Source of the DNA: Bacteroidota bacterium
Lineage (GTDB): Bacteria > Bacteroidota > Ignavibacteria > UBA10030
Assembly (NCBI GenBank): GCA_026416125.1
Contig: JAOAFT010000006.1
Coordinates: 13,015-77,014 of the forward strand
DNA: 64,000 nt
Direction of reading: 5' to 3'
Shown: positions 1 through 64,000 of the stretch, piece after piece
Layout: each line of letters opens with the position of its first letter
Numbering within the stretch: position 1 is the stretch's first letter
Made by a program: the position numbers and the translations under genes
Notes under the pieces: generated by a model
What the model saw: the letters and a program-made list of their open reading frames with translations, nothing else
What the model was told of the DNA's origin: nothing
Database searches by the model: none

Positions 1-1865
1 GTAACAGAGGTTGAAAGTGTGTTGTATCTCGTTGTTGGAACAGAATGTTCGTTAAGCGTGTTGTTTGATTTTATTTCATATGCAACACTGAGGAGGACTC
101 TATTTTCCAATAACCGAATTCGATCAGAGATATTAACTCCTTGAATATCTGTTTGAATAAATTCATTTCCGAACGAAACGAACGATTTCCCACGGCGGAA
201 CCCAACTATCCGAATGAAATTATTAAAAAGATTGATCGTTAACTCTGATTCAATTGCCGTAGAAGGAAGTTTAGTTATTGGATCAAGGGGTGTTAAGTAC
301 TCATTGACAGTAATAAATGACCGTCCTAGTGATGCTACTCTTTTAAGATCTTCAGCCTCTTTTTTAGCTGTTTCACGTTCCGCAACGGTTTTGGTTGTAT
401 CATAAACGCCTTTTATTGAATCAATCGCTGCGTCGGATAAATTACCAGCACTGATGTCTGTATTCGAAAGGCTAAATGCCACTTGAGTTACCCACTTTAT
501 GCGTTGATCCGCCAACGCAAGCGTGAAGTCGGCACCTCCAACTATATTCTCTTTTGGATAGATACCATACTGTATAGACGACATATCATCTTTCGTTTTT
601 ACTACAGTAAACCCAAGTTGAAAATTTTCGCCACTTCCAAAACTTGGACGCATGGCAAACATTGTTCGCTTGTACGTACCAGCTTCAAACAATCGATACG
701 TCAATCCACCAAGGGGAAGTGATGCTTTTGGTCTACTACTTGCAGCAGAGGTATCAACGTACGAAGTATCTTTAATCACCGTCCCTTCAATCCGACGTTC
801 AGTTTGACCATAACTTACATCAAGGTTGAAAAAACCAAGTGTGAGGGAACCACTAACACCTCGTACCCTCTTTCCGCTCACAAAAAGCGATGGAAACACG
901 GGGTATGCATCACCTACTTGAAGTTTCAAATAATCATTCCATTGAATTGTCCCCAGAAATCTATTCTGAGGTTGGATCGTGTTCTTCTCTTCGTTCGTTA
1001 GGTGAACATCCAGAGCACCACTAAATGACCGATAGACAGCTCCAAGTTGTAAGTCCCCTCGAAGGTAGGTAGTAGAAGTATTCTCAATTTTCTCATTACG
1101 AAATTCGAGTTGAGAACTCCCATTAGTATGGAGTACTCTCTCTTGTTCTTTCAGTGTGGAAGATGTTAATAAATTAAAGGAAGTCACTTTAGTATAGTAT
1201 AATCTCCCAAGGGTGTCGTAAAGATGTATAGCAAGTGAATGTGCTCCAACGTCTAATACACGGCCAAAGGGAGCAGGATTGTATAAAATAACGTCATCTG
1301 AGAGTACTGTTTCAGACGTTACATCGATACCATCAAGGTACACTCGTGTCTTTTGCTTCGCAACGACATCGGAAGCATACAGGAGTGAAACCGCCACAAC
1401 AAAATCTTCTATCACAACAGTTTCACCTTGTTCTGGACTGAGTATGCGTACTTCAGAATCTTTTGGGTCTATACCTTCAACAGCGACTTTCACTGGATTG
1501 TCTTTTGGACTCTCTTCAGGGTAGAAGACTGAAGCTTGTTGTGTTTGGAGCTCAATGTAGTATTCAAAGTATGGTGGTGAAATGTGCCGGGCTGGTAGAG
1601 TTGCTATAGCCCAACGACCAGTAAGTACCATCTCCGTGCTTCGAAATTCGCTTTCTCCAAAACGTCTAAAGTATACTCGCGCACTATTAACAGAAACACC
1701 TGGAGATAATTGTGCACTGAGTGTAACCGCTTCTCCCTCACGTGCAGAAGATACTTTTACTTCAAGGATAAACTTAATTTGCTGTGCATAGTGTTGGTAA
1801 GAAAAGCATAGTAGTAGAAAAACAAAGGACAGAAACACCCCACACCTATTGCCATTTTTCTGCAT
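1..1865 (-). CDS. Hypothetical secreted/outer-membrane protein, 5' partial (runs off the window start). N-terminal signal peptide; the mature N-terminal domain is paralogous to the repeats of the downstream 562-aa protein.
   Basis: Manual translation of the minus strand from ATG (RC) near 1863-1865 gives MQKNGNRCGVFLSFVFLLLCFSYQHYAQQ... (signal peptide). The ORF stays open to position 1. It was missing from the ORF track because it is partial. It contains a FEYYIELQ...PVKVAV segment similar to FEYYVQFV...PATIGV in the next gene. Confidence 0.5.
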   Translation of the reverse strand, partial: MQKNGNRCGVFLSFVFLLLCFSYQHYAQQIKFILEVKVSSAREGEAVTLSAQLSPGVSVNSARVYFRRFGESEFRSTEMVLTGRWAIATLPARHISPPYFEYYIELQTQQASVFYPEESPKDNPVKVAVEGIDPKDSEVRILSPEQGETVVIEDFVVAVSLLYASDVVAKQKTRVYLDGIDVTSETVLSDDVILYNPAPFGRVLDVGAHSLAIHLYDTLGRLYYTKVTSFNLLTSSTLKEQERVLHTNGSSQLEFRNEKIENTSTTYLRGDLQLGAVYRSFSGALDVHLTNEEKNTIQPQNRFLGTIQWNDYLKLQVGDAYPVFPSLFVSGKRVRGVSGSLTLGFFNLDVSYGQTERRIEGTVIKDTSYVDTSAASSRPKASLPLGGLTYRLFEAGTYKRTMFAMRPSFGSGENFQLGFTVVKTKDDMSSIQYGIYPKENIVGGADFTLALADQRIKWVTQVAFSLSNTDISAGNLSDAAIDSIKGVYDTTKTVAERETAKKEAEDLKRVASLGRSFITVNEYLTPLDPITKLPSTAIESELTINLFNNFIRIVGFRRGKSFVSFGNEFIQTDIQGVNISDRIRLLENRVLLSVAYEIKSNNTLNEHSVPTTRYNTLSTSV

Positions 1866-1975
1866 ACCTACCCTCGCTTTGATTTATCGCAATATCGTAT
1901 AATTAGAAACGAATGCCTCCAGAGAATTATCACAGTGGATGTACACTCACCACAATCTATGAGCGAAACTGCTCT

Positions 1976-3634
1976 CTATTCATCCCACTTCAGCACAAGC
2001 ACACGTTTTTGCAATCCTCCTGTTTGACCAGGAATTCGCACTACCCTTTTAATTGGCTCAACTCCAATTGTTGCAGGTACTTCTTCACCACGCTCTGGAA
2101 TTACAACGACTGTATTGTTCTCGAGCACGAATTGTACATAGTACTCAAATCGTGGATACTTTATATACTTAGCTTCGATTTTTGACGCTGCTTGACGACC
2201 AGATATTGTCAACGGAAGTTCATTGAATTGAACATCACCAAACTTTCGATGAAAGAGCATTGCACTTTTTACCTTACCTGGAAAAGAAGAGAGATTTACA
2301 CGAACAAACCCATCGTTGCCAGATTTCAATCGACTGAATTCAACATTTATCCGTGCTTCACCACTTACAGTTACTACGAGAGGCGTGCTTGCTCCGGTTT
2401 CAGGTAAATATATTTCCTGCCCTCCTGTATCAGAAAGCACAAAGAAGTATTCTACAGATGGTGGCTGAACATCAAGTGCAGGAATTGTTCCTTGGGCTTT
2501 CCTATTTTTTACTGTAAGTTCAATATTCTTATACTCATTATCTCCTCCACGTCGGTAGAAAATGTGTACTTTTTGGATTTCACCCTTTGAAATTTCGAGT
2601 GAAACATTCAAGGGTTCAAAGCGTCGTGCTGGTTGTGGAAGAACAAAAGGCGTAGCAGCAATGTTTCCAGAGCTAAGTTCAGAAACTACTTTCACAGACA
2701 TTGGTGCACTTGCCCCTTCTTGGGGAATCGTTACCACCGTTCTTCCTAATGTTATAACAGCATAGTATTCTAAGGCCGGAGGTTGCACATGGGATCCAGG
2801 AATTTCTCCGCGCGCTCTATTGTTCTCAATCGCTAGCTGTAGAGTAGTGAACTGTTTTTCTTCAGATGTTTTATAAAAAAGTACTGCACTCCCTATCGAT
2901 TCTTTCTGTGATTGAACCTCAAGAACAACTGCCGTTGGCTTTCCGGCAACAGGACTAGGAACAAACCGAATTGTACCTGTGAGTTCGACTTCTTCATCTT
3001 TCTGTTGCTGTTCATCGCGAACATCTTGTCCACTTCGTATGTCGTTGAGTTCCTCTTCTGTTGCAGTAGCGACATCAAGCTTGCCGGTACTATCTGCAAT
3101 ACCTTTTTGTCCAGTACCTACGTTCATCGCTCTTCCGCTGAGGAGATTTGTAAATTCCGCTAATCCTTCAGTGATGATTAAGTTGTCTTCATTCCCCCCG
3201 GTGTTGTACCCCCCTTCTGTACCACGAATTGAAGCTACAGAAATAGGAGAAGAAAATCGGAATTGTTCGGTTTCTGCTTTCTTAACATTGAAGATGATAT
3301 TTCCACGATCCATGTGTACATTCCGATTCACAATCTGACGACCTTGTACTTCTCCTTGAATTGTTACAATCGATTTCTCACGCACAATAAGCTTCGATTG
3401 ATCAGCAAAGAGAATCATCGCAAGTGAACCTTTTTCTGTTTTTACTTCGTACCCTGATTTTAACTGGCTCAGAGGGACAGCTTTTTGCCAACCGCTTGCC
3501 GGTGCACGCATATTTACATCTCTTATGACTTTAATGACGTATGCAGTGATGTCCTTGGTGTTCTTTTGCGTGTTCTGGCCAAGAACCAATAGTGCAAGGA
3601 TAATTGCAACACTTGTAATGATTATTGGTTTCAT
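1976..3634 (-). CDS. Secreted protein with three tandem ~100-aa repeats of an unnamed domain (the ORF-track start is 3664; the likely start is MKPIII at 3634).
   Basis: Signal peptide MKPIIITSVAIILALLVLGQ. Internal repeats: ...PPALEYYAVITLGRTVVTIPQEGASAPMSV / ...PPSVEYFFVLSDTGGQEIYLPETGASTPLVV / ...PRFEYYVQFVLENNTVVVIPERGEEVPATI. Confidence 0.6.
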   Translation of the reverse strand: MKPIIITSVAIILALLVLGQNTQKNTKDITAYVIKVIRDVNMRAPASGWQKAVPLSQLKSGYEVKTEKGSLAMILFADQSKLIVREKSIVTIQGEVQGRQIVNRNVHMDRGNIIFNVKKAETEQFRFSSPISVASIRGTEGGYNTGGNEDNLIITEGLAEFTNLLSGRAMNVGTGQKGIADSTGKLDVATATEEELNDIRSGQDVRDEQQQKDEEVELTGTIRFVPSPVAGKPTAVVLEVQSQKESIGSAVLFYKTSEEKQFTTLQLAIENNRARGEIPGSHVQPPALEYYAVITLGRTVVTIPQEGASAPMSVKVVSELSSGNIAATPFVLPQPARRFEPLNVSLEISKGEIQKVHIFYRRGGDNEYKNIELTVKNRKAQGTIPALDVQPPSVEYFFVLSDTGGQEIYLPETGASTPLVVTVSGEARINVEFSRLKSGNDGFVRVNLSSFPGKVKSAMLFHRKFGDVQFNELPLTISGRQAASKIEAKYIKYPRFEYYVQFVLENNTVVVIPERGEEVPATIGVEPIKRVVRIPGQTGGLQKRVLVLKWDE

Positions 3635-3650
3635 AGCACATTCCTCCCTC

Positions 3651-4805
3651 TCATTGGTTCTCAATAGTTACCGAAACACCGGATGTTCCCTTTTGTTCTA
3701 AACTATTGAGAAGTTCTTCTAATTCATCGGCAGTAATGATTTTCCCATCAACCATTATTGAACCATACGTTTGCCATGCTACCCAGTTCGTAGGTTCAGA
3801 GCGAAGAGCTGTGTACCGAGCTGCAGCGTCGGATGGTTGACTACTAAAAAATTTTTCGAGTATTTTGCCCACACGATCTGTCGTAATACGGAACACAACC
3901 GGTTTACTGGATCGTTCTACTTTCCCTCTATTGGTATTCACAAGCGCACTTATTTGAACAACATATGCTTTCTCGTACTCAAGTTTTCGCTCCGCATCGG
4001 CAGGGTATGTGTACGTTGTTACACCTGAAAGCTCACGAACAAGAACAGGACGAGCTGCGGAAACAGCATCTTGGGGTGATCGATGTCCTCGACCAACTTC
4101 AAATATTCTTAGAATAACATCTTGGGCAGTTGTCGTCCAGGTAAATGTCGGTGTCAGAGTAGTTAGAATAGCTCCATTCGATGGTTCTACAATTTCGACG
4201 TAGACTTCTTCAACATTACTTCGACTTATAACAATTGTTTCTGATGTCGAACCCACTTTTTGCCGAAGTGCATTATAAGCTGTAAGAACAATTCTATATG
4301 TTCCGGGTGGTACAGTAACAGTTGCTTGCGCTAAGTCTTCAATCCGTTTTCGAAGCCTTGTATTTTCAAAGTAGTTTTCGTTTACAATATAAATTTCACC
4401 TGACCTGGTAGTAAAATCGAAGGCAGTTAATGTTCGTCGTCCATTGATTTGAAATAGATTTGTCTTACCACGTACAATGAGATCACTTTGTGCATCGCCC
4501 TGGAGTTGCACAAATACTTCCGCAACAAGGTAAATTCTTCCACGTCCCTCAGGGGGGTCTATCACTTCGATATCAACCGAAACACCAGATATTGTTGGAC
4601 TCAATTTCTGCTCGCGAACATTGATGAAGTCTGCAAGATATACCATCTCATATTCTGGACGAGTTACTGTTATTCGTACTTCTTTAATTGGATTTACTAC
4701 TGATTGAGCAACCAGAAGAAAACAAACACTACTCTGGACTAAAAATCCTATAACTACAAATAGGATTGGCCTCCGCATTTTTGATTTCTTTATATTATTA
4801 TTCAT
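3651..4805 (-). CDS. Hypothetical secreted/membrane-anchored protein. It overlaps the downstream gene by 14 nt, which suggests translational coupling.
   Basis: N-terminal hydrophobic segment ILFVVIGFLVQSSVCFLLVAQS. No recognisable catalytic motif. Confidence 0.5.
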   Translation of the reverse strand: MNNNIKKSKMRRPILFVVIGFLVQSSVCFLLVAQSVVNPIKEVRITVTRPEYEMVYLADFINVREQKLSPTISGVSVDIEVIDPPEGRGRIYLVAEVFVQLQGDAQSDLIVRGKTNLFQINGRRTLTAFDFTTRSGEIYIVNENYFENTRLRKRIEDLAQATVTVPPGTYRIVLTAYNALRQKVGSTSETIVISRSNVEEVYVEIVEPSNGAILTTLTPTFTWTTTAQDVILRIFEVGRGHRSPQDAVSAARPVLVRELSGVTTYTYPADAERKLEYEKAYVVQISALVNTNRGKVERSSKPVVFRITTDRVGKILEKFFSSQPSDAAARYTALRSEPTNWVAWQTYGSIMVDGKIITADELEELLNSLEQKGTSGVSVTIENQ

Positions 4806-4893
4806 AGTACACTCCTTCCTATAAATACCTCACTCGCAAAGTACTGCGACTCCCTTTCTTTTCCTTTGACTACAATCACACAGGTGCGGTGGA

Positions 4894-6207
4894 TCAAAAA
4901 TTCACTATGTCATTATACAACACAAACGCCATAAACACAAGCAAGAGCGCAAAGCCTACTTTCTGCAGAACAATCACCACTTTGTCAGGCACTGGGCGCC
5001 TAAATATAGCTTCATAGAGTACGAGAAGTAGATGTCCACCATCGAGAGCTGGAAATGGTAAAATGTTTAAGAGCGCCAAGCTTATGCTGAGCAATGCAAC
5101 GAACCCCCAGAACGCTAATGCTCCACTTTCAGCGGAACGACTGGCAAGTTGTGCTATTTTTACAGGTCCACCAACTGATTGACGAAATGAGACTTTGCCA
5201 GCTACAATTTGTGCGATATTTGTTAAGAATAATTTTGTCGTTAACACTACTTCCCGAATACTTATTGGGAATGCCTCAAGCACAGTGTACTTCTCATGAA
5301 TTTGAGGACCGACGTACCCCATTTCGAGCATAATACCAAGTCTACCTTCAGTTGTAGGGACTACTCTTGCTTCTTTTACTTCATCCGCATGTTTCCAGGT
5401 AAGTATCAATTCTTTCCCAGCATGAGCTTTTACAATTGAAGGAAGTTCACCAAAGTGTACAGATTTTCCATTCACAGCAAGAATTGTATCGCCCGCTACA
5501 AGCCCTATTTGATCTGCTGGCTTCCCTGGCTCAACCATCCCCACTACAGGGACTAATCCAACTGGGAGCATGCCAAATTGTTCATCGATCATGTTTGGCA
5601 TCATCGATTGTGGAATGGTAACCGTAACAGTCTGATTCTCACGAAGAACCTCAATGGTCACAATTGCTGAAAGATTTTCAGCAAAAAGCTCGCTCTCTAT
5701 TTCGTTCCACTGTTTTACATGTTTTCCATTGATACTTAGAATCTTATCACCGACCCTAAGCCCCACTTTTTCTGCTGGGCTTTCTGCTTTGATGTAGCCG
5801 ATTTCTGTGACAGGACGGATGATTTTCCCTTGCGAATAAATAATCCCCCAAAAGATGAGAATCGCAAGAAGGATGTTCATCACTACTCCAGCAGAAAGTA
5901 CTATTGCACGTTGCCAGAGGGGTTTAGCTCGGAATTCCCATGGTTGAGGTTCTCGGTGTAAAAAATCTGTATCAAAGCTTTCATCCACCATGCCTGCAAT
6001 TTTAACGTAACCACCAATTGGAATCCACGAAATACAATAATCGGTTTCTCCAATTTTTTTCCCAAACGCGCGTGGTGGAAAACCTATACTGAACACTTCC
6101 ACACGCATCTTAAATAACTTTGCTGCAACGAAGTGACCCAGTTCATGAACAAGTACAAGAATACCAATTGTAATAATGAAGTAAAAGATCGTGCTGAGAA
6201 TTTCCAT
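4894..6207 (-). CDS. rseP: RseP-type site-2 protease (M50 zinc metalloprotease with PDZ domains).
   Basis: HELGH motif in the first transmembrane helix (LVHELGHFVAAKLF). Two PDZ-like segments and a C-terminal LDGG motif. Typical ~440 aa length. Sits in its classic position next to dxr. Confidence 0.9.
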   Translation of the reverse strand: MEILSTIFYFIITIGILVLVHELGHFVAAKLFKMRVEVFSIGFPPRAFGKKIGETDYCISWIPIGGYVKIAGMVDESFDTDFLHREPQPWEFRAKPLWQRAIVLSAGVVMNILLAILIFWGIIYSQGKIIRPVTEIGYIKAESPAEKVGLRVGDKILSINGKHVKQWNEIESELFAENLSAIVTIEVLRENQTVTVTIPQSMMPNMIDEQFGMLPVGLVPVVGMVEPGKPADQIGLVAGDTILAVNGKSVHFGELPSIVKAHAGKELILTWKHADEVKEARVVPTTEGRLGIMLEMGYVGPQIHEKYTVLEAFPISIREVVLTTKLFLTNIAQIVAGKVSFRQSVGGPVKIAQLASRSAESGALAFWGFVALLSISLALLNILPFPALDGGHLLLVLYEAIFRRPVPDKVVIVLQKVGFALLLVFMAFVLYNDIVNF

Positions 6208-6235
6208 ACTACTCCTTACATATTGTTACACAGGA

Positions 6236-7390
6236 TTATGCCAACAAGTTACGAACAAATTCACGCGTTGTACGGTCCGCTTCTAGAGTTTGCTCAAATT
6301 CTGGTACCCTATGGTTACGTTGGGCGGCAAGAGATTGTTCTATCAATTGTGGAATCCGATCGAATGTAATTTTCCTTTCAAGAAATGCGTGTACAGCAAC
6401 CTCATTTGCAGCGTTCAAAACAGCTGGAGCTGTTCCACCTAACGTGAGTGCATCGTATGCTAGTTGAAGACATCGGAATTTTACCAAGTCTGGTGCAAGA
6501 AATGTTAGACACTGAAGTTGTGGGAAGTTCACAGTGCAAACCTCTAGTGGCAGCCGATCTGGGTATGTAAGCGCATATTGGATAGGGATTTTCATGTCTG
6601 GGTACCCGAGTTGCGCTTTAATAGAGCCATCGATAAACTCGACCATCGAGTGAATAATTGATTGTGGATGAATAACAACTTCTATGTGTTGAGGTTCAAG
6701 GTTAAAGAGCCAGTGTGCTTCGATTACTTCTAACCCTTTATTCATTAATGTTGCAGAATCGATTGTGATCTTATTCCCCATTTTCCAATTTGGATGTTTC
6801 AGTGCTTCTTCCACCGTTATCGAGGGAAACTGTTCAGCAGGTGTATTCAGGAATGGTCCGCCTGAAGCGGTGAGAATTATTTTCTTCACCGTTGATCGTT
6901 CTTCACCTGTCAGGCACTGGAGAATCGCACTGTGTTCGCTATCGATCGGAACAATTGGAACATTATACTCTCGGGCAAGTGTAGTTACTATAGCACCAGC
7001 AACAACGAGTGTTTCTTTGTTTGCAAGGGCAATGTGTTTTCTATGTGTTATTGCTTCAATTGTCGGTCGTAATCCAGCAAAACCAACAAGGGCATTAAGG
7101 ACGATATCGACATTGTCCCTCCGTACCACTTCGAGAAGCCCTTCTGTCCCTACCAATACCTCCACACCTTCAATGCGCTTCTTCAATTTTTCCGCTTGGC
7201 TAGGATTTAGCACAACCACTCCATATGGATGAACCTGTCGAATTTGGTACTCTAGAAGTTCAATATTTACATTCGTTGTAAGGTAGGTTATCCGGAACCG
7301 ATCTCTCAAGTTCTTCAACACCGCAATACTACTTTGCCCGATTGATCCAGTTGAACCAAGTATTGCTATATTCTTAGGATTTACACACAT
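6236..7390 (-). CDS. dxr: 1-deoxy-D-xylulose 5-phosphate reductoisomerase.
   Basis: N-terminal NADPH-binding motif ILGSTGSIGQSSIAVL. Full-length Dxr architecture (384 aa). Confidence 0.9.
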   Translation of the reverse strand: MCVNPKNIAILGSTGSIGQSSIAVLKNLRDRFRITYLTTNVNIELLEYQIRQVHPYGVVVLNPSQAEKLKKRIEGVEVLVGTEGLLEVVRRDNVDIVLNALVGFAGLRPTIEAITHRKHIALANKETLVVAGAIVTTLAREYNVPIVPIDSEHSAILQCLTGEERSTVKKIILTASGGPFLNTPAEQFPSITVEEALKHPNWKMGNKITIDSATLMNKGLEVIEAHWLFNLEPQHIEVVIHPQSIIHSMVEFIDGSIKAQLGYPDMKIPIQYALTYPDRLPLEVCTVNFPQLQCLTFLAPDLVKFRCLQLAYDALTLGGTAPAVLNAANEVAVHAFLERKITFDRIPQLIEQSLAAQRNHRVPEFEQTLEADRTTREFVRNLLA

Positions 7391-7493
7391 ATCAATTTCA
7401 AAGTAAAGAAATTAGACAGTGTTGTCAAGAAATGGATAGTTCTCCGATTTCTTTGGCTATCGTCAATCGTTTGTACACATTCGTTGTATCCGG

Positions 7494-8255
7494 TCAAATG
7501 GTATGTTCGTTACCTAAAAAAAATAGTGTTTCGAGTTTGTGAGTACAGGGATATACTAAAAATTCGCTTTTGTAGGAGCGTACCTTTTGGAAAAGGAAGA
7601 AAATACCCCACGCCATTGTTGGAAGTAGTGTTGATAATGGTTTTGCGAGTACAGGTGGCAATGGGTAGAAATTACTCCCAGCAAACTTGTGAAGTATGTA
7701 CCCTTGCGGAAAACAGGCACTTAAAAATTTCATCAAATCGCTTTTTGTGTACCCACGAAGGTGAGCGGAATAATTTTGGATACACGTTGGTTGTTTCCCA
7801 AAAGCTAGAAGTACCCGATTGTGAAATGAGGCGAGATTTGGAACACCAATAATGATAAATCCGCCCACGCGAAGTACACGTGTTGCCTCATGGAATACCC
7901 AGAATATTTCTTTGATATGTTCAAAAATTTGGTTTGCTATGATGACATCTACTGATTCAGTTGACAATGGAATTTTCTCCCGCTCAATATTGAGAGTATG
8001 GACAATTATACCATTAGCCTGCAATTCTTTTATGTATTCCGGTTCGATTTCTATTGCATGGAGCTCGCACGATGTGTTATACTCGCGAGCACGAATAAGG
8101 TCGATTCCCCACCCGGCACCGATATCAAGTACAACGTTCCCATTGGTTGTACAAAGGGCTTCCGAAAGGAAACGACGTACAATGTGTCGGCCATAATTTA
8201 GAGAACGGTCTATAACAGGAGTGAGTAGATCTTTATTGTTCATACGTGATCCCAC
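7494..8255 (-). CDS. Class I SAM-dependent methyltransferase.
   Basis: Methyltransferase motif I VLDIGAGWGIDLI and a post-I acidic residue. About 250 aa. Confidence 0.7.
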   Translation of the reverse strand: MGSRMNNKDLLTPVIDRSLNYGRHIVRRFLSEALCTTNGNVVLDIGAGWGIDLIRAREYNTSCELHAIEIEPEYIKELQANGIIVHTLNIEREKIPLSTESVDVIIANQIFEHIKEIFWVFHEATRVLRVGGFIIIGVPNLASFHNRVLLAFGKQPTCIQNYSAHLRGYTKSDLMKFLSACFPQGYILHKFAGSNFYPLPPVLAKPLSTLLPTMAWGIFFLFQKVRSYKSEFLVYPCTHKLETLFFLGNEHTI

Positions 8256-9243
8256 AATCTTGTAGTGCTGCTTCGAGAATTTCTTGGTTCTTTAGCCCTT
8301 CTTCACCAGGTACTGGTGGTTCTGTATTATCGAGTATCGCATCCGAGAAAAGGGTAATCTCCCGTTCGTAGAGATTTGGTACAAATTCATGGTGGTACTG
8401 TGGAGGTTCCGCAAGCCCGTTCTTTCCATCAACGATTACAATGTCAACCTCTTGATCACTCATGGTAAAATCTGATAAAGCTACGATACTTTCTGTCCCT
8501 ATAAGTTCAATAATTGACCGACGAAAAGGAGTTTCGAATGAGCACATCACTGATCCAAGTACCCCACTGGCAAACTGGAGGTTTACGATTGCAGTACTTT
8601 CCGTTCTTTCTTCAGTTGGAGTTGGGACCAAGTGCCCTTTAACAGAAACTACTTCTTCTCCAAGGATGTACCTCATTGTATCAACGCAATGTACACCAAT
8701 ATCGAACCATGGACCTCCTCCAGCAAGACGCCGATTGTATAACCACGTTCTGGGAGAACGTCGAGCATCGTAAACATATTCAGCACGAATGTATTGTAGT
8801 GTTCCCATTGTACCAGCTCTTACCAATTTCCTTAACCACTGAATTGCTGGCGAAAACCGAACCATATGTGCAACCATCAATTTTACATTGTTCTCACGAC
8901 ATGTATCAATCATCATCCTGGCTTCACGAGTATTCACAGCCATAGGTTTCTCTACAATCACATGTTTCTTTGCTTTTGCCGCACATACAGTCTGTTCTGC
9001 ATGGAGTGCGTTGGGCGAGCAAATAAATACTGCATCCACATCTGGGTGATGTACAAGTTCCTCAACTGATGCAAAAGCATAGGGAATGTTGAGCTGTTCT
9101 GCTTTTGCTTGTGCTTCACCGAGTGATTGTTTCTGGAGTGCAATGAGTTCTGAGTTTGGTGATTCGAGAATCGCTGGAGCAATCGACCGTTCTGCAAAAC
9201 GTCCATATCCAAGAATGCCATACCGTACTTTACGTTGTTCCAT
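8233..9243 (-). CDS. Gfo/Idh/MocA family NAD(P)-dependent oxidoreductase.
   Basis: N-terminal Rossmann motif VRYGILGYGRFAERSIAPAI. EKP motif (VIVEKPMA) characteristic of the Gfo/Idh/MocA family. Confidence 0.8.
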   Translation of the reverse strand: MEQRKVRYGILGYGRFAERSIAPAILESPNSELIALQKQSLGEAQAKAEQLNIPYAFASVEELVHHPDVDAVFICSPNALHAEQTVCAAKAKKHVIVEKPMAVNTREARMMIDTCRENNVKLMVAHMVRFSPAIQWLRKLVRAGTMGTLQYIRAEYVYDARRSPRTWLYNRRLAGGGPWFDIGVHCVDTMRYILGEEVVSVKGHLVPTPTEERTESTAIVNLQFASGVLGSVMCSFETPFRRSIIELIGTESIVALSDFTMSDQEVDIVIVDGKNGLAEPPQYHHEFVPNLYEREITLFSDAILDNTEPPVPGEEGLKNQEILEAALQDCGITYEQ

Positions 9244-9261
9244 AGTACACTCCGGAAAATG

Positions 9262-10449
9262 TTATTGTTTTTCAGCAAACTGAATTACCACTTGTTGGGG
9301 CTGAATGTATTCAACCGAAAGACCTTCGGGAAACACAATGTTCGATCGGGTAATTGTCCTTCGATATGTCCCCTCTCGGCCATTAAAGATTTTCACTGTC
9401 ACTTTTAATGTCTTCTCATTCAAAAAGAGAAACAAGCGTCGCGGACCAGAGAATGTTACTTCTATTTCCTGTGGATCAATCCGTTTCGCAACGAGTGTTG
9501 CAGGTACATTTTCGAGTTCTACTGGTAGTATGTACGTCCGATAATCAATCTTTGATTCATGAACAAAGAAGAACCAGAGAATAATTGTTGCAGCGATAGC
9601 AAGAAGCATTTCTCGATAGTTTTGTTTAAAAAAATTCTGGAATGGTTTTGATTCCAGTGGTGGTGTAACTTCCTGGTAAAATGCTTCCAACTTTAAGCGG
9701 AGTTCTTCTGCATCTTTCATTACCATTATATCGCCATTCCGAGCAACAGAAATAGTACCTTTTTCTTCTGAAACAACGATACAGAACGCATCGGTTACTT
9801 CTGCAAGACCTAACGCAGCAGCATGGCGCGTACCGGCCTTTTGAAGTTTTCTCAAGTTTTTTGAAAGTGGGAGGTAGCATGAAAATTCTGTTATTTTATT
9901 TCCTTCTATTATTACCGCACCATCGTGTGTTGGAGCACCCGGTGTAAAGAGTGTTTCGAGTACTTGCTCGCTTACTTCACCGTTCAAATCAACACCCCCA
10001 TTGAGATGACGTACGATCGGATCTTTCCCCCTGATTGCAATGAGTGCACCAATCCGATCGTTAGCCAGAGAGTGCACTGCATTCACAATTGCATCTACAC
10101 GGCGTTCCCATCGACTGAAAATACGACGCTGGTGACGTCGCCGGAACAAACTCCGACTGGCAAGTTGTTCAAGGAACCGTTTAATTTCTTCTTGAAAAAT
10201 AATGACAACAGCAATTAAAATTATTGCAAAGAATCCCTGAAACATTGTTGTCGTAAGGAGCAAATCGAGCTGACGAGCTATAAGGTACGCCGCACCTACC
10301 ATAAAGAGACCAAGTGCAGCAAACCCAGCATGTGTTCTCTTAAACCACACAAGGAGCGAATAAATAAAAAGTGTCATAACAAGTATATCAATTAACCCCG
10401 TCACCCCTACAGTTTCCCATAGCTCAGCCATTGTTTTCACTCCTTTCAA
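9262..10449 (-). CDS. cdaA: Diadenylate cyclase CdaA (3 TM + DAC domain) with a C-terminally fused TM + YbbR (CdaR-like) domain.
   Basis: Three N-terminal transmembrane helices. DAC motifs DGAVII and GTRHAAALG. About 130 extra C-terminal residues include a TM helix (LLAIAATIILWFFFV) and a YbbR-like segment (ILPVELENVP...EVTFSG). Confidence 0.8.
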   Translation of the reverse strand: MKGVKTMAELWETVGVTGLIDILVMTLFIYSLLVWFKRTHAGFAALGLFMVGAAYLIARQLDLLLTTTMFQGFFAIILIAVVIIFQEEIKRFLEQLASRSLFRRRHQRRIFSRWERRVDAIVNAVHSLANDRIGALIAIRGKDPIVRHLNGGVDLNGEVSEQVLETLFTPGAPTHDGAVIIEGNKITEFSCYLPLSKNLRKLQKAGTRHAAALGLAEVTDAFCIVVSEEKGTISVARNGDIMVMKDAEELRLKLEAFYQEVTPPLESKPFQNFFKQNYREMLLAIAATIILWFFFVHESKIDYRTYILPVELENVPATLVAKRIDPQEIEVTFSGPRRLFLFLNEKTLKVTVKIFNGREGTYRRTITRSNIVFPEGLSVEYIQPQQVVIQFAEKQ

Positions 10450-11485
10450 CTATTTCATACTGTGATCGCACTAGCGGTTGAAACTTTGAATTGTGTTTCA
10501 ACTTCAATCGTTTCGCTAAACGTTCGACAAGTGTTTGCTCTTCGCGTTCCCATGCGTTTGGATCTTTATTTTCGCGCACTCGTACTTTTCCCCCTGCAAC
10601 CTGGCCGTACCCCCCTGCAGCTCGTGGATTATCAACAATACTGCGTAGTATAGTTGCAGCATCGACATCTGTCAGATGCGTTCGGAGTGAAAAGTGAAGG
10701 GTATCTCCATAACGACCTGTACAAAATGCCCACTGAATACCTTCACACGTCAAAAGAAAATCTGCCATTTGCGCAACGAGATCGGGATTCTCCACAACAC
10801 CAAGGTGTGATACAATAAGACGTTGCCGCACAAGCGCGTTCTGAATACCTCGTACCATTTCGCCAAAGAATCGTCGTGGACGTGATGGATTCTGAATCCG
10901 CGCTAAGAGTCGCATATCCGCAAGAGGAAGGAGTTCAAAGTACGTATCGATTGTTTCTCTTTTCGTCGTGCGTGAAAACTCCAATGTATCTGACAGAATA
11001 CCATACACGAGCGCTGTTGCAAGTTTGACTGGAACTTCGAACCCTTTAGCAAGGAGCTCACGTCCGAGCAATGCTGAAGTTGATCCGGCTTCTGTATCAA
11101 TAAGTATAAAGTCTGCTACAACCTCGTGTGCAGTACTATGCTGGTCAATTACAATTGATGCCTTTCGTTTCGGTGGAAATGAATTATTCTCAAATCCCGG
11201 TTGTGTGTCAACGAGTGCAATGTGTGGATAATGACGGAAATCAGACGTTCTAAGTTTTTTCGCCGGAATTTTCAGTAAGCGAACCATTTCGCGGTTTTCC
11301 GATCGCCCAATGTGCCCTCCGTACACAATCTTTGACCGTATCCCAACGTGGTAAGCAAGGTACTGGAGTGCAAACGCCGATGCTAGAGCATCGGGATCGG
11401 GATAATCATGCGTGAGGATAAGTAGGGGATTTAACTCATCCTTTCGTTCTTCTAGGTAATACGAGAGTTCAAGCGGTTTTGTCAT
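10424..11485 (-). CDS. DHH/DHHA1 phosphoesterase (NrnA/DhhP-like). A candidate c-di-AMP / pAp / nanoRNA phosphodiesterase.
   Basis: DHH-family motifs (LTHDYPDPDALAS; VIDQHS) and a C-terminal DHHA1-like glycine-rich motif (AAGGYGQVAGG). Overlaps the cdaA start by 26 nt. Confidence 0.75.
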   Translation of the reverse strand: MTKPLELSYYLEERKDELNPLLILTHDYPDPDALASAFALQYLAYHVGIRSKIVYGGHIGRSENREMVRLLKIPAKKLRTSDFRHYPHIALVDTQPGFENNSFPPKRKASIVIDQHSTAHEVVADFILIDTEAGSTSALLGRELLAKGFEVPVKLATALVYGILSDTLEFSRTTKRETIDTYFELLPLADMRLLARIQNPSRPRRFFGEMVRGIQNALVRQRLIVSHLGVVENPDLVAQMADFLLTCEGIQWAFCTGRYGDTLHFSLRTHLTDVDAATILRSIVDNPRAAGGYGQVAGGKVRVRENKDPNAWEREEQTLVERLAKRLKLKHNSKFQPLVRSQYEIVERSENNG

Positions 11486-11600
11486 AGTAACTTTTTATCT
11501 CTCACCATTACAGTATACAACATTTTATTTTGATATTAAATATAGCTGAACGTGCTATGGGAACCTTGCAATTCACACTCATTCTTGGTACTTTTGTGAT

Positions 11601-12665
11601 ATGAAGAGCAATGATATCATGAAACCAGACCGTAGTGCCCACGAGATTGAGATCGACAAATCATTACGTCCCACTGTTTTAGATGAATTCGTCGGACAAG
11701 AAAAAATTGTTGAAAATTTACGTGTTTTTATAGCTGCTGCCAGGAAACGTGGTGAAGCATTAGACCACGTGTTACTAACAGGTCCTCCAGGCCTCGGAAA
11801 AACGACCCTTGCATACATCATTGCCAAAGAAATGGGAGCTGGAATAAAGGTTACTTCAGGTCCGGCACTTGAAAAGCCTGGCGACTTGGCAGGGATACTT
11901 ACATCATTGAACAAAGGCGAAGTCCTTTTTATTGACGAAATACATCGAGTACCAACAAAAATTGAAGAGTACCTTTACTCTGCAATGGAGGACTTCCGTG
12001 TCGACATCGTTATCGAAAGTGGACCCGGTGCAAAAACAATCCAACTAGGCCTACAGCCATTTACCCTTGTTGGCGCAACAACTCGAGCTGGACTTATTAG
12101 CTCACCGTTGCGGTCACGCTTTGGCATTGCCAACAGGCTGGATTACTATTCTGTTGATCAACTTACACGTATCATTAAACGATCTGCATCTCTCTTAAAA
12201 ATTTCCATCGATGAAAGAGCAGTGCACGAGCTTGCAAAACGATCTCGCGGCACACCACGAATTGCAAATCGTCTCTTACGACGATGCCGTGATTTCGCAG
12301 AAGCTGATCCTAAACTTAAACAACACCAAGGAACAATAACATACGATGTTGCACGCTATGCACTGCAAGCACTCGAAGTTGACGACCATGGGCTCGATGA
12401 TATGGACAAACGTATTCTTCATGTACTCATCGAAAAGTATGACGGAGGACCTGTAGGACTCAATACACTTGCTGTCGCTGTTGGCGAAGAAGCTGGTACA
12501 TTGGAAGAAGTGTATGAACCATATCTCATTCAGGAAGGATTTCTTAAACGTACGCCACGCGGACGTGAGGCAACACCATTAGCATTCAAACATCTCGGTA
12601 TACGGAAAGTTAGTGCAATTCAGAGTGATCTTGATTTTACCACCAATCAAAAGAATCACAAATGA
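11601..12665 (+). CDS. ruvB: Holliday junction branch-migration helicase RuvB.
   Basis: Walker [12 protein letters not shown]. RuvB signature [15 protein letters not shown]-terminal winged-helix region. 354 aa. Confidence 0.92.
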
Positions 12666-14533
12666 AACACACGCACCTTTTCATTCTGGGGCTTGGATTT
12701 GGTATTCTCGTATTTCTCTTTTCTCAGGGACCAAATCCTGTTGCTGCTCAACCATCAAAACCCCAAGTTATATTCCGATCGGTATGGTATACAACATATG
12801 CCACAGTTTTTGCAGTGGGCGATAGTGGTACTATTGCTCGCTCAACAGATGGCGGTAAAACATGGGCAGTTGAATCTTCACTCGGTGGGTTTACCGTACC
12901 ATTCTACGGTATCACATTTACTAATGAACAAACAGGGTTTATTATTGGTGCAAAAGGTACACTACTTACTACGAACGATGGCGGTGGTATTTGGACAACA
13001 GTATCAGTTCCTCAATCAACAAATTTAAATGGTATTTACTTCTCAACACCACGCGATGGATTTATTGTCGGTGATGGTGGATTAATACTTCGGACAACCA
13101 ACAGTGGCACAGTATGGAGAGTTGTACCAAGTGGAACAAAAAATAAACTCCTGAGCGTTGCATTCAGCGATAATAATAATGGAATCATCGTAGGCGAGCA
13201 AGGTACCATTCTAAAAACAACAAACGGTGGTACATCGTGGGAGGATATTTCATCTTCATTTATAAGCGGTACACTCTACGACGTTGCATTCTCAGGTACG
13301 AGCGGTATTATTGTTGGTGAAACAGGAACAATCCTCCACACGAACACTGGTGGCCAAAAATGGTCTCTTGCACCGAGTGCAACAAACCATACTCTCTTTG
13401 GTGCTATCGCTGTATCATCACAAATTTTTTATACTGTTGGTGATAAAGGATATATTCTCTTCTCCAACAACAAACCGACTTCATGGACAAAGCAAACAAC
13501 CAACATCCGTGTCGATTTGTTTGACATCGCATTTACTGGTTTCCAAACTGGGGTTGCTGTTGGCGACGAAGGTACTATTCTCTACACAACAGATGCTGGG
13601 ACAACTTGGACCTCAGCAACAGTAACACGCGAAATTTCTTACAAGAAAACGTCCACCGTCAAATCGATTGTACGACGAAATATCGCCACAATTGTTGGAG
13701 CTAATGGACTCATCCTTCAGTCAAAGGATTTCGGTGACTCGTGGGTGGAGGTACCAGTCAACATCGATAATACACTCATGTCAATCACAACGGATAATGA
13801 GAGCGGAATGTTTGCTGTTGGACTCAATGGACGGATTATTGCCTCGGTTGACGGTGGAGCAACGTGGTCAATTCAGAGTAGCAATGTTCGACAACCACTC
13901 TACGCTGTACATTTTCTTAACCCCACAATCGCTGTTGCAGTCGGTGACTACGGCGTTATTCTCCGCACAACAAACGGAGGGACTACTTGGACAGTTCATT
14001 CTGCCAACGTCATGAATCATCTACGAGGCGTATTTTTCCAAAGTGAAGATAAAGGATATGCAGTTGGTTCAGGCGGCATTCTCTTAGTAACAACAGACCT
14101 TGGGAATACGTGGACACGACGAACAACTGGTGTGAGTGCGTGGTTGAACGATATTGGAGGAACAGAACAATCTCTCTGGGCTGTAGGCGCAGGGGGGGTA
14201 ATTCTTCGCTCAAAAGACGATGGCAACACTTGGTCTCAACAAACAAGTGGTGTAACAAGTGATTTATTCGGCGTTTACTTCTTAGATAACAGTAAAGGCT
14301 TCATTGTTGGCGCCAGTGGTACTATTCTCTCAACAACGAATGGTGGAGATCAATGGATTCCTATTACCTCTCCCGTTTCAACCGATCTCCGGAAAATTAC
14401 TTTCTTTGATACCCAACGTGGAATTGTAGTAGGTGAGAATGGTGCCATCCTTATTACGCGGGATGGTGGGAAACGTTGGATAAACAACAGTTATAGACGA
14501 CCTCTTTCATTTTTCGGTATAGTCATTTACTAA
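12662..14533 (+). CDS. Secreted BNR/Asp-box repeat protein of the Ycf48/Hcf136-like beta-propeller type. Its size (623 aa) implies two tandem propellers.
   Basis: Signal peptide. More than 14 recurring S/T-x-D-G-G-x-T-W motifs ([30 protein letters not shown], ...). Start overlaps the ruvB stop (ATGA). Confidence 0.75.
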
Positions 14534-14538
14534 CAACA

Positions 14539-15273
14539 CTACCCATACTTTCGCAACACGTTGAGTGCTGCTTCCATATCTTTAAAGAGCGGTGCCTCAA
14601 ATGTCATCCGTTCGTTCACCTGTGGGTGAACAACTGTTAATGAATATGCGTGGAGAGCAGTTCGTTCGAGGAGTGGTTTCTCATTCTCTTTCCCTCGGTA
14701 ATTTTGTTTGAGTGATGAAAGGAAAAATTTCCCTTCGTGACCGTAGAGTGTATCGCAAAGAATTGGATGTCCAAGCGATGCAAGATGAACGCGTATTTGG
14801 TGAAGTCGCCCTGTATGTGGACTTACTTCGACAAGTGAAAATCGATTGAATTGTTCAAGTACTCGATAGTAAGTAATCGACTCTTTCCCTTTAGACTGAA
14901 TAGTAACTTTCCCACGACGTTCTCTCAATGGCGCACATATAGTTCCTTCGCTCTCACGCGGCACACCGTGGACAAGTGCATAGTACTGTTTCTCAACTTC
15001 TCTATGCTCGAAGGCTTTTGAAAGAGTAACATGAGCATCCATCGTTTTAGCAAAAACAAGAACACCACTTGTCTCTTTATCAATTCTATGCACGACGTAT
15101 ATCCGAGAGTAGAATGAGTTAAGAAGCGTAAAAAGGTTGGGGGCTTTCCTGTTAAACCGCTCAGGAATCACTGCAAGATGAGGAGGTTTTGCAAGTACAA
15201 GGAGAACTTTATCTTCGTACACAACTTTACAGTTCAGAGATTCTAACTGTGAAAAAACCATATTGCATACCAC
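14539..15273 (-). CDS. RluA-family pseudouridine synthase.
   Basis: Catalytic motif VHRIDKETSGVLVFAK (RluA/TruA-type HRLD variant). About 240 aa. Confidence 0.8.
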   Translation of the reverse strand: MVCNMVFSQLESLNCKVVYEDKVLLVLAKPPHLAVIPERFNRKAPNLFTLLNSFYSRIYVVHRIDKETSGVLVFAKTMDAHVTLSKAFEHREVEKQYYALVHGVPRESEGTICAPLRERRGKVTIQSKGKESITYYRVLEQFNRFSLVEVSPHTGRLHQIRVHLASLGHPILCDTLYGHEGKFFLSSLKQNYRGKENEKPLLERTALHAYSLTVVHPQVNERMTFEAPLFKDMEAALNVLRKYG

Positions 15274-15276
15274 TCG

Positions 15277-16374
15277 TTACTCGCAAATTTCGAACCCTGC
15301 TTGTTGGAGTACTATCTTTGCCTCATCTGCAGTAGTAACAGAATCGAAGTACAATCGGAAAGTTCCCCCTCTTCCTTCACGTACTTTTACTAGCTCAATG
15401 TCCTTTATGTTAATATGAGCTTTCCCTAAAAGGGCTGTTAGACGAGCAAGTTGTCCTGGTTTATCTTCTATGTACACCGAAATATCAACCAGTGCCGATA
15501 TAAATCCTTTCATTGAGCGAGGAATTCGGGATCGTAATACTCGTGATCGGACAAACTCCTTTTTTAGAGCAGACGGCGCTCGTTGGAGCATTGTAATCAT
15601 TGTGGTAAGACTTTCAATGTATAATTTCACTGCTTCAGCAATGTTTTCGGTATTGAAAGCAAGAATATCGCGCCATATATCGTATGGACTCGATGCAATA
15701 CGTGTCATATCACGAAATCCACCTGCCGCTAGGGTTAGATGAGTGCGTGCTTGTGCATGTTTGTAACCTACTGTGTTGACCAACGCAACTGCTGCAAGTT
15801 GCGGTAAATGACTTACAGCCGCTACAACTTTATCGTGTGTTTCTGCATCAATAGTAAGCACCCGCGCATCGAGTGCACTAATCAACGCTACTAGTTTTCT
15901 AAAAGCAGAATTCTTTCGAAGCGGTGTAAGGAGATAGAGTGCGTTTTGAAAAAGGAGAGGATGAGCTGCATTTATTCCCGCAAACTCAGCACCTGCCATC
16001 GGATGACCACCAACAAAATTTCCATTGGGGAAATACACTCGAGCGCAATCTAGAATATGTTTCTTCACACTTCCCGTATCTGTCACAACGGCCGATGGTG
16101 ATGTATACTTAGCAACGGTTGGTAAAATGTTCACAATGTGGTCCACTGGTGTCGCTAGAACCACGAGCTCTGCATCTGCGAGAGATTGTTTCAACGATTG
16201 GGAACCTTCATGGATTGCTTTCCGTTCAATAGCACGCCTAAGGACTCTTTTCCTATCAACGCCAATAATACGAATGGAAGGAAACCGTTTACGGAGTGCG
16301 AGAGCAAGCGATCCGCCGATGAGACCAACACCGACGATTGTCACACGTGAGAATGGTGGTAGTTCGACTTTCAT
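15277..16374 (-). CDS. tyrA: Prephenate dehydrogenase with a C-terminal ACT domain.
   Basis: N-terminal Rossmann motif VTIVGVGLIGGSLALAL. C-terminal ACT-like segment (ISVYIEDKPGQLARLTALLGKAHINI). Confidence 0.85.
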   Translation of the reverse strand: MKVELPPFSRVTIVGVGLIGGSLALALRKRFPSIRIIGVDRKRVLRRAIERKAIHEGSQSLKQSLADAELVVLATPVDHIVNILPTVAKYTSPSAVVTDTGSVKKHILDCARVYFPNGNFVGGHPMAGAEFAGINAAHPLLFQNALYLLTPLRKNSAFRKLVALISALDARVLTIDAETHDKVVAAVSHLPQLAAVALVNTVGYKHAQARTHLTLAAGGFRDMTRIASSPYDIWRDILAFNTENIAEAVKLYIESLTTMITMLQRAPSALKKEFVRSRVLRSRIPRSMKGFISALVDISVYIEDKPGQLARLTALLGKAHINIKDIELVKVREGRGGTFRLYFDSVTTADEAKIVLQQAGFEICE

Positions 16375-16386
16375 TCACACATCCAC

Positions 16387-17403
16387 TTACGCAAGTGTTC
16401 TCCCGATTGCCTCCGCAATCAAACGGATTTCCTTCATCAAGGTATCGAACTGGTCAGGATAGAGTGATTGTGGACCATCGGAAAGAGCGTGGTCCGGATC
16501 GTGATGTACTTCAACCATAATCCCATCAGCACCTGCTGCAATAGCAGCTCGAGCAACCGGAATTACTTTGTCACGAATACCGACAGCGTGCGAGGGATCA
16601 GCGAAAATCGGAAGGTGACTCTTCTTCTTCACCACAGGGATTGCTCCAACGTCAAACGTATTCCGTGTAGCCGTTTCAAATGTACGTATACCTCGCTCGC
16701 AGAGAATGACTTGCTGGTTCCCACTGGAAAGAATATACTCAGCGGCCATTAACCATTCGTCAATTGTTGCAGAAAGCCCACGTTTGAGCATAACGGGCTT
16801 ACTGGCCTTTCCCAGTTCTTTCAAAAAGATATAATTTTGCATGTTCCGTGCACCAACTTGAAGAATGTCGGCGTACTCTTCGACTTCTGCAATCTGACTA
16901 CGATCCATTACTTCTGTTATTACCTTTAACCCAAACTCATCGGCGGCACGTCTGAGTAACTTTAATCCCTCAATTCCCAACCCTTGAAAGCTATATGGTG
17001 AGGTCCGTGGTTTATAAGCTCCTCCCCGCAGAATCTTCACACCACTTCGAGCCACTCGTTCAGCAATTGTAAATATTTGCTCCTCACTTTCCACTGAACA
17101 TGGCCCAGCAATGGCAACCACCGCTTTCCCTCCGATTTCAATGTCACCTACAGTATACACAGATCCTTCGCGCTTAAAAGCTCGACTTGCTAACTTATAA
17201 GGATCTGTAATCCGAATAACCTCCGCAACCCCCGGCAATACCGCAATGTGGCGATGATCGAACTCTGGACGTACTCCAATTGCCCCTAGTACCGTTCGCT
17301 GTACTCCCGTCGATCGGTGAACATCAAATCCATGTTCATGGAGAACACGAATAACGTTTTGAATTTGCTCTTCTGTTGCTTCAGGTTCAAGAACAACTAC
17401 CAT
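16387..17403 (-). CDS. aroF: 3-deoxy-7-phosphoheptulonate (DAHP) synthase of the type I-beta/KDO8PS-like class, with an N-terminal ferredoxin-like regulatory domain.
   Basis: Core motifs shared with KdsA-type synthases (GARNMQN, KRG, FDPSHA-like region [10 protein letters not shown]). An extra ~70-aa N-terminal domain like that of Thermotoga DAHPS. Confidence 0.8.
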
Positions 17404-17430
17404 CGTTGTTGACCCTTACTAATATGCATA

Positions 17431-18261
17431 CTACTCTGTATAACGATCAAGTTTGAATTTTTCACCCAAGTACAATTTACGAGCTTCAGGATCATTTGCA
17501 AGGAACTCAGCTGTACCTGACTTCAGAATCTTCCCCTCAAAAAGCAAGTAGGAGCGATCTGTAATCGAAAGAGTTTCATGGACATTGTGATCGGTGATGA
17601 GAACACCGATATTCTTTTCTTTCAGAGCGCCCACAATCCTCATAATATCTTCGACTGCGATAGGATCAATCCCTGCAAACGGTTCATCTAGCAATATAAA
17701 TTTCGGATCGAGTGCTAAGGCACGTGCTATCTCCGTCCGACGACGTTCACCGCCAGACAATACATACCCTGGACTATTCACAACGTGGGTCAATCCAAAT
17801 TCCTCAAGTAAACGCATACACTTTTCTTCTTGTTCATGTTTACTCAGTTTCGTTGTTTGAAGAACAGCAAGGATGTTCTCCTTCACTGTGAGCCGACGAA
17901 AAATCGATGCTTCCTGTGGAAGGTACCCTATGCCTAAGCGTGCTCGCTTGTACATCGGCAGTTTTGTTATTTCTACATTATTGAAATAGACTTGCCCTCC
18001 ATCAGGGCGAATCATTCCAACAATCATGTAAAATGTTGTTGTTTTCCCTGCTCCATTGGGTCCAAGGAGCCCTACAATTTCTCCCTGTTGCACACGAATA
18101 TTCACGTCGTTAACAACTGTGCGTTTCTTATACCGTTTGATGAGGTGGGTCGCACGCAATTCAACACACCGATCTAGGTGTTGTTCCTGGTGGGGTGCTC
18201 CACACTCACTTTCGTATGTCATTGTATTCCCCATTGTTCTCGTGTGTAATTCGTAAGCCAC
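17431..18261 (-). CDS. lptB: LPS export ABC transporter ATP-binding protein LptB. The true start is probably an internal Met near 18222.
   Basis: Walker [13 protein letters not shown] signature LSGGERRR, Walker B ILLDEP. Operon position after lptC-lptA. Confidence 0.88.
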
Positions 18262-19525
18262 TGCGTTTTGGTCGATCTATTCTCCAATGAAATCCATCAA
18301 GATTGTATTCTGACTCTTTGCCAGCGAGCATTCGTTCTGGAATATACTGACCTTCAACACCACGATGCACCCGAAGCGTTGCAACTTCGCCTTCTTCAAA
18401 TACAATTTCAATGTGCTCACCGCTTATTTTATTTGCTCCATTTGGTACGCTGTTATCAAATACATAGTAGAAGCTCATTGCGTTCCGTTGCACATCAATA
18501 TGCTGTAATGTATTATCACGAAAGTACATAGTCAAATACTTCCCTGAGAGCTGATTAAATCGCGTCGGAGTAAGCGAATCTGAAAGTGAAATTGCCATTG
18601 CATGGCCATGAACTGTTACACGACGAAGTTCATTCTGCTCAATTTTTACAAAAATGCTATCCCCTGTTACCTGATTGTTTCCACTCCACACAATTGGTGC
18701 ATTAGTGAGAAGAATACTATCTGCCATACGAAGATACATTGCATAATTACACTTCGTTGCCAAATCGGAACGTGCCATTTGTACATTCCCAAGTGCAAGG
18801 AGCTTTTCTTCTGGCGCTTGAAAAAATTTCATCGTCGTACTCTCTACGACAGTTGTATCGATAACACCTTGATTTGTGGTATCAATTTTCACTAATCGAG
18901 GGTTCTTCGGAATAATACTCAACGATTCCTTTTCACGATATTCAAGAGAATCTCCATAGATATGGTACTTACTCACTTTGTTGTAAATGTGGACTGAATC
19001 ACGAGCTACAGAACGCGCCTCGCGTTCGAAGTACCACAGTTCATAACAGGTAATGACTGTCGATGAATCTTCTACTCTCACGTCTGTGTGAAAATACGAC
19101 CATTTTTCATCAACGTAGTAAATTCCGTGGCGTGCGGTTAGTACTTTAACACCTTGTTGGAGTCGAACACCAGTATGTACTTCCATCACACGTGTGTTTG
19201 CATTGTAAAATCCTTCATTCGACGTAAGAATTGCCTCACCTTCTTGAACCTTAACATTTCCATAGAGCTCTAGCCTATTTTGGACCATGTATCGAATTGC
19301 CCGATCACACCACACGTACACTCGTCCACCGTTCTTAGTCGGTTGTGTGAAATGAACATTCCCAATGAGTTCTCGTACCTCTTCATCTCCAACCATTTTC
19401 CCTTCGAGGCGCTGTGCAGATCGCAGCTCGATAACTGTTGCTTGCTGAGTATAACTCCAGACAGTGGGAATTGTAAGTAAAAAACTTACGGTGAGAACAT
19501 TATTGAGCAAGGACGTACTCGCCAT
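18206..19525 (-). CDS. lptA: OstA-like (LptA-family) periplasmic protein. It is unusually long (439 aa) for LptA.
   Basis: Signal peptide. Beta-jellyroll-like OstA N-terminal-type sequence. Sits between lptC and lptB. Confidence 0.6.
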
Positions 19526-19529
19526 ACAA

Positions 19530-20075
19530 TCACTTCATCGTTGCTTGACCTGTAACACGAAAGATTTTGTAGTACCTCAAACTTTGGTCTGCTTCGAACC
19601 CATGCCCTTGCAATCGCTCTTTTGAGGTTGTTATGGTTACAAAGTTCGGTGTGTAAATGAGCTGCCGTTTATTGTCCCAAAAGAGACGCTCTGTACGGAG
19701 CCGTGATGAATCACTTGATACAACAAGAACATTCCCTCGAGCCTCCATATCGTTTGTATTTTCATCAATGACAGCTTCTTCACTTATCAAGTACGATGTT
19801 TGTTTCCCCGTAAAACCATAAAACCGTACTAACACACCACCATTCAATTCGGTTTGGGATGTTTCTTCGAAGTAGCGGAGGTACCCTGCTTGAATGATTG
19901 CTTTTACACGCCCAGAATCGACAACGGTAATTGTACTATTCCAACTTTCCTGTTGGGGAAGTTCTTCACCGGAAATATCTGTCAGAACTGAAGGTTTTAC
20001 TTTATCTTCACATCCAAAAAAGAGAGAGAGAAGTACACACACCAGTAGGACCACTAATAACTTAAGGCGAATCAT
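19530..20075 (-). CDS. lptC: LPS export system protein LptC.
   Basis: Single N-terminal TM anchor (LLVVLLVCVLLSLFF). About 180 aa. Position between kdsD and lptA. Confidence 0.7.
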   Translation of the reverse strand: MIRLKLLVVLLVCVLLSLFFGCEDKVKPSVLTDISGEELPQQESWNSTITVVDSGRVKAIIQAGYLRYFEETSQTELNGGVLVRFYGFTGKQTSYLISEEAVIDENTNDMEARGNVLVVSSDSSRLRTERLFWDNKRQLIYTPNFVTITTSKERLQGHGFEADQSLRYYKIFRVTGQATMK

Positions 20076-21052
20076 GAACGCTTTTCTCCACGTAACCCTG
20101 CTTCCACAAGGTCGTGAATGTGTACCATCCCAACTGGTCTATTGTCGGAGTCAATAACAATAAGCTGACTAATTTTGTACGTTTCCATTAACGCAAGGGC
20201 GTGAGCTGCGAGAACATCGGAAGAAATAGTTTTTGGATTCCTTGTCATTACTTCTTCTGCTGTTAATGTTGCAATATTACTCGTCCTTTGAAGAAGACGT
20301 CGTAAATCACCGTCGGTAATGATCCCTTCGAGTACTCCTACATCGTTCACTACACATGTTGCTCCGAGTCGTTTCGACGTCATTTCAACAATTGCTGTTG
20401 TAAGTGGTACTCGTGTATGAACAATTGGAACACTTTCACCCTGTTTCATTAACGATGCTACTTTTAAGAGCAATTGTTTCCCAAGACTTCCAGCTGGATG
20501 TAAGAATGCAAAGTCCTCTTTTGTAAAGTTCCGTTTGTGGAGAAGTGCAATGGCAAGAGCATCCCCCATTACGAGCGCAGCAGTGGTTGACGACGTTGGT
20601 GCAAGATCGAGTGGACATGCTTCTTCCCGTACGCCAACATCGAGAACAATGTCTGCCATTCGTGCAAGCTTCGACTCCGTAGTACCCGTCATAGCAATGA
20701 CGTACACACCAATTTGCTTGAGTCGTGGAACAAGCTCAATAATCTCTTCAGTATCACCACTTTTCGATAAACAAATGACTACATCATTTTCTGTCACAAC
20801 ACCCAAGTCACCATGGAGTGCATCGGAAGGATGGAGAAAAAGAGCCGGTGTCCCTGTTGAGTTCATTGTTGCCGCTACTTTTCGAGCTATAATGCCAGAC
20901 TTCCCCATCCCAGTAAGAATAACACGGCCTCTTGATTCGATAATCTTCTCCACTGCTTTCACAAAATTTTCGTCGAGCCGTTCTTCTATCGCAGCAATTG
21001 CTTCGGCTTCGATTCGAATAACTTCTTTCCCTTTTTCGAGTATAGGATCCAT
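20072..21052 (-). CDS. kdsD: Arabinose-5-phosphate isomerase (SIS domain + tandem CBS domains).
   Basis: SIS motif GMGKSGIIARKVAATMNSTGTPA. C-terminal CBS pair. 326 aa. Confidence 0.88.
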   Translation of the reverse strand: MDPILEKGKEVIRIEAEAIAAIEERLDENFVKAVEKIIESRGRVILTGMGKSGIIARKVAATMNSTGTPALFLHPSDALHGDLGVVTENDVVICLSKSGDTEEIIELVPRLKQIGVYVIAMTGTTESKLARMADIVLDVGVREEACPLDLAPTSSTTAALVMGDALAIALLHKRNFTKEDFAFLHPAGSLGKQLLLKVASLMKQGESVPIVHTRVPLTTAIVEMTSKRLGATCVVNDVGVLEGIITDGDLRRLLQRTSNIATLTAEEVMTRNPKTISSDVLAAHALALMETYKISQLIVIDSDNRPVGMVHIHDLVEAGLRGEKRS

Positions 21053-21053
21053 A

Positions 21054-21554
21054 TTATTTTTTCACACTTAAAATAAGCTCTATCACTTCTCGAACTGCAC
21101 CTTCACCACCATTCTTTGAACATACGTAATGCACACGTTCTTTAACACGTTCCATCGCATTCGCAGGCGCTGCCGAAAATCCTACTCGTTCGAGTACTGG
21201 CAAGTCAAACTCATCATCACCGATATACGCGATTTCTTGATCAGTAAGCGAGTATTTCTGCTTCAACATCTCGTAAACTTCGAGTTTATTTTCGAGATTT
21301 TGGTGAACCTCACTAATTCCAAGATCATGCGCACGCCGCTCAACGATGCTCGAAACTCGTCCGGTGAGAATTGCTGCTGCTATACCTGCCCGTCGTAACT
21401 TCAGCATTCCATATCCATCATGAATATGAAAACGCTTCATTTCATCGCCACTGGTAGAATAGTAAATCCCACCGTCTGTCAAAACACCATCAACATCGAG
21501 AATTAACATCTTGATGAAAGGAAGGTTCGTAAACTTCTTCTGTCGTCGTGCCAT
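21054..21554 (-). CDS. kdsC: 3-deoxy-D-manno-octulosonate 8-phosphate phosphatase (HAD family).
   Basis: HAD motif I, LILDVDGVLTDG. About 166 aa, typical of KdsC. Sits between kdsA and kdsD. Confidence 0.85.
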   Translation of the reverse strand: MARRQKKFTNLPFIKMLILDVDGVLTDGGIYYSTSGDEMKRFHIHDGYGMLKLRRAGIAAAILTGRVSSIVERRAHDLGISEVHQNLENKLEVYEMLKQKYSLTDQEIAYIGDDEFDLPVLERVGFSAAPANAMERVKERVHYVCSKNGGEGAVREVIELILSVKK

Positions 21555-21555
21555 A

Positions 21556-22413
21556 CTATTCTTTCAGCTGTCTGTTTAAGTACTCTTTGACGAGTGCATC
21601 AATAGACTTCACCTGACGAAGTAATTCTGCAACTTTTTCTAATGGTAACTGACTAGATGCATCGCTCAGAGCAGTTGGTGGATTTGGATGTGTTTCAATG
21701 AAGAGGGCGTCAATCCCCACAGCAGCACCTGCACGTGCAATCGGGAAAATGAACTCTGGTTGACCACCACTTTGATGTTTTGCACCTCCAGGGAGCTGTA
21801 CAGAATGTGTTGCATCGAGTACAACAGGGTACCCACTGGCTCGCATAATTGGTAACGAACGCATGTCAACGACGAGATTGTGGTACCCAAACGTTGTACC
21901 TCGTTCCGTAAGGAGAATATTATCGTTGCCTGTAGCAGCAACTTTCTGGGCTGCATAGTGCATATCATCAGGAGCTAGGAACTGTCCCTTTTTGATATTG
22001 ACAGCTTTCCCCGTTTCACCAGCAGCCTGAAGAAGTTCTGTTTGTCGACACAAGAACGCTGGAATTTGGAGGGCATCTGCTACTTCTGCAACACGAGCTG
22101 CTTCGGCAGGAAGGTGAATATCTGTGAGAATTGGTACCTGAAATTCTCTCCGTACTTCAGCCAACAATGTGAGGGCGTGTTCCTCTCCAATCGTTGTGAA
22201 TGACTGACCGCTCGTGCGATTTGCTTTCTTGTACGATGATTTAAAAATGAGCGGTACATTGAGCTGAGCACATACCGTGACGAGTATTTCGGCTGTCTTA
22301 AACAGAATATCCTTACTCTCAACTACACATGGGCCGGCAATCAATACAATTGGTGCACCATTTCCGATGTTAACAGTGCCAACATTGACAATTTTTGAGT
22401 GAAACGGGATCAT
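21556..22413 (-). CDS. kdsA: 2-dehydro-3-deoxyphosphooctonate aldolase (KDO8P synthase).
   Basis: Full-length KdsA-like sequence (285 aa) with conserved KSSYDKANRTS-like and DATHSVQ motifs. Confidence 0.88.
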   Translation of the reverse strand: MIPFHSKIVNVGTVNIGNGAPIVLIAGPCVVESKDILFKTAEILVTVCAQLNVPLIFKSSYKKANRTSGQSFTTIGEEHALTLLAEVRREFQVPILTDIHLPAEAARVAEVADALQIPAFLCRQTELLQAAGETGKAVNIKKGQFLAPDDMHYAAQKVAATGNDNILLTERGTTFGYHNLVVDMRSLPIMRASGYPVVLDATHSVQLPGGAKHQSGGQPEFIFPIARAGAAVGIDALFIETHPNPPTALSDASSQLPLEKVAELLRQVKSIDALVKEYLNRQLKE

Positions 22414-22675
22414 TTGTTCAATCTCACATTAAAAAAATCTACGAAAAATTGAGAGAACAATCAAAGTTGCTTCTCCTTGGTTAATACGTTATTTTGTATG
22501 TCAGTAATTGCCATTGGTAGAGTGATGTTCTTGCAATAAAATCCCATTGAAAAATTTTTGAAATTTATGGAATGAAACCTCAAAGTACTCCACTGGGATT
22601 ATACAGTACCATTAATCGAATCCTCTTTGCTTCATTTTGTTGTTTGAAACTGCACTGACACACGTTTTCGAACCC

Positions 22676-23554
22676 ATGCAACAGTCACTTAAACTCCGAT
22701 CCTATGCAAAAATAAACATCGGCTTACGAGTACTCGGAAAACGCCCAGATGGCTACCATGACATCGAAACACTGTTCTACGAAGTGCTCCCCTTCGACGA
22801 ACTCACATTCACTCCTCATTCGACGATCGAGCTCACAACGAACCACCCAACACTCCCAACTGATGCCACGAATCTCTGCATTCGTGCTGCATGTGCACTT
22901 AAAGAAGAAAGCAACTATAACCATGGTGTACACATTCATCTTGCTAAAACAATCCCACTTGGTGCAGGACTCGGTGGTGGTAGCAGTAACGCTGCAACCA
23001 CTCTCATCGGCTTGAACCAACTTTGGGGACTCCACTATCCTCCCGAACGACTCGTTGATGTTGCCTCTCGGATTGGGTCAGATGTTGCTTTCTTTATCCG
23101 TGGTGGATGTGCATATGCAACAGGTCGCGGTGATCAACTCAAACCCATTGATTTTTCTCTTCCATACTGGATACTCATCGCTCTTCCACCAATACATATT
23201 TCAACACCGTGGGCATATAATGCTCTCAACGTACAAGAACGTCAAGAAGCTCTCACACTCCAAGCATATCACAGAGCTCTTTCGGGATCACCTAAAAATT
23301 TTTCTCCTATAATCGTAAACGACTTTGAGCGTGTCGTATTCGAACACTACCCAATAATCAGAGAAATAAAAGAATCCCTACTCACACACGGTGCAGTGTT
23401 TGCACTCCTGAGTGGAAGTGGCTCATCAGTATTTGGTTTCTATCTTGATGAGAACTGTGCACTAAAAGCAAAACTAGCCCTTCCTAGCAATATACACGTA
23501 TTTCTAACACCGCCAAATTTTCATAAAAACAGGTATGGATACCCGGATAATTAA
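22676..23554 (+). CDS. ispE: 4-diphosphocytidyl-2-C-methyl-D-erythritol kinase. The ORF track begins at 22637 with a TTG; the likely start is MQQSLK.
   Basis: GHMP kinase motifs: YAKINIGLRVLGKRPDGYH and PLGAGLGGGSSNAAT. Confidence 0.85.
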   Translation: MQQSLKLRSYAKINIGLRVLGKRPDGYHDIETLFYEVLPFDELTFTPHSTIELTTNHPTLPTDATNLCIRAACALKEESNYNHGVHIHLAKTIPLGAGLGGGSSNAATTLIGLNQLWGLHYPPERLVDVASRIGSDVAFFIRGGCAYATGRGDQLKPIDFSLPYWILIALPPIHISTPWAYNALNVQERQEALTLQAYHRALSGSPKNFSPIIVNDFERVVFEHYPIIREIKESLLTHGAVFALLSGSGSSVFGFYLDENCALKAKLALPSNIHVFLTPPNFHKNRYGYPDN

Positions 23555-25610
23555 TGCTTTGTGGAAAAGATTGTATACATTAGCCTTCTTGGTTGTATGC
23601 TACGGGGAACACATAACACTCCATGCCCAAGAGAGTGAACGTTTCGATACACATCCCTTAAAGCTAGACACAACGAAGATGTTTCGGATAGTTCCCATCC
23701 ATATTCCTCCCGATACCATACAACCACGTGCTCCATTCCAAACTCATGAGATATTCCCCACTCATGGCACATCAACAGATTCACTAACTACACGATATAT
23801 TTCAGGACTTGGAACACTGACATCGGACACAACTTCATACATTACTAAGAACAATATCCTATGGAGCGATCGAAAAACACTCGATGAGCTTCTATGGCAC
23901 ATTCCGGGATTCTTTGTACGAACGCTGGGAGAAGTCGGTGCGCCAACTCAGCTTTGGGCTTATGGTGTTTCTGATTCCAGAATAACTGTCTTCCTCGACG
24001 GTCGACCATTGATTGATCCTGTTACAGAAACATATAATATTGCCTACATCCCAACCGAATTTATTGATTACACAGAGGTAGGCATTGGAAAACCAACTCT
24101 TGGGACATCTTCTGATGTGTACCTCAACTTTGTTTCACGTACCTTTGGTACACTGAAACCACGAACAAAAATTCGATATGTTCAAGAACCTAACAATTCT
24201 CTCCATACCGACATGATGTTTACTCAAAATATCTTCAGAAGCACAAATATCATGCTTGCACTCCATCGAGAAACATCGGACGGAGCCTACACTAACAGCG
24301 GACTCGACATATGGGCTGGTAGAGCAAAACTACGCTACAATGTATCACCATCACTTAACATCTCACTCTTGTGGATGTATCATCAATTGTGGCGTGGAAT
24401 AAACTTCGGCGTTCAATATCCTCAGTCTGAAGATCTCTACGATGCAGTTCGAGCACAAGTCCTTGATGACAATGCCTTCGAAAAACATTACCGTCACGAC
24501 TATTCACTCAATGTACTTGGATACCCTACAGCTGATACGGCTGTACGGACCACTTTAACCCTCTACGCAACAACACTCGAACGGGAGTTCCGCAATCCAC
24601 CATCATATACAACAGATCCAAATATTACGCTTGCTACAAAATCACACTATGAAGGGTACTTGCTTCAACAAAGCATCCCACTTTCCTTCATAACAGGTAC
24701 CGTAGGGTATTACCGTTACCATGTTGGTGTTGATTCCACCCGCACACTCCCATCACTAAGCGAAACCAGCACAGTTCTTTTCGGCTCACTCACTGCAAAT
24801 GTGTATGGTCTTGTAACCCCAACGTTTGCATACCGAAAAGAGTATAAGCGTACAAAAAAACCAGAAACTATTGCTGCCTCGCTCGACTTTCATCCAGCCC
24901 CGTGGCTCTCACTCACTCTCCACCGAACATGGACTGATCATCTTCCTACGCTCCTGGAAATGTACTGGACTGACTCACTCTACATTCGCTCTATGCCAAT
25001 TAAAATGGAACATCATATTCTCACACTCGTAGGAATTACTGTCCGTTGCTACGATGAACTTACACTGTCGCTTACAGCCTACCAACGTACAATTTCCCAA
25101 CCACTCGTTTACCAAACAACGTTAACATCCTATGGAACCCCAGCGCTCCATGTATTCAACAAACAAAAAGCCAGCGTAGAAGGCATAACTGCTCGACTCC
25201 ATGCTACCTTTGCATCGTTCGAATTCACAGCAACAGCTCATGGATCGACTTACACCGAAAATGACACCAACAAAATCCTCACCCCTACGCTCACTGCGAC
25301 CGGTGAGTTCTCATATCGTCAAACTTTCTTCAATAATGCACTTGATATGAAACTCGGGATTCGTTCAGCTTTTATCGACCGAGAAAATGGTATGCAGTAC
25401 CATCCAGCACTCAACGTATTTTCAGAATCAAAAACTCCCATACTTCGACGAGCGATTCTATTTGATCTTTTTGGTATATTTAATATCGGTGACGCACATG
25501 TGTCCATTTCATGGACAAACATCACGAATCGAAAGTACATTCTCACACCAATGTATCCTATGCCTCTCTCGACGGTAAAACTTGGAGTACATTGGGAGTT
25601 CATTGATTAG
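23535..25610 (+). CDS. Outer-membrane TonB-dependent-receptor-like beta-barrel protein.
   Basis: Signal peptide. Plug-like region (FFVRTLGEVGAPTQLWAYGVSDSRITVFLDGRPLIDP). Long beta-strand-rich C-terminal domain. Confidence 0.6.
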   Translation: MDTRIINALWKRLYTLAFLVVCYGEHITLHAQESERFDTHPLKLDTTKMFRIVPIHIPPDTIQPRAPFQTHEIFPTHGTSTDSLTTRYISGLGTLTSDTTSYITKNNILWSDRKTLDELLWHIPGFFVRTLGEVGAPTQLWAYGVSDSRITVFLDGRPLIDPVTETYNIAYIPTEFIDYTEVGIGKPTLGTSSDVYLNFVSRTFGTLKPRTKIRYVQEPNNSLHTDMMFTQNIFRSTNIMLALHRETSDGAYTNSGLDIWAGRAKLRYNVSPSLNISLLWMYHQLWRGINFGVQYPQSEDLYDAVRAQVLDDNAFEKHYRHDYSLNVLGYPTADTAVRTTLTLYATTLEREFRNPPSYTTDPNITLATKSHYEGYLLQQSIPLSFITGTVGYYRYHVGVDSTRTLPSLSETSTVLFGSLTANVYGLVTPTFAYRKEYKRTKKPETIAASLDFHPAPWLSLTLHRTWTDHLPTLLEMYWTDSLYIRSMPIKMEHHILTLVGITVRCYDELTLSLTAYQRTISQPLVYQTTLTSYGTPALHVFNKQKASVEGITARLHATFASFEFTATAHGSTYTENDTNKILTPTLTATGEFSYRQTFFNNALDMKLGIRSAFIDRENGMQYHPALNVFSESKTPILRRAILFDLFGIFNIGDAHVSISWTNITNRKYILTPMYPMPLSTVKLGVHWEFID

Positions 25611-25618
25611 GATTTTCT

Positions 25619-26155
25619 ATGAAACGCGTTATTACAATTTTTGGGAGTGCTCGTGCAATTGAGGGAATGCCAGAGTACCAAGCCGCTTTCGAACTTGGAA
25701 AAGAACTCGCACTACGCGGTTTCGCTGTGTGCAATGGTGGTTTTGGTGGCACGATGGAAGCTTCTGCCCGTGGCGCAAAAGAAGTAGGTGGAACGACGAT
25801 TGGCGTCACATACCAAAATGCCATTCGAAAACCAAACCCATGGATTGACCAACACTACGGATTCCCAACAATAATCGAACGTATGCTTATGCTTATTGAA
25901 TTAGGTGATGCTTATGTGGTGCTGAAAGGTGGCACTGGTACGTTACTCGAATTTGCTGCAGTATGGGAGTTTACGAACAAACGATTAATGCGTGAAAAAC
26001 CTATTATTGCTGTTGGCGATTTCTGGGACCGAGTTGTTGAAACTCTCCGAGAAGAACTTCTCTGGGAAGGCATGGGAGATTGTACAAATCTCATCCATCG
26101 CGTGAAAACACCGAAAGATTGTGCCGAATACCTCGTGAAGTACTTCCATGGATAG
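25619..26155 (+). CDS. LOG-family protein (cytokinin riboside 5'-monophosphate phosphoribohydrolase / TIGR00730-like).
   Basis: ITIFGSARA...GGFGGTMEA and the GGxGTxxE motif (KGGTGTLLEF). Confidence 0.8.
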   Translation: MKRVITIFGSARAIEGMPEYQAAFELGKELALRGFAVCNGGFGGTMEASARGAKEVGGTTIGVTYQNAIRKPNPWIDQHYGFPTIIERMLMLIELGDAYVVLKGGTGTLLEFAAVWEFTNKRLMREKPIIAVGDFWDRVVETLREELLWEGMGDCTNLIHRVKTPKDCAEYLVKYFHG

Positions 26156-26768
26156 CAACACGTTGAATTCTCCAATTCAACCACTGCCACGCTCATTCTA
26201 TGTACGTTCTACGCTTACTGTTGCAAAAGAACTGCTTGGCAAATACTTTATTCGCATTCATGGGAATCAACTCCTCGTTGGCCGTATTGTTGAAGTTGAA
26301 GCGTATAGAATGGATGACCCTGCTTCTCACTCTTACCGAGGAAGAACACGTCGCAACGACGTTATGTTCTGGGAAGGAGGCCACCTCTATGTCTACTTCA
26401 CGTATGGAATGCACTATTGCGCCAACGTAGTTACAAATAATGAAGGATGCGGTGAAGCAGTACTCATTCGTGCTGTTGAACCTATTCTTGGCATTAACCA
26501 CATGGTTGAAAACCGATTTCCTCGCAATCGGATACTTTCAGAAGCTACTCTTTATAACGTAACAAATGGACCTGCAAAATTTTGTCAAGCATTTGGCATT
26601 ACAATAACCGAAAATGGTTACGATTTAACGAATTCACCTATAACTATCTGCCAGCCATGGAGTGTTCACCCCTTCTCAATCGGCTCCTCAACCCGAATAG
26701 GAATTAAACAGGGAAAAGAAAAAAAATGGCGCTTTTTCATTAAAAAGAACCGATGGTTATCTCAATAA
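26148..26768 (+). CDS. mpg: DNA-3-methyladenine glycosylase (Mpg/AAG family).
   Basis: Family motifs VEVEAY...PASHSYRGRTRRN...HLYVYFTYGMHYCANVV. Overlaps the LOG gene by 8 nt. Confidence 0.8.
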   Translation: MDSNTLNSPIQPLPRSFYVRSTLTVAKELLGKYFIRIHGNQLLVGRIVEVEAYRMDDPASHSYRGRTRRNDVMFWEGGHLYVYFTYGMHYCANVVTNNEGCGEAVLIRAVEPILGINHMVENRFPRNRILSEATLYNVTNGPAKFCQAFGITITENGYDLTNSPITICQPWSVHPFSIGSSTRIGIKQGKEKKWRFFIKKNRWLSQ

Positions 26769-26930
26769 AAATTTCTATCCTCAAACTCGGAAACGTTGAA
26801 ACCTGGTAACACATCTAAAATTAAAAAAATTTAGAGGGGATTGCATTGCATTTCCTCGCATTTCTCAATAAATTGAAATGAAATAACTTATAACGGTTCA
26901 ATGTTTTATTTTTTTTAAGGAACGTAGCAA

Positions 26931-27962
26931 ATGAAACGCGTTACTATTGATGATGTTGCTAAACGTGCTGGGGTTTCGAAAGGTACTGTGTCTGCAGTTA
27001 TTAACGGGAAGAACACTGTTAAACCTGAGACACGTGATCACATCCTTGAAGTAATGAAAGAACTTAATTTTAGGCCAAAGGGTACAGCTCGCAACTTAAA
27101 AAATGGATTTCAGGATAAGAGTATCGGTGTTATTATTAAAGATATTAGCTACCCATTCTACACAACAATTGTCAAGGGAGTACAAGAGTATGCAAATTCA
27201 AAAGGGTATACGGTTGTTGTGACGAGTTCGGAAAATGATCACCAAGCTGAGAAACGATACTCCCACTTATTTTCAGCAAAAGATATTAAAGGAGCAATTA
27301 TAGCACCTATTGTTGAAGGTGCGTCTGAAATTGAGCATTTATTTAAATTGAAAATGCTCAACTTTCCCTTCGTACTTTTAGAAGATGTTCGTGGCATTCA
27401 AGCGAATGTAGTTGCAATTGATAATATTCGCGCCATTAAACGAGCTGTAAAGTACCTTATCGATAATGGACACACGAAAATTGTTCACTTTGCTGGTCCC
27501 CCTCAATCGTCCCACACACAAGAGCGAATAGAAGGGTTTCGGCATGCATTCAGTGAAAGTCCACTCATCTTCCATAAAGATATGATTGTCTCCATTGGAT
27601 CGCGGTATGAAGAGGCATTCCATAAAACTATCGAATACTTTAAACATAAAAACCGAGAGGACTACCCCACAGCCATCGTATGCTTTAACGACCAACAAGC
27701 ATTAGCTGTCGAGATGGCATTGAAAGAACTTAACATCCGTATTCCTGATGACATTTCTATAATTGGCAACGACGATATTTACTACGCGAGCATCTATCCA
27801 GTACCACTGACAACAATCCGTGCACCGCAAGAAGAGATCGGTCGACGTGCGGCTGAAATACTAATTCGAAACATAGAGTCCCCAACGCTCCTCCAACCGG
27901 AGAAAGTTGTTTTAGAAACTGAGTTCATCGTTCGTCAATCTTCTCGTTCACTTAAACAGTAA
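26931..27962 (+). CDS. LacI-family transcriptional regulator.
   Basis: N-terminal HTH VTIDDVAKRAGVSKGTVSAVING. C-terminal periplasmic-binding-protein-like sugar-binding fold. Confidence 0.85.
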   Translation: MKRVTIDDVAKRAGVSKGTVSAVINGKNTVKPETRDHILEVMKELNFRPKGTARNLKNGFQDKSIGVIIKDISYPFYTTIVKGVQEYANSKGYTVVVTSSENDHQAEKRYSHLFSAKDIKGAIIAPIVEGASEIEHLFKLKMLNFPFVLLEDVRGIQANVVAIDNIRAIKRAVKYLIDNGHTKIVHFAGPPQSSHTQERIEGFRHAFSESPLIFHKDMIVSIGSRYEEAFHKTIEYFKHKNREDYPTAIVCFNDQQALAVEMALKELNIRIPDDISIIGNDDIYYASIYPVPLTTIRAPQEEIGRRAAEILIRNIESPTLLQPEKVVLETEFIVRQSSRSLKQ

Positions 27963-28003
27963 GAGAGTTTTTCCGGATTTCCCAATTGTTCTTTCCACGG
28001 GAG

Positions 28004-28041
28004 ATCAATCGATTATAACTCTATCGACTATAACGATTGAT
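28004..28041. promoter_or_regulatory. Imperfect 13/14-bp inverted repeat ATCAATCGATTATAA...TTATAACGATTGAT between the LacI-family gene and purM. Operator or terminator candidate.
   Basis: Arms are reverse complements apart from one extra A. Also contains the direct repeat CGATTATAAC / CGACTATAAC. Confidence 0.35.
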
Positions 28042-28218
28042 TCCCTACCCATTGAGGGATGCTTTCGCACTACTTCTCTATAAGAAAGTGTGCTATTGCT
28101 GAAGTAGCAATCAGTTTTCACAACCGATCCGTTTTGAATATATTTTCCCATTCCCCTTGTTCACTGTACAAAAAACAGCTATCTTTCACATACATGCTTA
28201 TAGAATAGATGGAGTCTT

Positions 28219-29229
28219 ATGACAACGTACCGTGAGGCTGGTGTTGACATCGATGCCGGCGATGAGCTTGTAAAGCGAATCAAGAAACCTGTGCGATCAA
28301 CATTTACTCCAAATGTCTTAGCAGACATTGGTTTGTTTGGCTCTCTCTACCGTGCATCATTTCCCGGGATACGGAGACCAGTACTCGTGTCAAGTGTTGA
28401 TGGGGTAGGTACAAAGTTGAAAATTGCTCACCTCATGAACAAACACGATACTGTTGGTCAGGACCTTGTGAATCACTGCGTTAATGACATTCTCGTTTGT
28501 GGTGCAAAACCACTCTATTTTCTCGATTACTTTGCAACAGGTAAACTGGTACCCGATATTGCTGAACAGGTGATCCTTGGTTTTGTAAAAGCGTGTAAAG
28601 AAAACAATTGTGCCTTAGTTGGCGGTGAAACTGCTGAAATGCCCGGAATGTATGCACTTGGTGAGTACGATATTGCAGGTATGATAGTTGGTGTGGTCGA
28701 GGAAAAAAAAATCCTTACTGGCTCAAATGTGAAGAAAGGAGATATACTCATAGGGCTCCCGTCAACGGGCCTTCACACCAATGGGTACTCTCTTGCTCGC
28801 AGAGTACTGTTACCTACATTCGATGTATCGACCTATATTCCAGAGCTCCAAACAACACTTGGAGAAGCTCTCTTGGCTATTCATCGTTCATACTTGAAAG
28901 TTCTCTACCCCCTTCTCCAATCAGTGAAGGGGCGATACATTCACGCACTGGCACATATTACTGGTGGTGGGATCATTGGTAATACATTGAGAGTTGTTCC
29001 CCAAGGACTCACGTGTGCTATTGATTGGAACGCATGGGAACGTCCGGCACTGTTCAATCTTATTCAGCATATCGGCAATGTACCAGAAGACGACATGCGA
29101 CGGACAATGAATCTTGGTATAGGTATTGTACTTATTGTTGATCGGTTCCATGTCGATACTATCCTCCACGCTTTGAAGAGAAGGAAAGAACATCCGTATG
29201 TGATTGGTGAAATTGTTAAGCGGTCCTAA
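28219..29229 (+). CDS. purM: Phosphoribosylformylglycinamidine cyclo-ligase (AIR synthetase).
   Basis: MTTYREAGVDIDAGDELVKRIK N-terminus and a PurM-fold glycine-rich loop. 336 aa. Confidence 0.9.
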   Translation: MTTYREAGVDIDAGDELVKRIKKPVRSTFTPNVLADIGLFGSLYRASFPGIRRPVLVSSVDGVGTKLKIAHLMNKHDTVGQDLVNHCVNDILVCGAKPLYFLDYFATGKLVPDIAEQVILGFVKACKENNCALVGGETAEMPGMYALGEYDIAGMIVGVVEEKKILTGSNVKKGDILIGLPSTGLHTNGYSLARRVLLPTFDVSTYIPELQTTLGEALLAIHRSYLKVLYPLLQSVKGRYIHALAHITGGGIIGNTLRVVPQGLTCAIDWNAWERPALFNLIQHIGNVPEDDMRRTMNLGIGIVLIVDRFHVDTILHALKRRKEHPYVIGEIVKRS

Positions 29230-29242
29230 AATATATAACTCT

Positions 29243-29722
29243 ATGAACGAAACGCTCTCTGTTATTCAAGCAATTCAATTGATTCTCGCACCAGCAGTAA
29301 TGATCAATGCATGCGGATTACTCCTCCTCGGCATCAGTAATAAGTACTCCAGCCTATTCAATAGAATTCGACTACTTACAGATGAAAAACGAGTCCTCTT
29401 GAAGGAACAAGCAGCTCGTACACTCCTCCCACTTGAACAACGGCGCATTGCTAATATTGACCAACAACTCCAAGGACTTTTAGAGCGAGCTCATTTAGTA
29501 CGCAATTCTGTGTCGTGTTACTTCATTAGCGTTGGTATTTTTGTACTTACTTCGATACTCATTGGTATTGAATATTTTTGTCGCATTCCCTGGCTTCAAC
29601 CTATCATCATCAGTATTTTTCTCACTGGTATGATCGTAGTTTTTCTCGGTGTTCTCTTTGGGGTAAGAGACACACTCATTGGATTACGTGTCGTAAAACT
29701 TGAAGTTGAACTGGACCATTGA
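29243..29722 (+). CDS. Small 3-TM membrane protein (DUF2721-like).
   Basis: Hydrophobic helices with a central coiled region, about 160 aa. The family name is recalled from memory and was not verified. Confidence 0.45.
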   Translation: MNETLSVIQAIQLILAPAVMINACGLLLLGISNKYSSLFNRIRLLTDEKRVLLKEQAARTLLPLEQRRIANIDQQLQGLLERAHLVRNSVSCYFISVGIFVLTSILIGIEYFCRIPWLQPIIISIFLTGMIVVFLGVLFGVRDTLIGLRVVKLEVELDH

Positions 29723-30909
29723 CTAGAATCGGCATGAAGTGTACAGTGCTGAATGCTGGAGAGCAAACTGATTACCTCTTTGGGTTTATTACAGGTCTTG
29801 CTCAGCATCGCTCTCTCGCAATTGATGTTATCGACGGTAGCGCATCCGCAGGATTGTTTTCGGTTTACTCAAATGTTCAGCACTTGAATTATCGTGGTGA
29901 TAATCGCTCTCCTCAATCAATCATCTTGAAACTCTACCGCATTCTACGGTATTATATCTGTTTATTTCTGTATGTCCCACGTTCTACATCAACAATCTTC
30001 CATATCCAGTGGGATAATAGCTTTTACCTCTTCGATCGAACACTGCTTCTCCTCTACTACAAGATGTTTGGGAAGATTCTTGTGTATACTGTACACAATA
30101 TTGATCGGAAGCAACGCGATACACAACGCTCCCCGTTTCTCAATAGATTGTCACTCTGGTGTGCATATCACATTGTTGATCACCTTATCACCCATACAGA
30201 ACGAATGAAAGAGGAGCTTTGCTATCAATTCGGTGTACCACCTGACAAAGTAACTGTTATACCTCATGGAGTGAACATTTTTGTCCCTTCCACTGGATTA
30301 ACTACTGAGCGCGCCCGTGAACAGCTAGCCATTCACCCATCAGCGAAAGTGCTCCTTTTTTTTGGTATGATCGACTGGTACAAAGGACTTGACATTGCTC
30401 TCGAAGCATTTACACAGCTTCATACCATAGATTCATCCTTCTTTTTTCTTATTGCTGGTCAACCAAAACGATCGCGACAGTACTACGCAATTGTACGTTC
30501 GTACGCACAGCAGTATCTTCCTCAGTACTCCTACTTCTTTGATGCGCGGTTTATTCCGCGGCATGAAGTTGAGCAATACTTTGTTGCAGCAGATTGCGTG
30601 CTTCTTCCGTATCGAACTATTTTCCAAAGTGGTATCCTTTTCCTTGCGTATCGTTTCGGTGTTCCAGTCATTGCAACCGACGTTGGTAGTTTTCGCGATG
30701 ATATTATTGAAGGTAAGACGGGATTCCTCTGCGAACCGGACAGTCCAAGATCACTCGGTGAAGCTATCATGAAATTTTTCAAAAGTGACTTATACATCAA
30801 GAAAAATGAAACCCGTGTGTACATTCAGACGTATGCTTCTCAACGCTACTCGTGGTACACAATAGGTGCGACCACCTACCAACTGTACCAACAACTCTTG
30901 AAACAATGA
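29719..30909 (+). CDS. Glycosyltransferase family 4 (GT-B fold).
   Basis: C-terminal GT4 motifs (FGMIDWYKGLDIALEAF; E-x7-E region IEGKTGFLCEP). Confidence 0.8.
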   Translation: MTRIGMKCTVLNAGEQTDYLFGFITGLAQHRSLAIDVIDGSASAGLFSVYSNVQHLNYRGDNRSPQSIILKLYRILRYYICLFLYVPRSTSTIFHIQWDNSFYLFDRTLLLLYYKMFGKILVYTVHNIDRKQRDTQRSPFLNRLSLWCAYHIVDHLITHTERMKEELCYQFGVPPDKVTVIPHGVNIFVPSTGLTTERAREQLAIHPSAKVLLFFGMIDWYKGLDIALEAFTQLHTIDSSFFFLIAGQPKRSRQYYAIVRSYAQQYLPQYSYFFDARFIPRHEVEQYFVAADCVLLPYRTIFQSGILFLAYRFGVPVIATDVGSFRDDIIEGKTGFLCEPDSPRSLGEAIMKFFKSDLYIKKNETRVYIQTYASQRYSWYTIGATTYQLYQQLLKQ

Positions 30910-32300
30910 AGCGCTTTTCCAAGAACATACTTTCGCTCACAATTGCTGACCTCCTTCGGAGAATTTTTGGATTCATCACTGTAGCGTACCTTGCCCGCGT
31001 TGTTGGAACGGAAACGTTTGGTGCCATTAATACAGCCTACGCTGTTCTTGCTTACGGTATTGTTGTAAGTACAAGTGGACTTACTGCCTATGGAATACGT
31101 AGCGTTGCTCAAGGAGCTTCAACATACATTCTCAGTACTATCATCAGTGAACGATTAACCTTGAGCGTTCTAGTGCTTACAGGTATCGTTTTGTGTACGC
31201 TCACAATAATTACAGACCCAACAGTACAAGTGCTCGTCTTGCTCTTTTCTTGTACGCTTATTCCTCTTGCTCTTTCGCCTGAATGGTTTTTACAGGGTAA
31301 AGAAACTATGGTACCTATCGCATTTGCTCGAACGATAGCAGCAGCGATACCTATGGTTATTGCTATTATTGCAATTCATTCTTCAGAGCAGACTTGGATT
31401 CTTGCTGTTGGGAGTATTGTTGGTGATTGTTGTGCAACGCTTATACTCCAGTGGGTTCTTCGTTCTTCCGGAATTCGGTATAATATCCAATTCCCTTCAT
31501 CACTTCACCTTGTAATCCAATCTTTTCCACTGTCAGTTGGTATAATACTCTCAACGCTAGTCATCAACTACCCTCCATTAGCATTAACTCTCGTACGTTC
31601 ACAGTACGATGTTGGTATCTACAGTGCTGCAAGCAAACTTGTTTTTTTTCTCCTCATTGGTGATCGTCTCCTCAATGCACTCATTTTTCCAGCAGTCTCC
31701 CGAAAATTATCGATGTCACAAGAATCTCTTCAACCGTTCATTCAACAGATACTACGATGGATTCTTTTTTTTACTACTCCTTTCGCAGTTGCAGGGGTAT
31801 TTCTTGCAGAAGATGTTCTAAAGTTTATTTTTGGTGAACAGTATAGCGTGTCGACACCGGTACTTCAAGTACTTGTGTGGTATTTCGTTCTCACAATGCT
31901 TCACACGGTATTTACTGCTCTTCTCCTAGCGCTTCACAAAGAAAAGATCTATAGAAACGTGATGGTTACTACTGCAATACTCTACGCTCTTTTTGTAACA
32001 GTTGGCGCGTACTCCTGGGGTGCTATTGGTGCTGCAGCTGGGGTTGTAGTTGCAGAGCTTCTGAGTCTTATGTTGTTGATCCGCGGCGTACAACGGTTAA
32101 TTCCCTTGTCCATTTTTAAACAGCGTCTTGGTTCGTTCTTCGTTTCTGTGGCTGGGTTGGCAAGTATTTTTACCATCACTGAGTCAGTTGTGGTTACTTG
32201 GCGAATTGTCGTTGCATTTCTTGTGTTTTTTAGTCTCGCTACTATTACAGGTGGGATTACGCGTAACGATTTCCAAACAATAAAACAGCTAATTCTATGA
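30906..32300 (+). CDS. wzx: Polysaccharide flippase of the Wzx/MOP superfamily (12-14 TM). The ORF-track start is 30852; the likely start is MKRFSK, overlapping the upstream stop (ATGA).
   Basis: Polytopic membrane protein with MOP/PST-family topology. Confidence 0.7.
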   Translation: MKRFSKNILSLTIADLLRRIFGFITVAYLARVVGTETFGAINTAYAVLAYGIVVSTSGLTAYGIRSVAQGASTYILSTIISERLTLSVLVLTGIVLCTLTIITDPTVQVLVLLFSCTLIPLALSPEWFLQGKETMVPIAFARTIAAAIPMVIAIIAIHSSEQTWILAVGSIVGDCCATLILQWVLRSSGIRYNIQFPSSLHLVIQSFPLSVGIILSTLVINYPPLALTLVRSQYDVGIYSAASKLVFFLLIGDRLLNALIFPAVSRKLSMSQESLQPFIQQILRWILFFTTPFAVAGVFLAEDVLKFIFGEQYSVSTPVLQVLVWYFVLTMLHTVFTALLLALHKEKIYRNVMVTTAILYALFVTVGAYSWGAIGAAAGVVVAELLSLMLLIRGVQRLIPLSIFKQRLGSFFVSVAGLASIFTITESVVVTWRIVVAFLVFFSLATITGGITRNDFQTIKQLIL

Positions 32301-33847
32301 AGTTCATCGTGGGTGTACTAGGACTTACTGATGGATGGAAAATTCTTCTTGAGCAGGAAGGGGTTTCATACATTGAAGTTTCTAGTCGTCCTACTCCTGA
32401 GGCAATGAGCGTACTCATTGTGTCTTCTGTTTCTACCTCAACAGAGATTGACACTGTGAAACGTTACGTTGAACAAGGTGGTGCACTACTCTGCCCATCA
32501 ACGGTTTTTGCAACTCTCTTTGCACTACCTCTCCATGGTCGCTTTGTAGAGTATATTTCGTTCCTCTCCTCCGAGATACTTTCGAGTGTAGGTATTCTAT
32601 GGGTCGATACAGAGTGTTCTCTTCCACCTCAACTGACTGAGGGTGTAACAAATAAAGGGGACAAAGCAGTACTTCTAACTCCATACGGTAAAGGAATCAT
32701 TGCCGTTGTACCATTTGCACCGGATCATTTTGTGTTGGATACTCGATCGTGTGACCGCTCTTTCTATGCTCCATACAAGAGATTACCATTCGAAACTGTT
32801 TCCTGCATCTCAAAAGCATCGCTTCGTCAACTCATTCACCGTATTCTCGTTCATTTGCACCATTATCGATCTCTTCCCTATATCCATCGTTGGTACTTTC
32901 CCAATACCGCACGGTCTGTCTTTGGTCTTCGTATTGATACAGACTTCGGTAACCGTGAACAAATCGAGCAAGTCGGTATACTCCTATCGAAATACTCACT
33001 CTCAGCAACATGGTTTCTCGATGTTGAGAATCAACGCAACAACCTTCAACTCTTTCGGTCGTTTAAATACCAAGAGCTCGCTCTCCACTGCAATGAACAC
33101 GTGCGGTTTACGACAGAAGATCGATGGAGACTCGATGTTGTAACTGCACTCACAACGCTCCGTGAGTATGGGATAACTCCAAAAGGATATGCGGCTCCAT
33201 ACGGTGAGTGGTATTCATTCCTTAATCATGTACTACTCCCATTAGGTTTTGAATATTCATCAGAGTTTTCGTATGATTATGACAACTTGCCATCGAAAAC
33301 ACTGGGTGGTGTACTTCAGATCCCAATACACCCTATTTGTATTGGAAGCTTGCGGCGACATTCGTACACTGACAACACGATGAACCATTATTTTGAATAC
33401 GTACTACAGAAGAAACTTGCACTCAATGAACCAGTGTTCTTATACCACCATCCACGGGATGGTCACCTCTCTGTACTCGAATATCTTTTCTCCCGTGTTA
33501 GAGCACTTGGTATTCCGTGCGTAACATTCCATGAGTATGCTCATTGGTGGTTCAACAGATCAAAAGAACACTACACTTGTGCGTTGCAGGATAGTACCCT
33601 TGTATTCACGGATGTGTTGCTTGGTAGTTCCAGCGCAATTCGGATACTTTTACCGAGTGGGAACGAGTACTTCGTTTATGCACCATCAATGCTTCCCCTT
33701 AATGATATAGAAACTCAGTCATTGCCGGCACCATCGTATGCGTATCCTGGTGATTATGAGAGAATTTGTCAATTTAATTACCGGATTCCGCTCATACGCT
33801 GGACTGATGCTATTACTACATACTTTAGAAAGGTTTGGACAGAATGA
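32297..33847 (+). CDS. Hypothetical protein, possibly a CE4/NodB-like polysaccharide deacetylase with an extra N-terminal domain.
   Basis: Weak NodB-like motifs (RIDTDFG as D-x-D; LHCNEHVRF as H-x-x-H). Located in the EPS cluster. Confidence 0.4.
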   Translation: MKFIVGVLGLTDGWKILLEQEGVSYIEVSSRPTPEAMSVLIVSSVSTSTEIDTVKRYVEQGGALLCPSTVFATLFALPLHGRFVEYISFLSSEILSSVGILWVDTECSLPPQLTEGVTNKGDKAVLLTPYGKGIIAVVPFAPDHFVLDTRSCDRSFYAPYKRLPFETVSCISKASLRQLIHRILVHLHHYRSLPYIHRWYFPNTARSVFGLRIDTDFGNREQIEQVGILLSKYSLSATWFLDVENQRNNLQLFRSFKYQELALHCNEHVRFTTEDRWRLDVVTALTTLREYGITPKGYAAPYGEWYSFLNHVLLPLGFEYSSEFSYDYDNLPSKTLGGVLQIPIHPICIGSLRRHSYTDNTMNHYFEYVLQKKLALNEPVFLYHHPRDGHLSVLEYLFSRVRALGIPCVTFHEYAHWWFNRSKEHYTCALQDSTLVFTDVLLGSSSAIRILLPSGNEYFVYAPSMLPLNDIETQSLPAPSYAYPGDYERICQFNYRIPLIRWTDAITTYFRKVWTE

Positions 33848-34875
33848 ATGTCCTCTTTGCTACACATCCTGTTGTGTCGCTTCACCAAGGGGGGATTCGG
33901 ACACAAATGCTCCAAACCAAAGCAGCACTTGAACAACGAGGTGTTAATGTCGCTCTCTATGAGATGTGGAAAGACTACGATATATCTTCGTACGATCTAG
34001 TACACATATTTGCAGCGAACATGGCAACGTACCACTTTGCTCGTGCTTTACGGGTCCGGCATATTCCATTCGTCATTACGCCAGTATTTTTCTCACAGCG
34101 ATCGGCAAAGGTAATAAAAACAGTAGTTACCTGCGATCAATTTATCAATCGCTTTCTGCGGGGCATATGGACAGATTTTGGTATTATTGCTGAGCTTTGT
34201 AACTGGGCCCATGCTGTTCTTCCAAACACCCAAGCAGAAGCACAACTCCTCATTAATGGAATGGAAGTGCCAAGAGAGCGAATTCGTATTATTCCGAATG
34301 GGGTTGAAGAACGCTTTGCCTGTGCAACCCCAGATCTATTCATACGGCAATACGAGTTAGAAGATTTCATCCTTTTCGTTGGGCAAATTGGTGCACAAAG
34401 AAAAAACGTGTATCGACTCCTTCAAGCCCTTGAACGCATTGATCATCCTTCTGTTATCATTGGTACCATTGAGAGTACACAAGCTGGCAGAGAGTGTCTT
34501 GAACGTGCAAAACGTAATCCCCAACTTCTCATTATCAATGAACTAAGCCATGATTCTATGCTTCTTGCTTCAGCGTACGCAGCTTCGAAGGTTTTTGTGC
34601 TTCCCTCGCTCTATGAAACTCCTGGAATAGCAGCAATGGAAGCTGCGCTTGCAGGTTCCTCAATCGTTATTACAAAGTACGGTGGCACTCGTGAGTACTT
34701 TCAAGACGATGCAGAGTACATCGAACCAACTTCTATTGATGATATCGAACGGGGAATTCGTACTGCGTTGAAAAAACAACCCTCCAACAATTTAAGACAA
34801 CGGCTCCTGGCACGCTTCACTTGGAACAACGTTGGTGAGAAGATGAAGAATCTTTACGAGTGGGTACTCCAATAG
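33835..34875 (+). CDS. Glycosyltransferase family 4.
   Basis: GT4 C-terminal motif (PSLYETPGIAAMEAALAGSSIVITKYGGTREYF). Confidence 0.8.
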   Translation: MDRMNVLFATHPVVSLHQGGIRTQMLQTKAALEQRGVNVALYEMWKDYDISSYDLVHIFAANMATYHFARALRVRHIPFVITPVFFSQRSAKVIKTVVTCDQFINRFLRGIWTDFGIIAELCNWAHAVLPNTQAEAQLLINGMEVPRERIRIIPNGVEERFACATPDLFIRQYELEDFILFVGQIGAQRKNVYRLLQALERIDHPSVIIGTIESTQAGRECLERAKRNPQLLIINELSHDSMLLASAYAASKVFVLPSLYETPGIAAMEAALAGSSIVITKYGGTREYFQDDAEYIEPTSIDDIERGIRTALKKQPSNNLRQRLLARFTWNNVGEKMKNLYEWVLQ

Positions 34876-35049
34876 TGCCTGCGATGTATCATCAATAAGT
34901 AGGTCAAACACGCGGTGAAATAAAGAAGTATGAGATAGGAATCTTTTACATACAGTGTGTTTATAGTTTTCTTAAGAATTGTTGGGAGTAAAAGTACTTT
35001 GTGGTAAGGTAGTTAAAACAAAAATCGCTCTGGAGAAAAAGGTAAATAT

Positions 35050-36162
35050 CTATAATAGTGAAATAAATTCATAGAAAAGGTAATCACTATCATGTGGTCC
35101 AGGGGATGCCTCGGGGTGGTATTGTACAGAAAAGGCAGGGTATTTTTTATGTCGGAGTCCTTCGTTTGTATGATCATTTAAGTTTATGTGTGTGATTTCA
35201 ACATTGTGAGGGTCGAGTGTATCTGGATCAACTGCAAAACCGTGGTTTTGAGAGGTTATTTCAATGGTATTTGTAAGCAGGTTTTTCACAGGGTGATTTG
35301 CGCCACGATGTCCAAACTTGAGTTTATATGTTCTTCCTCCAAGAGCAAGAGCGAGGAGTTGGTGGCCAAGACAAATTCCAAAGATAGGTTTTTTCCCTAA
35401 AAGTTTTCTAATGTTTTTTACTCCGTAACGTACTGCAGCAGGATCTCCAGGTCCATTCGAAAGGAATACGCCATTAAATTTTTTTGTAAGAATTTCCTCA
35501 GCAGGGTATTGAGCAGGAAAGACCGTTAATTCGCACCCATAAGCTGCGAGTCGACGGAGTATGTTAAACTTAACACCATAGTCATATACAGCTATTTTCC
35601 ACTGTTGATTTCCTGGGTTAGTCAATGGTGCAAGTGCATATGGTGTTGTATCGATCGCATTCCACAAATAAGGTTCTTTAGTTGTTACAACACGTGCTAA
35701 ATCTAGACCTATCATTTGTCTTGATTGCTTCACTTTTTGTAAAAGTGATTCATCATCATCATCAAGAGTGGAAAGTATACCTCTCATTGCTCCTACTGTT
35801 CGAATCATTTTTGTAAGCATCCGAGTGTCTATACCTTGAATTGCGATGATGTTATTTTCTTTTAGGTACGCACCAAGAGATTGTGTAGAGCGGAAGTTAC
35901 TAGGATATTCGCTATACTCTTTTACTACGAACCCAGCTACTTGTGGTTTACTCGATTCTATATCGTCCTGATTAACCCCGTAATTCCCTATCAGGGGATA
36001 TGTCATTGTGACAATTTGCCCTGCATATGACGGATCAGTAAGAATTTCTTGATAACCTGTCATGCTTGTATTAAAGACCACTTCACCTGTAATTTCCCCC
36101 GTGGCACCAAACGATTCGCCAATGAAAACAGTTCCGTTTTCCAATACTAGTTTCGCTTTCAT
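35050..36162 (-). CDS. carA: Carbamoyl-phosphate synthase small (glutaminase) subunit. The ORF-track start is 36198; the likely start is MKAKLVLENG.
   Basis: Class I glutamine amidotransferase triad region (GICLGHQLL ... HPE). CarA N-terminal domain. Confidence 0.9.
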   Translation of the reverse strand: MKAKLVLENGTVFIGESFGATGEITGEVVFNTSMTGYQEILTDPSYAGQIVTMTYPLIGNYGVNQDDIESSKPQVAGFVVKEYSEYPSNFRSTQSLGAYLKENNIIAIQGIDTRMLTKMIRTVGAMRGILSTLDDDDESLLQKVKQSRQMIGLDLARVVTTKEPYLWNAIDTTPYALAPLTNPGNQQWKIAVYDYGVKFNILRRLAAYGCELTVFPAQYPAEEILTKKFNGVFLSNGPGDPAAVRYGVKNIRKLLGKKPIFGICLGHQLLALALGGRTYKLKFGHRGANHPVKNLLTNTIEITSQNHGFAVDPDTLDPHNVEITHINLNDHTNEGLRHKKYPAFSVQYHPEASPGPHDSDYLFYEFISLL

Positions 36163-36407
36163 ACTTCTTATAATACGAAGAAATTCGTGGCTTTCCAAAA
36201 AAAATCTTGGATATCTATGTAGGGGAACTCTTTTGTTAATTTTTTACGTCTACAAATGCAAGTAATTTTATAAGCGTCGAACTTGTAATGGCAAGCATCA
36301 TAGTAATAGAAGCTCATAAAGAGTTGCAAGAAAACTGCGAAGGTATCAGTGGTGAGTATTTATTCTTTTGTTTTCTACATGGTTTAAAGTTTGAAAAAAC
36401 CCTTTTC

Positions 36408-36436
36408 TTGACAACCCTTCGCAAATTGGTTATATT
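36408..36436 (+). promoter_or_regulatory. Canonical sigma70-type promoter upstream of clpC: TTGACA - 17 nt - TATATT.
   Basis: Read directly: cTTGACAacccttcgcaaattggtTATATTgaatTATATTGAAg. Note the tandem TATATTGAA duplication. Confidence 0.55.
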
Positions 36437-36451
36437 GAATTATATTGAAGT

Positions 36452-36478
36452 GAGTGCATCTATGATTCAAGGGCACTC
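36452..36478 (+). promoter_or_regulatory. 5'-UTR inverted repeat GAGTGC-N15-GCACTC immediately upstream of the clpC start codon.
   Basis: 6-bp perfect arms, 6 nt before ATG 36484. Could sequester the RBS. Confidence 0.35.
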
Positions 36479-36483
36479 AAAGG

Positions 36484-39012
36484 ATGATGACTATGGAAGG
36501 TAATTTTTCAAATAGAGTTCAAGAGGTCATTCGACTCAGTCGGGAAGAGGCTATTCGACTTGGTCACGATTACATTGGTACAGAGCACCTCTTACTCGGA
36601 ATTATCCGTGAAGGTACAGGCATTGCTGTAAAAATATTACGAAATCTTGGGGTTGACTTGTATAAACTCAAAAAAACGATTGAGGATACTGTCCGAACAT
36701 CGGGTGGTACGCTCACAATTGGTAACATTCCCTTGACAAAGCAAGCTGAAAAAGTGCTTAAAATAACATATTTAGAGGCAAAGCTGTATAAGTCTGACAT
36801 AATCGGTACGGAACATCTTCTCCTTTCCCTCTTACGGGACGATGACAACGTTGCAGCTCAAATCCTCCACCAATTTAACGTCCATTATGACATGGTGCGG
36901 AATGAGCTCGATAATATTATTTCTGGCAAACCTTCGCAAACAACGCCTCCTCAGGCATCGTCTCATGGTCACAGTGAGAAAAAACAAGAACGCTCAAAAA
37001 CACCAGTGCTTGATAATTTTGGGCGAGACCTCACGAAGCTTGCTATGGAGGGGAAACTCGACCCTATTGTTGGTCGTGAGAAAGAAATTGAGCGTGTTGC
37101 TCAGGTGCTAAGTCGCCGAAAGAAAAATAATCCTGTCCTTATCGGCGAGCCAGGAGTTGGAAAGTCTGCCATTGCAGAAGGACTTGCCATTCGGATTGTT
37201 GAGAAGAAAGTCTCACGAGTGCTTCACGATAAACGTGTTGTAACGCTTGACCTCGCTGCACTTGTCGCTGGTACGAAGTACCGTGGGCAATTCGAAGAGC
37301 GCATGAAAGCTGTAATGAATGAGTTAGAGAAAGCGAAGGATGTTATTCTCTTTATTGATGAGCTTCATACCATTGTTGGCGCAGGTGGTGCCAGTGGATC
37401 GCTCGATGCATCGAATATGTTTAAGCCAGCTCTTGCACGAGGTGATCTCCAGTGCATCGGTGCAACGACACTCGATGAGTACCGACAATACATTGAAAAA
37501 GATGGAGCACTTGATCGTCGGTTCCAAAAAATAATGATTGAGCCAACAACCGTCGAAGAAACGATTACCATCCTACACAATATTAAGTCACGATATGAAG
37601 AACACCATGGTGTACGGTACACGGACGAAGCTATTGAAGCAGCTGTACGATTGAGTGATCGGTACATTACCGATCGATACCTCCCCGACAAAGCTATTGA
37701 TGTAATGGACGAAGCCGGTGCTCGTGTACACCTTGCAAACATAAAAGTACCGAAAGAGATACTCCAGCTCGAAGAAGAAATTGAGAAAATTCGACTTTCG
37801 AAAAACCAGGTTGTAAAGACACAGAACTTTGAAGAAGCTGCACGCTTGCGCGACCTTGAAAAGAAGCTCCAACGCGATCTTGAGCTCGCTAAGCGCGAAT
37901 GGGAACTGAAAAGCCAGAACACTGTTTACGAAGTTACAGAAGAGGATTGCGCAGCCGTCGTTTCAATGATGACGAATATCCCTGTCCAAAAGGTTGCACA
38001 GAGCGAGTCTGAAAAATTACTAAAAATGGAAGAAGCGTTAAAAGAAGCAGTTGTTGGGCAAGATGAAGCAATTGAAAAGTTAACGAAAGCGATTCGCCGT
38101 GCCCGTGCTGGCTTGAAAGATCCAAAACGCCCAATTGGATCGTTTATTTTTCTTGGCCCCACCGGTGTTGGGAAAACAGAACTCGCAAAAGCACTTGCCC
38201 GTTACCTCTTCGATACCGAGGAAGCACTCGTACGCATCGACATGAGCGAATACATGGAAAAATTTGCAGTTTCACGACTTGTTGGTGCGCCACCAGGATA
38301 TGTAGGATATGAAGAAGGTGGACAACTCACAGAGAAAGTACGGAGGAAGCCCTACTCTGTTGTTTTACTCGATGAAATAGAAAAAGCTCACCCCGATGTT
38401 TTCAATATTCTCCTCCAAGTACTCGACGATGGTATTCTGACAGATAGCAATGGACGTCGGGTCGATTTCAAAAATACTATACTCATCATGACTTCGAACA
38501 TTGGTACTCGCGATATCAAAGTTACTGGTGGTTTGGGCTTCAGTACTGGTACACATCAAGATAAGTACAAAGCAATGAAGTCTAACATTGAAGATGCAGT
38601 AAAACGCGTCTTCAACCCAGAGTTTCTCAATCGAGTTGATGATATTCTCATCTTCCACCAACTCGAGCGAGAACACATTCTCCAGATAGTTGATATCGCT
38701 GCACGAGATTTAATGAAACGAATGCAATCAATGGGAATAACTCTTGAATTGACCCAGGAAGCAAAGGAGTTCTTAGCCGATAAAGGCTACGATCCACAAT
38801 TTGGTGCTCGACCGCTTCGACGAGCAGTAATGCGTTACGTTGAAGATCCACTTGCCGAAGAAATTCTCAAAGGAACTTTTACGCGTGGCGCTGTAGTCCG
38901 GATTAAGTACAATAAAGAGGTAGATGAGTTGTACTTTGTTAATGCTGCAGAAGAACCAGTCGGTGAATCACTCCCAAAAGAAGAACTCAGTGATGCACCT
39001 TCGACCAACTGA
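36484..39012 (+). CDS. clpC: ATP-dependent Clp protease ATP-binding subunit ClpC (two AAA+ modules, Clp_N repeats, UVR/middle domain).
   Basis: Two Walker A sites (GEPGVGKSA; GPTGVGKTE). Clp N-terminal repeats. Coiled-coil M-domain. 842 aa. Confidence 0.92.
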
Positions 39013-39064
39013 ATACTGAATATGAGGTACTATAAGCAGGTAAAATCCCTCTCTGCGAGGGATT

Positions 39065-39676
39065 TTGCTTGTACAACGAATGAATAAACAACGTACGTAC
39101 ATCCTCTTCAACAAGCCATACGGTGTACTGTCACAATTCACACCAGAAGCGGGGTATCGCTCGCTCCGCGATTTCGGTCCGTTTCCCCTCGATGTTTATC
39201 CAGTCGGCAGACTCGATGCCGACAGTGAAGGTTTGCTATTCCTCACGAATGATAATCGGGTCAAACATCGCCTCATTAGTCCACAATTCAATCATCCACG
39301 TACTTATTGGGCACAGGTAGAAGGAGTCCCATCCGAAGAGTCTCTCAACAAGTTGAGAACTGGTATACATATAGAAGGAAAACCGACAAAACCAGCTGAT
39401 GTATGTATCCTTACTCCACAACCAGATGTGCCCCCGCGGGCAAAGCCAATCCGGTATAGGAAAACAATTCCAACAACGTGGATTGAATTAACTCTCTATG
39501 AAGGGCGAAATCGGCAAGTGCGAAAGATGACTGCTGCAGTTGGACATCCAACACTCCGACTTATCCGTGTGGCGATTGCTTGTCTCCACCTCGATGGACT
39601 TGAACCTGGTTCTCACAGATATTTAACTGCTGACGAACTCCACCATCTCTCTGCGGTACTTTCTCTCTCACTATAG
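39065..39676 (+). CDS. rluE: RsuA/RluE-type rRNA pseudouridine synthase (no S4 domain).
   Basis: Catalytic motif PVGRLDADSEGLLFLTND. About 200 aa. Confidence 0.75.
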   Translation: MLVQRMNKQRTYILFNKPYGVLSQFTPEAGYRSLRDFGPFPLDVYPVGRLDADSEGLLFLTNDNRVKHRLISPQFNHPRTYWAQVEGVPSEESLNKLRTGIHIEGKPTKPADVCILTPQPDVPPRAKPIRYRKTIPTTWIELTLYEGRNRQVRKMTAAVGHPTLRLIRVAIACLHLDGLEPGSHRYLTADELHHLSAVLSLSL

Positions 39677-40442
39677 AACAACCCTGTTTCGGTACAGTAT
39701 CAGTTGGTAATCGAAATCGATTATTGTCCAATACATTGGGCATCCATTAGTACACCATTGAACACGAGCAACTAATTTGGGGTTCGAGTTTTCTTATATC
39801 GGATTAATATTTTGGAGATGATTTAGTGGTAAGAGATGGCAAATGGGAAGCACTATTGGAAAACAACAAGAAGAATCAGTTTAAAAAGATCTAAAAAATG
39901 AGTGATCAAAATTATTCCATTTGATTTTTACTTAGCAAACTTAATAAATACAGGAGGTTAGGGCTGTAATAGGTTAAATATCACTTATACATAAACATTG
40001 GTGAAGGAATAGATGCAAGAAAGTTTGCTTTACAATCAATAGGAAGAGGTGTGAGAAATGAAGTTTTACCACAGAAAAGAAAAAAGATTTTAAATTTTAC
40101 ATAATAATAATGGAGTAGAAAAACCTACTTAGTAAATGTATCAATCAAAAAAGTAAGTTTTTTAGAAACTTTACTTGTTTACAGCACAAAGTCGAAAATT
40201 AAAAAGGTAAACGGAGACCCTCAAAGTAGAAAAACAAGAAGAATTACTCGCCATCTTTCATACCAACAGAGGTAAATTATACGTAAGGGTACTTAATACT
40301 GAGTACTTTTTCTTTACATTATTTTTTCACTTTTTTATGGTTATATTTTGCTAAATTCTTCGCTCAATAAAAGTAGGATGGAAACACAATTCCTTGATTT
40401 CCATAAAGGTATTCTCTGTAATTCAAGGATTCCGTTCTTTGT

Positions 40443-41114
40443 ATGGATAAGGTTACAAAAAATAACAACAATTCACACCGAGTACCGGAAGAGTTTAGAG
40501 AACTTCTAAAATTTACAGGTGCAGGCTACGGTGTAGGACTCCTCCTTGGGTTGGTTCTCGATAGTTTACAACAACACACTAGTGCACTTGGACATTGGCT
40601 TGTACGGACATTCGCTGGAGAAGGTGAGAGCGTATTTGAAGGGATCTATGCCCTTCGTCAACGACTTCTCCATGCTTCCCGGTCGTTAGCAGAGGCATAC
40701 GGTTGGGGGAAACTTTTAGGAATGACTGTGCCGTGGATAATTGATGCACTCTCTCATCTCTTTGGAGTTGATGTATATGGCATTGAGGGATTCTATATTC
40801 CCTACTTTTATGCATTGAGCGACCAAATCGGTGCTAATGTTACTGGATTCGTGTTTCTTAAAAAAAGAGAAGGCACGTTCAAAAGAACGCTCATTGAATA
40901 TTTCCACAACCCTGTTATGCTCAGCAGTCTTGCGATTATTATACTTGTTCCTTTTGGACTTTTTGTCGGACGTGCTGTTGGTTTTAGTCCAGCAACACAA
41001 CTACTCACAGCCATTGAAACAATTGTAGCAAATGTATGTTGGCTTCCACCGCTTATTGGTATGCTCCACGAGCGTTTAGAAAATTCGAAGCAGTCTGCGA
41101 ATGAATCAAATTAG
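40443..41114 (+). CDS. Hypothetical membrane-associated protein flanked by AT-rich non-coding DNA.
   Basis: ORF with hydrophobic segments. No recognisable motif. Confidence 0.4.
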
Positions 41115-41342
41115 AAAGTTTTCAACAACTCTCTTCAGATTTTCGTCGCAACTATACTTTATGCTAACAGTCCTATTCTATTCCACATAAACACTAAAAG
41201 AATAAGATCTGCAATTAAACAGTTGTGGTGAATGAACATACACCGCATCTAACTAATTCTGCTCGAACTTGACCATAGGTACTTTTCATCCTAACTTTAT
41301 TACTAACGGTTCTTAGTTGACATTTATTGTGCAAGAGTACAA

Positions 41343-42551
41343 ATGGCTGAACATAAAAACATTGTCGTTGTTGGTGCAGGGTATGGTGGAATTACCGCTG
41401 CACTCCGTCTTGCACGCCTCTTCAGGAAACATTCTGAGTACTCAATTCACTTAGTTGATCGTAATCCGTACCACACACTCAAAACGCAACTTCACGAAGC
41501 AGCTGTCCATCGAAAAGAAGTAACAATTCCTATTGACCGTATCATTCGTAAAAAGAGCATACATTTCCACCTCGGCGAGGTAACAAACCTCGATATTACA
41601 AATAAGACTCTCTTCGTCAACGAATGTTCTCTTCCTTACTATATCGTTGTGTTAGCACTTGGGAGCTTGGCTAACTTTTACTCGATTCCTGGACTTCAAG
41701 AGTACTCATTCCCACTTCAAACAGCTGAAGATGCCGAACGTCTCTATGCCCACATTCGGAAACTCTGTGAGAACGCGAAAAACGAAGCAGATCCGCAACA
41801 ACGAAAGCAGTACCTCCGATACATAATTGGTGGTGGTGGTCTTTCCGGCGTCGAGTTCGCTGCCGAACTTGCTGAGTACCTTGAAGATTGCAACCATAGA
41901 GCAGGTTTTGAACGTCCAGAATTCGAAATCATTCTTGTTGAAGCGATGGATACCATCCTCCCAACACTCGATGCATCACTCCGTGAACGCATAACAGCAA
42001 AACTCAAAGAGAAAAATGTTACAATTCTAACGAACACTCGTGTGCTTGCATGTACAGCAACCTCGGTCACGCTTTCACCAAACACCATACTCCCAACTCA
42101 CACTGTTGTGTGGACTGGCGGCATCCGTATCACCAATATGCCACAGGAAAGTAAAATTACAACAGGACCACTTGGTCGTATTGTTGTCGATAAGTACTTA
42201 CGTTCCATCGATTCACCATACATTTATGCAATTGGAGATAATGCACTTGCTCTCAACCCAACAACAGGAAAACCTGTACCAGCTGCAGCACAGTTTGCTC
42301 TCCAACAAGGGCGTCTTGTAGCACACAACATCTACGTCGACTGTATTGGCGGAACAAAACGGGAGTACCATCCCAAAGTACTCGGTGAAGTTGTAAGTCT
42401 GGGTAAACACCTTGCTGTAGGTTGGCTTGCTGTACCACCACTTGGGAAAATCAGGTTCCTCGGCTTTATAGGTCGACTCCTAAAAGCAGCAGTTACTGAA
42501 AAACACATCGTACTCCTCCGAAAAGAAAGCCGAAACTGGATCACCTACTAA
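41343..42551 (+). CDS. ndh: Type II NADH dehydrogenase (NDH-2).
   Basis: Two dinucleotide-binding motifs (IVVVGAGYGG; YIIGGGGLSGVEFAAEL). Confidence 0.85.
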   Translation: MAEHKNIVVVGAGYGGITAALRLARLFRKHSEYSIHLVDRNPYHTLKTQLHEAAVHRKEVTIPIDRIIRKKSIHFHLGEVTNLDITNKTLFVNECSLPYYIVVLALGSLANFYSIPGLQEYSFPLQTAEDAERLYAHIRKLCENAKNEADPQQRKQYLRYIIGGGGLSGVEFAAELAEYLEDCNHRAGFERPEFEIILVEAMDTILPTLDASLRERITAKLKEKNVTILTNTRVLACTATSVTLSPNTILPTHTVVWTGGIRITNMPQESKITTGPLGRIVVDKYLRSIDSPYIYAIGDNALALNPTTGKPVPAAAQFALQQGRLVAHNIYVDCIGGTKREYHPKVLGEVVSLGKHLAVGWLAVPPLGKIRFLGFIGRLLKAAVTEKHIVLLRKESRNWITY

Positions 42552-42829
42552 TCGAAAGAAATCCGGCGAAACAAGCGTACTTATACTTTAGGATTGTAGC
42601 TCCATACGCTTTTCTCCTCTTTACGGGCACCAGCGATGAACCTTTTTACCAGAATCTATTTGCTACAAGTGTAATATACTGCACACAAGTATTTTGCAGG
42701 AAACATGGTTTACAAAGTGTACACTTTTTTCTCGTACTTCCTGAGATTTCTTCAATAGTTGTAGAGTCGTTTTTTTGCAGAATTTTCGGTATAATGCCCT
42801 AAACGGTTTACTAATCGAAGCAGGGGAAC

Positions 42830-45800
42830 ATGTCACACGCAATTGCGGTATTGATAGCAGTACTGTTCATCGCTCTACCAATCTATGCACAGGGAGTGAT
42901 GTACCCTTATCGGCAGAACTTTGATTCCGTCAGCACACCATTTTTCCCAAGTGGATGGGATGCTGTAGGATTCACACTCTCAACATCTTCACCGCGTTCT
43001 TCTCCGAACTGTGTGTACACAGCTGGTAACACAGCTAAGAAGACACTTACCACACCACCCTTTGACTTTGTGAAAAGAAATCCAGAAAAACTTACATTCT
43101 GGGAACGACGCTCAGCAACAGCTCTCACTTATCGACTTGAAGTCCGAGCTGCTATTGAGGATACAAATTTTTCCATACTTCTCGCCCGTTTTGACACTAG
43201 TCCATCAACTACAAGTTACATACTCAGGAGTGTTGATCTTTCTTCCAGTGTACTTGCTAACCGTTCAAACGTTCGATTTCGGTGGGTACTCCTCCAGGAT
43301 AACACCAATTCTACTGGTACACTCCGTATTGATGATGTAAGTATCACCGTACTGCCGACATACGATGTTGGAGTATCAGCGTTTACAATTTCAACTATCA
43401 ATCCAACCCGACGTGACTCATTAATATTCACAGCGACTATTTCAAATTACGCAACAAACTGTGGACGCGTACCTGTTTACTTTGGGCGAGATCTTAACGA
43501 AAACGGTAAAGCCGACCCCAACGAATTTATTACAACTGTTTCTATCGACACTCTTTTTGGAGGCGATTCATCAATTCTACAGTTTATCCATCCTCCATTA
43601 AAGCCAGCAGCCTATTCATTTTTCACTCTCACAGCAGCACTATCCGATGAGAATCGTTCAAATGACACTAGCATGTTATGGTGTACTATTGGATTTTGCA
43701 GAGGTGATGTTATCATTAATGAATTCCTCTATGCGCCAACTGGTGATGAGGACGAATGGATAGAACTCTATAACACGACATCCGATTCTGTGAATCTTCG
43801 GTTGTGGAAAGTTGCTGATAATAGTACTGCAGGGAAAACAACAATTACTACAAGCGATGTCATTTTCCCTCCTCGTTCGTACGCAGTACTATACAAGGAT
43901 CATATGTTCACCACACTTCACCCCGGTGTATTTGGGGTTCGAGTGCCTTTTGCTGCGCTCAACAACACCACGTCTGACGCAATTGTGCTCTATGACTCAC
44001 GGAACGTTGTTATCGATAGTCTTCGGTACGAACCATCATGGGGAGGAAAGAATGGGAAATCACTTGAGCGTATTGAGCCTGAACAACCGAGTACATCGAG
44101 AAGTAATTGGCAAACAAGTGATTCTACCATTGGCACACCAGGATTTGAAAACAGTGTTGCACGGAAAATGATTGATCTTGCAATTACAGCAATCAATGCG
44201 CGTTTTTTATATTCTACACCTCCTCAGTGGTTTATTGAACTTGTCGTTAAAAACATTGGAATTTCGACAGTCAAGGGTTGTACCACTCTTTTTTATCTTG
44301 ATACAAACAATAACGCTATCGCTGAGTGGAACGAGGAATGTGTACATTTATTCAACCAAGAACAAATAGTCAAAGGTGATTCTCTCTGCATACGTACAAC
44401 ACTGAATACCTCAGTATGGGGTGAACAAACACTTTTAGTACACCTAGTCGTACCAAACGACGAACGACTAAAAAACAATTTTACTTCACTACTCCTCAAC
44501 AGTGGCTATCCTCCCTCCTCAGTTGTCATCAACGAACTCCAATATGCCCCACCTGAAGGTCAGTGTGAATGGCTAGAACTCTTCAATCGTTCTCACATTC
44601 CAATTAATCTCAAAGGATGGACCTTTGCAGACCGTCCATCACCATCGGGGAATAGAACCATCGTAAAGATTACCGATTCAAATATTGTACTTCTTCCTCA
44701 ATCCTATTGCGTTATTGCAGCTGATTCAATTATCAAGGAAGCATTCCCATCTCTTTCTTCTAAAGTGCTCCTACTAATTCTACAGCGTTCTTCAGGTTTT
44801 AGTTTTAACAACGATAGCGATGCAGTTGTCTTGTACGATGGCATTGGTAATTGCATCGATAGTATCGTCTATATATCGACATGGTCACGAGTAAAAAACA
44901 GATCTCTCGAACGGTACGATACTGAAATACCTGCTCTCGATGTCTTGCAATGGTCGAGTACAGAATCCACAAGCGGCGGTACACCTGGTTTACCAAATAC
45001 GACTGCACGAAAAACATACGATATTGCTCTTGCACGAGCAACGCCTGAGTATTCACATTCGATGAAACACTGGACCATCGTGACAACAGTAAAAAATCTT
45101 GGGCGAATTACTGTACCATCGTACACTCTCACATTTTCACTCGATGGTAACAGGAACTATCTTCCAGAGCCTCATGAAGAACTTTTAGCGCTCAACATTT
45201 CTGAAATACTTGAACCTCTCGATTCTATGACCATTACAACATTGCTCCCCCAACTTCCTGCGGGCGATCAAAGGATACTTGTTGTTCTTACAGAAGACCA
45301 TGACGAACAACAGCGTAACAATACCATCTCTCTTTCTATTACATGTGGATATCCACCTCAATCAATTGTTATCACAGAACTATGTTTTGATCCACCCCCG
45401 GATCAATGTGAGTGGTTCGAACTCTTGAATCGCACAAGCGAGCCGATTAATCTTTTTAAGTGGTCGTTCGCAGATCGACCAACTGCCTCTGGATATCGGA
45501 ATAAATTTACAATTGGAGATTCAATATTTATTCTTCCACCATACAGTTATTGTGTTATCGCCGCAGACTCTACCATCTTTGAGGTTTTCCCTTCTCTTCA
45601 ACACTCTCAAGTACTCATTTTCAACAGAACAACAGGGTTTGGCTTAAATAACGATACTGATGCACTTACTCTTTACGATAACGCAGGAAATTCTATCGAT
45701 AGTGTTACATACTCAGCAAACTGGTTTCGTGTAAAACAGAAAGCCATCGAACGCATCGATGTAGAACAACCGGCACACGATTCAACAAATTGGAGTACTT

Positions 45801-47032
45801 CAGAATCTCCTCAAAGTGGTACACCAGGAGCACCAAACACTGTTGAACGGAAGAACTTCGACATCTGTATCACATACCCCTCTGCCATTGTACAACAAGA
45901 ACATACTATCTTGAGTCTAACAGTGCGAAACGTTGGTCGAGCACCATCATATAGTTTTACAGTTGTCTGTTTTCGCGATAGTAACACCAATACAAGACCA
46001 GATCCATCTGAAGTACTCCTCACAAGAAACTACACTGAGCTCCTTGCACCAAATGATTCGTTGCGTATTGAACTTTTGCTTTCGTACACATTCTATGGTA
46101 CATCAACACTTATGATCATTGTTTTTGATTCGCTTGACCAACGACCAAACAACAATACTGCCACAGTTAGCCTTACTCGATCGTACCCACACCGTTCACT
46201 CGTTATCAACGAAATTCTTTTCAATCCGTTGAATGGACAGAATGAGTGGTTTGAAGTATATAATCGATCACAACTCCCCATTGATCTCAAACGGTGGTAT
46301 ATTGCAGATGCACCTACACCGAGTGGAATACGATCGGTAGTACGAATTTCAGATTCGTCGTATATCCTTTACCCTGGCGAGTACTGTTGTATTGCATCAG
46401 ATTCGAGTATCTTTTCTTTTACCTTTAAAGCGTCCTCACGTGTTCATATTATTACACGCCCGAGTGGTTTTAACTTAGGAAATGATGGTGATGCTTTAGT
46501 ATTGTTCGATCACACAGGAACCCAAATTGATAGCGTATTCTTCTCAGCACAGTGGCACAATCCACGTGTAGCAGATACAAAAGGACGCTCACTTGAGCGA
46601 TTGAATCCAGAATTCGATTCCAACGACCCTCGTTCATGGGGCACGTGCACTCTTCCGGTGGGTGGTACCCCTGCTCACCAAAACAGCATTGCACTCCCAC
46701 TTCCACAGATTGGGGACGTGGTTACTATCGCCCCCAACCCTTTCTCGCCTGATGGAGATGGATATGAAGACCACTGTGCCATTCGCTACTCTCTCCCGTT
46801 CACAGCAACTTTCGTTACCATACGCATTTTCGATGTACGAGGGAGACTTGTGAAAACGCTAGCTGACCGCGAATATCGATCAGGAAATGATGTTATTATT
46901 TGGAATGGGTATGATGATTACAATCGAAGGGTTCGTGTTGGAATTTATATTGTCTTTTTTGAAGCTCGCGAACCACAAACACAGACTATTTTTCGGAATA
47001 AATATATTCTTATCACTGGAACTAAACTTTAA
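42830..47032 (+). CDS. 1400-aa secreted modular protein: four alternating CARDB-like and Lamin-tail-domain (LTD) modules plus a C-terminal T9SS type-B sorting domain.
   Basis: Signal peptide. LTD signatures occur four times (VIINEFLYAP..DEWIELYN; VVINELQYAP..CEWLELFN; IVITELCFDP..CEWFELLN; LVINEILFNP..NEWFEVYN). C-terminus has NPFSPDGDGYED...IRIFDVRGRLV (CHU_C/type-B-like). Confidence 0.8.
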   Translation: MSHAIAVLIAVLFIALPIYAQGVMYPYRQNFDSVSTPFFPSGWDAVGFTLSTSSPRSSPNCVYTAGNTAKKTLTTPPFDFVKRNPEKLTFWERRSATALTYRLEVRAAIEDTNFSILLARFDTSPSTTSYILRSVDLSSSVLANRSNVRFRWVLLQDNTNSTGTLRIDDVSITVLPTYDVGVSAFTISTINPTRRDSLIFTATISNYATNCGRVPVYFGRDLNENGKADPNEFITTVSIDTLFGGDSSILQFIHPPLKPAAYSFFTLTAALSDENRSNDTSMLWCTIGFCRGDVIINEFLYAPTGDEDEWIELYNTTSDSVNLRLWKVADNSTAGKTTITTSDVIFPPRSYAVLYKDHMFTTLHPGVFGVRVPFAALNNTTSDAIVLYDSRNVVIDSLRYEPSWGGKNGKSLERIEPEQPSTSRSNWQTSDSTIGTPGFENSVARKMIDLAITAINARFLYSTPPQWFIELVVKNIGISTVKGCTTLFYLDTNNNAIAEWNEECVHLFNQEQIVKGDSLCIRTTLNTSVWGEQTLLVHLVVPNDERLKNNFTSLLLNSGYPPSSVVINELQYAPPEGQCEWLELFNRSHIPINLKGWTFADRPSPSGNRTIVKITDSNIVLLPQSYCVIAADSIIKEAFPSLSSKVLLLILQRSSGFSFNNDSDAVVLYDGIGNCIDSIVYISTWSRVKNRSLERYDTEIPALDVLQWSSTESTSGGTPGLPNTTARKTYDIALARATPEYSHSMKHWTIVTTVKNLGRITVPSYTLTFSLDGNRNYLPEPHEELLALNISEILEPLDSMTITTLLPQLPAGDQRILVVLTEDHDEQQRNNTISLSITCGYPPQSIVITELCFDPPPDQCEWFELLNRTSEPINLFKWSFADRPTASGYRNKFTIGDSIFILPPYSYCVIAADSTIFEVFPSLQHSQVLIFNRTTGFGLNNDTDALTLYDNAGNSIDSVTYSANWFRVKQKAIERIDVEQPAHDSTNWSTSESPQSGTPGAPNTVERKNFDICITYPSAIVQQEHTILSLTVRNVGRAPSYSFTVVCFRDSNTNTRPDPSEVLLTRNYTELLAPNDSLRIELLLSYTFYGTSTLMIIVFDSLDQRPNNNTATVSLTRSYPHRSLVINEILFNPLNGQNEWFEVYNRSQLPIDLKRWYIADAPTPSGIRSVVRISDSSYILYPGEYCCIASDSSIFSFTFKASSRVHIITRPSGFNLGNDGDALVLFDHTGTQIDSVFFSAQWHNPRVADTKGRSLERLNPEFDSNDPRSWGTCTLPVGGTPAHQNSIALPLPQIGDVVTIAPNPFSPDGDGYEDHCAIRYSLPFTATFVTIRIFDVRGRLVKTLADREYRSGNDVIIWNGYDDYNRRVRVGIYIVFFEAREPQTQTIFRNKYILITGTKL

Positions 47033-47182
47033 CTGGTTAGTTATGACTACTCTTAATTCTTTATCACTTATCCTTATCAAAAAACACTAAAACTTTATAA
47101 CCTCGAAATTGCAAGTAATAAAAACTTTTTTAATACATTTGTTATTAACTCATTTAACTTTAAATCTAAAGTATACCACTTT

Positions 47183-48106
47183 ATGATGACACATTTCTAT
47201 ATTATAGTCCATTTCTTTACTTTCGGTGCTGGAGTAATGCTTGTTTCTTTCTCTCTCATTGCTTTTAAAAAAACACAAAAGATATTTTACCTAAATCTTT
47301 TCTACTTTACGATAGTAATAATTATTTTTTCATTCTTAGGCTTTTTATACACGTACAAAACAGGGCTACAGCTTCAGTTCCCTACATTGTATTTTCGCGT
47401 CTATGATATTCTATGGTCTCTTTTCTGGTTTCTCTATTACCGTATTTCCCCTCGTTTTTTCTACCATATACTCGAAAAAACTATACCACGAATTGTTGAG
47501 ATCTGCTTTAATGCCATAAGTTTTGTTGCAATTCCATACTTACTGGTTTACACTTTTAACATTCTAACACTAAAAAACGCTATCGATATCATTGTAGAAA
47601 TCTTACTGTATTTGAGTGCTCTCTTCCACTGTGTTTTAGTCTTTCACTATAAAAACAACGTTAAAAAACCAGAAATGAGGCATTATGTCCAATATGTCTC
47701 TATTTACTTTTTTATATTTATTCCCCTCGCGTGCCTTAATGTTTTCTTAAACTTTACCCTGCTTCCTATTATTGAAAACAACTTAAAAAATTATTTAATC
47801 TCGTTTTCAGTTCTTGCTTGGTTTATATTAAACATTATTTTTCTGTTCCGACAATTTTCTTTAGAAAGTACTCATATAGCTTTTGAAATTCCAAAAGAAG
47901 TACAAGCCAAATATGGTTTAACAGACCGCGAAATTCAAATAATCAAACTACTCGTTGACAGGTATAGTTATAAAGAAATAGCTTACCAACTCTTCATCTC
48001 AGTACCCACCGTTAAGTATCATGCCTCTAATATCTATTTTAAGCTCAATATTAAAACAAGAGCAGAACTTATCGAACTCCTAAAAAAATACAGTTACACT
48101 TCGTAA
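47183..48106 (+). CDS. Polytopic membrane protein with a C-terminal LuxR/GerE-type HTH (membrane-bound one-component regulator).
   Basis: About 6-7 predicted TM helices over ~230 aa, followed by LTDREIQIIKLLVDRYSYKEIAYQLFISVPTVKYHASNIYFKL. Very AT-rich. Confidence 0.75.
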   Translation: MMTHFYIIVHFFTFGAGVMLVSFSLIAFKKTQKIFYLNLFYFTIVIIIFSFLGFLYTYKTGLQLQFPTLYFRVYDILWSLFWFLYYRISPRFFYHILEKTIPRIVEICFNAISFVAIPYLLVYTFNILTLKNAIDIIVEILLYLSALFHCVLVFHYKNNVKKPEMRHYVQYVSIYFFIFIPLACLNVFLNFTLLPIIENNLKNYLISFSVLAWFILNIIFLFRQFSLESTHIAFEIPKEVQAKYGLTDREIQIIKLLVDRYSYKEIAYQLFISVPTVKYHASNIYFKLNIKTRAELIELLKKYSYTS

Positions 48107-48254
48107 TAGTCTTGAGATGTAAATTTTTATAAAAACTATACAAAAAGTATAGGTCATTTTACTAGACATCTTACTACATTGCAGACAACCATTGTCAGAG
48201 GAGATTAACACTACACAAATAATAAAATCCTTAAAAACGGGAAAGGGCAAAATT

Positions 48255-49835
48255 ATGAAAAGACAAATAATGATAAAAATCATAACCATGTTAATGGTTA
48301 TGATCACGAACAGATGCTTCGCACAAATACCCCAATTGTTGAATTATCAAGGTGTTCTTTGTGACAGCTCAGGATTACCTATAAGCGATGGGACATATAC
48401 GCTAATATTTAAACTTTATGATCATGCAACTAAAAGTGGTGAGCTTTGGTCTGAACAACAAATAGTTACCGTTCGCAAAGGTGTTTTTTCAGTTAATCTT
48501 GGAACTCAATCTCAATTAAATTTGCCTTTTAATAAGCAATATTGGCTTGGTATTACAATAGGTAATGGTAACGAATTAACGCCTCGAATACAATTAACAT
48601 CTTCAGCTTATAGTATGAATTCGATTTCGGTAGCAGATAGTTCAATAACTAGTATTAAGATCAAAGAAGGTGCTATAACATCATCGAAAATAGCAACAAA
48701 TGCAATTACGCAAACAAAACTTGCAGATAGTACCGTTACCACAGAAAAATTAGCAAATTTAAGCGTAACATCATCCAAACTGGCAAACAATTCTGTAACA
48801 ACCGAAAAAATTGCAGATGGAGCCATTACCCAATCTAAGCTTGCTCAAGGTATCTCTATCCCTGTAAGCGGCAATGCTGGTGGCGATCTCACTGGCACAT
48901 ATCCAAATCCAATTATTGGAAACGCTAAAGTAACCAAAGAAAAATTGGCTGATTCGGCCGTAACTACTGCAAAACTCGCCGTCAATTCTGTAACAACCGA
49001 AAAAATTGCAGATGGAGCCATTACCCAATCTAAGCTTGCTCAAGGTATCTCTATCCCTGTAAGCGGCAATGCTGGTGGCGATCTCACTGGCACATATCCT
49101 GACCCTACAATCAAAGACAAAGCAATAGCAAGCAAACACATAAATTGGCCAATCCAATTATCTGATGAGCTCGTATTAGGAAACCCTGGTACTTACTCAC
49201 TCCAAGCAAGTCGATACTCTGGTACTTTACAACTTTGCCCCAATAACACTTCGTATGCTCCTCTTTTTGTGGTCAAAGGCAATTATAGTTACTCTGCTTG
49301 GCTTGGTGGAAATGTACTAATCTCAAACGGAAACTTAACTGTAAATGGGAATCTACTTGTATTTGGTTCAAAGAGTTTTATCATCGACCACCCACTCGAT
49401 CCCGCGAATAAATACCTTGTTCACTTTTGCATTGAATCCAACAAGCCATTGAACGTTTACACTGGTACAGTCGTTACAGATAGAGATGGAAATGCCACTA
49501 TTGACCTACCAGCTTATTTTGAAGCTATAAATCGTGACTTCCATTACCAACTAACTGTCCTTGGTCAATTTGCACAAGCTATTGTAAGTGAAGAGATTCA
49601 CAATAACCGTTTTTCAATAAAAACCGACAAGCCAAATGTTAAAGTGAGTTGGCAAGTAACAAGTGTTCGTAACGATCTTTCCATGCAGGGATCACTTCCT
49701 CAAACTGAAGTTTATAAAAGTGTAAAAGAACGTGGGAAGTACTTCAATCCAAAACTCTATGGTGCACCTCCATCATCAGGTTTATACAACAACGAGTTGC
49801 CACAACATTTAAACGATAGTCATGAATCGAACTAA
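48255..49835 (+). CDS. Secreted tail-fiber-like protein. Domains in order: conserved N-terminal domain, ~10-residue xITxxKLAxx repeats, C-terminal tail-fiber-type domain. The ORF-track start is 48192; the likely start is MKRQIM with a signal peptide.
   Basis: Signal peptide MKRQIMIKIITMLMVMITNRCFAQ. Decapeptide repeats (AITSSKIATN / AITQTKLADS / VTTEKLANLS ...). Perfect 39-aa internal duplication. C-terminal KSFIIDHPLDP...YQLTVLGQFAQAIV resembles Bacteroidetes tail-fibre-domain proteins (from memory). Confidence 0.55.
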   Translation: MKRQIMIKIITMLMVMITNRCFAQIPQLLNYQGVLCDSSGLPISDGTYTLIFKLYDHATKSGELWSEQQIVTVRKGVFSVNLGTQSQLNLPFNKQYWLGITIGNGNELTPRIQLTSSAYSMNSISVADSSITSIKIKEGAITSSKIATNAITQTKLADSTVTTEKLANLSVTSSKLANNSVTTEKIADGAITQSKLAQGISIPVSGNAGGDLTGTYPNPIIGNAKVTKEKLADSAVTTAKLAVNSVTTEKIADGAITQSKLAQGISIPVSGNAGGDLTGTYPDPTIKDKAIASKHINWPIQLSDELVLGNPGTYSLQASRYSGTLQLCPNNTSYAPLFVVKGNYSYSAWLGGNVLISNGNLTVNGNLLVFGSKSFIIDHPLDPANKYLVHFCIESNKPLNVYTGTVVTDRDGNATIDLPAYFEAINRDFHYQLTVLGQFAQAIVSEEIHNNRFSIKTDKPNVKVSWQVTSVRNDLSMQGSLPQTEVYKSVKERGKYFNPKLYGAPPSSGLYNNELPQHLNDSHESN

Positions 49836-49862
49836 CCCGTACATTGCCAAAGGAGATTACTA

Positions 49863-50396
49863 ATGTGGAAAAATTTATGGAAAAAAGTACAGTACCCTCT
49901 TCTTATCTTCATCGTTTTATCTCCAGAATGGGGATACTCACAATTTATTAAATCATCCACTTTTGGAAGTGGAAGCAATACCTGCTTTTCGAGCACCCAT
50001 AGTGTAAGTGGAATTGTAGGACAAAATATCGTAGGACGTGTTTCAAACACTGTGTATTCTCTCCTCTCTGGCTACTGGTCTCACCGTCATTATTCTACAA
50101 CAGCTCTTGAATACACAACAACTAATTATCCACAACAACTGCAATTATTCAATAATTATCCCAATCCATTTAATGCTTCTACCACTATTTCATTTGTAAT
50201 CCCAAAACCATCCTATGTAACATTGAAAATTTACAATTTATTAGGACAAGAAGTCGCAACTTTAATTGAAAAAGAATTATTACCAGGAATATATTCTCAC
50301 ACTTGGAACACAGTTACAGCATCAAGTGGAATGTATGTTTGCGTGCTAAAAGTAGATCAATGTATTGAAACAAAGAAATTATTACTTGTCAAGTAA
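49863..50396 (+). CDS. Small T9SS type-A C-terminal sorting domain protein (mini-cargo, ~90-aa passenger).
   Basis: Signal peptide. C-terminal NYPNPFNASTTISFVIPKPSYVTLKIYNLLGQEVATLIEKELLPGIYSHTWN...SGMYVCVLKV (Por_Secre_tail-like). Confidence 0.75.
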   Translation: MWKNLWKKVQYPLLIFIVLSPEWGYSQFIKSSTFGSGSNTCFSSTHSVSGIVGQNIVGRVSNTVYSLLSGYWSHRHYSTTALEYTTTNYPQQLQLFNNYPNPFNASTTISFVIPKPSYVTLKIYNLLGQEVATLIEKELLPGIYSHTWNTVTASSGMYVCVLKVDQCIETKKLLLVK

Positions 50397-50855
50397 AAAT
50401 TCTTCATGTATGATGGGTGATTGGTGGAGTTATACAAAACACTTGAACTGTTGAGAAATTAAGTATTTAATTCTCATTATAATACGATGTGTGATTCCAC
50501 CAATCTTATGTATATTACCGTATAGAATTCAACCTGTAGAACATATAATTTTCTGATATTTAGACAATAGTAAGAGTACTCCCCCGTTTTCCCATAATTC
50601 ATGATGATCGCGTTTTCTACTTATACTCCACCTATTTTCCTTCTAATGAAATCTTTTACGATAATGCCATGTGTCATTCTCTACATTTTTATCCATAAAT
50701 ACTCTCTTTATTCTTCCAAATTTTGTAATATTGACTAATACCCCATACAATAAGTACAAACTCTATCAGACTCATAAAGTGCAAACGATGTGATTCAAGT
50801 TCGTTCTCAAAATTATTGAATAATACAGGGAAATTCTCTACATTATGATAGTGAA

Positions 50856-50927
<72 letters not shown>

Positions 50928-50955
50928 TCTACTTTCAAAGGAAATTCTCTATACC

Positions 50956-51882
50956 TCAATAGAGTACCAACCACTTACCGTGAGCTGGTTTCCCTAGTAC
51001 TTTTCGAATCCCTGGTGCCGGAAAATGGTAAAGATCGAGAACTCGTACAAGTGCTTTCCAGGTATCATGGTCTACAGGGAGCGTAGCGAGATTGTAATCG
51101 AGTGCTATAACAAATTTACGGGAGGGTACTCCAGGAGGGTAAATTGGTGTTCCACTAACCCAGTGTGGTCGACTTGAAATATTCTCTCCACCGTATCCAA
51201 TTGCAATGTTGAGGAATGGTACCCAGTACGACTTTACTTTCTCTGGTAACAGATTGTAAACATCAATCGTAAGCCAGTACAGATGTCCATCGTAGTCATC
51301 CGTAATCCGAAAGTGCCGATCAAAGGGTATAATACCAGAAGGGTAGTAACTCCATTTAAATTTAAAATTATTAAAGAACGGTACACATCGCTGAAGATAC
51401 GCATATCCTATACCAAGAATATTTGCATTCAGATCAGTCATTGAAAACGCATACGTCGAGAAACCATCTCCAATTTCAATGGAGAGCGCATAGAAAAAGG
51501 ATATACCACTGCTCCACCACTGAGCAGTCAATTCAGAGTAACCACCCCAGCGGAATAATTCATAGAGAATAGTAGTGTATGCATACGAAGTATAGAAATG
51601 TCCTATTTTATCGACACCAAGAGAATAGTTGTGCCAGAACCCATCGTTTTCAAATCGAAACGGGTGATAATTTCCTTCCCACCACCACTTGTATTCGAGA
51701 TATGTTGTAAAGAGAGTGTGAACAGCAATACCAGCTGTAATAAATGGCTTCCTCTGGAGGTACCATGGAGACCCATCCATTGCTCTCGTAGAATCCAATT
51801 TCTGAGCATGGATATAAGACACTGCGACCTGTGTGAGAGAGATAAGGATTATATATTTTCTAAAAGTCAAAGTAAACCCCAA
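50956..51882 (-). CDS. Hypothetical secreted (outer-membrane?) protein. TTG start per the ORF track.
   Basis: N-terminal signal-like segment. Trp/Tyr-rich. No motif recognised. Confidence 0.45.
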   Translation of the reverse strand: MGFTLTFRKYIILISLTQVAVSYIHAQKLDSTRAMDGSPWYLQRKPFITAGIAVHTLFTTYLEYKWWWEGNYHPFRFENDGFWHNYSLGVDKIGHFYTSYAYTTILYELFRWGGYSELTAQWWSSGISFFYALSIEIGDGFSTYAFSMTDLNANILGIGYAYLQRCVPFFNNFKFKWSYYPSGIIPFDRHFRITDDYDGHLYWLTIDVYNLLPEKVKSYWVPFLNIAIGYGGENISSRPHWVSGTPIYPPGVPSRKFVIALDYNLATLPVDHDTWKALVRVLDLYHFPAPGIRKVLGKPAHGKWLVLY

Positions 51883-52717
51883 GTGACTGAATGGTTACTT
51901 TTGTATTGTACAACTGCCCTCGTTCGTCATATCCAGTGCGATGCGTTAATGCAATTCGGCATATATACGGTGAGGCACTAGATATGCGTACACCAGCTTG
52001 ATAGCTCTGTGTTGAACCAAAGTTTACTTCATCGCGGAATTTTATATCGAAGGCCATGTACCCCATAAGCGCCGGTGTAATGTGTGTGTGAACAACATCC
52101 GCTCCTACTTCAAATAACCACAATGGCGTTTTTCCTGATGGAACCTTAAATGTATGATGATAAAAGAATCCACCATAGATATATCCTTTGAAAATATCCA
52201 TACGTTTAAGAACAAACACTCTGTAGTAATCGCGTACATAATTTATTGAGTGTTGGAACCCAAGTATCTCTAACGCATCGTCATTGAGATGGTGACTTGT
52301 ATGACCTGCACCTATTTGAAAAAATGTGGACGAATCCCATGTAATGGTAACGTATAGATCAACATAGAAATCTGTATTGATAACTCTGAAACTCCCTGGT
52401 TTATGGTCGAGTTGTGTGAATACCGTACCAGCACCAACCACATCGGCAAGAAGATTGTCTTTTCTATAGTATACTAGTGGAATACTACGACCAAAACCAA
52501 CCCAGAAGTGATCTTTGTTCAGGAACTTACTCACTGAAAATCCATGATCTGTACAGTTCGCAGTGAACTGTGGCATTAATCGTTGGAACGGGAAAAACGT
52601 ATACACGGATTTCTTTTCTTGTGTAAATGCAATTGAAAACAACAGTACTTGAAGAAGGTGTATTAACAATCGCTTTCGTGTTGTACTGGAGTTCCTCTTT
52701 TCCTTTCGCATTACCAC
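51860..52717 (-). CDS. Hypothetical outer-membrane beta-barrel-like protein.
   Basis: N-terminal hydrophobic segment. Alternating aromatic/hydrophobic pattern. C-terminal ...GVYFDF with a terminal Phe, typical of OM barrels. Confidence 0.45.
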   Translation of the reverse strand: MVMRKEKRNSSTTRKRLLIHLLQVLLFSIAFTQEKKSVYTFFPFQRLMPQFTANCTDHGFSVSKFLNKDHFWVGFGRSIPLVYYRKDNLLADVVGAGTVFTQLDHKPGSFRVINTDFYVDLYVTITWDSSTFFQIGAGHTSHHLNDDALEILGFQHSINYVRDYYRVFVLKRMDIFKGYIYGGFFYHHTFKVPSGKTPLWLFEVGADVVHTHITPALMGYMAFDIKFRDEVNFGSTQSYQAGVRISSASPYICRIALTHRTGYDERGQLYNTKVTIQSLGVYFDF

Positions 52718-52749
52718 ATACTCACACAGAGTGTTTCAACGATCAGAAA

Positions 52750-53484
52750 TTATTGCATTGTAGTTTGTGAATGCTGTTTCACAAGCGTTACCATCTGTCG
52801 TACAGCCTCAGCCAAGCCAACTTCGAGAGCTCGTACAATGATTGCATATCCAATACTTACTTCTTGGATTTCGGATATTGCTGCAATTGGGATAATATTG
52901 TTGTAATCAAGTCCATGACCAGCATTTACCTTCATTCCTAATTGTTTCCCTAGAATAGCCGCTGCTCGTATACGCTCAAGATGTTGCTTGATTTCTTTCT
53001 CAGTGGTTGATTCAGCATACTCACCAGTGTGCAGCTCGATCATATCGGTTCCTGTTTCTGCGGCAGCTCGTACGTGCTCCTCCACTGGATCGATAAACAG
53101 GCTTACAGGAATGTTATGAGCATGAAATCGTTCAACCACTTTAGTGTAATATTCTTTCTGCATAAGGATATCAATTCCCCGTTCCGTTGTCAATTCCTGA
53201 CGTCGTTCAGGTACAAGCGTTACAAGGTCTGGCTTTACTTGGCATGCAATTGTTATAATCTCCTCTGTTGCTGCCATTTCAAGATCAAGCTTTGTCCGAA
53301 TTGCCGATCGAAGGCGCCATACGTCCTCATCCCTTATGTGGCGTCGGTCCTCGCGGAGATGGCACACAATGCCCACAGCTCCAGCTTCTTCGCACACGAG
53401 TGCTGCAAGAACAGGGTCAGGTTGTTGTCCACCACGTGCATTTCGTAGTGTTGCAATGTGATCAATATTAATAGCTACATGCAT
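52750..53484 (-). CDS. pdxJ: Pyridoxine 5'-phosphate synthase. The ORF-track start is 53511; the likely start is MHVAINIDH.
   Basis: INIDHIATLRNARGG...HLREDRRHI signature. TIM-barrel length. Confidence 0.9.
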   Translation of the reverse strand: MHVAINIDHIATLRNARGGQQPDPVLAALVCEEAGAVGIVCHLREDRRHIRDEDVWRLRSAIRTKLDLEMAATEEIITIACQVKPDLVTLVPERRQELTTERGIDILMQKEYYTKVVERFHAHNIPVSLFIDPVEEHVRAAAETGTDMIELHTGEYAESTTEKEIKQHLERIRAAAILGKQLGMKVNAGHGLDYNNIIPIAAISEIQEVSIGYAIIVRALEVGLAEAVRQMVTLVKQHSQTTMQ

Positions 53485-53549
53485 AGCAATCACCTCGGTG
53501 CAAATATACAAAATAATGAGGAAGAAACCCTAACACGTTATGAACGTAC

Positions 53550-54224
53550 CTAGCGTTGATAGTGATAAAAGATCCCAAAGTCAAATACCGTCCACAATGC
53601 AGCAGGAAGTCCACTTTCTTTTAAACCACAATTTATCCACGTGTTGCATGTATTAAAAAGGTGAAATGTTCCTCTTGCTTCGTAGAACGCATCACATCCA
53701 TAGTATGTAGTGGTTCCAATCCTTCGAACGTTCCCTTGCTCATCATATTGGAAACCTCTCTCAATGTAGTTTACGAGTCGTTGGTACTGTTCCTCTGAAA
53801 TACTCAACGCTATAACACGGTTGGTAGGGATAATTTCTCTATACACAGTTACATGCATTGCAGCGGATGTTGGTAAAAACAGAGCAGAGAAGGCATTCCA
53901 GATTGTTAAATCATCCCATGTTGGTGTTTCGAGATAGAATGTACGATCGCCCCATCCAAACGCAATCCACTGCGGTGAATCCATCGTCGGAGCAATATCT
54001 GAAAGTGAAAATACTCTGCTCCAATCCTTTACAGGTGAAACAACTGGAACTACGAAATCCGTATGGATCCCATTCGACCAAAGATACAGTGGAATTGATG
54101 GTTCACTAGCTTGCTGAAAATCAGCATGGACAGGTATGACTGTACCTATTACGACTGCTCCACAGTAGAGTAAAACTCCTGAAACAATAAGTACCATTAT
54201 AGTTCTCACGGTTATGACAATCAA
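53550..54224 (-). CDS. Hypothetical membrane-anchored protein.
   Basis: N-terminal TM. Conserved-looking W/Y-rich core. Family not identified. Confidence 0.4.
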   Translation of the reverse strand: MIVITVRTIMVLIVSGVLLYCGAVVIGTVIPVHADFQQASEPSIPLYLWSNGIHTDFVVPVVSPVKDWSRVFSLSDIAPTMDSPQWIAFGWGDRTFYLETPTWDDLTIWNAFSALFLPTSAAMHVTVYREIIPTNRVIALSISEEQYQRLVNYIERGFQYDEQGNVRRIGTTTYYGCDAFYEARGTFHLFNTCNTWINCGLKESGLPAALWTVFDFGIFYHYQR

Positions 54225-54389
54225 TAATTCTTTATCTCATGCTAATAATAATTCTACATCTTTTCTCACCAATTCACAAGAATCAAGCATTGCCTTCGTA
54301 GAATCAACATAGTACTTTATGTATGGAGTGAAACATTTATTTTGCTTATCTCGTAATAGTAAGTACAACTACGGTAGAACGAAGGAACT

Positions 54390-56042
54390 ATGAAACGTTT
54401 TTTACTAACTTTCTGCAGTCTAACGCTTATTCCTTGCACTCTCTGGACACAGGAAAAAGAGCTCCCCATCAAAAACAACGATGTTTCAATAGCTATTACC
54501 ACCCAGATCGAAACTATCGTAAACCAGATACTACGACAGAATGTTCATTCCACAGACACTATTGATACTACCGATACAATCGAAATTTTTTCAGAGGACG
54601 AGAATCTCGAAACAAAGGGGAACATTATTAACGGCGATCTAACAATTACAGAAAACTCAGTGTACAACTCGAGTGTAGTTGTAAAAAATGGTACACTCCG
54701 TGTAGCGGGCACACTTCGAGGGAACGCCGTTGTACTTAATGGTGACCTTATTGTAAATTCTACTGGAGTAATTGAGGGAAATGCAGAGGTTATCAACGGT
54801 AGAATCATTAAGGACACGGGAGCATCAATCCTTGGGTACGAAGATATTAGTACAACTCACACACGATCACCAAAATTATTTCGTAAGCGCTTGTTCCATT
54901 CAAGTACTGCCTTCGATGTCCCATGGCGGTATGATCTTACAGATATAGACCAATTCATTTTCCGCTACAATCGTGTTGAAAGTGTTTTCTTAGGACTCGG
55001 TTCAGAGAAAAAATACTACTGGGATGGACGTCGCTCATGGAACGCTTATGGATTCATTGGGTGGGGGTTCAAATCACACAAGTGGAGAACATTACTTGGT
55101 CTAAGCCGACAGTTTCGTTTTAGCAACGAACATACTGATCGGATTTTTGATATCGGATTCGAAGGGTACAGTCTTACAGATACAAAGGATCGGTGGTACA
55201 TCTCAACCGTGGAGAATACACTTGCAGCCCTCCTTATGCACGAAGACTTTCGTGATTACTTCCAACGAGAAGGTTATACACTTTACCTCGGTCACTCCAC
55301 ACAATCGGAAACATTGAAGACAGAACTCACTTTTGCATTCAAGGCCGATGCATACGAATCAATGGCAAAACGTGTTGATTGGGCATTCTTCGGTGGAAAG
55401 AAGCGTTTCCGCGAAAATCCCCCCATACGAGAAGGAAAATTACGGAGTTTCGTTTTAAGCGGTGGACTCTCAACGGTGACAAAAACAAATGTTGGCTTGC
55501 ATGGGTGGAATGTATACGCATCACTTGAATTTTCACGCCGCTCGATTGGTAGCAATGTCGGATTCGATCAGTACATTGTTGACATCAGTCGCTTTCAACC
55601 ACTCGATAGCTACAATAATTTAAATGTACACCTTCGTGTAGGTACTGCTGACGGCACTCTACCACCACAACGATCCTTTGAACTCGGTGGTATTGGTACC
55701 TTGAATGCATTTCCAACAAAAGCCTTTGCAGGGAACAGAATGTTTCTGCTAAACACAGAGTTCATTCTCAACGGTAGCATATTCGATGATCTCGATCTAT
55801 TACCTTTTGAAATGTTTAATTATATCATCCTCATTCTAATGTCAGATGCTGGGTGGGTTACGTCAGTGCCAGGGTGGTACTCACCTGTTAAAGGGTTCAG
55901 CTCACTCTCGTTCAAAACCTTACACCATAATCTTGGTATTGCCGTCGGTAATCGTTCTGGATCATATCGAATTGGATTTGTCTGGCGTACCGACCAACGT
56001 AAACAAGTACAATTACTCCTCCGTCTCCAACGACCATTCTAA
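54390..56042 (+). CDS. Hypothetical OM protein: signal peptide + bactofilin-like beta-helix segment + C-terminal Omp85/surface-antigen-like barrel.
   Basis: GNIINGDLTITENSVYNSSVVVKNGTLRVAGTLRGNAVVLNGDLIVNSTGVIEGNAEVINGRII (bactofilin-type repeat). C-terminal FELGGIGTLNAFPTKAFAGNRMFLLNTEF resembles the Omp85 LGG..(LR)GF...G motif. Ends in Phe. Confidence 0.5.
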   Translation: MKRFLLTFCSLTLIPCTLWTQEKELPIKNNDVSIAITTQIETIVNQILRQNVHSTDTIDTTDTIEIFSEDENLETKGNIINGDLTITENSVYNSSVVVKNGTLRVAGTLRGNAVVLNGDLIVNSTGVIEGNAEVINGRIIKDTGASILGYEDISTTHTRSPKLFRKRLFHSSTAFDVPWRYDLTDIDQFIFRYNRVESVFLGLGSEKKYYWDGRRSWNAYGFIGWGFKSHKWRTLLGLSRQFRFSNEHTDRIFDIGFEGYSLTDTKDRWYISTVENTLAALLMHEDFRDYFQREGYTLYLGHSTQSETLKTELTFAFKADAYESMAKRVDWAFFGGKKRFRENPPIREGKLRSFVLSGGLSTVTKTNVGLHGWNVYASLEFSRRSIGSNVGFDQYIVDISRFQPLDSYNNLNVHLRVGTADGTLPPQRSFELGGIGTLNAFPTKAFAGNRMFLLNTEFILNGSIFDDLDLLPFEMFNYIILILMSDAGWVTSVPGWYSPVKGFSSLSFKTLHHNLGIAVGNRSGSYRIGFVWRTDQRKQVQLLLRLQRPF

Positions 56043-56178
56043 CCCATGTGCACTTCGGTATGTTCTTTTGATGCACTTCATGTGTACAAACTAAATAAGT
56101 GAAAAAACTCATCTCTGGTTTTCTTTGAAAGCGCAACAAATTTCTCTATATTCTACTTGAATAACTGAAGGATACCCA

Positions 56179-57051
56179 ATGAAACACCGCTGGATTCTGA
56201 TTACTATTGTCGCAATACTTGCTCTCCAGGGCTGCATTCAAACAATTGCAGTCCGCAGCATGAGTGGTATATTCCAGAACGGCATTGCTACATATATGGA
56301 AGAGAGCGATCTTCAACTTGCACGTGAATCGTTAGGGAGCACATTGAAACTCATTGAAACACTAATTAAAACTGACCCTAATAACAAAGATCTCCTTGTA
56401 TACGCCGCACAAGGGTACCAAGCCTATGGACTAGCATTTTGCGAGGATATTGATGACGAGCGTGCGCGAACATTCTATCTTCGAGGGAAGGAATACGGCC
56501 TCCGTGCTCTTACACAGAACAAGCATTTTGTACAAGGACTCGATGGTACACTTGAACAGTTCCGTGTCGGTGTACTCACGTTTTCGAAAAACGATGTCCC
56601 TGCAATATTTTGGACCGCCTTTAATTGGGGAAGCTACATTAACATCACTCGAAGTGATGTTACAGCCCTTGCAGATATTCCCAAAGTGCTTGAATTAATT
56701 TCGTTTGTTCTACACCACGATTCAGCGTACTACTATGGTGCTGCATATGTTTTCCTCGGTACAATTGAGGCAACAACACCGAAAGCACTCGGTGGAAATC
56801 CAGACAAAGCGAAAGAGTACTTTGAAAAAGCACTAGCGCTCAACAACGGTACATTTCTCCTCACACACGTTTACTATGCGAAGAGTTACGCTGTACAGGA
56901 ACAAAATAAAGCTTTGTTCGATTCTCTCTTGAGCATCGTAGAAACAACGCCGCTCGATATCGCCCCAAATATTCGACTACCCAATGCTGTCGCGAAAGAA
57001 AAGGCTAAACGACTACGTGAACGAGAATCTGATTTCTTTGAAGAAGGATAG
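56179..57051 (+). CDS. tatT: TPR-like lipoprotein. A candidate TatT-family component of a TPR-protein-associated TRAP transporter.
   Basis: Lipoprotein-type signal (…ALQGC). All-helical TPR-like repeats. Sits immediately upstream of dctP-dctQ-dctM. Homology to the TatT family is from memory. Confidence 0.5.
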   Translation: MKHRWILITIVAILALQGCIQTIAVRSMSGIFQNGIATYMEESDLQLARESLGSTLKLIETLIKTDPNNKDLLVYAAQGYQAYGLAFCEDIDDERARTFYLRGKEYGLRALTQNKHFVQGLDGTLEQFRVGVLTFSKNDVPAIFWTAFNWGSYINITRSDVTALADIPKVLELISFVLHHDSAYYYGAAYVFLGTIEATTPKALGGNPDKAKEYFEKALALNNGTFLLTHVYYAKSYAVQEQNKALFDSLLSIVETTPLDIAPNIRLPNAVAKEKAKRLRERESDFFEEG

Positions 57052-57057
57052 AACTCT

Positions 57058-58056
57058 ATGGTACGATCTATTTCTCTTCGAATTCTTCCATTTATATTCA
57101 CTCCATTACTATCATTTGCACAACTGTATACCATCAAATTTGCATCAATTACTCCCGAGGGAACAACGTGGATGAACGTGATGCGTGAGTACGACGACGC
57201 TGTACGAAAAGAAAGCAACGGCAAACTCGGCTTCAAGATGTATCCTGGAATGACGCAAGGCGATGAGAAAACAGTGGTACGAAAAATTGCTATCGGACAA
57301 CTCCATGCAGCTGGGTTTACTGGTGTTGGGCTAGGAGAAATTTCGCCAAAGATTCGGATTCTCGATACACCATTCCTTGTTAAAGATAGTAAAGAAATTG
57401 ATCACCTCTACACTGTTCTAGAGCCCGACATTCGGTCTGCACTTGAAGAGAATGGATATATACTTCTTGGACTTGTCGAGATCGGTTTTGTCTATATTTT
57501 TAGTAACACCCCAATAAAAAAAGTTGAGGACGTACGACAAGTGAAAATGTGGGTGTGGGAAGGTGATCCGGTTGCAGAAGTAGCATTCACATCAATGAAC
57601 ATCAAACCAATCCCTCTTTCAATTGATAACGTTCGTACATCACTCCAAACAGGGTTAGTCAATGCTTTCTACACTACACCATACGCTAGCATTTCACTCC
57701 AGTGGTATACACAAGCAAAGTATATGGTCGATTTCCCACTAACTTGTTCAAATGGTGCAGTTGTCATTTCAAAAAAATTCTTCGACAAACTACCCCCTGC
57801 ATTCCAAGAAATTCTTCTTCGAAACGGGAAGAAGTTTATGGCTCGCTTAACAGAGCTTGGACGAAAAGATAACGAACAAAGTCGTAAAGAACTTCAAAAA
57901 CGCGGATTAATTTTTACAAATATCGATGAAAACGATGCAAAAGAGTACATTGCGACAGGGAACAAAGCGCGTCGTATGCTCCTCGGAAAATTGTACGATG
58001 AGGCATTCCTCACGAAGGTAGAATCCATCATCAACGAATATCGGAAGAAAAGATGA
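57058..58056 (+). CDS. dctP: TRAP transporter substrate-binding protein (DctP family).
   Basis: Signal peptide. DctP-family periplasmic binding protein length and motifs. Start 7 nt after the tatT-like stop. Confidence 0.8.
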   Translation: MVRSISLRILPFIFTPLLSFAQLYTIKFASITPEGTTWMNVMREYDDAVRKESNGKLGFKMYPGMTQGDEKTVVRKIAIGQLHAAGFTGVGLGEISPKIRILDTPFLVKDSKEIDHLYTVLEPDIRSALEENGYILLGLVEIGFVYIFSNTPIKKVEDVRQVKMWVWEGDPVAEVAFTSMNIKPIPLSIDNVRTSLQTGLVNAFYTTPYASISLQWYTQAKYMVDFPLTCSNGAVVISKKFFDKLPPAFQEILLRNGKKFMARLTELGRKDNEQSRKELQKRGLIFTNIDENDAKEYIATGNKARRMLLGKLYDEAFLTKVESIINEYRKKR

Positions 58057-58550
58057 AATTCTTAAAGTGGTTCGAATCTCTCCTTACAAAGTGTGAAACT
58101 ATTCTTGTTGTCATTCTCCTGATTGTAATGCTCATCCTTGGGTTTACACAAGTACTCCTCAGAAACATTTTTCATAGTGGAATTGTATGGGGCGATATTG
58201 TGCTTCGACATCTCGTCCTCTGGATTGGTTTCGTTGGTGCACTTCTTGCCACAACAGCTAATAAACATATTTCTATCGATGTATTCACACGCTTCCTTTC
58301 ACCACCACATAAACTCACCATTCAGATTCTCATTGACCTTTTTTCAGCACTTATTTGTACACTTCTTTTCCACGCAGCACTCACATTTGTTACCTACGAA
58401 ATAGACTCCCAGCACACTGTTTATGCCGATATTCCCTCGTGGTATGCTCAGAGCATTATTCCTTTAGGGTATGGATTGCTTAGTCTCCACTTCCTCTTAC
58501 GCATTGTTTCAAACATTTATTGTTTACTTAAAGGAGGCTCAGCGCACTAA
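58053..58550 (+). CDS. dctQ: TRAP transporter small permease (DctQ family, 4 TM).
   Basis: About 165 aa with 4 TM helices. Overlaps the dctP stop. Confidence 0.8.
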   Translation: MKFLKWFESLLTKCETILVVILLIVMLILGFTQVLLRNIFHSGIVWGDIVLRHLVLWIGFVGALLATTANKHISIDVFTRFLSPPHKLTIQILIDLFSALICTLLFHAALTFVTYEIDSQHTVYADIPSWYAQSIIPLGYGLLSLHFLLRIVSNIYCLLKGGSAH

Positions 58551-59830
58551 TGGATCAATGGCTTATTCTCGTGTGCATTATACTTCTTGCTCTTCTCGGT
58601 GCGCCGCTCTTTACCGTTCTTGGCGCACTGGCACTGTATTTTTTTTCAGTTGCTGAGATTGATCCTGCTGCAGTTATTATTGAGCTCTACCGTATTGCAG
58701 AAACACCAACACTCATTGCTATTCCCCTCTTTACCTTTGCAGGATACATGCTTGCTGAATCACGTTCAGCTCAACGACTTGTTAACCTCGCCCAAGCATA
58801 TTTCGGATGGTTTCGTGGTGGCCTTGCTATTGTCGTTCTCCTCACCTGTGCATTTTTCACAGCATTCACAGGCGCATCTGGGGTAACAATAATTGCGCTC
58901 GGTGGACTCCTCTACCCAATGTTATTAAAAGAACATTACAATGAACAATTCTCGCTCGGTCTTGTTACTGCATCAGGGAGCATTGGTCTCTTGTTTCCAC
59001 CAAGTCTTCCAATTATTATCTATGGAATGACTGCTGAAACGAGTATCGATAAACTCTTTGTTGCTGGTATTATTCCTGGTTTTCTTCTCATTGCAGTTCT
59101 CTCTCTCTACAGTATCATCGAAGGAGCACGCACCCACGTTCCAAGAATCCCATTTAATCTCTCTCATGCTCTGAAGTCAACAAGAGAGGCAAGTTGGGAA
59201 ATTCCCATTCCTTTCATCATTATAGGTGGTATTTACAGTGGATTGATAACTGCAACAGAAGCAGCTGCTGTGACTGCAGTGTATGTATTTTTCGTGGAGT
59301 TTTTCGTTTATAAAGATCTTTCAATGAAAAAGGATTTTCCCCGTATTGTTCGCGAGAGCATGATCCTTGTCGGAGCGATACTTTCAATTATTGGAGTTGC
59401 ACTGGGTCTCACAAATTATCTCATCGATGCACAAGTACCTCAACGACTCTTTGAATTTGTACAAACTCACATATCAAGTACAACCACATTTCTCCTGATT
59501 CTTAATGTATTCCTCATTCTCGTAGGAATGATGATGGATATTTTCTCTGCCATCCTTGTTGTTGTCCCTCTCATTCTCCCTATTGCAAGTGCATTTGGTA
59601 TCAATCCCATTCACCTTGGCATCATCTTTCTTACGAATCTTGAAATTGGGTACTTAACACCTCCAGTTGGTCTTAACCTTTTCATGTCAAGCTTACGATT
59701 TGAAAAATCCATACTTACAATTGCAAAGTCAGTACTCATATTTATTGGACTTGAAGTGGTGGCGCTTCTCGTAATAACGTACGTTCCAGCGTTTAGCTTG
59801 TGGTTGGTTGATCTAGTTGGGGTACGATAA
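58550..59830 (+). CDS. dctM: TRAP transporter large permease (DctM family, 12 TM).
   Basis: 426-aa polytopic DctM-like sequence. Start overlaps the dctQ stop. Confidence 0.85.
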   Translation: MDQWLILVCIILLALLGAPLFTVLGALALYFFSVAEIDPAAVIIELYRIAETPTLIAIPLFTFAGYMLAESRSAQRLVNLAQAYFGWFRGGLAIVVLLTCAFFTAFTGASGVTIIALGGLLYPMLLKEHYNEQFSLGLVTASGSIGLLFPPSLPIIIYGMTAETSIDKLFVAGIIPGFLLIAVLSLYSIIEGARTHVPRIPFNLSHALKSTREASWEIPIPFIIIGGIYSGLITATEAAAVTAVYVFFVEFFVYKDLSMKKDFPRIVRESMILVGAILSIIGVALGLTNYLIDAQVPQRLFEFVQTHISSTTTFLLILNVFLILVGMMMDIFSAILVVVPLILPIASAFGINPIHLGIIFLTNLEIGYLTPPVGLNLFMSSLRFEKSILTIAKSVLIFIGLEVVALLVITYVPAFSLWLVDLVGVR

Positions 59831-59836
59831 AAAAAT

Positions 59837-59856
59837 GGACAAGATTGAACTTGTCC
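59837..59856. terminator. Shared stem-loop GGACAAG-ATTGAA-CTTGTCC between convergent dctM (+) and THX (-). The U-run lies on the minus-strand side.
   Basis: 7-bp perfect stem. On the minus strand the hairpin is followed by ATTTTTTT. It sits 7 nt after the dctM stop and 2 nt after the THX stop. Confidence 0.6.
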
Positions 59857-59858
59857 AT

Positions 59859-59990
59859 TCACGAGGTAGGAGTAGAAGCTTCTTGTTGAGCTGCTTTTAG
59901 CGCACGTTTCTTCCTCTTCTTTGGCCTACTTTTCCCATAAGTTCCACGGAAAATTTTTCCACGTTTTGTTCGTTGATCACCTTTTCCCAT
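59859..59990 (-). CDS. 30S ribosomal protein THX (bTHX), 43 aa. Not in the ORF track because it is below the length cutoff.
   Basis: Manual translation: [43 protein letters not shown]. It matches the THX consensus MGKGDRRTxRGKIxRG[ST]YGKxRP known from Thermus, Bacteroidetes and Chlorobi. Confidence 0.75.
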
Positions 59991-60121
59991 ACACAATCCT
60001 TTCGTATTAATTCCACAACACTTTTAAAATAACGAGGAATATATGGGTATGCAAGTTGTTTCTTCTACTCTAAAAATTTTTGTACCTTTATTGTAACTCA
60101 TTAACAAACAATGCGTTGTCT

Positions 60122-61237
60122 ATGGCAGATTTTGAAATTACAATCATTGGAGCCGGTGTTGTTGGACTTGCAATTGCAGAACGTCTTTCTGTGCGACATT
60201 CGCATCTTCTTATTCTCGAAAAAAACGAGCGATACGGCATGGAAACATCGAGTAGGAACAGCGAAGTGATTCATGCTGGAATTTACTACAAACCTGGATC
60301 TTTAAAAGCACGTCTTTGTACTGAAGGAAGGGATTTACTCTACGATCTCTGCAAGCAGTACAATATCACCCATCGTAAAATCACAAAACTTATTACAGCT
60401 ACAACAGAAAATGAAGTAGAGCAGCTCGAACGGATAGCTTCTAATGCTGAGCAAAATGGTGTTCACCTCAAGTTTCTTACAAAAGAGGAAACCCTCAAGC
60501 TTGAACCTAACATCCGAACATTTGGCGCCCTCTTTTCACCACTCACTGGAATCGTGAGCGTACATCACCTCATGGATTTCTTTGCTCACAGTGCACAGGA
60601 GCACGGTGCAATACTACATTGTCGATGCGAAGTACTTGCTATCGAATACACTGGAACAATGTACAACATTACAGTCAACGACAACGGTACTATAACGACA
60701 CTTACGAGCGATATTGTCATCAACGCTGCTGGATTGCAGAGCGACATCGTTGCCGCGATGGTAGGGATCGATGTCGATTCTGCTGGGTACCGGTTGACCT
60801 ATGCAAAAGGATCGTACTTTGTAGTGGTACCATCGAAGGCGAAATTAATTACTCGTCTTGTTTACCCCGTACCACAGAACGAAGGACTTGGCGTGCATGC
60901 TCTCGTTGACTGGGGAGGGCGACTTAAATTCGGTCCCGATGTAGAGTATCTTCCTGATCGTACACTTAATTATGCTGTTGACGAAACAAAACGACATTAT
61001 TTTGCTGAATCGATTCGCCGAATTCTTCCTTCAATTACAGATGATGACATTGAACCAGACATGAGTGGCATTCGTCCAAAATTGCAAAGAAAAGGTGAAC
61101 CACCAAAAGATTTCGTGATCATCCATGAACGTGAACGAGGCCTTCCAGGATTCGTCAATCTGATTGGAATTGAATCTCCCGGATTAACATCATCCCCTGC
61201 CATTGCTCGATACGTAGAACAGTTACTTTTCGGTTAG
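60122..61237 (+). CDS. lhgO: FAD-dependent oxidoreductase of the L-2-hydroxyglutarate oxidase (LhgO) family. The ORF-track start is 60080; the likely start is MADFEI.
   Basis: N-terminal FAD motif ITIIGAGVVGLAIAERL. DAO-family length. Confidence 0.75.
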   Translation: MADFEITIIGAGVVGLAIAERLSVRHSHLLILEKNERYGMETSSRNSEVIHAGIYYKPGSLKARLCTEGRDLLYDLCKQYNITHRKITKLITATTENEVEQLERIASNAEQNGVHLKFLTKEETLKLEPNIRTFGALFSPLTGIVSVHHLMDFFAHSAQEHGAILHCRCEVLAIEYTGTMYNITVNDNGTITTLTSDIVINAAGLQSDIVAAMVGIDVDSAGYRLTYAKGSYFVVVPSKAKLITRLVYPVPQNEGLGVHALVDWGGRLKFGPDVEYLPDRTLNYAVDETKRHYFAESIRRILPSITDDDIEPDMSGIRPKLQRKGEPPKDFVIIHERERGLPGFVNLIGIESPGLTSSPAIARYVEQLLFG

Positions 61238-61319
61238 CATTACTAAGCGATTTTTGAAATCAGCAATCTTTTCGGTATATTAGTGGTCGTACCAACAAAA
61301 GTACAATGTCCACATAAAC

Positions 61320-61407
61320 GGAGAGATGCAGGAGTGGTTGAACTGGCACGCCTGGAGAGCGTGTGTACCCCTCAAGGGTACCGTGGGTTCGAATCCCACT
61401 CTCTCCG
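61320..61407 (+). tRNA. tRNA-Ser (anticodon GGA), class II with a long variable arm.
   Basis: Acceptor GGAGAGA/TCTCTCC, anticodon stem CACGC/GCGTG, loop CTGGAGA, T-arm GGGTTCGAATCCC, discriminator G. Confidence 0.8.
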
Positions 61408-61434
61408 CGAAGAGATGTTCTCACCCAAATAAGA

Positions 61435-61521
61435 GGAAGGGTGCGAGAGTGGTTGAATCGGCCGGTCTCGAAAACCGGTATACGCTTCGGCGTATCGAGG
61501 GTTCGAATCCCTCCCCTTCCG
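61435..61521 (+). tRNA. tRNA-Ser (anticodon CGA), class II.
   Basis: Acceptor GGAAGGG/CCCTTCC, anticodon stem CCGGT/ACCGG, loop CTCGAAA, T-arm GGGTTCGAATCCC, discriminator G. Confidence 0.75.
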
Positions 61522-61651
61522 CTCCGCACATTTGTTATACATTTTCACTCAATTCCGTACTTTAGATATATATCACTACTTTCGAAGTCGTAATTCTAAA
61601 TTCAACACTCTCAAATCAAATATTTTGAATCTTGTTTCTGTTGTGAAGCAC

Positions 61652-63688
61652 CTACTTCCAGGAATCAGTCCGGAACGAAGATGCTGGTAAGCCCTCTTTA
61701 TTAAACAATGTTGCTGATGCTGTATTGCTCCATGCATATCGTACAGCAAGTGGATTTTGAATATTCGGGTGTGAAACTATGAGTTTTTTCCCTCTCACTT
61801 CAACATATGCCCTCTGAAAGATACTATCAGGTCCTGCAATTAGGAAATGATGTTCCCCGTCGATTTCTTTTACTACCAAGCCACTCCCAGTATGGTCGAA
61901 CGAAAGTACAATTGCATTTCCCTCCTTCTTCATTGATTTATAAAGTGGTCCAGAGTATACCCCAACCTGTTTTTTGTATGTTTGTGCAAGCGCCCACAGA
62001 GCTAGCCGATTGCCAACATCGAGCTTATTGCACGGATGAATATTTTTGGGATCCCCAATATCAAGAGTCACAACCATACCTGTATTTTTCACATTTGCTA
62101 GTGTGAGGAACTGCGACTCTCTGAGTTCGTAGGATCGTGACCGTTCTCCATAATCGTATGGAGCAATTTGTACATAGTAAAATGGAAATTCACCTGATTC
62201 GAAGACACTTCTCCAATTTTGAATCATACCGGGAAAGAGACGACGATACATTGCTGGATCATACACGTTCGATTCTCCTTGGTACCAAATTACTCCACGA
62301 ATAGTGAACGGGAGAAGAGGTGAAATCATTCCGTTGAAGAGTGCTGTTGCAGTGTACCCAGAAATTGTTACAGGAAGTTTCGGCCTTTCGCGGAATCCAT
62401 TGCTCCCTGTTCCAAATACATAGAACACATCTGCTCTGTACTCAGCAACTGGTAAACATTTCCATTGTCCTTCGAGCGATAGTGTTTGGCCGACACTTTC
62501 ACAAGCAATGTATGGTTTTCTCCCGTCCCCCCAAATCCCCCCACCTCCTTGTGTATCAAGGACTCGAACTGCTAGTGTGAGGAGTGAATCTGTTACGATT
62601 GTCTGGGGTACTGTATACTTCCTCTCTGTTCTCCAGTATCCTCCCTTCATTATTTTACCGACCAACGTTCCATTAACGTACGTTTCATCCATATCATCAA
62701 TAGGACCAAGAAAGAGCGTTAACTCTTTTCCGATCCATTCCCGTGGAATAGTGATCGTTGTTCTGTACCAAACAACACCATCGAATTCTCCAATCGTAGA
62801 TTGTTCCCACAACGCTGGTACATTAACAACTAACCAGTCTTTATCGTTAAAATCTTTCTTTGAACAATCAGAATCATCAAATTGGAGATTTTCGTACCGT
62901 TGTTCAGATGGCCGCTCACCTAGGTTCACAATGCGATGTTGTTCCAACCATGCGTTAAGTACTTTCAAACTATCTTTCACTCTCGGTAATGTTTCTAAGA
63001 GGGATGAGTACTGTGGAAATTGTTGGAGTGCTTCTCTGCTCATCCATGGTTCTACAGCTGTTCCACCCCATGCCGCAAGAATGAGTCCAATAGGAACATT
63101 GAGCGTTTGATACAATTTTCTCCCGAAGAAATATGCAACAGCACTAAACGTTCGTGCTGTCGATGGTGTACACTCTCGCCAAACTCCCCTGAGTTCATCG
63201 GAAGGTTCTGGTGCATAGTTTCGCTGAACATGTAAAAAACGTATAGAAGGATACTGCGCACGCTCAATTTCGGCAGTTGCATTCATAATAGTATCAGTTG
63301 GTGGCCACCCTTCCAGGGGCATTTCCATGTTTGACTGACCTGAACAGAGCCACACTTCACCAATTAATACATTTTTAAATACTTTCTTCGTAGTTCCTCC
63401 ATGAACGGTGAGCTCGTATGGTCCACCGGCTCTTGGAGTTTTCAATTTTACCTTCCACTTCCCATCAGATTGAACAACAGTAGAGGCGCTTTTTCCCCAT
63501 GAACCACAAACATCTACTTTCATTCCTGGTGTCCCTTTTCCCCATACAGCAACGTTTGTGTGTTGCTGTAAAACCATATTATCTTGAAACACTGGAGCAA
63601 CCACTACGTTTTCGTTAGTTTGTGCGATCGCCCTATTTACGGAAAAAGTAAAAACAATCAACGACACAAGTATATGAATCACTTTCAT
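61652..63688 (-). CDS. Sialate O-acetylesterase-like SGNH/DUF303 family esterase (secreted).
   Basis: Signal peptide. Tandem SGNH-type domains with WLCSGQSNME and GVIWYQGESN motifs. 678 aa. Confidence 0.75.
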   Translation of the reverse strand: MKVIHILVSLIVFTFSVNRAIAQTNENVVVAPVFQDNMVLQQHTNVAVWGKGTPGMKVDVCGSWGKSASTVVQSDGKWKVKLKTPRAGGPYELTVHGGTTKKVFKNVLIGEVWLCSGQSNMEMPLEGWPPTDTIMNATAEIERAQYPSIRFLHVQRNYAPEPSDELRGVWRECTPSTARTFSAVAYFFGRKLYQTLNVPIGLILAAWGGTAVEPWMSREALQQFPQYSSLLETLPRVKDSLKVLNAWLEQHRIVNLGERPSEQRYENLQFDDSDCSKKDFNDKDWLVVNVPALWEQSTIGEFDGVVWYRTTITIPREWIGKELTLFLGPIDDMDETYVNGTLVGKIMKGGYWRTERKYTVPQTIVTDSLLTLAVRVLDTQGGGGIWGDGRKPYIACESVGQTLSLEGQWKCLPVAEYRADVFYVFGTGSNGFRERPKLPVTISGYTATALFNGMISPLLPFTIRGVIWYQGESNVYDPAMYRRLFPGMIQNWRSVFESGEFPFYYVQIAPYDYGERSRSYELRESQFLTLANVKNTGMVVTLDIGDPKNIHPCNKLDVGNRLALWALAQTYKKQVGVYSGPLYKSMKKEGNAIVLSFDHTGSGLVVKEIDGEHHFLIAGPDSIFQRAYVEVRGKKLIVSHPNIQNPLAVRYAWSNTASATLFNKEGLPASSFRTDSWK

Positions 63689-64000
63689 TTCTCATATTCC
63701 TTAAATTTTTAACTAAGCTAAAAAGTACATGCAACCTCTCTGCCAGCGAGTGTACTATTCATTTCCACTAAAAACAATAGTTATTTATCAATTCCATAAC
63801 ATGCAATTATCAAAGTGATAAAACAGGTGTTCATTTTACACTGTAATCCATCTATAATTCTACATTCTACCATCGTTCGACTGTGGCATTGAATATGCAG
63901 TGAAAAACAAGAGTAATTGTCATTCCTACTAATACGTACAAACATGAAAGAACACATATGAACATCAGTACAATTGACCTTTCTATAATAATCGGCTACT

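Follow-up and report, generated by a model that had tools for sequence, protein, structure and literature searches.

A diadenylate cyclase fused to a YbbR domain and its overlapping DHH/DHHA1 gene: a putative two-gene module for c-di-AMP turnover

In the 64,000-nucleotide stretch of Bacteroidota DNA analysed here (the window), two overlapping genes encode a diadenylate cyclase with a fused YbbR domain and a soluble protein of the DHH/DHHA1 superfamily. On balance, we consider it probable that the pair is a two-gene c-di-AMP turnover module, in which the fusion protein serves as cyclase and the DHH/DHHA1 protein as hydrolase. For many bacteria c-di-AMP is indispensable, or toxic under certain conditions. 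The components all come from known families; what the pair adds to this well-known system is a variant that had not been characterised, and the gain is incremental.

Results

Both genes lie on the minus strand, with coordinates as given by an earlier account made from the letters alone (the sequence-only reading). The DHH/DHHA1 gene occupies 10424-11485 and encodes 353 aa from an ATG start. The cdaA-ybbR fusion gene, which matches TIGR00159, follows at 9262-10431 and encodes 389 aa from its ATG; the mechanically called frame extends to 10449, giving 395 aa from TTG 10449. Homologues of both genes were found at E<1e-200, which excludes chance reading frames. With such homologues in the sense frames, the antisense frames inside both genes (e.g. 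9925-10218 and 10968-11231, plus strand) were rejected as spurious. Databases already label the two products 'diadenylate cyclase CdaA' and 'DHH family phosphoesterase'.

The gene junction was read directly on the minus strand (10424-10444): AGGAG at 10440-10444 is followed, after an 8-nt spacer, by the cdaA ATG at 10429-10431, and the stop codon TGA of the DHH gene lies at 10424-10426. The overlap is most likely 8 nt (ATGGCTGA, comprising the cdaA ATG and the DHH stop TGA) and not the 26 nt proposed before, a figure that depends on the TTG at 10449. We favour the shorter overlap because ATG 10431 has AGGAG 8 nt upstream, and because it lines up with the sole possible start in several orthologues.

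Upstream of the DHH gene, a 115-bp intergenic region (11486-11600) separates it from a divergent ruvB-like gene (11601-12665, plus strand). A sigma-70-like match on the minus strand, TTAATA-16-TATACT at 11539-11512, agrees with the consensus at 9 of 12 positions. Promoter matches in this region were no more numerous than in shuffled sequence, and we take this site as a plausible location for the promoter, not as proof of one. The same scan gave 9 terminator-like matches against 5.4 ± 2.4 in shuffled sequence, no clear excess, and it found no terminator between the DHH gene and cdaA. Judging from this geometry, the two genes would be co-transcribed and probably translationally coupled. An Rfam scan of the window returned three tRNAs only and no c-di-AMP riboswitch. 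The neighbours in the window include genes for a FecR-like protein, prephenate dehydrogenase, DAHP and KDO8P synthases, Lpt proteins, ClpB and a LacI regulator, among others; none of the window ORFs tested was a pgpH, gdpP, cdaR, glmM, K+ transporter or mgtE gene.

The downstream gene is, by its sequence, a membrane CdaA-type diadenylate cyclase with intact catalytic motifs, as the sequence-only reading had proposed. Its product matched Pfam DAC (PF02457) with 127.6 bits (cut-off 27, E about 2.4e-37), Pfam CdaA_N (PF19293) with 25.3 bits (cut-off 23.8, E=1.8e-5) and the NCBIfam CdaA model TIGR00159 with 191.4 bits (cut-off 188.8), and CdaA structures in the PDB were matched at E about 1e-33. 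As in CdaA (DacA), a CdaA_N region with three N-terminal transmembrane helices (10195-10404, minus strand; residues 10-79, Pfam and hydropathy) precedes a cytoplasmic DAC domain (9730-10083, minus strand; residues 117-234) bearing the DGA and RHxxA motifs. Hydropathy places the three helices at residues 10-28, 34-55 and 61-79 in the 389-aa numbering. Both HDGA (H169 D170 G171 A172) and GTRHAA, which holds the RHxxA motif (R202 H203 A204 A205), are invariant among 112 orthologues. The additional C-terminal helix claimed earlier was likewise recovered: TM4 spans residues 275-293 (9553-9609, minus strand), with a hydropathy of 1.88 across 19 residues. The loop following TM3 contains 11 K/R residues, which predicts a cytoplasmic DAC domain and a periplasmic C-terminus.

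Beyond TM4, at residues about 296-389 (9265-9546, minus strand), lies a single domain, predicted to be periplasmic, which orthologues, fold and phmmer assign to the YbbR family. The Pfam evidence for the window sequence itself was faint. No match to PF07949 was obtained with the full-length fusion protein, and the isolated C-terminal domain scored 14.1 bits (E=0.06) and did not reach the gathering score of 22.3, with a match spanning profile positions 2-79 of 81. Among the 112 orthologues, 43 matched PF07949 at E<=0.01, the best at E=9.3e-7. The AlphaFold (AF2) model of the domain has a pLDDT of 90, and in a Foldseek search against the PDB, YbbR domains filled the best four places and six of the best eight (2kq1, 3lyw, 4qdy, 5hqh, 2l3u and 2kpu; TM 0.63-0.73, rmsd 1.7-3.1 Å), while ribosomal-subunit chains took the remaining ones. 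The match to 3lyw gave TM 0.73 and rmsd 1.7 Å, and 5hqh is the YbbR-like domain of L. monocytogenes lmo2119.

We further ran phmmer with the single sequence against 1.84 billion representatives. The search matched the first, membrane-proximal YbbR domain of stand-alone multi-YbbR (CdaR-like) proteins, and also fused CdaA proteins bearing one or two YbbR domains; two such domains are present in the relatives P0303, P0304 and P0319. Several matches (P0292, P0327, P0339, P0349, P0303, P0319) exceed the Pfam YbbR threshold. Because the family-level, fold-level and sequence evidence agree, we conclude that the C-terminal domain is a true YbbR domain, though a divergent one. The proposed YbbR match thus held at the level of family and fold, and the window sequence alone stayed under the Pfam threshold.

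The fusion amounts to cdaA joined collinearly to the part of a CdaR-type regulator that comprises its transmembrane helix and first YbbR domain. As in CdaR, the YbbR domain stands after a single transmembrane helix, outside the cytoplasm, and the order cyclase, transmembrane helix, YbbR repeats the gene order cdaA-cdaR. By contrast, Firmicutes (cdaA-cdaR(-glmM) operons) and Chlamydia (dacA-ybbR operon) encode CdaR or YbbR as a separate protein. Canonical CdaR has 3-4 YbbR domains, and the stand-alone CdaR-like proteins matched by phmmer show 2 or 4 YbbR stretches, whereas the fusion has one. Being fused to CdaA and present in a single copy, the domain is not a CdaR and at most works like one. 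The window differs further from the Firmicutes operon in that no glmM adjoins the cyclase gene and a DHH/DHHA1 gene precedes it.

The DHH gene followed by cdaA recurs on contigs of Ignavibacteria-like bacteria, Zixibacteria and Elusimicrobia that differ in what surrounds the pair. At 18 related loci the two genes are tightly abutted, with junctions of -8 to +14 nt (overlapping as ATGnnTGA or ATGA, or 2-14 nt apart), and they form a conserved pair amid otherwise unrelated flanks. The DHH gene stood immediately upstream of the fused cdaA in all three metagenome contexts, with unrelated flanks and with Zixibacteria included, and directly upstream in 12 of the 16 species-representative genomes that carry the fusion, Elusimicrobia included. 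Starting from the DHH side, cdaA lay directly downstream at 8 of 14 clade-A loci, these being the loci where 600 bp or more of downstream sequence was available. A second, independent linkage was found at L063, where a CdaA that carries no fusion adjoins a relative with canonical DHH, in the reverse order. We count against our reading the DHH genes of clade A, the clade of the window protein, without an adjoining cdaA (L007-L010, L045-L047, L058) and the fused cdaA genes without a DHH gene (L018, L019, L022, L025). In other genomes the pair has trehalose synthesis genes, MscS and MgtE as neighbours, in line with the part that c-di-AMP is known to play in osmolyte and ion homeostasis.

The 353-aa soluble protein is, judged by profiles and model, clearly a member of the DHH/DHHA1 superfamily. 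The window protein itself fell below threshold for both Pfam DHH (PF01368; 24.5 bits against 28.1) and Pfam DHHA1 (PF02272; 14.8 against 25.9); many of its 2292 homologues lie above these thresholds. Its AF2 model (pLDDT 93.8) was matched best by the catalytic domain of GdpP (5xt3, 5xsp and 5xsi; Foldseek E about 1e-20), followed by Rv2837c, DhhP, TmPDE, Pde2 and NrnA (E about 1e-17). The profile search agreed, with GdpP 5xsi found at E=1.5e-8 over both domains at an identity of about 20%. GdpP (Pde1), the membrane phosphodiesterase of Firmicutes with a PAS-GGDEF-DHH/DHHA1 layout, is therefore the best match to the protein as a whole catalytic unit. Unlike GdpP, however, the window protein contains no N-terminal transmembrane segment, no PAS and no degenerate GGDEF; it has DQH and GGY in place of the canonical motifs, and additional GRxEN and DTQP motifs that are invariant in its subfamily.

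In being soluble, two-domain and of similar size, the protein resembles DhhP (Borrelia), Pde2/NrnA (Staphylococcus, Streptococcus), Rv2837c/CnpB and TmPDE (TM1595), which are known pApA and c-di-AMP hydrolases whose substrate preferences sequence does not tell apart; we know of none of them in an operon with a cyclase. Its sequence similarity to these stand-alone enzymes is marginal, with family-profile E-values of 7e-7 for Pde2, 1.7e-5 for Ms NrnA, 6e-3 for Rv2837c and >0.01 for DhhP, all weaker than for GdpP, and the NCBIfam NrnA model gave no match. The description 'NrnA/DhhP-like' in the sequence-only reading therefore has to give way, GdpP being nearest by both profile and fold. The protein belongs to a separate, uncharacterised subfamily (the 'DQH' clade) nearest the catalytic domain of GdpP. 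An exact look-up of the window protein returned no record, and neither this DHH/DHHA1 subfamily nor the DQH motif was mentioned in the literature searched in full text.

One alternative holds that the adjacency is functionally meaningless and that an enzyme of pyrophosphatase or exopolyphosphatase type merely sits in the cdaA operon. The best NCBIfam and PDB sequence matches of the N-terminal domain are indeed family II inorganic pyrophosphatases, against which this domain scores equally well, a point that we count against the hydrolase reading. However, the NCBIfam match (NF003877) reached 50.6 of the 283 bits required and was confined to the DHH domain, the C-terminal half is DHHA1 and not DHHA2, and the whole-chain fold match to pyrophosphatases is poor (TM 0.45-0.49, rmsd about 12 Å). 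Moreover, the pair alone is conserved while its flanks change. We rejected the identification as a family II pyrophosphatase, and the alternative built on it seems to us highly improbable.

A second alternative would make the protein an NrnA-like housekeeping nanoRNase/pAp phosphatase that acts on linear dinucleotides including pApA and does not open c-di-AMP, with the first step left to an enzyme of PgpH, GdpP or AtaC type encoded elsewhere in the genome. The stand-alone DHH-DHHA1 architecture, as in NrnA, Pde2, DhhP and TmPDE, and the strong fold matches speak for this, as does the family name given by JGI through COG0618, nanoRNase/pAp phosphatase. Some clade-A members are located away from cdaA, and the sister clade adjoins amidase-rph-rdgB, a housekeeping context with RNase PH and Ham1 genes that would suit a nanoRNase. 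Yet the linkage to cdaA is tight, recurs in several phyla and occurs in both gene orders, and similarity to NrnA-type sequences is weaker than that to GdpP. The alternative also overlaps with the turnover module that we favour, of which hydrolysis of pApA is a part. We find it rather unlikely.

The catalytic motifs of the protein depart from the canonical pattern at two positions, which we count against the hydrolase reading. Motif III reads D114-Q115-H116 (11138-11146, minus strand), which aligns with DHH in both GdpP and the family II pyrophosphatases. In these pyrophosphatases the leading His of the triplet is a metal ligand; the window protein has Gln in its place. Q115 occurs in 119 of the 120 closest homologues, and DHH appears in more distant relatives. 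The DHHA1 motif reads G291-G292-Y293 (10607-10615, minus strand), against GGH as family consensus and GGGH as canonical motif; the corresponding stretch is AGGY in the lineage of the window, whereas most family members have AGGH. Across the 120 homologues position 293 is H in 105, Y in 8, R in 4 and W in 3, and the Tyr is confined to the window's own lineage (P0121-P0128). Motifs I (DxD), II (D) and IV (D) are present and invariant, and H26, D30, D32, D93, D114, H116, D166, S266 and R268 are the same in all 120 homologues. Motifs III and IV pair as Q+D in 139 sequences, H+E in 44, H+D in 16 and H+N in 1, so that Gln never occurs with Glu. Since all other residues of the catalytic motifs are invariant, we infer that the replacement of the first His by Gln reflects a remodelled and not a dead metal site.

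These substitutions could also be read differently, the protein being mainly a nucleotide- or protein-binding regulator of the cyclase in which a weakened metal site has turned an enzyme into a sensor. In Firmicutes, GlmM plays the part of a regulator for CdaA, and the DHH protein would here take over that part. The two non-canonical positions (DQH, GGY) are in keeping with such a change, as would be joint production with CdaA, should translation of the overlapping genes be coupled; besides, no glmM or cdaR gene adjoins cdaA in the window. Against it, no other metal or phosphate ligand varies among the 120 homologues, which is typical of active enzymes. The exclusion of Gln with a motif IV Glu looks like re-tuning and not decay, a pattern that is confounded by clade, and each of the residues found at the GGGH His position (H, Y, R, W) can contact phosphate or base. 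A role confined mainly to regulation thus appears improbable.

Discussion

We therefore return to the turnover module as the preferred reading. The best inference from linkage and fold is that the DHH protein is a putative c-di-AMP/pApA hydrolase, which would convert c-di-AMP to pApA, pApA to AMP, or both. The sequence-only reading had counted it within the class known to hydrolyse these substrates; it falls instead in a non-canonical subfamily, and what points to hydrolysis is its linkage and its fold. By analogy with CdaR, which acts in trans in Firmicutes, the fused YbbR domain may relay in cis to the cyclase a cue from the envelope or periplasm. The enzymes of synthesis and degradation would be made together, and the level of the signal would then be set after translation. 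A comparable logic is seen in the GGDEF-EAL composites of c-di-GMP signalling, where making and breaking enzymes are produced together with a sensor domain and the output is set post-translationally, although there the enzymes and the messenger are different and both activities share one chain, in contrast to the two polypeptides from overlapping genes in the window.

A full-text search for the CdaA-YbbR fusion gave only separate proteins (Firmicutes, Borrelia, Chlamydia), surveys of DAC architecture lying outside this search, and a full-text search for a diadenylate cyclase in Ignavibacteria found no paper. CdaR is reported to act in opposite directions in different species (PMC9259658). P. 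gingivalis was considered as a precedent and set aside, its nearby phosphodiesterase being of the PgpH/HD type and its cdaR unlinked (PMC9259658).

The natural fusion marks a transmembrane helix and one YbbR domain as the minimal piece retained beside the cyclase, and it puts cyclase and regulator into one chain that lends itself to structural and biochemical study. The cdaA-linked DHH/DHHA1 clade is a concrete candidate c-di-AMP/pApA hydrolase outside Firmicutes, with an altered metal motif. To our knowledge, the enzymes of c-di-AMP degradation have not been defined in Ignavibacteria-like bacteria, Zixibacteria or Elusimicrobia. A bolder version of our reading, speculative and on present evidence unlikely, is that the DQH clade represents an unrecognised class of c-di-AMP phosphodiesterase with a re-tuned second metal site (Gln+Asp, compared with His+Glu/Asp in the sister clade). 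Such an enzyme would be the stoichiometric partner of a self-sensing CdaA-YbbR; the two would make and break the signal locally, with a periplasmic cue setting the net output, and because mgtE recurs as a neighbour, the re-tuned site might favour Mg2+. If true, this pair would provide a minimal c-di-AMP system for these Gram-negative Ignavibacteria-like bacteria, Zixibacteria and Elusimicrobia.

Results

The module lies on the minus strand, where the DHH/DHHA1 phosphoesterase gene (10424..11485, an ORF of 353 aa with an ATG start) precedes cdaA; a divergent RuvB-like ORF starts 115 bp upstream of it. Counted from a TTG, the cdaA ORF (9262..10449) encodes 395 aa, and the sequence-only reading had claimed a 26-nt overlap of the two genes. 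Direct reading of the junction gave AGGAG, a spacer of 8 nt, and then ATGGCTGA. This Shine-Dalgarno-like AGGAG stands at the correct distance from the ATG at 10431, none precedes the TTG at 10449, and in an alignment of related loci the corresponding ATG was often the sole possible start, which makes a cyclase of 389 aa and an overlap of 8 nt most likely. On the same strand, 3' of cdaA, lie genes for a Gfo/Idh/MocA oxidoreductase and a class I SAM methyltransferase (7494-9243); the gap between cdaA and the oxidoreductase gene is 18 nt, and a terminator scan found no terminator-like site between them. Further downstream follow, in order, the methyltransferase, dxr and RseP-type protease genes. 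The end of the oxidoreductase gene overlaps the longest methyltransferase ORF (GTG start) by 23 nt, and two 81%-identical relatives (L001, L002) keep the order oxidoreductase, dxr, rseP and are missing the methyltransferase. A database protein identical (100%) to the window DHH protein (P0121, locus tag N3A63_04135) belongs to a MAG whose deposited name is 'Bacteroidetes bacterium', and the closest relatives are labelled Ignavibacteriota or Bacteroidota.

Directly after the RuvB-like gene, with a 4-nt overlap, the plus strand encodes a 623-aa protein (12662-14533) with six Ycf48/BNR-like stretches and a sortilin-Vps10-like region. A 1400-aa protein with four lamin-tail domains and a CARDB domain (42830-47032, plus strand) adjoins a stretch of lower G+C (46000-52000; 0.37-0.38 versus about 0.42 elsewhere), within which lie a DUF5907-repeat protein (48192-49835) and a tRNA (50857-50928); this region may be a surface-protein island.

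The cyclase had been read as a CdaA with DGA and RHxxA motifs and three N-terminal TM helices, and the searches agreed: Pfam gave DAC (E=2.4e-37) and CdaA_N (E=1.8e-5), the NCBIfam CdaA equivalog was narrowly passed (191.4 bits against a cut-off of 188.8), HDGA and RHAA were invariant in 112 aligned orthologues, and hydropathy placed helices at residues 10-28, 34-55 and 61-79. Solved CdaA structures were matched at E about 1e-33. The extra C-terminal helix appeared as a fourth hydropathy peak at 275-293. Since the loop following TM3 contains 11 Lys/Arg, the DAC domain is predicted to be cytoplasmic and the last 95 residues to lie outside.

The proposed YbbR domain in this C-terminal part stood at the level of family, fold and sequence neighbours, whereas the window sequence itself fell below the Pfam threshold. 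The full-length cyclase gave no YbbR match in Pfam, and the isolated domain scored 14.1 bits against PF07949 (E=0.06; Pfam's threshold is 22.3), over 78 of 81 profile positions. Of the full-length orthologues, 43/112 reached E<=0.01 against PF07949, the strongest at 9.3e-7. With the full-length orthologues as input, AlphaFold2 modelled the C-terminal 104 residues at pLDDT 90, and the best PDB matches of this model were YbbR domains (2kq1, 3lyw, 4qdy, 5hqh, 2l3u, 2kpu; 3lyw at TM 0.73 and rmsd 1.7 A, 5hqh being the Listeria lmo2119 YbbR-like domain); the remaining top ranks went to ribosomal large-subunit chains. When 1.84 billion representatives were searched with the single sequence, 393 clusters matched at E<=1e-3: fused CdaAs in two size classes (about 390-420 aa and 475-515 aa) and stand-alone multi-YbbR proteins that exceed Pfam's YbbR threshold. 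Because these three independent lines agree, we assign the domain to YbbR; the protein is a CdaA cyclase with a fused, predicted periplasmic YbbR domain. In the stand-alone proteins the best match nearly always fell on the membrane-proximal first domain (about residues 25-135), from which we infer that the fusion represents the known cdaA-cdaR gene order in one chain, with CdaR reduced to a TM helix and its first YbbR domain. Three CdaAs about 100 aa longer than the window form (P0303, 515 aa; P0304, 483 aa; P0319, 506 aa) reach Pfam's YbbR score, P0303 with two matched stretches, so the copy number of fused YbbR domains seems to vary.

Full-length orthologues of the fused cyclase numbered >100 among the matches listed (48-93% identity). 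Species-representative genomes with the fusion comprised 14 Ignavibacteria-like MAGs, one Syntrophales MAG and one Elusimicrobia MAG, and it was also found in a Zixibacteria MAG. Fifteen Bacteroidales/Porphyromonas CdaAs matched via DAC only (residues up to about 245-278), none to the C-terminal domain.

The DHH protein fell under the Pfam thresholds for DHH and DHHA1 and reached no NCBIfam model; both domains were common among its 2292 homologues. Its structural model (pLDDT 93.8) best matched the S. aureus GdpP catalytic domain (E about 1e-20, 20% identity), then the D. radiodurans RecJ-like protein, a mycobacterial NrnA homologue and Rv2837c, and later DhhP, TmPDE, Pde2 and NrnA. The family profile likewise matched GdpP over both domains (1.5e-8) and NrnA-type proteins more weakly. 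The label 'NrnA/DhhP-like' thus fits the architecture and is wrong as a sequence clade, as profile and fold both put GdpP ahead. Family II pyrophosphatases matched the profile with their N-terminal domain only and fitted the whole chain poorly (rmsd about 12 A); that the protein is an unrelated enzyme of this type appears very improbable.

Across the 120 closest homologues, H26, D30 and D32 (within HDYPDPDA), G60, R61, E63, N64, D93-T-Q-P, D114, H116, Y161-G-I, D166-T, S266, R268 and A-G-G...A-G-G were invariant or nearly so. Motif III deviated from the canonical DHH, being DQH in 119/120, and at the GGGH His position 105 homologues had His, 8 Tyr, 4 Arg and 3 Trp, Tyr being confined to the window's own lineage. 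A role as a non-catalytic regulator of the cyclase seems improbable.

When metagenomes were scanned with the family profile, two clades separated. Clade A (20 loci, 42.8-61.8% identical to the window DHH protein) carries DQH with Asp at motif IV; clade B (33-48% identical) carries canonical DHH, with Glu at motif IV in 44/60 loci. The motif III/motif IV pairs were Q+D 139, H+E 44, H+D 16 and H+N 1, and Gln never occurred with Glu. In family II pyrophosphatases the equivalent positions presumably bind the same metal, and the metal site looks re-tuned from this pairing, a pattern that tracks the division into clades and does not count as independent evidence. Clade B genes are repeatedly followed by Amidase_3, RNase PH and Ham1/RdgB genes (L095:3917-7422, L103:3788-7452, L111:3926-7548), and these housekeeping neighbours hint that clade B has a nanoRNase-like function. 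An activity of the window protein only on linear dinucleotides or nanoRNA is the less likely reading, yet the foremost of the alternatives.

The conserved DHH/DHHA1 gene abuts cdaA on its upstream side. It was directly 5' of the fused cdaA in 12/16 fusion-bearing species-representative genomes and in three metagenome contexts whose remaining genes were unrelated, and cdaA was directly downstream in 8/14 clade-A loci with >=600 bp of downstream sequence. All 18 junctions examined (18/18) had a stop-start overlap of 8 or 4 nt or a gap of 2-14 nt. On a high-GC contig (L063:1782-3928) an unfused CdaA (CdaA_N and DAC) immediately precedes a clade-B DHH/DHHA1 gene, an independent linkage in the reverse order. 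Against strict coupling, clade-A genes occur without cdaA (L007-L010, L045-L047, L058), fused cdaA occurs without the DHH gene (L018, L019, L022, L025), and clade B usually precedes the amidase, RNase PH and Ham1 genes.

In other genomes the module neighbours trehalose-6-phosphate synthase/phosphatase (11 loci) and MscS (about 7) genes, and MgtE lies directly 3' of cdaA or of the DHH gene in 6 loci; among the ORFs tested in the window, none encodes these proteins. Many Ignavibacteria-like genomes have the module flanked on one side by a divergent cluster for trehalose synthesis (OtsA/OtsB fusion, TreT-like GT1, DUF5752) and on the other by a convergent MscS gene (L003:519-4629 and 7205-8329; also L013, L014, L017-L022, L042, L043), an osmoadaptation neighbourhood absent from the window. 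A gene for MgtE with CBS domains immediately follows cdaA or, where cdaA is absent, the clade-A DHH gene (L046:5044-6354, L047:5018-6340, L005:7188-8498, L049:3510-4538, L065:1916-3223); this adjacency may relate to the metal site with its Gln substitution, or to ion transport under c-di-AMP control. Some clade-A genes without cdaA are divergent from a tetrahydromethanopterin biosynthesis-like set (Mpt_N, GHMP kinase, DUF447, DUF6513, flavoprotein, ATP-grasp; L007:130-4712, L009:446-4798), with TrkH or CitMHS transporter genes in the vicinity.

Discussion

All parts of the module come from known families, and database records name them 'diadenylate cyclase CdaA' and 'DHH family phosphoesterase'. 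In contrast to described c-di-AMP systems, the regulator domain is fused in cis and reduced to a single copy, the cyclase shares a predicted operon with a DHH/DHHA1 enzyme, and the clade of this enzyme carries DQH. The literature searched contained no paper on the cis fusion, the cyclase-DHH pairing or the DQH clade, the likeliest survey for the fusion lying outside that scope. We consider the DHH protein probably a c-di-AMP/pApA hydrolase and part of a turnover module. The two genes would be co-transcribed and translationally coupled, the YbbR domain would regulate the cyclase in cis, and the DHH protein would hydrolyse c-di-AMP and/or pApA. c-di-AMP has an established role in osmolyte and ion balance, which the trehalose, MscS and MgtE neighbours suit.

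What the first reader, a model, noticed from the sequence alone, without database searches (positions are those of the whole stretch)
42830..47032. 1400-aa T9SS type-B cargo built from four CARDB + Lamin-tail-domain modules
The LTD hallmark (INEhhYxP....EWhEL[YF]N) recurs four times at ~280-aa spacing, and each copy is preceded by a CARDB-like Ig module. The C-terminus carries NPFSPDGDGYED, the type-B T9SS sorting motif. Bacterial LTDs are poorly characterised but are frequently linked to membrane or nucleic-acid association in extracellular enzymes. A four-fold CARDB-LTD array on a T9SS substrate suggests a large surface adhesin or matrix-binding protein.
Basis: partly seen in the sequence, partly recalled or inferred. 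Interest (0 to 1): 0.5.

Follow-up and report, generated by a model that had tools for sequence, protein, structure and literature searches.

The report
Modular lamin-tail surface protein, T9SS-exported
This intact 1400-residue gene encodes a non-enzymatic, probably secreted or surface-displayed protein built from a binding-type head, four repeated pairs of immunoglobulin-like domains and a C-terminal export tag; it belongs to a large, already auto-annotated but unstudied family, so it is a sound but fairly ordinary finding.

Summary
ORF 42830..47032 (+) is intact at 1400 aa. It has four strong Lamin Tail Domains (Pfam LTD, 232 bits), each preceded by an Ig module.

The Ig modules are homologous to one another and are CARDB at family level. 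Only module 4 scores as CARDB in the query itself, and only in the whole-protein scan.

The C-terminal 100 aa form a T9SS-type beta-sandwich, but "type B" is not established:
- Pfam CHU_C is borderline: 26.0 bits in context, 30.8 isolated, cut-off 27.
- NCBIfam TIGR04131 fails: 15-18.6 bits against a cut-off of 35.
- FlgD_ig scores nearly as well as CHU_C.
- No PorP/SprF gene was identified beside the gene in the 59 head-family loci examined.

Relatives in Ignavibacteriota, Kryptonia and related MAGs have the form head-(CARDB-LTD)n-CTD with n = 1-5. The middle modules expanded independently in different lineages. A head-less subfamily carries 6-9 LTDs.

LTDs are acidic family-wide (median pI 4.6), which argues against simple DNA binding.

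Best reading: a T9SS-exported adhesin with a Ca2+-stabilised stalk and a distal head.

The identical protein is already in NCBI (MCX7984105.1, "lamin tail domain-containing protein"). It is a new member of a known kind, of modest interest.

The parts
42830..42889 (+). Sec signal peptide (aa 1-20, MSHAIAVLIAVLFIALPIYA), predicted cleavage A20|Q21
   Evidence: Read directly from the translation. Homologues begin their mature part with AQ(I/V)..FPY. An N-terminal Gln after cleavage fits the Bacteroidetes Q-rule, and Ignavibacterium album has a Q-value of 77% (PMC5837995). No signal-peptide predictor was run.
42890..43363 (+). N-terminal head domain (aa 21-178): beta-jelly-roll of the cleaved-adhesin / MAM / reelin subrepeat-B class
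43364..43699 (+). CARDB-like Ig module 1 (aa 179-290), with EF-hand-like loop DLNENGKADPNE at aa 221
   Evidence: Internal alignment, iterated family Ig HMM, loop motif. No direct Pfam CARDB hit.
43700..44152 (+). Lamin Tail Domain 1 (aa 291-441)
   Evidence: Best Pfam LTD stretch, aa 292-400. Hallmark at aa 294. Family HMM.
44153..44512 (+). CARDB-like Ig module 2 (aa 442-561), loop DTNNNAIAEWNE at aa 491
   Evidence: No direct Pfam hit.
44513..44998 (+). Lamin Tail Domain 2 (aa 562-723)
   Evidence: One of the 4 Pfam LTD stretches. Hallmark at aa 565..
44999..45355 (+). CARDB-like Ig module 3 (aa 724-842), loop DGNRNYLPEPHE at aa 772
   Evidence: Pfam CARDB 16.5 bits, E 0.01, below the cut-off..
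45356..45838 (+). Lamin Tail Domain 3 (aa 843-1003)
45839..46189 (+). CARDB Ig module 4 (aa 1004-1120), loop DSNTNTRPDPSE at aa 1050
   Evidence: Pfam CARDB stretch at aa 1015-1087; the whole protein scores 33.3 bits against a cut-off of 22.7. In the AF2 model it is a beta-sandwich with pLDDT about 90.
46190..46684 (+). Lamin Tail Domain 4 (aa 1121-1285)
   Evidence: AF2 model: beta-rich, pLDDT 70-92.
46685..46723 (+). Short linker (aa 1286-1298)
   Evidence: Lies between the LTD4 end motif GGTPAHQNS and the CTD start. pLDDT dips to 66-74 here.
46724..47029 (+). C-terminal sorting-type beta-sandwich (aa 1299-1400) of the FlgD-Ig / CHU_C / Por_Secre_tail superfamily; a subtype seen only in this family in the data examined
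   Evidence: CHU_C 30.8, FlgD_ig 24.1 and Por_Secre_tail 13.5 bits when isolated. Across 28 family CTDs: CHU_C 28/28, FlgD_ig 27/28, TIGR04131 24/28, TIGR04183 17/28; each count is of members matching at E <= 0.01, which is weaker than passing a curated cut-off. PDB profile hits: FlgD 3osv E 4e-6, PorU 6za2 E 0.015. The PNPFSP motif lies 98-99 aa from the end in the 39 of 40 homologues listed, and within the last 120 aa in 119 of 120. The family CTD HMM gives 141 bits here, against at most 28 bits for the other CTD-bearing genes in the relatives' loci and 15 bits for the one other hit in the window.

Best explanation
The gene encodes a non-enzymatic cell-surface or matrix protein, exported in two steps.

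Export. A Sec signal peptide is cleaved at A20|Q21, which delivers the protein to the periplasm. [quoted passage not shown] It either stays attached through that end or is released.

Mature protein. It is a rod of nine beta-sandwich domains. Four CARDB-LTD pairs form a stalk. The stalk is acidic and is probably stiffened by Ca2+ bound in one EF-hand-like loop per CARDB module. The stalk holds a 160-aa jelly-roll head of the gingipain cleaved-adhesin/MAM class at the end farthest from the anchor. The head is the primary ligand-binding element; the ligand is unknown, and a glycan or another extracellular polymer is likeliest. The number of stalk pairs sets the reach.

Shown here: domain identities, the order head-(CARDB-LTD)4-CTD, family distribution, independent module expansions, and absence of catalytic domains.

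Inferred: T9SS dependence, surface retention, Ca2+ binding, the stalk role of the LTD pairs, and ligand binding by the head.
For: - Intact ORF and domain calls.
- No enzymatic family in Pfam or NCBIfam at E <= 1.
- The head is a confident jelly-roll (pLDDT 88.5). Its closest solved structures are reelin, the Kgp K1 adhesin, MAM domains and CBMs, which are all binding modules.
- The head is the most conserved region across the family.
- Related head domains occur in other T9SS cargos alongside Cleaved_Adhesin, InhA-MAM, fn3 and type-A CTDs.
- Family architecture is H-(I-L)n-C with n = 2, 3, 4, 5 among the 120 homologues. Forms of about 575 aa, consistent with n = 1 by length, also appear.
- The first and last modules are positionally orthologous in all members. 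The middle modules derive from a module-4-like unit in this lineage and from a module-1-like unit in others. Length was therefore adjusted independently, as expected for a spacer.
- The CTD sits at a fixed distance from the C-terminus in essentially all members. It matches CHU_C, FlgD_ig and the PorU/PorZ CTDs.
- The AF2 model of module 4 plus CTD gives three beta-sandwiches, pLDDT 85.4.
- T9SS use in this organism is supported by a type-A CTD protein 3 kb downstream (Por_Secre_tail 32.8 bits, cut-off 27) and by type-A cargos next to relatives.
- The loop D-x-N-x-N-x6-E occurs once per Ig module, in 65% of 430 family modules against 3% of shuffles.
- Stalk domains are acidic, with median pI 4.6.
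Against: - No T9SS core gene was seen in the 64-kb window, and the rest of the genome could not be searched.
- The CTD passes no curated threshold cleanly.
- The head-less subfamily, such as I. album IALB_2995 with 6 LTDs, keeps the CARDB-LTD array and the CTD. The array must therefore have a function of its own beyond spacing.
- The head's basic charge in the query (pI 9.5) is not conserved: the family median is 6.0.
- The jelly-roll fold does not identify a ligand.
- Ca2+ binding is a motif-level inference only.
- There is no expression or localisation data.
Confidence: 0.5

Rival explanations
1. The CARDB-LTD array is itself the working part. Each LTD is a low-affinity binding site for an extracellular polymer such as eDNA (possibly cation-bridged), exopolysaccharide or plant/algal glycan. 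Repetition provides avidity, so copy number tunes binding strength rather than reach. The head is an accessory specificity module.
For: The head-less subfamily retains 6-9 LTDs plus the same CTD. LTD motifs are strongly conserved in all copies. In other prokaryotic proteins LTDs are fused to extracellular nucleases or ComEC-type proteins. Deleting the ExeM LTD lowers nuclease activity in vitro (PMC6085458; PMC8289736; PMC5118699).
Against: Family-wide, LTDs are acidic (median pI 4.64; only 4% have pI above 7.5; n = 520), which is unfavourable for direct DNA binding. In ExeM the LTD was dispensable for extracellular DNA degradation in vivo. No nuclease or glycosidase gene is conserved next to the family. 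The conserved LTD residues are the general LTD hallmark, which is likely structural.
Confidence: 0.25
2. It is a genuine type-B T9SS cargo. It would be collected from the translocon and anchored by a dedicated PorP/SprF-like outer-membrane shuttle encoded elsewhere in the genome (an 'orphan' type-B substrate), analogous to SprB and Fjoh_1123/1720/4934.
For: CHU_C is the top Pfam model for the isolated CTD (30.8 bits, cut-off 27) and matches 28 of 28 family CTDs over nearly the full profile. This CTD subtype is highly conserved (57% mean column identity). It is distinct from the type-A CTDs found in the same loci (at least 140 bits against at most 28), echoing the A/B dichotomy. Orphan type-B substrates served by an unlinked shuttle are documented (PMC12618676).
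Against: TIGR04131 scores 15-18.6 bits against a cut-off of 35 and aligns only profile positions 4-48 of 85. FlgD_ig and the PorU/PorZ type-A-like CTDs score similarly. No PorP/SprF gene was identified among the neighbours that were examined (recurrent neighbour clusters read by eye, a few scanned with Pfam), among the ORFs scanned from the window, or in the four Pfam-labelled loci. Type B has so far been described in Bacteroidota proper.
Confidence: 0.2
3. It is a structural coat or S-layer-like component, or a released matrix scaffold. It would self-associate through its Ig-like domains, giving homophilic cell-cell cohesion or sheath formation, with no specific external ligand.
For: It consists entirely of beta-sandwich domains with no enzyme. 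It is an acidic, possibly Ca2+-dependent array. Many genomes hold one copy at unrelated housekeeping loci, consistent with a constitutive structural role. CARDB domains were named for cell-adhesion-related proteins.
Against: Nothing indicates oligomerisation. The distal jelly-roll head of an adhesin/CBM class is better explained by ligand binding. Module number varies between lineages, which is unusual for lattice-forming proteins.
Confidence: 0.1

Closest known systems
Uncharacterised 'lamin tail domain-containing proteins' of Ignavibacteriota, Kryptonia and related MAGs (e.g. MCX7984105.1, which is this protein; IALB_2995 / WP_014561836.1 of Ignavibacterium album)
   Same: Same family. The protein is identical to MCX7984105.1. 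Family members share the CARDB-LTD repeats and the same conserved 100-aa CTD ending VVVA(R/T)KL.
   Different: IALB_2995 belongs to the head-less subfamily with 6 LTDs. The closest relative of the query is only 48% identical. None has been studied experimentally, as far as the paper searches show.
Porphyromonas gingivalis gingipain/HagA adhesin modules (Cleaved_Adhesin domains K1-K3 on T9SS cargo)
   Different: Gingipains carry a protease and a type-A CTD, and their adhesin domains are proteolytically processed. Here there is no protease and there is a single head. The query head does not reach any Pfam cut-off.
Flavobacterium johnsoniae SprB and other type-B CTD adhesins with PorP/SprF shuttles
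   Same: Large repetitive surface proteins with an approximately 100-aa CTD containing an F(T/S)PNGDG-like motif. CHU_C is the best Pfam match.
   Different: The TIGR04131 cut-off is not met. No PorP/SprF gene lies downstream here, and none was identified among the relatives' neighbours examined. The repeat types differ. No link to gliding motility is known (PMC12618676).
LTD-bearing extracellular nucleases (Shewanella ExeM, Vibrio Xds, Haloferax Hvo_1477)
   Same: They contain the same Pfam LTD in a secreted or envelope protein (PMC6085458, PMC5118699).
   Different: Those have a single LTD fused to nuclease domains. Here there are four LTDs alternating with CARDB, no nuclease, and acidic LTDs.
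Variable-length stalk adhesins ('periscope proteins', from my own knowledge: Whelan et al. 2021)
   Same: An anchor at one end, a functional head at the other, and a repeat stalk whose copy number differs between lineages.
   Different: Periscope proteins vary through near-identical DNA repeats. Here the repeats share 27-47% amino-acid identity with only residual DNA similarity. Length therefore changes on evolutionary timescales, not by phase variation.

Membership tests
Lamin Tail Domain (Pfam PF00932) | HMM score above the gathering cut-off (34.3 bits) | tested here: met
   232 bits, E 1.2e-69, 4 stretches.
Lamin Tail Domain (Pfam PF00932) | Ig-like beta-sandwich fold | tested here: inconclusive
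   The AF2 model of aa 1121-1285 is beta-rich with pLDDT 70-92. Foldseek on the three-domain model returned only generic tandem-Ig hits. The LTD could not be searched alone.
CARDB (Pfam PF07705) | HMM score above the cut-off (22.7 bits) for each of the four Ig modules | tested here: inconclusive
   The whole protein scores 33.3 bits through module 4 only. Isolated modules: module 4 scores 19.3, module 3 scores 16.5, modules 1 and 2 give no hit. The modules are homologous to each other. 25 of 33 family modules match CARDB at E <= 0.01. Weak PDB hits to CARDB-type structures 2l0d, 2kut, 3idu and 2kl6.
T9SS type-B CTD (NCBIfam TIGR04131 / Pfam CHU_C PF13585) | TIGR04131 score above the curated cut-off (35 bits) | tested here: not met
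   15 bits in context and 18.6 bits isolated; only profile positions 4-48 of 85 aligned.
T9SS type-B CTD (NCBIfam TIGR04131 / Pfam CHU_C PF13585) | CHU_C score above the gathering cut-off (27 bits) | tested here: inconclusive
   26.0 bits in the full protein and 30.8 bits for the isolated CTD. 28 of 28 family CTDs match at E <= 0.01, but FlgD_ig matches 27 of 28.
T9SS type-B CTD (NCBIfam TIGR04131 / Pfam CHU_C PF13585) | Cognate PorP/SprF-like gene, usually directly downstream (PMC12618676) | tested here: not met
   The downstream gene here is a LuxR-type membrane protein. No PorP_SprF hit in the 25 window ORFs that were scanned; about 24 ORFs in 1-33 kb were not scanned. None in the Pfam-labelled loci of P0002, P0003, P0090 and P0075. 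Neighbours of the 55 head-family loci were clustered; the recurrent clusters and the candidate-sized downstream genes were read by eye as housekeeping genes, with only a few scanned by Pfam. Orphan type-B substrates exist, so this is not decisive.
T9SS type-B CTD (NCBIfam TIGR04131 / Pfam CHU_C PF13585) | Five conserved motifs A-E; secretion independent of PorV and dependent on a PorP/SprF shuttle | not testable with these tools
   No reference type-B alignment was available. The secretion dependence requires genetics.
T9SS type-A CTD (TIGR04183 / Pfam PF18962) | HMM score above the cut-off | tested here: not met
   PF18962 scores 13.5 bits against a cut-off of 27. The query has no TIGR04183 hit. 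17 of 28 family CTDs match TIGR04183 at E <= 0.01, best E 2.9e-5.
T9SS cargo in general | N-terminal Sec signal peptide plus a C-terminal beta-sandwich at the extreme C-terminus | tested here: met
   Signal peptide by inspection. AF2 CTD strands at model residues 296-394, pLDDT 83-94. Matches to the PorU and PorZ CTDs and to FlgD-Ig. Fixed position in 119 of 120 homologues.
T9SS cargo in general | Organism encodes the T9SS core (SprA, PorV, GldKLMN/PorKLMN, PorU) | not tested
   Only 64 kb is available. Indirect support comes from a type-A CTD protein at 49863-50396. The literature lists Ignavibacteriota among phyla that may have T9SS (PMC11285876).
Cleaved_Adhesin / MAM / Reelin subrepeat-B jelly-roll (head domain) | Fold match to solved members | tested here: met
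Cleaved_Adhesin / MAM / Reelin subrepeat-B jelly-roll (head domain) | Pfam HMM score above the cut-off | tested here: not met
   The query scores 12 bits on Reelin_subrepeat-B against a cut-off of 27. Among family heads, 12 of 32 match Reelin-B and 2 of 32 match Cleaved_Adhesin.
Periscope-type variable-length adhesins | Near-identical tandem DNA repeats that allow rapid copy-number change | tested here: not met
   Units share 27-47% amino-acid identity. Only 22-61-nt residual DNA matches remain.

The most novel reading that the evidence does not exclude
The strongly conserved CTD (PNPFSPDGDGFEDF...VVVARKL) defines a third T9SS sorting class in Ignavibacteriota, Kryptonia and related lineages. 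In the data examined it occurs only in this family. It coexists with ordinary type-A CTDs in the same genomes and passes neither the type-A nor the NCBIfam type-B threshold. On this reading it would be served by its own dedicated shuttle or anchor that is not encoded next to the cargo. It would deliver a Ca2+-rigidified LTD rod, which would be the first prokaryotic LTD array with a defined surface role.
Probability: 0.12. Interest if true: 0.6.

Novelty: new member of a known kind. Interest (0 to 1): 0.3.

Why it matters
Bacterial Lamin Tail Domains are widespread, yet no function has been shown for any of them. This family is a clean, enzyme-free system for asking what an LTD does. It has hundreds of members at 50% clustering, and its LTD copy number ranges from 1 to 9.

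The family also shows that T9SS cargo outside the classical Bacteroidota can carry a CTD that current type-A and type-B models do not classify. This matters for secretome prediction in environmental FCB-group genomes.

The practical value is in annotation. The family should be described as head-(CARDB-LTD)n-CTD adhesin-like proteins, not simply as 'lamin tail domain-containing'. By itself the finding does not overturn anything.

Tried and rejected
1. The look-up of encoding contigs on two window ORFs, meant to obtain Pfam labels for 2-35 kb, failed because the products were not on record. I scanned the ORFs that have signal peptides instead.
2. A genome scan with the head alignment failed because no stretch was conserved enough. 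I used the module 4 + CTD alignment instead.
3. A PDB sequence search with the head profile found nothing meaningful (PD-1, E 0.6). The fold search was needed.
4. Foldseek with the three-domain model gave only generic tandem-Ig hits at TM about 0.2, so it cannot classify the LTD or the CTD.
5. A conserved partner gene was sought among the neighbours of the 55 head-containing loci; none spans the family. The sub-clade synteny that exists involves housekeeping genes: M20 peptidase/OPT, GlnD/MurI, and AhcY/MetK/response regulators.
6. The 367-aa secreted CxxCH protein downstream of I. album IALB_2995 was considered as a possible shuttle. It has no homologue in the window or in the other loci.
7. 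DNA binding by bulk charge was rejected because LTDs are acidic family-wide. The basic head of the query is not a conserved feature.
8. I suspected that the DUF5907 gene and the small CTD gene downstream were one gene split by an in-frame stop. This was rejected because the second has its own AAGGAG ribosome-binding site and its own signal peptide.
9. The sigma-70 promoter and terminator scans were at background level.

Full report
**The observation**

Window 42830..47032 (+) is one uninterrupted 1400-codon ORF ending in a single stop.

Pfam finds Lamin Tail Domain (PF00932) at 232 bits, E 1.2e-69, in four stretches. The hallmark V(I/V)I(N/T)E...EW(I/F/L)E(L/V).N starts at aa 294, 565, 846 and about 1124, with spacings of 271, 281 and 278 aa. 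NPFSPDGDGYED lies at aa 1303-1314.

At DNA level the repeat survives only as 22-61-nt patches of 64-78% identity, with a period of about 840 nt. The units are therefore ancient duplications, not an assembly artefact.

**The Ig modules**

The four units (aa 176-441, 442-723, 724-1003, 1004-1285) align end to end, including the half that precedes each LTD.

Pfam recognises CARDB only in module 4 in the whole-protein scan; the whole protein scores 33.3 bits against a cut-off of 22.7. Scanned in isolation, modules 4 and 3 fall below the cut-off (19.3 and 16.5 bits) and modules 1 and 2 give nothing.

An HMM built from the four modules and iterated once on the homologues finds a strict alternation I-L-I-L-I-L-I-L in the query. 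Of 33 sampled family Ig modules, 25 match CARDB at E <= 0.01, best 7.4e-10. The family profile also weakly hits solved CARDB-type domains 2l0d, 2kut, 3idu and 2kl6.

"CARDB-like" is therefore right by transitive homology, although it is weak in the query itself.

Each Ig module carries one 12-residue loop D-x-N-x-N-x6-E, at aa 221, 491, 772 and 1050. The loop is present in 65% of 430 family modules against 3% of shuffled controls. In the AF2 model it falls between two strands. It has the spacing of an EF-hand-type Ca2+ loop. That comparison rests on my own knowledge of the motif and was not tested.

Residues 21-178 are a separate domain. The signal peptide before them (aa 1-20) is predicted to be cleaved at A|Q, which fits the Bacteroidetes Q-rule; I. 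album has a Q-value of 77% (PMC5837995).

This head is the best-conserved part of the family, scoring up to 223 bits against two-module homologues.

Pfam agrees only weakly. Reelin_subrepeat-B matches 12 of 32 family heads and Cleaved_Adhesin 2 of 32; the query scores 12 bits.

A full-library profile search finds 2777 representatives at E <= 1e-3 and 119 at E <= 1e-30. These include very large proteins with 3-8 internal copies of the domain. Four of the five such proteins scanned carry Cleaved_Adhesin, InhA-like MAM or Reelin-B hits; fn3, CARDB or a type-A T9SS CTD each occur in one or two of them.

The head is thus a binding-type jelly-roll that is commonly deployed on T9SS cargo.

**The C-terminal domain**

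*Scores for the query*

| Model | Score in full protein | Score isolated | Cut-off |
|---|---|---|---|
| CHU_C (Pfam, type B) | 26.0 bits | 30.8 bits | 27 |
| FlgD_ig | 21.2 bits | 24.1 bits | 27 |
| Por_Secre_tail (Pfam, type A) | not listed | 13.5 bits | 27 |
| TIGR04131 (NCBIfam, type B) | 15 bits | 18.6 bits | 35 |

TIGR04131 aligns only profile positions 4-48 of 85. NCBIfam also gives weak matches to the C-termini of PorU and PorZ.

*Across 28 diverse family CTDs (matches at E <= 0.01)*

| Model | Members matching |
|---|---|
| CHU_C | 28 |
| FlgD_ig | 27 |
| PF18962 (type A) | 6 |
| TIGR04131 (type B) | 24 (best E 2.8e-5) |
| TIGR04183 (type A) | 17 (best E 2.9e-5) |
| PorU C-terminus | 28 |
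| FlgD | 28 |

The family profile hits solved FlgD (3osv, E 4e-6) and the PorU CTD (6za2, E 0.015).

The domain is therefore a member of the FlgD-Ig/CHU_C/Por_Secre_tail beta-sandwich superfamily. It leans towards CHU_C but does not satisfy the curated type-B definition.

*A distinct subtype*

The domain forms its own tight subtype:
- The PNPFSP motif lies 98-99 aa from the end in the 39 of 40 homologues listed, and within the last 120 aa in 119 of 120.
- The terminus is typically VVVA(R/T)KL.
- Mean column identity is 57%.
- An HMM of the subtype gives at least 140 bits to family members. It gives at most 28 bits to the other roughly 25 CTD-bearing genes found in the relatives' loci, and 15 bits to the type-A cargo in the window.

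*PorP/SprF partner*

The type-B literature defines the class by TIGR04131, five motifs and a cognate PorP/SprF shuttle, which is usually encoded directly downstream; orphans are known (PMC12618676).

Here the downstream gene is a LuxR-type membrane protein. None of the 25 window ORFs that were scanned, including those with signal peptides, is PorP/SprF-like. About 24 ORFs in 1-33 kb were not scanned. None appears in the Pfam-labelled loci of four relatives. Among the neighbours of the 55 head-family loci, the recurrent clusters and the candidate-sized downstream genes read as housekeeping genes by eye, and none resembled a PorP/SprF barrel.

"Type B" is therefore only partly supported.

**Family and evolution**

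The identical protein is already deposited as MCX7984105.1, [quoted passage not shown]. The next relative is 48% identical.

Relatives come from Ignavibacteriota, Kryptonia, "Bacteroidota" MAGs, Chlorobi-like MAGs and KSB1.

Domain parsing of 120 homologues gives two subfamilies:
- Head-(CARDB-LTD)n-CTD, with n = 2 (42 proteins), 3 (9), 4 (20, including the query) and 5 (3). Forms of about 575 aa, consistent with n = 1 by length, appear in other searches.
- A head-less form that starts with an LTD and carries 6-9 LTDs, for example I. album IALB_2995.

The first and last units are positionally orthologous throughout the family. The query's middle units 2 and 3 are 47% identical to each other and are closest to the unit-4 type. 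In other four-unit lineages the middle units are unit-1-like. Copy number therefore rose independently in several lineages.

No neighbouring gene is conserved across the family.

**Mechanism**

No catalytic family is detected.

The most economical reading has these steps:
1. Sec export, followed by T9SS translocation directed by the CTD.
2. The result is a nine-domain rod. Its acidic CARDB-LTD pairs (query pI 4.5-5.9; family median 4.6) form a stalk that is possibly Ca2+-stiffened.
3. The N-terminal jelly-roll head is the distal ligand-binding element.

Independent changes in unit number fit a reach-setting spacer.

The main caveat is the head-less subfamily. It implies that the array has a function of its own, so a multivalent LTD-array binder is the principal rival.

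Direct DNA binding by LTDs has been suggested by their fusion to nucleases elsewhere (PMC6085458, PMC8289736, PMC5118699). Their consistent acidity disfavours this. So does the finding that the ExeM LTD was dispensable for extracellular DNA degradation in vivo.

**Verdict**

The sequence reading was accurate.

The protein is a new member of an already auto-annotated, uncharacterised family of T9SS-type cargo. Interest is modest. It lies mainly in the unclassifiable, family-restricted CTD subtype and in the chance to study LTD function free of any enzyme.

Noticed in passing
window 43490-43525, 44300-44335, 45143-45178, 45977-46012 (aa 221, 491, 772, 1050): Each CARDB-like module has one EF-hand-like 12-residue loop D-x-N-x-N-x6-E. 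The loop is present in 65% of 430 family Ig modules against 3% of shuffles. It may be a Ca2+ site that stiffens the stalk.
   Followed up: partly
window 46000-52000: GC content drops to 0.366-0.38, against about 0.42 elsewhere. The dip spans the 3' end of the LTD gene and three downstream genes: a LuxR/GerE membrane protein, a DUF5907 repeat protein and a small type-A T9SS cargo. This may be an acquired islet.
   Followed up: no
window 48192-49835 (+): A 547-aa DUF5907-repeat protein contains a 170-nt direct repeat (48735 and 48930, 89% identity), giving two near-identical peptide blocks. Its function is unknown.
   Followed up: partly
window 49863-50396 (+): A 177-aa protein with its own AAGGAG ribosome-binding site, a signal peptide and a type-A T9SS CTD (Por_Secre_tail 32.8 bits). 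It lies in frame with the preceding gene but is a separate gene. This is the only direct hint in the window that the organism uses T9SS.
   Followed up: yes
window 47183-48106 (+): The gene immediately downstream encodes a multi-pass membrane protein with a C-terminal LuxR/GerE HTH (55 bits). It is not found next to relatives of the LTD gene.
   Followed up: partly
L001 9081-9905; L030, L054, L056, L067 about 7020-7890: A CPBP/Rce1-like intramembrane protease gene lies directly upstream of the LTD-family gene in the closest relative's locus (L001). In four Kryptonia-type loci whose upstream genes were read, it overlaps the LTD-family gene by 7-16 nt. It is absent from this window.
   Followed up: partly
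L083 14810-15913 (Ignavibacterium album, downstream of IALB_2995): A 367-aa secreted protein with a CxxCH motif near its N-terminus and a C-terminal ...FHFWY, which resembles an outer-membrane barrel. It has no Pfam family and no homologue in the window or in the other loci.
   Followed up: partly
window 54390-56042 (+): A 550-aa signal-peptide protein ending ...LQRPF, which resembles an outer-membrane barrel. It has only a sub-threshold DUF5686 hit (23.7 bits against a cut-off of 39.2).
   Followed up: no
window 17431-20075 (-): A cluster that looks like an LPS-transport operon. The 439-aa ORF matches OstA_2, LptD_N and LptC in Pfam. The flanking 276-aa and 181-aa ORFs resemble LptB and LptC by eye only. 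This is consistent with a diderm envelope.
   Followed up: no

Follow-up and report, generated by a model that had tools for sequence, protein, structure and literature searches.

What kind of locus occupies the AT-rich stretch between an LTD gene and a tRNA-Gly gene, at positions 47033–50855 (the islet) of the 64,000-nt stretch of DNA analyzed here (the window)? The initial annotation had read its three genes, for a membrane-embedded LuxR-type regulator, a tail-fibre-like repeat protein, and a small T9SS cargo protein (mini), as one coherent theme, either horizontally acquired or a surface-structure locus. The latter is the better half of that interpretation. Our favored reading, at a probability of roughly 0.55, is that the region centers on a chromosomal module of two genes for a fibre at the cell surface, with mini as its dedicated partner there (Table 1).

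Table 1. Features of the islet and its borders, in window coordinates.
Feature	Position	Strand	GC	Basis or remark
LTD gene			0.424	
AT-rich spacer, LTD gene stop to LuxR start	47033–47182		0.233	
TAnnTTTG-type element TACATTTG	47134–47141	+		42 nt upstream of LuxR ATG
Polytopic LuxR-type one-component regulator, 307 aa	47183–48106	+	0.312	Pfam GerE, hydropathy
Spacer	48107–48191		0.271	
Spacer, LuxR stop to preferred fibre start	48107–48254			
Purine-rich stretch GGAAAGGG	just upstream of ATG at 48255			
Fibre protein, 526 aa (547 aa from TTG at 48192)	48255–49835	+	0.378	
Perfect 11-bp inverted repeat ATCATAACCAT-gtta-ATGGTTATGAT	48279–48304			within fibre signal-peptide codons
Fibre N-domain, residues 24–122	48324–48620	+		beta-rich, directly after signal peptide
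Fibre shaft repeats, residues 129–263	48639–49043	+		Pfam DUF5907, PHROG
Fibre C-terminal domain, residues 359–500	49329–49754	+		HMM, phrog_6616
Mini, putative partner, 177 aa, T9SS type-A cargo	49863–50396	+	0.339	
Mini conserved motif, ~45 aa, residues 32–73	49956–50081	+		motif HMM E 4e-8
Mini T9SS type-A C-terminal sorting domain, residues 99–174	50157–50384	+		
AT-rich spacer upstream of tRNA, 460 bp	50397–50856		0.304	
tRNA-Gly (CCC)	50857–50929	+		islet on tRNA 5′ side
DUF2279 gene			0.415	

The drop in composition that had been noticed holds up: GC content of the islet was 0.340 against 0.419 for the window (mean 0.420, sd 0.036 in 400-bp windows), and 400-bp windows fell below 0.335 in three runs only (39701–40500, 46801–48800, and 50001–50900). 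The dinucleotide signature distance of the islet (0.080 versus 0.042 ± 0.012 for all windows of the same size) was the highest in the window and was equalled only by overlapping windows. The low GC had three sources, the first of which was the AT-rich spacers and the second the hydrophobic make-up of the LuxR protein. The initial annotation had placed the clearest drop in the LuxR gene, which is correct for raw GC but misleading, since most of it is amino-acid composition: GC3 was normal (0.325, z −0.75), while GC1 (0.367; mean of genes 0.543) and GC2 (0.244; mean of genes 0.383) were low, reflecting a membrane protein rich in Phe, Ile, Leu, Tyr, Asn, and Lys. The third source was a genuine synonymous-codon AT shift in all three genes. 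Against an expectation calculated from the amino acids of each protein with the codon usage of the window, observed GC was 0.313 versus 0.333 for LuxR (z −2.0), 0.382 versus 0.410 for the fibre (z −2.8), and 0.341 versus 0.393 for mini (z −5.2), the strongest codon-level shift, with z of −0.3 for the LTD gene and −0.4 for the DUF2279 gene. Such a shift fits accessory genes that are fast-evolving, weakly expressed, or once transferred.

Horizontal acquisition, whereby the three genes would have entered the gap between LTD and tRNA-Gly together or stepwise and kept the AT-rich codons of a donor, is favored by the confinement of the shift to three consecutive genes with normal genes on both sides, and by the deviant dinucleotide signature. 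Furthermore, the nearest relatives retain the order g54390-pdxJ-DUF1207-DUF2279 (66–78% amino-acid identity) and, beyond DUF2279, carry other genes and no tRNA, and the islet proteins have their best homologues (LuxR 27%, mini 37%, fibre about 44–53% identity) at a much greater distance than the flanking proteins do. However, AT-biased mutation combined with fast evolution yields the same signature, and two unrelated genes of the window (3651–4805 and 35050–36198) had low GC3 of similar size. Moreover, the LTD gene, of normal composition, is lost at the same break in synteny, and the relatives do not agree with one another, so the break is not specific to the islet. No sampled donor carried the trio, because the LuxR gene never accompanied fibre genes elsewhere in the loci examined. 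Neither in the islet nor next to it was there an integrase, transposase, or phage gene; its flanks had no direct or inverted repeat of note, and the 3′ 24 nt of the tRNA had no second copy anywhere in the window (≤3 mismatches allowed). The annotation itself had seen neither an integrase nor a tRNA direct repeat. A role of the tRNA as an integration site is not supported: tRNA-Gly lacks the marks of such a site, and, given these absences and the position of the islet 5′ of the tRNA, there is no sign of a tRNA-integrated mobile island. Overall, we consider horizontal acquisition rather unlikely. The spacer that precedes the tRNA contained no ORF of ≥50 codons, had no Rfam match, and resembled none of the compared loci at the protein or DNA level.

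For the fibre gene, previously taken as a 547-aa frame, the ATG at 48255 is most likely the true start, because NCBI uses it in P0001 ('N3A63_04280, Bacteroidetes bacterium' MAG), which is identical to the protein, because the purine-rich stretch precedes it, and because the resulting signal peptide (residues 1–23) is of standard type, with CFA|Q at its end. Sec export is predicted from this peptide. The N-domain was well modeled (AF2 pLDDT >90; HMM E 3e-46) and matched NCBIfam NF053851 (Bdello_MAT_N) at E 3e-7 and 30 bits, under the 60-bit curated cut-off, while 12 of 15 fibre family members also match this model; it appears to be a distant relative of the MAT N-terminal domain of Bdellovibrio. 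The shaft matched DUF5907 (35 bits versus a Pfam cut-off of 27) and the PHROG tail fibre families phrog_892 and phrog_28766 (E 1e-23). Its unit, x-[AS]-[IV]-T-x-x-K-[IL]-A-x, recurs at exact 10-residue spacing in 7 plus 3 copies, each run closing with QGISIPVSGNAGGDLTGTYP(N/D)P; these copies lie in a 195-nt (65-aa) internal duplication of the gene (48735–48904 / 48930–49099, 89% identical). The C-terminal domain (FxIDHPLDPANKYL...LPxYFEALN...KVSWQVT; HMM E 1e-67; pLDDT 85–98) matched the tail protein family phrog_6616 (E 8e-8) and was found on 21 IMG/VR contigs; on the phage contigs L104 and L112 the protein that bears it comes after tape measure and minor tail genes. By homology, this domain is common to phage distal tail proteins. 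Of the 35 BFVD matches, phage minor tail and tail fibre proteins were at the top, and >4264 homologues were found overall. The tail-fibre-like repeat protein was thus recognized rightly, whereas the idea of an S74 chaperone is not supported, with no Peptidase_S74 match in the protein or in 15 family members.

The closest known counterparts are the mosaic adhesive trimer (MAT) fibres of Bdellovibrio bacteriovorus. These (Caulton et al. 2024, PMC10769870) share a signal peptide with a conserved beta-rich N-domain directly after it, a repetitive phage-like shaft, and an exchangeable C-terminal tip, as well as large paralogous families with swapped tips; among such fibres, the one here is of the non-S74 kind. 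In contrast to MAT fibres, the fibre here falls below the curated MAT_N score, has a shaft of DUF5907 decapeptide repeats and a tip common to siphovirus-type tail proteins, and belongs to a T9SS-bearing, Bacteroidota-like MAG rather than a predator. It also has a dedicated downstream partner gene, while text searches of PMC10769870 brought up neither an operon nor a partner gene for the MAT genes.

The repeats and C-terminal domain are homologous or structurally similar to phage proteins of the tail fibre and distal tail types (PHROG 892, 28766, 6616; structures 7EEA, 6CU2/6CL6, 4MTM). However, where these have a virion-attachment domain, the fibre has a signal peptide for Sec and an N-domain of cellular type. 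Its context is not that of a phage, and the family is mostly chromosomal and often in tandem arrays. A decayed prophage or tailocin, of which a tail fibre gene and its chaperone would be the sole survivors, might account for the phage-type repeats and tip and for the adjoining tRNA. Nevertheless, such a remnant is very improbable: the fibre has a Sec signal peptide, in the viral scan no N-domain was found on viral contigs, a T9SS sorting signal is present in the partner, the genes that flank the islet in the window are cellular, and the pair recurs in many genomes, with tandem fibre arrays at several loci and no third gene family that recurs at the loci examined.

The mini gene begins 27 nt past the fibre stop and keeps the reading frame of the fibre gene. 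Assembly chaperones of phage tail fibres, too, are classically encoded by a small gene right after the fibre gene. The mini protein comprises a signal peptide (approximately residues 1–26), the conserved motif, a linker, and the sorting domain, for which scores exceeded both curated thresholds (Pfam PF18962, Por_Secre_tail, 32.8 bits; TIGR04183, 43.1 bits; AF2 pLDDT >85), in agreement with the T9SS cargo first proposed. The motif (W.V..GGG..S.NY.L..T[VI]GQ..[VI]G..S.NY.L..GFW) matched no Pfam family and is predicted to form beta strands at low confidence (AF2 pLDDT 41–52); the protein had no PHROG match. For type A sorting-domain cargo, PMC9143113 describes covalent anchoring to anionic LPS, such that cleavage and attachment to anionic LPS would be the expected fate of mini. 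Unlike other such cargo, its passenger is only ~70 aa, with a conserved motif and no enzyme or adhesin fold, and in lineages whose partner has no T9SS sorting domain the motif is joined to a dockerin-like tail or stands unfused.

By gene order, the fibre and mini genes form a conserved two-gene module, which is new in this analysis. All four of the closest full-length fibre homologues examined (P0003, P0014, P0027, and P0042) had a gene for a 172–185-aa Por_Secre_tail protein directly downstream, each with the motif (E about 1e-16); here L114 had two fibre and mini pairs in succession. Across 83 fibre loci (80 from reference genomes and three contigs carrying P0003), motif genes followed the fibre gene on its strand at −10 to +265 nt, often overlapping the fibre stop by 3–10 nt, which suggests coupled translation, and were present in Ignavibacteria, Zixibacteria, Calditrichota, and Bacteroidota. 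In three loci (L009, L011, and L019) the motif gene closed arrays of 4–6 fibre genes. Within the FCB group (the Fibrobacterota-Chlorobiota-Bacteroidota superphylum and allies), a motif gene was present in 12/21 loci with N-domain fibres versus 1/11 without (Fisher p 0.011), and over all loci in 16/50 versus 1/30 (p 0.002), statistics that are confounded by phylogeny and contig ends. The arrays include members with the N-domain but other tips, and 21 viral loci with the C-domain had neither the N-domain nor the motif, which was absent from the phage contigs examined. As such, the motif appears to track the fibre N-domain and not the phage-type tip. In Acidobacteriota, fibres that combine these N- and C-domains mostly had no motif gene next to them, so the partner is not universally required. 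What follows the motif varies by lineage: loci of Bacteroidota, Ignavibacteria, and Calditrichota have a T9SS sorting domain there, those of Zixibacteria a stretch resembling a dockerin, and those of Xanthomonadales no more than a short tail.

This gene pair might instead reflect a mini protein that acts as an assembly factor for the fibre, a chaperone or cap, and not as a surface anchor. Phage tail-fibre assembly proteins are encoded just downstream of fibre genes, a position that mini shares, often with overlap of the stop in the family. The service of whole fibre arrays by a single partner, and low-confidence beta strands of the kind expected of a segment that folds only on its partner, would suit this role too. 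However, mini lacks a PHROG match, is predicted to be secreted and surface-tethered, and tracks a non-phage N-domain rather than the tip; phage proteins with the same C-domain had no motif gene within 6 kb; many family fibres fold without it; and a sorting domain for covalent surface attachment, or a dockerin-like tail, would be odd in a transient chaperone. We regard an assembly factor as unlikely. The lineage-specific change in the partner's tail, together with LPS anchoring of type A cargo, lends support to a surface tether, and our best guess is that mini tethers the fibre, or helps to assemble it, at the cell surface.

The LuxR gene stands apart from this pair. Its identity as a seven-transmembrane LuxR protein was confirmed, with GerE at residues 246–298 (55.3 bits versus a Pfam cut-off of 23.5) and seven hydrophobic segments (about 5–27, 36–58, 66–86, 104–126, 133–155, 168–190, and 203–224), the loops of which obey the positive-inside rule and predict an external N-terminus, an internal C-terminus, and a cytoplasmic helix-turn-helix domain. 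It had no exact copy in the protein collection searched and only 12 homologues among 5.8 billion proteins, and its transmembrane domain matched no Pfam family. The presumed three-gene theme thus stands for the fibre and mini but not for LuxR: a polytopic LuxR gene was beside 0 of ~85 fibre loci examined, and it is a lineage-specific neighbor outside the conserved pair.

Could it nonetheless be the dedicated regulator of a fibre-mini operon, a membrane-embedded one-component switch for the surface structure, as the initial annotation suggested? It lies 148 nt upstream of the fibre start on the same strand, the AT-shifted codon usage is common to all three genes, and the perfect 11-bp palindrome near the start of the fibre gene, a candidate operator or mRNA hairpin, is of the type bound by dimeric GerE-family proteins. 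Adjacent genes are activated by the 10–12-TM DadR, HcdR, and CadR of Eggerthella lenta (PMC9734109), and BguR of marine Bacteroidota is a single-TM LuxR-type one-component regulator (bioRxiv 10.64898/2026.01.10.698779). Like these, the protein joins an N-terminal membrane domain directly to a C-terminal GerE helix-turn-helix with no receiver domain, and is encoded beside candidate targets; unlike them, it has seven TM helices in only 307 aa. However, the palindrome is inside coding sequence, the link to the pair is one of adjacency, and the sole full-length relatives (25–27% identity) adjoin a beta-lactamase/TPR gene and no fibre gene at the two loci examined (P0121 and P0123). The TAnnTTTG-type motif, which is not enriched in the window, provides a weak lead upstream of LuxR. 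A dedicated regulatory role is therefore a tentative proposal that we hold at somewhat less than even.

In the surface fibre module that we favor, the fibre gene would provide a Sec-exported, phage-tail-fibre-derived protein, presumably trimeric, in which a cell-type, MAT-related N-domain carries a decapeptide-repeat shaft and a tip also present in phage distal tail proteins. That the fibre itself has no T9SS sorting domain to take it across the outer membrane counts against this reading. Mini, probably co-transcribed with the fibre and turned on with it, perhaps, by the LuxR protein upon a membrane or envelope signal, would be exported by the T9SS, its sorting domain then cleaved off and the remaining peptide of ~70 aa fixed to anionic LPS of the outer membrane. 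There, its motif would hold the fibre to the cell by the conserved N-terminal end, or nucleate assembly of that end, such that the variable tip would face outwards and bind ligand.

The fibre and mini genes located between the LTD gene and tRNA-Gly formed a conserved pair. At the locus of the first full-length homologue (P0003), a 182-aa Por_Secre_tail gene was present directly after the fibre gene, and its product matched the mini protein of the window along 152 residues that took in the N-terminal part (BLASTP, E 1e-30). Partners were likewise found at three other close homologues, namely a 172-aa protein overlapping the fibre stop (P0014), a 185-aa protein after the fibre gene (P0027), and, for P0042, two fibre-mini pairs in succession. 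By iterating an HMM over the ORFs in 83 fibre loci (80 from reference genomes and three P0003-carrying contigs), we identified a segment of about 45 aa right after the signal peptide, W.V..GGG..S.NY.L..T[VI]GQ..[VI]G..S.NY.L..GFW, that was present in the partners of all four homologues (E about 1e-16). Genes encoding this motif were on the same strand as the fibre gene, -10 to +265 nt downstream of it, or closed arrays of four to six fibre genes (L009, L011, L019), and in a few loci were placed just upstream. No further recurring gene family was detected in the fibre loci examined. In several relatives (L010, L014, L022, L048, L062, L115) the mini gene began 3-10 nt before the end of the fibre gene, an overlap suggestive of coupled translation. 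We also observed that a large T9SS cargo gene (935 aa, Por_Secre_tail) precedes the fibre pair in loci L001-L003, as the LTD gene does here, which may be coincidence.

In the tandem arrays, some paralogues had the N-terminal domain of the fibre (N-domain) together with other C-terminal tips. One motif gene closed the array in the Fibrobacterota-Chlorobiota-Bacteroidota superphylum and allies (FCB group), and at L114 the entire fibre-mini pair was duplicated, with two nearly identical mini genes. The Acidobacteriota array (L050) was without a motif gene, and most Acidobacteriota fibres of the same family were without a partner. The segment following the motif differed among lineages, being a T9SS sorting domain at the loci from Bacteroidota, Ignavibacteria, and Calditrichota, dockerin-like in Zixibacteria, and a short tail only in two Xanthomonadales and one 86-aa metagenomic protein. 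Specifically, dockerin-like repeats (D.sD.t.lI..lF) were fused to the motif in place of the T9SS sorting domain in Zixibacteria and in one Ignavibacteria MAG, and at L069 the motif was at the N-terminus of a 1308-aa protein.

Coordinates of features in the window and in fetched fibre loci (prefix L)
Feature	Location	Coordinates	Length	Description
AT-rich stretch	window	39677-40442	766 bp	GC down to 0.28; no ORF called; between genes ending 39676 and starting 40443; no Rfam match
LTD gene	window	42830-47032	1400 aa	four Lamin-Tail domains, CARDB, CHU_C-type T9SS signal; long internal repeats, normal composition
LuxR gene	window	47183-48106	307 aa	GerE/LuxR helix-turn-helix, residues 246-298
Palindrome	window	48279-48304		perfect 11-bp inverted repeat, 4-nt spacer (ATCATAACCAT gtta ATGGTTATGAT), in codons of the fibre signal peptide (I-I-T-M-L-M-V-M-I)
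Fibre-mini junction	window	49833-49865		one reading frame; stop codon and 27 nt between
Mini gene	window	49863-50396	177 aa	signal peptide; T9SS type-A sorting domain, residues 99-174
tRNA-Gly	window	50857-50929
tRNA-Ser pair	window	61320-61408, 61435-61522		in tandem, 26 nt apart; anticodons GGA and CGA
Motif with dockerin-like repeats	L062	2141-2644
Motif with dockerin-like repeats	L048	2789-3310
Motif with dockerin-like repeats	L019	9394-10005
Motif with dockerin-like repeats	L009	17741-18311
Tandem fibre array	L009	4364-18311		four to six paralogues
Tandem fibre array	L019	1434-10005		four to six paralogues
Tandem fibre array	L011	2319-10868		four to six paralogues
Tandem fibre array	L050	3363-13649		four to six paralogues
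Tandem fibre array	L114	5001-11809		two fibre-mini pairs in succession

We rejected the LuxR gene as a member of this module, as it was absent beside fibre genes in the 83 loci and in the upstream regions of the three closest ones. Searches with the LuxR protein and its TM domain (tblastn) against the 83 loci returned a single distant helix-turn-helix match, 7 kb off, and the three upstream regions contained no polytopic LuxR gene. The protein itself had a clear GerE domain (PF00196; 55.3 bits versus a gathering score of 23.5) and seven hydrophobic segments, with the Lys/Arg content of the loops alternating as for an N-out, C-in topology, while its membrane part matched no Pfam family. It was a near-orphan, with 12 matches among 5.8 billion proteins, of which the best were 315-318 aa, of the same architecture and 25-27% identical; in the two loci examined, such relatives adjoined a beta-lactamase/TPR gene and no fibre gene. 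No exact or near-exact entry for the protein was present in that collection, although both downstream proteins were (P0001, P0133), and the gene may be unannotated or differently called in the public record. Neither the LuxR protein nor P0001 could be traced to a recorded contig by exact look-up. Its connections to the fibre gene were adjacency on the same strand, a common codon bias, and the palindrome at the fibre 5′ end, which may be either a hairpin in the mRNA close to the start codon or an operator for the neighboring LuxR-type protein. Polytopic LuxR activators of adjoining genes are known, with 10-12 TM helices, in DadR, HcdR, and CadR (PMC9734109), and the single-TM LuxR-type regulator BguR is also a membrane-bound activator of neighboring genes. 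With 7 TM helices in 307 aa, the protein of the window fell outside the 10-12 helices of the DadR type; given these membrane-bound activators on record, it is therefore a variation on an established architecture.

The sharp drop in composition described in the initial annotation was confirmed. GC was 0.340 across 47033-50855, compared with 0.419 for the window (standard deviation of 400-bp windows, 0.036), and was normal in the flanking LTD (0.424) and DUF2279 (0.415) genes. Only three runs in the window fell below 0.335 in 400-bp windows (39701-40500, 46801-48800, and 50001-50900), the last two of them belonging to the islet. The dinucleotide signature of the interval was the most deviant among windows of the same size (0.080 versus 0.042 ± 0.012). 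We then predicted the GC of each gene from the amino acids that it encodes and from codon usage in the other 47 genes. Observed GC was lower than predicted in all three islet genes (by 0.020 in LuxR, z -2.0; by 0.028 in the fibre gene, z -2.8; by 0.052 in the mini gene, z -5.2), and not in the flanking genes (LTD, z -0.3; DUF2279, z -0.4). Together with the extreme dinucleotide signature, these deficits indicate that the anomaly is beyond chance and more than an effect of amino-acid composition alone. The LuxR gene had been singled out as the clearest drop, and its GC was indeed below that expected; its third-position GC was, however, ordinary (0.325, z -0.75), and the deficit lay at codon positions 1 and 2 (0.367 and 0.244, versus means of 0.543 and 0.383), because the protein is very hydrophobic and rich in Phe, Ile, Tyr, Asn, and Lys. 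The low-GC islet is thus partly an amino-acid composition effect, and the largest codon-level component of the AT shift was in the mini gene, rather than the LuxR gene. An excess of AT in codons over the level predicted from amino acids was also seen in two unrelated genes, 3651-4805 (z -2.4) and 35050-36198 (z -2.6), and moderate codon-level deviation is therefore not peculiar to the islet.

A mobile islet at the tRNA, as initially suggested, found no support beyond this atypical composition. The initial annotation had itself reported neither an integrase nor a direct repeat of the tRNA 3′ end, and both observations stood: none of the three ORFs of the islet was a recombinase, and the 24-nt 3′ end of tRNA-Gly occurred once in the window when up to 3 mismatches were allowed. 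The sole partial copy (76% over 25 nt) was at 43935, within the intact LTD ORF. A repeat scan of 42.0-52.5 kb exposed the duplication internal to the fibre gene and short chance matches only, with no boundary repeats. Moreover, the islet genes were on the 5′ side of the tRNA, whereas classical tRNA-targeted islands use the other side. The 460-bp spacer (50397-50856) contained no ORF of at least 50 codons, resembled none of the fetched loci in blastx or blastn, and matched no RNA family; Rfam searches of the islet (E-value mode) and of the whole window returned tRNAs only, and sigma-70-type promoters, intrinsic terminators, and the TAnnTTTG motif were not enriched. The only relatives found, reached via the DUF2279 flank in metagenomes, kept g54390-pdxJ-DUF1207-DUF2279 at 66-78% amino-acid identity and, past DUF2279, diverged from the window and from each other, without tRNA, LTD, or islet genes. 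Because these relatives are distant, differ mutually, and also lack the tRNA and LTD gene, a breakpoint cannot be pinned on the islet, and, since the LuxR gene was never beside fibre genes elsewhere, no sampled donor holds the trio. Both the AT shift in codons and the large distance of the three proteins from every database entry are compatible with fast-evolving accessory surface genes as well as with a transfer that is old or unsampled.

The initial identifications of the three genes (a GerE regulator, a protein with tail-fibre-like repeats and C-domain, and a T9SS type-A cargo) held up. For the fibre gene, the ATG at 48255 (526 aa) is the most likely start, preferred because it is that of NCBI (P0001), has a purine-rich stretch upstream, and yields a predicted signal peptide ending CFA/Q. 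Mosaic adhesive trimer (MAT) fibres of Bdellovibrio have a signal peptide followed by a conserved beta-rich N-domain of about 130 aa (NF053851, Bdello_MAT_N). The fibre here had a signal peptide by sequence, and its beta-rich N-domain (residues 24-122; AF2 pLDDT above 90) matched that model at E 3e-7, with 30 bits where the cut-off is 60; among 15 full-length relatives, 12 also matched, all under the cut-off. The shaft comprised 7 plus 3 decapeptide repeats of exact 10-residue periodicity inside a 65-aa duplication, each run ending in QGISIPVSGNAGGDLTGTYP(N/D)P. These repeats belonged to Pfam DUF5907 (PF19264; 35 bits versus a gathering score of 27), and matched PHROG tail-fibre families (E 1e-23). 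MAT fibres are displayed at the cell surface with a shaft of intertwined trimers; the shaft here had pLDDT of 40-80 in a monomer model. The family has more than 4000 detectable members.

The C-domain of the fibre (residues 359-500) was compact, with pLDDT of 85-98, and matched PHROG 6616 ("tail protein"). It was located at protein ends on 21 IMG/VR contigs, and in viral loci L104 and L112 the C-domain protein came after the tape measure and minor tail protein. Foldseek comparison of the fibre with BFVD gave 35 matches at E ≤1e-3, with minor tail and tail fibre proteins of phages at the top, and comparison with the PDB gave nothing at E below 1e-3. Sequence searches of the PDB, with the single protein and a profile, retrieved a weak repeat-region match to 9eg4 orf16 and a pentapeptide-repeat artefact, and nothing more. 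An S74 chaperone, which had been entertained for this protein, was not recovered, as neither the fibre nor its 15 relatives had a Pfam Peptidase_S74 match (E 0.01 or better) and there was no PDB sequence match. Peptidase_S74 proteins carry the S74 domain, with an SDxxxK motif, at the C-terminus, unlike the fibre here, the tip of which, being compact and confidently modelled, is therefore of the non-S74 type. MAT tips are either an S74 chaperone/protease or, as here, a non-S74 domain, adhesive in the MAT fibres. The fibre resembles phage tail fibres in sequence and fold, yet no phage or tailocin structural cluster surrounds it. A phage structural cluster was rejected in that the neighbors are the LTD/T9SS cargo, LuxR, tRNA, DUF2279, DUF1207, and pdxJ-like genes, and the N-domain is absent from viral contigs.

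The mini protein had both features of type-A T9SS cargo, that is, an N-terminal signal peptide, with a hydrophobic N-terminus ending ...GYS/Q, and a sorting domain above the cut-offs (TIGR04183, 43.1 bits versus 23; PF18962, 32.8 bits versus 27) that was modelled at pLDDT above 85. Its motif matched no Pfam family, and a single-sequence HMMER search with the N-terminal part against 1.84 billion proteins gave 4 matches only, because the motif is too short and divergent for such a query. The model of the motif, built on about three informative alignment rows, showed beta strands at pLDDT 41-52 and therefore says little about its structure. We also noted that, in our alignments of mini proteins (A3) and fibres (A1), cleavage at the predicted signal-peptide site would mostly leave Gln at the N-terminus, for example …AQ/Y and …A/QIP. 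Under the Bacteroidota "Q-rule", exported proteins have an N-terminal pyroglutamate, and the Gln residues, as aligned, appear to be in line with it.

The distribution of the motif pointed to the N-terminal end of the fibre as the part that the partner tracks. Neither the N-domain nor a motif gene was present in the 21 viral loci with the C-domain, no viral relative emerged from a separate scan with N-domain patterns, and arrays closed by a motif gene contained N-domain fibres with a different tip. Within FCB-group phyla, a motif gene occurred at 12 of the 21 loci that had an N-domain fibre and at 1 of the 11 that did not (Fisher p 0.011), the lone exception being a fibre cut by a contig end; across all loci the counts were 16/50 and 1/30 (p 0.002), a difference that is supportive but short of decisive because it is confounded by phylogeny and contig ends. 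The main rival explanation is that the mini protein acts as a chaperone or cap, in the manner of phage tail-fibre assembly proteins, for which the position of its gene is fitting; however, the motif is missing from the phage loci examined, and the mini protein bears a permanent anchoring signal.

The simplest reading, we infer, is that the motif peptide is a holding element or assembly nucleus for the fibre. Cargo with type-A sorting domains is exported by the T9SS and covalently fixed to anionic LPS (PMC9143113). Of the mini protein, a mature peptide of about 70 aa would then remain, attached to the surface through its C-terminus and displaying the motif, which would in this branch of the family hold the N-terminal end of the fibre or nucleate its assembly, with the lineage-specific tails of the partner supplying surface attachment. 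The fibre itself was without a sorting domain, and, speculatively, it could cross the outer membrane by a piggy-back route. A broader proposal is that the mini protein, through its motif, is the missing surface docking element for the MAT-type N-domain and, in T9SS phyla, may also escort the sorting-domain-less fibre, giving export and/or covalent LPS anchorage in trans; we consider this unlikely as it stands, with a probability of roughly 0.2.

Phage-derived fibres on bacterial surfaces have so far been studied in Bdellovibrio, and the report on them (PMC10769870) explicitly leaves open what attaches their conserved N-terminal end to the cell. In Ignavibacteria, Zixibacteria, Calditrichota, and Bacteroidota, a related fibre family of very large size is accompanied by a dedicated mini-partner, in which the sole conserved part is the motif and the C-terminal end is a lineage-specific surface-attachment signal. 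The pairing, with its Pfam-unmatched motif, is a candidate for how MAT-like fibres are held or assembled at the surface. If the proposed docking role were true, it would represent a "piggy-back" or adaptor mode of T9SS display, in which a tiny cargo serves a large trimeric adhesin, and, if confirmed, would make a T9SS cargo an adaptor for another protein.

What the first reader, a model, noticed from the sequence alone, without database searches (positions are those of the whole stretch)
48789..49100. Perfect 116-bp in-frame direct duplication (195-bp period) inside the tail-fibre-like gene
The segment aattctgtaacaaccgaaaaaattgcagatggagccattacccaatctaagcttgctcaaggtatctctatccctgtaagcggcaatgctggtggcgatctcactggcacatatcc occurs twice, at ~48789-48904 and ~48984-49099. 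Both copies encode NSVTTEKIADGAITQSKLAQGISIPVSGNAGGDLTGTYP. Perfect identity implies a very recent duplication or ongoing gene conversion. It gives a substrate for RecA-mediated expansion or contraction of repeat number, which is a length or antigenic variation mechanism.
Basis: seen in the sequence. Interest (0 to 1): 0.5.

Follow-up and report, generated by a model that had tools for sequence, protein, structure and literature searches.

The report
Homogenised repeat in surface-fibre gene
Two neighbouring repeat modules in the stalk of a bacterial cell-surface fibre gene share a 117-base stretch that is letter-for-letter identical, most likely because one copy was recently pasted over the other by recombination; this is a real but fairly ordinary feature of repetitive surface-protein genes.

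Summary
A perfect direct repeat of 117 nt (48788-48904 = 48983-49099, period 195 nt = 65 codons) lies in frame in a 526-aa secreted protein (48255-49835).

The gene is chromosomal, not viral. It is a phage-fibre-like cell-surface fibre with three parts: an N-domain distantly related to Bdellovibrio MAT fibres, a stalk of DUF5907 modules, and a conserved C-terminal domain.

The repeat is not a fresh tandem duplication. The 78-nt spacer is unique, and the homologous 60 nt to the left are only 63% identical. The pattern is a sharply bounded homogenised tract between two older modules, which is the signature of intragenic gene conversion.

Relatives show the same kind of mosaic (perfect runs of 56-155 nt). 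Near-identical strain variants differ by whole 10-aa repeats or by a 113-aa module block with breakpoints in the repeated cap motif. So stalk length does vary by recombination in this family.

There is no evidence for a programmed or antigenic switch. The source is a single metagenome-assembled contig with no close relatives, so assembly-driven homogenisation or copy-number collapse cannot be excluded.

Interest is low to moderate. A side observation is a conserved pairing of the fibre gene with a small T9SS-sorted protein.

The parts
48255..49835 (+). Fibre gene, 526 aa. Identical to NCBI MCX7984106.1, 'MAG: hypothetical protein N3A63_04280 [Bacteroidetes bacterium]'.
   Evidence: ORF list. 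100% match over the full length to P0001. Pfam DUF5907 E=1.6e-8, above the cutoff. PHROGs tail-fibre families E=1e-23.
48255..48326 (+). Sec-type signal peptide (MKRQIMIKIITMLMVMITNRCFAQ). The protein has no T9SS C-terminal sorting domain.
   Evidence: Read from the translation. AF2 gives a helix at residues 2-22. Pfam/NCBIfam find no Por_Secre_tail domain in this protein. Cleavage is inferred.
48327..48638 (+). Conserved N-terminal beta domain (IPxxLNYQGVL...). It is a distant relative of the Bdellovibrio MAT-fibre N-domain.
   Evidence: NCBIfam NF053851 Bdello_MAT_N gives E=3e-7 and 30 bits, below the 60-bit cutoff. The same model hits 44 of 60 relatives, best E=5e-11. pLDDT is above 90 for residues 24-110.
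48639..48728 (+). Three extra 10-aa stalk repeats ([IV]Txx K[IL]Axx type), residues 129-158, ahead of module 1.
   Evidence: Register listing. Similar repeats occur in phage tail-fibre PHROGs.
48729..48923 (+). DUF5907 stalk module 1 (65 aa, residues 159-223): four 10-aa repeats plus the cap GISIPVSGNAGGDLTGTYPNPIIGN.
   Evidence: Relatives have module periods of 45, 55 or 65 aa.
48924..49118 (+). DUF5907 stalk module 2 (65 aa, residues 224-288): four 10-aa repeats plus the cap GISIPVSGNAGGDLTGTYPDPTIKD.
   Evidence: The best Pfam DUF5907 stretch covers residues 210-251.
48788..48904 (+). Perfect tract, copy A (117 nt): the last two 10-aa repeats and the cap of module 1, up to ...TYP.
48905..48982 (+). 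Unique 78-nt spacer (NPIIGNAKVTKEKLADSAVTTAKLAV). It comprises the end of cap 1 and the first two repeats of module 2. It is only about 63% identical to the equivalent part of module 1.
   Evidence: 15 of 20 codons differ in the homologous left flank (6 synonymous, 9 non-synonymous).
48983..49099 (+). Perfect tract, copy B (117 nt), in module 2.
49347..49784 (+). Conserved C-terminal beta-sandwich domain (FIIDHPLDPANKYL...SWQVT.VR.D). It is shared by most relatives and by a phage tail protein family.
   Evidence: Invariant and near-invariant columns at residues 375-503. pLDDT is above 90 for about residues 380-510. phrog_6616 'tail protein' matches residues 350-476 with E=8e-8.
49863..50396 (+). 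Associated downstream gene: a 177-aa protein with a ~70-aa N-domain and a T9SS type-A C-terminal sorting domain. It is the conserved neighbour of the fibre gene.
   Evidence: TIGR04183 E=3e-11. Homologous small proteins lie directly downstream of fibre homologues in at least 12 independent loci.

Best explanation
The 117-nt perfect repeat is a gene-conversion tract. The gene encodes a secreted, probably trimeric, cell-surface fibre whose stalk is built from DUF5907 modules. Each module is a run of 10-aa repeats closed by a 'GGDLTGTYPxP' cap. Two such 65-aa modules already existed side by side as diverged paralogues.

This erased all differences, synonymous ones included, while the flanks stayed diverged.

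The tract is therefore mainly a footprint of the recombination that keeps this gene family's modules similar. As a by-product, two 117-nt identical, in-frame repeats 195 nt apart are a good substrate for unequal recombination or slippage. That would remove or add one whole 65-aa module and so shorten or lengthen the stalk without breaking the frame.

Shown: the tract, its sharp borders, the modular architecture, and module gain/loss between close relatives of other family members. Inferred: the conversion mechanism, its direction, the trimeric state, surface display, and any present-day variation in this organism.
For: 1. The boundaries are sharp. Identity is 117/117, against 63% nt identity (15 of 20 codons differ, 6 of them synonymously) in the homologous 60 nt immediately to the left, and there is no similarity to the right. 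None of 200,000 shuffles reproduces the run.

2. A tandem duplication with period 195 would make all 195 nt identical, yet the 78-nt spacer is unique.

3. Selection on the peptide cannot explain identical codons; P is about 10^-17.5. In a relative with a 55-aa amino-acid-identical repeat, the DNA copies are only 94% identical.

4. Independent assemblies of homologues show the same mosaic. Perfect runs of 155 nt (L003), 87 nt (L001), 83 nt (L004) and 56 nt (L002) are embedded in 91-96% repeats that drop abruptly to background. About 15 of 120 homologues carry exact internal repeats of 30 aa or more.

5. Module numbers range from 0 to 11, and periods are quantised at 45, 55 or 65 aa.

6. Close variants differ by whole units. 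There is a 10-aa indel in P0017 versus P0041/P0044. P0004 versus P0006 shows a 10-aa indel and a 113-aa block indel whose ends lie in the repeated cap motif.

7. RuvB is encoded in the same window, so at least part of the homologous-recombination machinery is present.
Against: The sequence comes from one metagenome-assembled contig, and no second assembly or close relative was found. Neither the perfect identity nor the copy number is independently verified.

Neither the donor nor the direction of conversion can be identified. A donor outside the window, such as another fibre paralogue, cannot be excluded.

The diverged flanks offer little homology to initiate RecA-dependent exchange, so the initiating homology must have lain inside the tract itself and is now invisible.

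The amino-acid-level test for concerted evolution across the family was inconclusive, because the module consensus is strongly conserved between proteins.
Confidence: 0.6

Rival explanations
1. Assembly artefact. The two modules are similar but not identical in the real genome, or differ among co-occurring strains, and a short-read de Bruijn assembler merged the variants into one consensus used twice. Alternatively, the X-spacer-X loop was traversed the minimum number of times, so the true gene holds more modules (collapsed copy number). A third form is a chimeric join of two strains' alleles.
For: The source is a MAG with a single contig and a single cluster member. Repeats longer than typical k-mers form loops that assemblers resolve heuristically (general knowledge). 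No independent assembly of this gene exists in the collections.
Against: - The repeat is internal to a 113.8-kb contig, keeps the reading frame, and gives a module length (65 aa) typical of relatives.
- 117 nt does not correspond to a default k-mer size (own knowledge of MEGAHIT and SPAdes defaults).
- Homologues assembled by other pipelines show comparable perfect runs up to 155 nt while retaining nearby mismatches, so assemblers do not systematically erase differences.
- One homologue with such repeats (P0067) was recovered identically on 5 contigs, including two from different sources, a JGI and an ENA sample.
Confidence: 0.17
2. A recent partial duplication rather than conversion. A 117-nt or larger segment was newly inserted by template switching or by unequal exchange with another fibre allele or paralogue, creating module 2 de novo. 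The spacer would then derive from the foreign partner.
For: Some genomes carry tandem arrays of 3-4 fibre paralogues that could act as partners. Relatives with near-identical N- and C-domains but different stalks (P0021/P0035/P0039) show that stalk segments are exchanged.
Against: No paralogue is present in the 64-kb window. The spacer and the left flank are homologous in register (63% identity with the same 10-aa repeat phase), as expected for two old resident modules. Multi-module stalks are the norm in relatives.
Confidence: 0.12
3. A dedicated, high-frequency phase, antigenic or length-variation system, in which the perfect repeat is maintained by selection as a programmed switch. A diversity-generating-retroelement-like template/variable repeat pair would be one form.
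For: Identical in-frame repeats in a surface protein could support reversible module gain or loss. Surface fibres are plausible targets of phage or predator pressure (inference). The Periscope-protein concept proposes selection for DNA identity (PMC8201768).
Against: - There are only two partial copies, not a long array.
- No site-specific recombinase, reverse transcriptase, silent cassettes or invertible elements occur among the ORFs of the window scanned against Pfam.
- The two copies have no adenine-specific differences (none at all), and both lie inside the same ORF, unlike DGR TR/VR pairs.
- No population data are available.
Confidence: 0.05

Closest known systems
Periscope proteins: variable-length bacterial surface stalks such as SasG, Rib, Sgo_0707 and CdrA (Whelan et al. 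2021, PMC8201768)
   Same: A surface-protein stalk is built of repeated modules with very high DNA identity. That identity is proposed to allow intragenic recombination and thus repeat gain or loss and variable projection of a distal domain. Relatives of this gene show module-number differences between near-identical variants.
   Different: Here there are only two modules and only 60% of the module is identical. The modules are short fibre repeats (DUF5907), not independently folding globular domains. The stalk is probably trimeric. The organism is an environmental FCB-group bacterium. Copy-number variation has not been shown for this gene.
Bdellovibrio bacteriovorus MAT (mosaic adhesive trimer) fibres (Caulton et al. 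2024, PMC10769870)
   Same: Both are cell-encoded, phage-fibre-like secreted proteins with a conserved N-terminal domain, a repetitive stalk and exchangeable C-terminal tips. The N-domain here gives sub-threshold hits to the NCBIfam Bdello_MAT_N model in 44 of 60 relatives. A few relatives carry an S74 tip instead of the usual C-domain (P0026 and P0099; P0026 confirmed).
   Different: The hits fall below the curated cutoff. The host is not a known predator. Most members share one C-terminal domain rather than diverse tips. The gene is paired with a small T9SS-sorted protein, which has no described counterpart in Bdellovibrio. Trimer formation and surface display are untested.
Trimeric autotransporter adhesins with recombining stalk repeats, e.g. 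Bartonella BadA (Thibau et al. 2022, PMC8859334)
   Same: Both are long repetitive fibre stalks in which recombination among near-identical repeat arrays reshuffles modules and changes fibre length between isolates (abstract).
   Different: There is no YadA-type C-terminal membrane anchor or head/neck motifs. The repeat family and the secretion route are different.
Phage tail fibres and minor tail proteins carrying the same 10-aa repeats and C-terminal domain
   Same: PHROGs tail-fibre families match the stalk repeats (E=1e-23) and the C-domain (phrog_6616, E=8e-8). Foldseek hits to phage minor tail and tail-fibre models reach E=3e-9.
   Different: The gene lies in a housekeeping chromosomal neighbourhood without any virion, integrase or lysis genes. 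It has a Sec signal peptide.

Membership tests
DUF5907 repeat proteins (Pfam PF19264) | Match to the PF19264 profile above the gathering score | tested here: met
   35.0 bits against a cutoff of 27, E=1.6e-8, residues 210-251. Most top homologues carry precomputed PF19264.
Bdellovibrio MAT fibre superfamily | Conserved MAT N-terminal domain (NCBIfam NF053851 Bdello_MAT_N) | tested here: inconclusive
   E=3e-7 but 30.4 bits against a curated cutoff of 60. 44 of 60 relatives hit with E<=1e-3, best 5e-11. This indicates distant homology, not membership by the curated threshold.
Bdellovibrio MAT fibre superfamily | Intertwined homotrimeric beta-prism stalk | not testable with these tools
   Only monomer prediction is available. 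The stalk has pLDDT 45-70. No PDB sequence relatives were found.
Bdellovibrio MAT fibre superfamily | Mosaic, exchangeable C-terminal tip domains (S74 and non-S74) | tested here: inconclusive
   Most relatives share one 'IDHPLDP' C-domain. P0026 and P0099 carry Peptidase_S74 instead (P0026 and P0099; P0026 confirmed). Several lack the C-domain.
Periscope proteins | Adjacent stalk repeats with very high DNA identity | tested here: met
   117 of 195 nt per module are 100% identical. However, there are only two modules and identity is partial.
Periscope proteins | Repeat-number variation between strains of the same gene | not testable with these tools
   No relative above about 61% identity was found in protein, genome or metagenome collections. 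The feature is met for other members of the family.
Periscope proteins | Cell-surface anchoring with a distal functional domain | not tested
   Only a signal peptide is evident. The conserved T9SS-sorted neighbour suggests a surface location, but this is an inference.
Phage tail fibre (as part of a phage or prophage) | Located among virion, integration or lysis genes | tested here: not met
   Neighbours are PdxJ, ClpB-type ATPase, CarA, TRAP transporter, RuvB, Dxr, Lpt and DAHP synthase genes. There are no phage families.
Diversity-generating retroelement TR/VR pair | Nearby reverse transcriptase, and TR/VR differences confined to adenines | tested here: not met
   No RT is present among the window ORFs scanned. 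The copies are identical and both lie inside the one ORF.
Trimeric autotransporter adhesin | C-terminal YadA-like beta-barrel anchor | tested here: not met
   There is no YadA anchor, head or stalk Pfam hit in the protein. A JGI label 'trimeric autotransporter adhesin' on two relatives is source annotation only.

The most novel reading that the evidence does not exclude
The gene belongs to a widespread, uncharacterised surface-fibre system of FCB-group bacteria (Ignavibacteriota, Kapabacteria, Bacteroidota). The system is a MAT-like, phage-fibre-derived trimer that lacks its own T9SS signal. It is displayed through a dedicated small T9SS-sorted partner encoded immediately downstream. Its reach is tuned in 10-aa and 45/55/65-aa quanta by ongoing recombination between near-identical DUF5907 modules. 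The 117-nt perfect tract would then be a snapshot of an active, selectively maintained length-variation process, rather than an incidental conversion.
Probability: 0.3. Interest if true: 0.5.

Novelty: new member of a known kind. Interest (0 to 1): 0.25.

Why it matters
The tract by itself is a textbook footprint of intragenic recombination in a repetitive surface-protein gene. Its main practical value is as a flag that this gene's module number in the MAG should not be trusted without long reads.

The wider context is more interesting. Thousands of environmental FCB-group bacteria encode phage-fibre-like, MAT-related proteins with quantised, recombining stalks. At least 12 independent loci also carry a conserved small T9SS-sorted neighbour.

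If these are displayed fibres of tunable length, they would extend the 'Periscope protein' idea and the Bdellovibrio MAT family to non-predatory, uncultured lineages. They would also suggest a new way of mounting a fibre on a T9SS-decorated surface.

Tried and rejected
- **Exact-sequence contig look-up** for the protein found nothing.
- **Scans for close relatives** in GTDB genomes and JGI metagenomes gave at most 61% identity in the best segment. A strain-level copy-number comparison for this gene was therefore impossible.
- **PDB sequence searches** with the protein and with a 60-sequence profile gave nothing useful. The only hit was 9EG4 orf16 (E=0.086). It belongs to the Legionella phage LME-1 capsid deposition, whose modelled proteins are the major capsid and head-decoration proteins. 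It is marginal.
- **Foldseek against the PDB** gave no hit below 1e-3. The afdb50 library was unavailable.
- **Tandem Repeats Finder** does not report the 195-nt period, because only 1.6 partially diverged copies exist.
- **An amino-acid-level nearest-neighbour test for concerted evolution** of modules was confounded, both by strong conservation of the module consensus and by close homologues in the set. It was dropped in favour of nucleotide-level comparisons.
- **Rfam** found no RNA family in or near the repeat, only a tRNA 1.7 kb downstream.
- **The antisense ORF** 48771-49157 translates to a Cys-rich repeat and is judged spurious.
- **The DGR, prophage and autotransporter readings** were rejected (see the membership tests).
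- **A literature search for 'DUF5907'** returned no papers.
Full report
**1. Observation**

The maximal perfect match is 117 nt (48788-48904 and 48983-49099), one base longer on the left than reported. The spacing is 195 nt. The repeat finder extends the pair to 170 nt at 89% identity.

Both copies are in frame in the + strand ORF whose annotated start is the ATG at 48255 and whose stop ends at 49835. They encode NSVTTEKIADGAITQSKLAQGISIPVSGNAGGDLTGTYP, at residues 179-217 and 244-282. The window holds no third copy and no paralogue of the gene.

Chance is excluded on two counts:
- Shuffling the match/mismatch string of the aligned modules never gave a run of 117 or more in 200,000 trials; the maximum was 89.
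- Given an identical peptide, identical codon choice at all 39 codons has a probability of about 10^-17.5 under the window's codon usage.

**2. What the gene is**

The 526-aa product is 100% identical to NCBI MCX7984106.1, 'MAG: hypothetical protein N3A63_04280 [Bacteroidetes bacterium]'. It is known from one contig of 113,831 bp.

The protein has four parts:
- **Signal peptide.** It has a Sec-type signal peptide.
- **N-terminal beta domain.** This is confidently predicted (pLDDT above 90, residues 24-110).
- **Stalk.** This is poorly predicted, as expected for a monomer model of an oligomeric fibre.
- **C-terminal beta-sandwich.** This is confidently predicted (about residues 380-510).

Pfam recognises DUF5907 above threshold. 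NCBIfam gives a sub-threshold hit of the N-domain to Bdello_MAT_N, the N-domain of the Bdellovibrio 'mosaic adhesive trimer' fibres: E=3e-7, 30 bits against a cutoff of 60. The same model hits 44 of 60 aligned relatives, with a best E-value of 5e-11.

PHROGs tail-fibre families match the stalk repeats (E=1e-23). A phage 'tail protein' family matches the C-domain (E=8e-8). Foldseek against viral models finds phage minor tail and tail-fibre proteins (best 3e-9). The PDB gives nothing significant.

The label 'tail-fibre-like' is therefore fair as a resemblance, but the gene is cellular. The scanned ORFs of the window are housekeeping or ordinary chromosomal genes. They include RseP-type protease, Dxr, RuvB, DAHP synthases, LptC/OstA, KdsD-like, ClpB-type ATPase, CarA, PdxJ, a TRAP transporter and glycosyltransferases. 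No integrase, reverse transcriptase or virion genes were found.

**3. Anatomy of the repeat region**

The stalk is hierarchical. It starts with seven 10-aa repeats of the type [IV]T-x-x-K-[IL]-A-x-x-x (residues 129-198). A 25-aa cap, GISIPVSGNAGGDLTGTYPNPIIGN, closes them. Four more 10-aa repeats and a second cap follow (residues 224-288). Two 65-aa DUF5907 modules can thus be defined: 48729-48923 and 48924-49118.

The perfect tract covers only the last two 10-aa repeats and the cap up to ...TYP of each module. The first two repeats of the modules are homologous and in register, but only 63% identical. There, 15 of 20 codons differ, 6 synonymously and 9 non-synonymously. To the right of the tract the sequences are unrelated at the DNA level.

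**4. Duplication or conversion**

A recent tandem duplication or unequal crossover with a 195-nt period would make the entire 195-nt unit identical in both copies. Instead, 117 nt are perfect, the intervening 78 nt are unique, and the divergence steps from 0% to about 37% within a few bases.

That is the signature of a short non-reciprocal exchange (gene conversion or template switching) between two pre-existing, diverged modules. Selection for the peptide cannot produce it. In a homologue whose two modules are amino-acid-identical over 55 residues (P0017), the DNA copies are 94% identical, with the differences at synonymous sites.

**5. Evidence from relatives**

The family is large: 3,885 hits with E<=1e-3 among the 8,000 candidates scored. 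It is mostly from Ignavibacteria, Kapabacteria and Bacteroidota MAGs. The nearest relatives are only 43-50% identical.

- **Architecture.** It is conserved as N-domain, 0-11 DUF5907 caps, and usually the 'IDHPLDP' C-domain. Module periods are quantised at 45, 55 or 65 aa, that is 25 + n x 10.
- **Exact internal repeats.** About 15 of the 120 best hits have exact internal repeats of 30 aa or more.
- **DNA mosaics.** Four homologues from independent assemblies show the same mosaic. Perfect runs of 155 nt (L003), 87 nt (L001), 83 nt (L004) and 56 nt (L002) sit within 91-96% identical repeats that fall abruptly to background. One of them, P0067, was recovered identically on five contigs, including two from different sources, a JGI and an ENA sample.
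- **Unit gain and loss.** P0017 differs from P0041/P0044 by exactly one 10-aa repeat. P0004 and P0006 differ by one 10-aa repeat and by a 113-aa block whose two ends lie in the repeated 'TGPAGGDL.GTYPNP' cap.
- **Stalk exchange.** P0021, P0035 and P0039 share nearly identical N- and C-domains but have different stalks.

Recombination-driven change of stalk length and composition is therefore a real evolutionary property of the family.

**6. How it most likely works**

- **Shown.** There is a homogenised tract between two stalk modules. The geometry is in frame (195 = 3 x 65). Module gain and loss occur in relatives.
- **Inferred.** The tract arose by intragenic gene conversion. It now provides 117 nt of perfect homology 78 nt apart, which by general knowledge of direct-repeat recombination in bacteria is ample for RecA-dependent or slippage-type deletion or expansion of one 65-aa module. 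This would change the length of a (probably trimeric) surface fibre and hence the reach of its C-terminal domain.

This corresponds to the 'Periscope protein' idea, in which high DNA identity between stalk repeats enables intragenic recombination and variable projection of a distal domain (PMC8201768). It also resembles the recombining stalk arrays of the trimeric adhesin BadA (PMC8859334).

Nothing indicates a programmed switch. There are only two partial copies, no recombinase, RT or silent cassettes in the window, and no population data.

**7. Caveats**

The window derives from a short-read-era MAG represented by one contig. No second assembly or close relative exists in the protein, genome or metagenome collections. 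De Bruijn assemblers can merge near-identical repeat copies or traverse an X-spacer-X loop the minimum number of times. So both the 'perfect' identity and the module number (two) need read-level confirmation.

Several points argue against a pure artefact:
- The frame is intact.
- The module length is typical of the family.
- The repeat is internal to a long contig.
- Comparable tracts occur in homologues assembled elsewhere.

**8. Comparison with known systems and novelty**

The closest concepts are as follows:
- Periscope proteins and BadA-type stalk recombination are closest in mechanism.
- Bdellovibrio MAT fibres (PMC10769870) are closest in architecture and distant N-domain homology.
- Phage tail fibres are closest in the origin of the repeats and the C-domain.

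Membership in MAT is not established, because the hits are sub-threshold and the trimer is untested. Membership in phage fibres, DGR targets and autotransporters is rejected on tested features. The finding is a new member of a known kind of phenomenon.

**9. Side observation**

The fibre gene is followed after 27 nt by a 177-aa protein (49863-50396). This protein has a ~70-aa N-domain and a T9SS type-A sorting domain. Homologues of that small protein's N-domain lie 90-600 nt downstream of fibre homologues in at least 12 independent loci, twice in one tandem array. Large T9SS cargo proteins often lie upstream.

The fibre itself has no T9SS signal, so the small protein may be its surface anchor or partner. 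This is an untested idea, and it is probably the most interesting lead from this locus.

**10. Verdict**

The best explanation is an intragenic gene-conversion tract in a modular, cell-encoded fibre gene (confidence about 0.6). An assembly artefact is the main rival (about 0.17). Interest is 0.25.

Noticed in passing
window 49863-50396 (+); also L002 8628-9167, L004 8619-9137, L007 8005-8553, L009 ~10069, L019 ~8472 and ~11283, L020 ~7386, L023 ~9742, L024-L027: A conserved gene pair. A ~172-182-aa protein lies directly downstream of the fibre gene. It has a ~70-aa N-domain (SQY.I..SVFGSG...GQ..VG..SNT...GFWY) and a T9SS C-terminal sorting domain. The pairing holds in the window and in at least 12 independent homologous loci. 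The fibre itself has only a Sec signal peptide, so the small protein may be its surface anchor or partner.
   Followed up: partly
window 42830-47032 (+): A 1400-aa secreted protein with four Lamin-tail domains, a CARDB domain and a CHU_C/T9SS sorting domain lies upstream of the fibre locus. Large Por_Secre_tail cargo genes also lie upstream of fibre homologues in L001, L002 and L007.
   Followed up: partly
window 47183-48106 (+): A 307-aa protein with a C-terminal LuxR/GerE helix-turn-helix domain and an unassigned N-terminal 240 aa (no receiver domain detected) ends about 150 nt upstream of the fibre gene. It is a possible local regulator. In L004 and L006 the upstream gene is instead a hybrid Y_Y_Y/HisKA/AraC regulator.
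   Followed up: no
L011, L019, L020, L021/L032 (whole loci): Some Ignavibacteria genomes carry tandem arrays of 3-4 fibre paralogues. Their N- and C-domain DNA is 75-88% identical, so they are potential donors for inter-paralogue conversion. The window has a single copy.
   Followed up: partly
P0021 / P0035 / P0039 (proteins): Three proteins share almost identical N-domains and C-domains, including a C-terminal 'AEQERMKAEQERMQ' repeat tail whose length also varies. Their central stalks differ, which is a mosaic consistent with cassette-like stalk exchange.
   Followed up: partly
window 50857-50929 (+): A tRNA-Gly (CCC) gene lies about 460 nt downstream of the small T9SS-sorted gene. No integrase or att-like repeat was noticed next to it.
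   Followed up: no
window 48278-48305: A 12-bp-stem palindrome (ATCATAACCATGTTAATGGTTATGAT) lies inside the signal-peptide coding region of the fibre gene. The terminator scan flagged it on the minus strand. It is probably incidental.
   Followed up: no
window 48771-49157 (-): A 128-aa antisense ORF spans both repeat copies. Its translation is a Cys-rich internally repeated string and is judged a spurious by-product of the repeat.
   Followed up: yes
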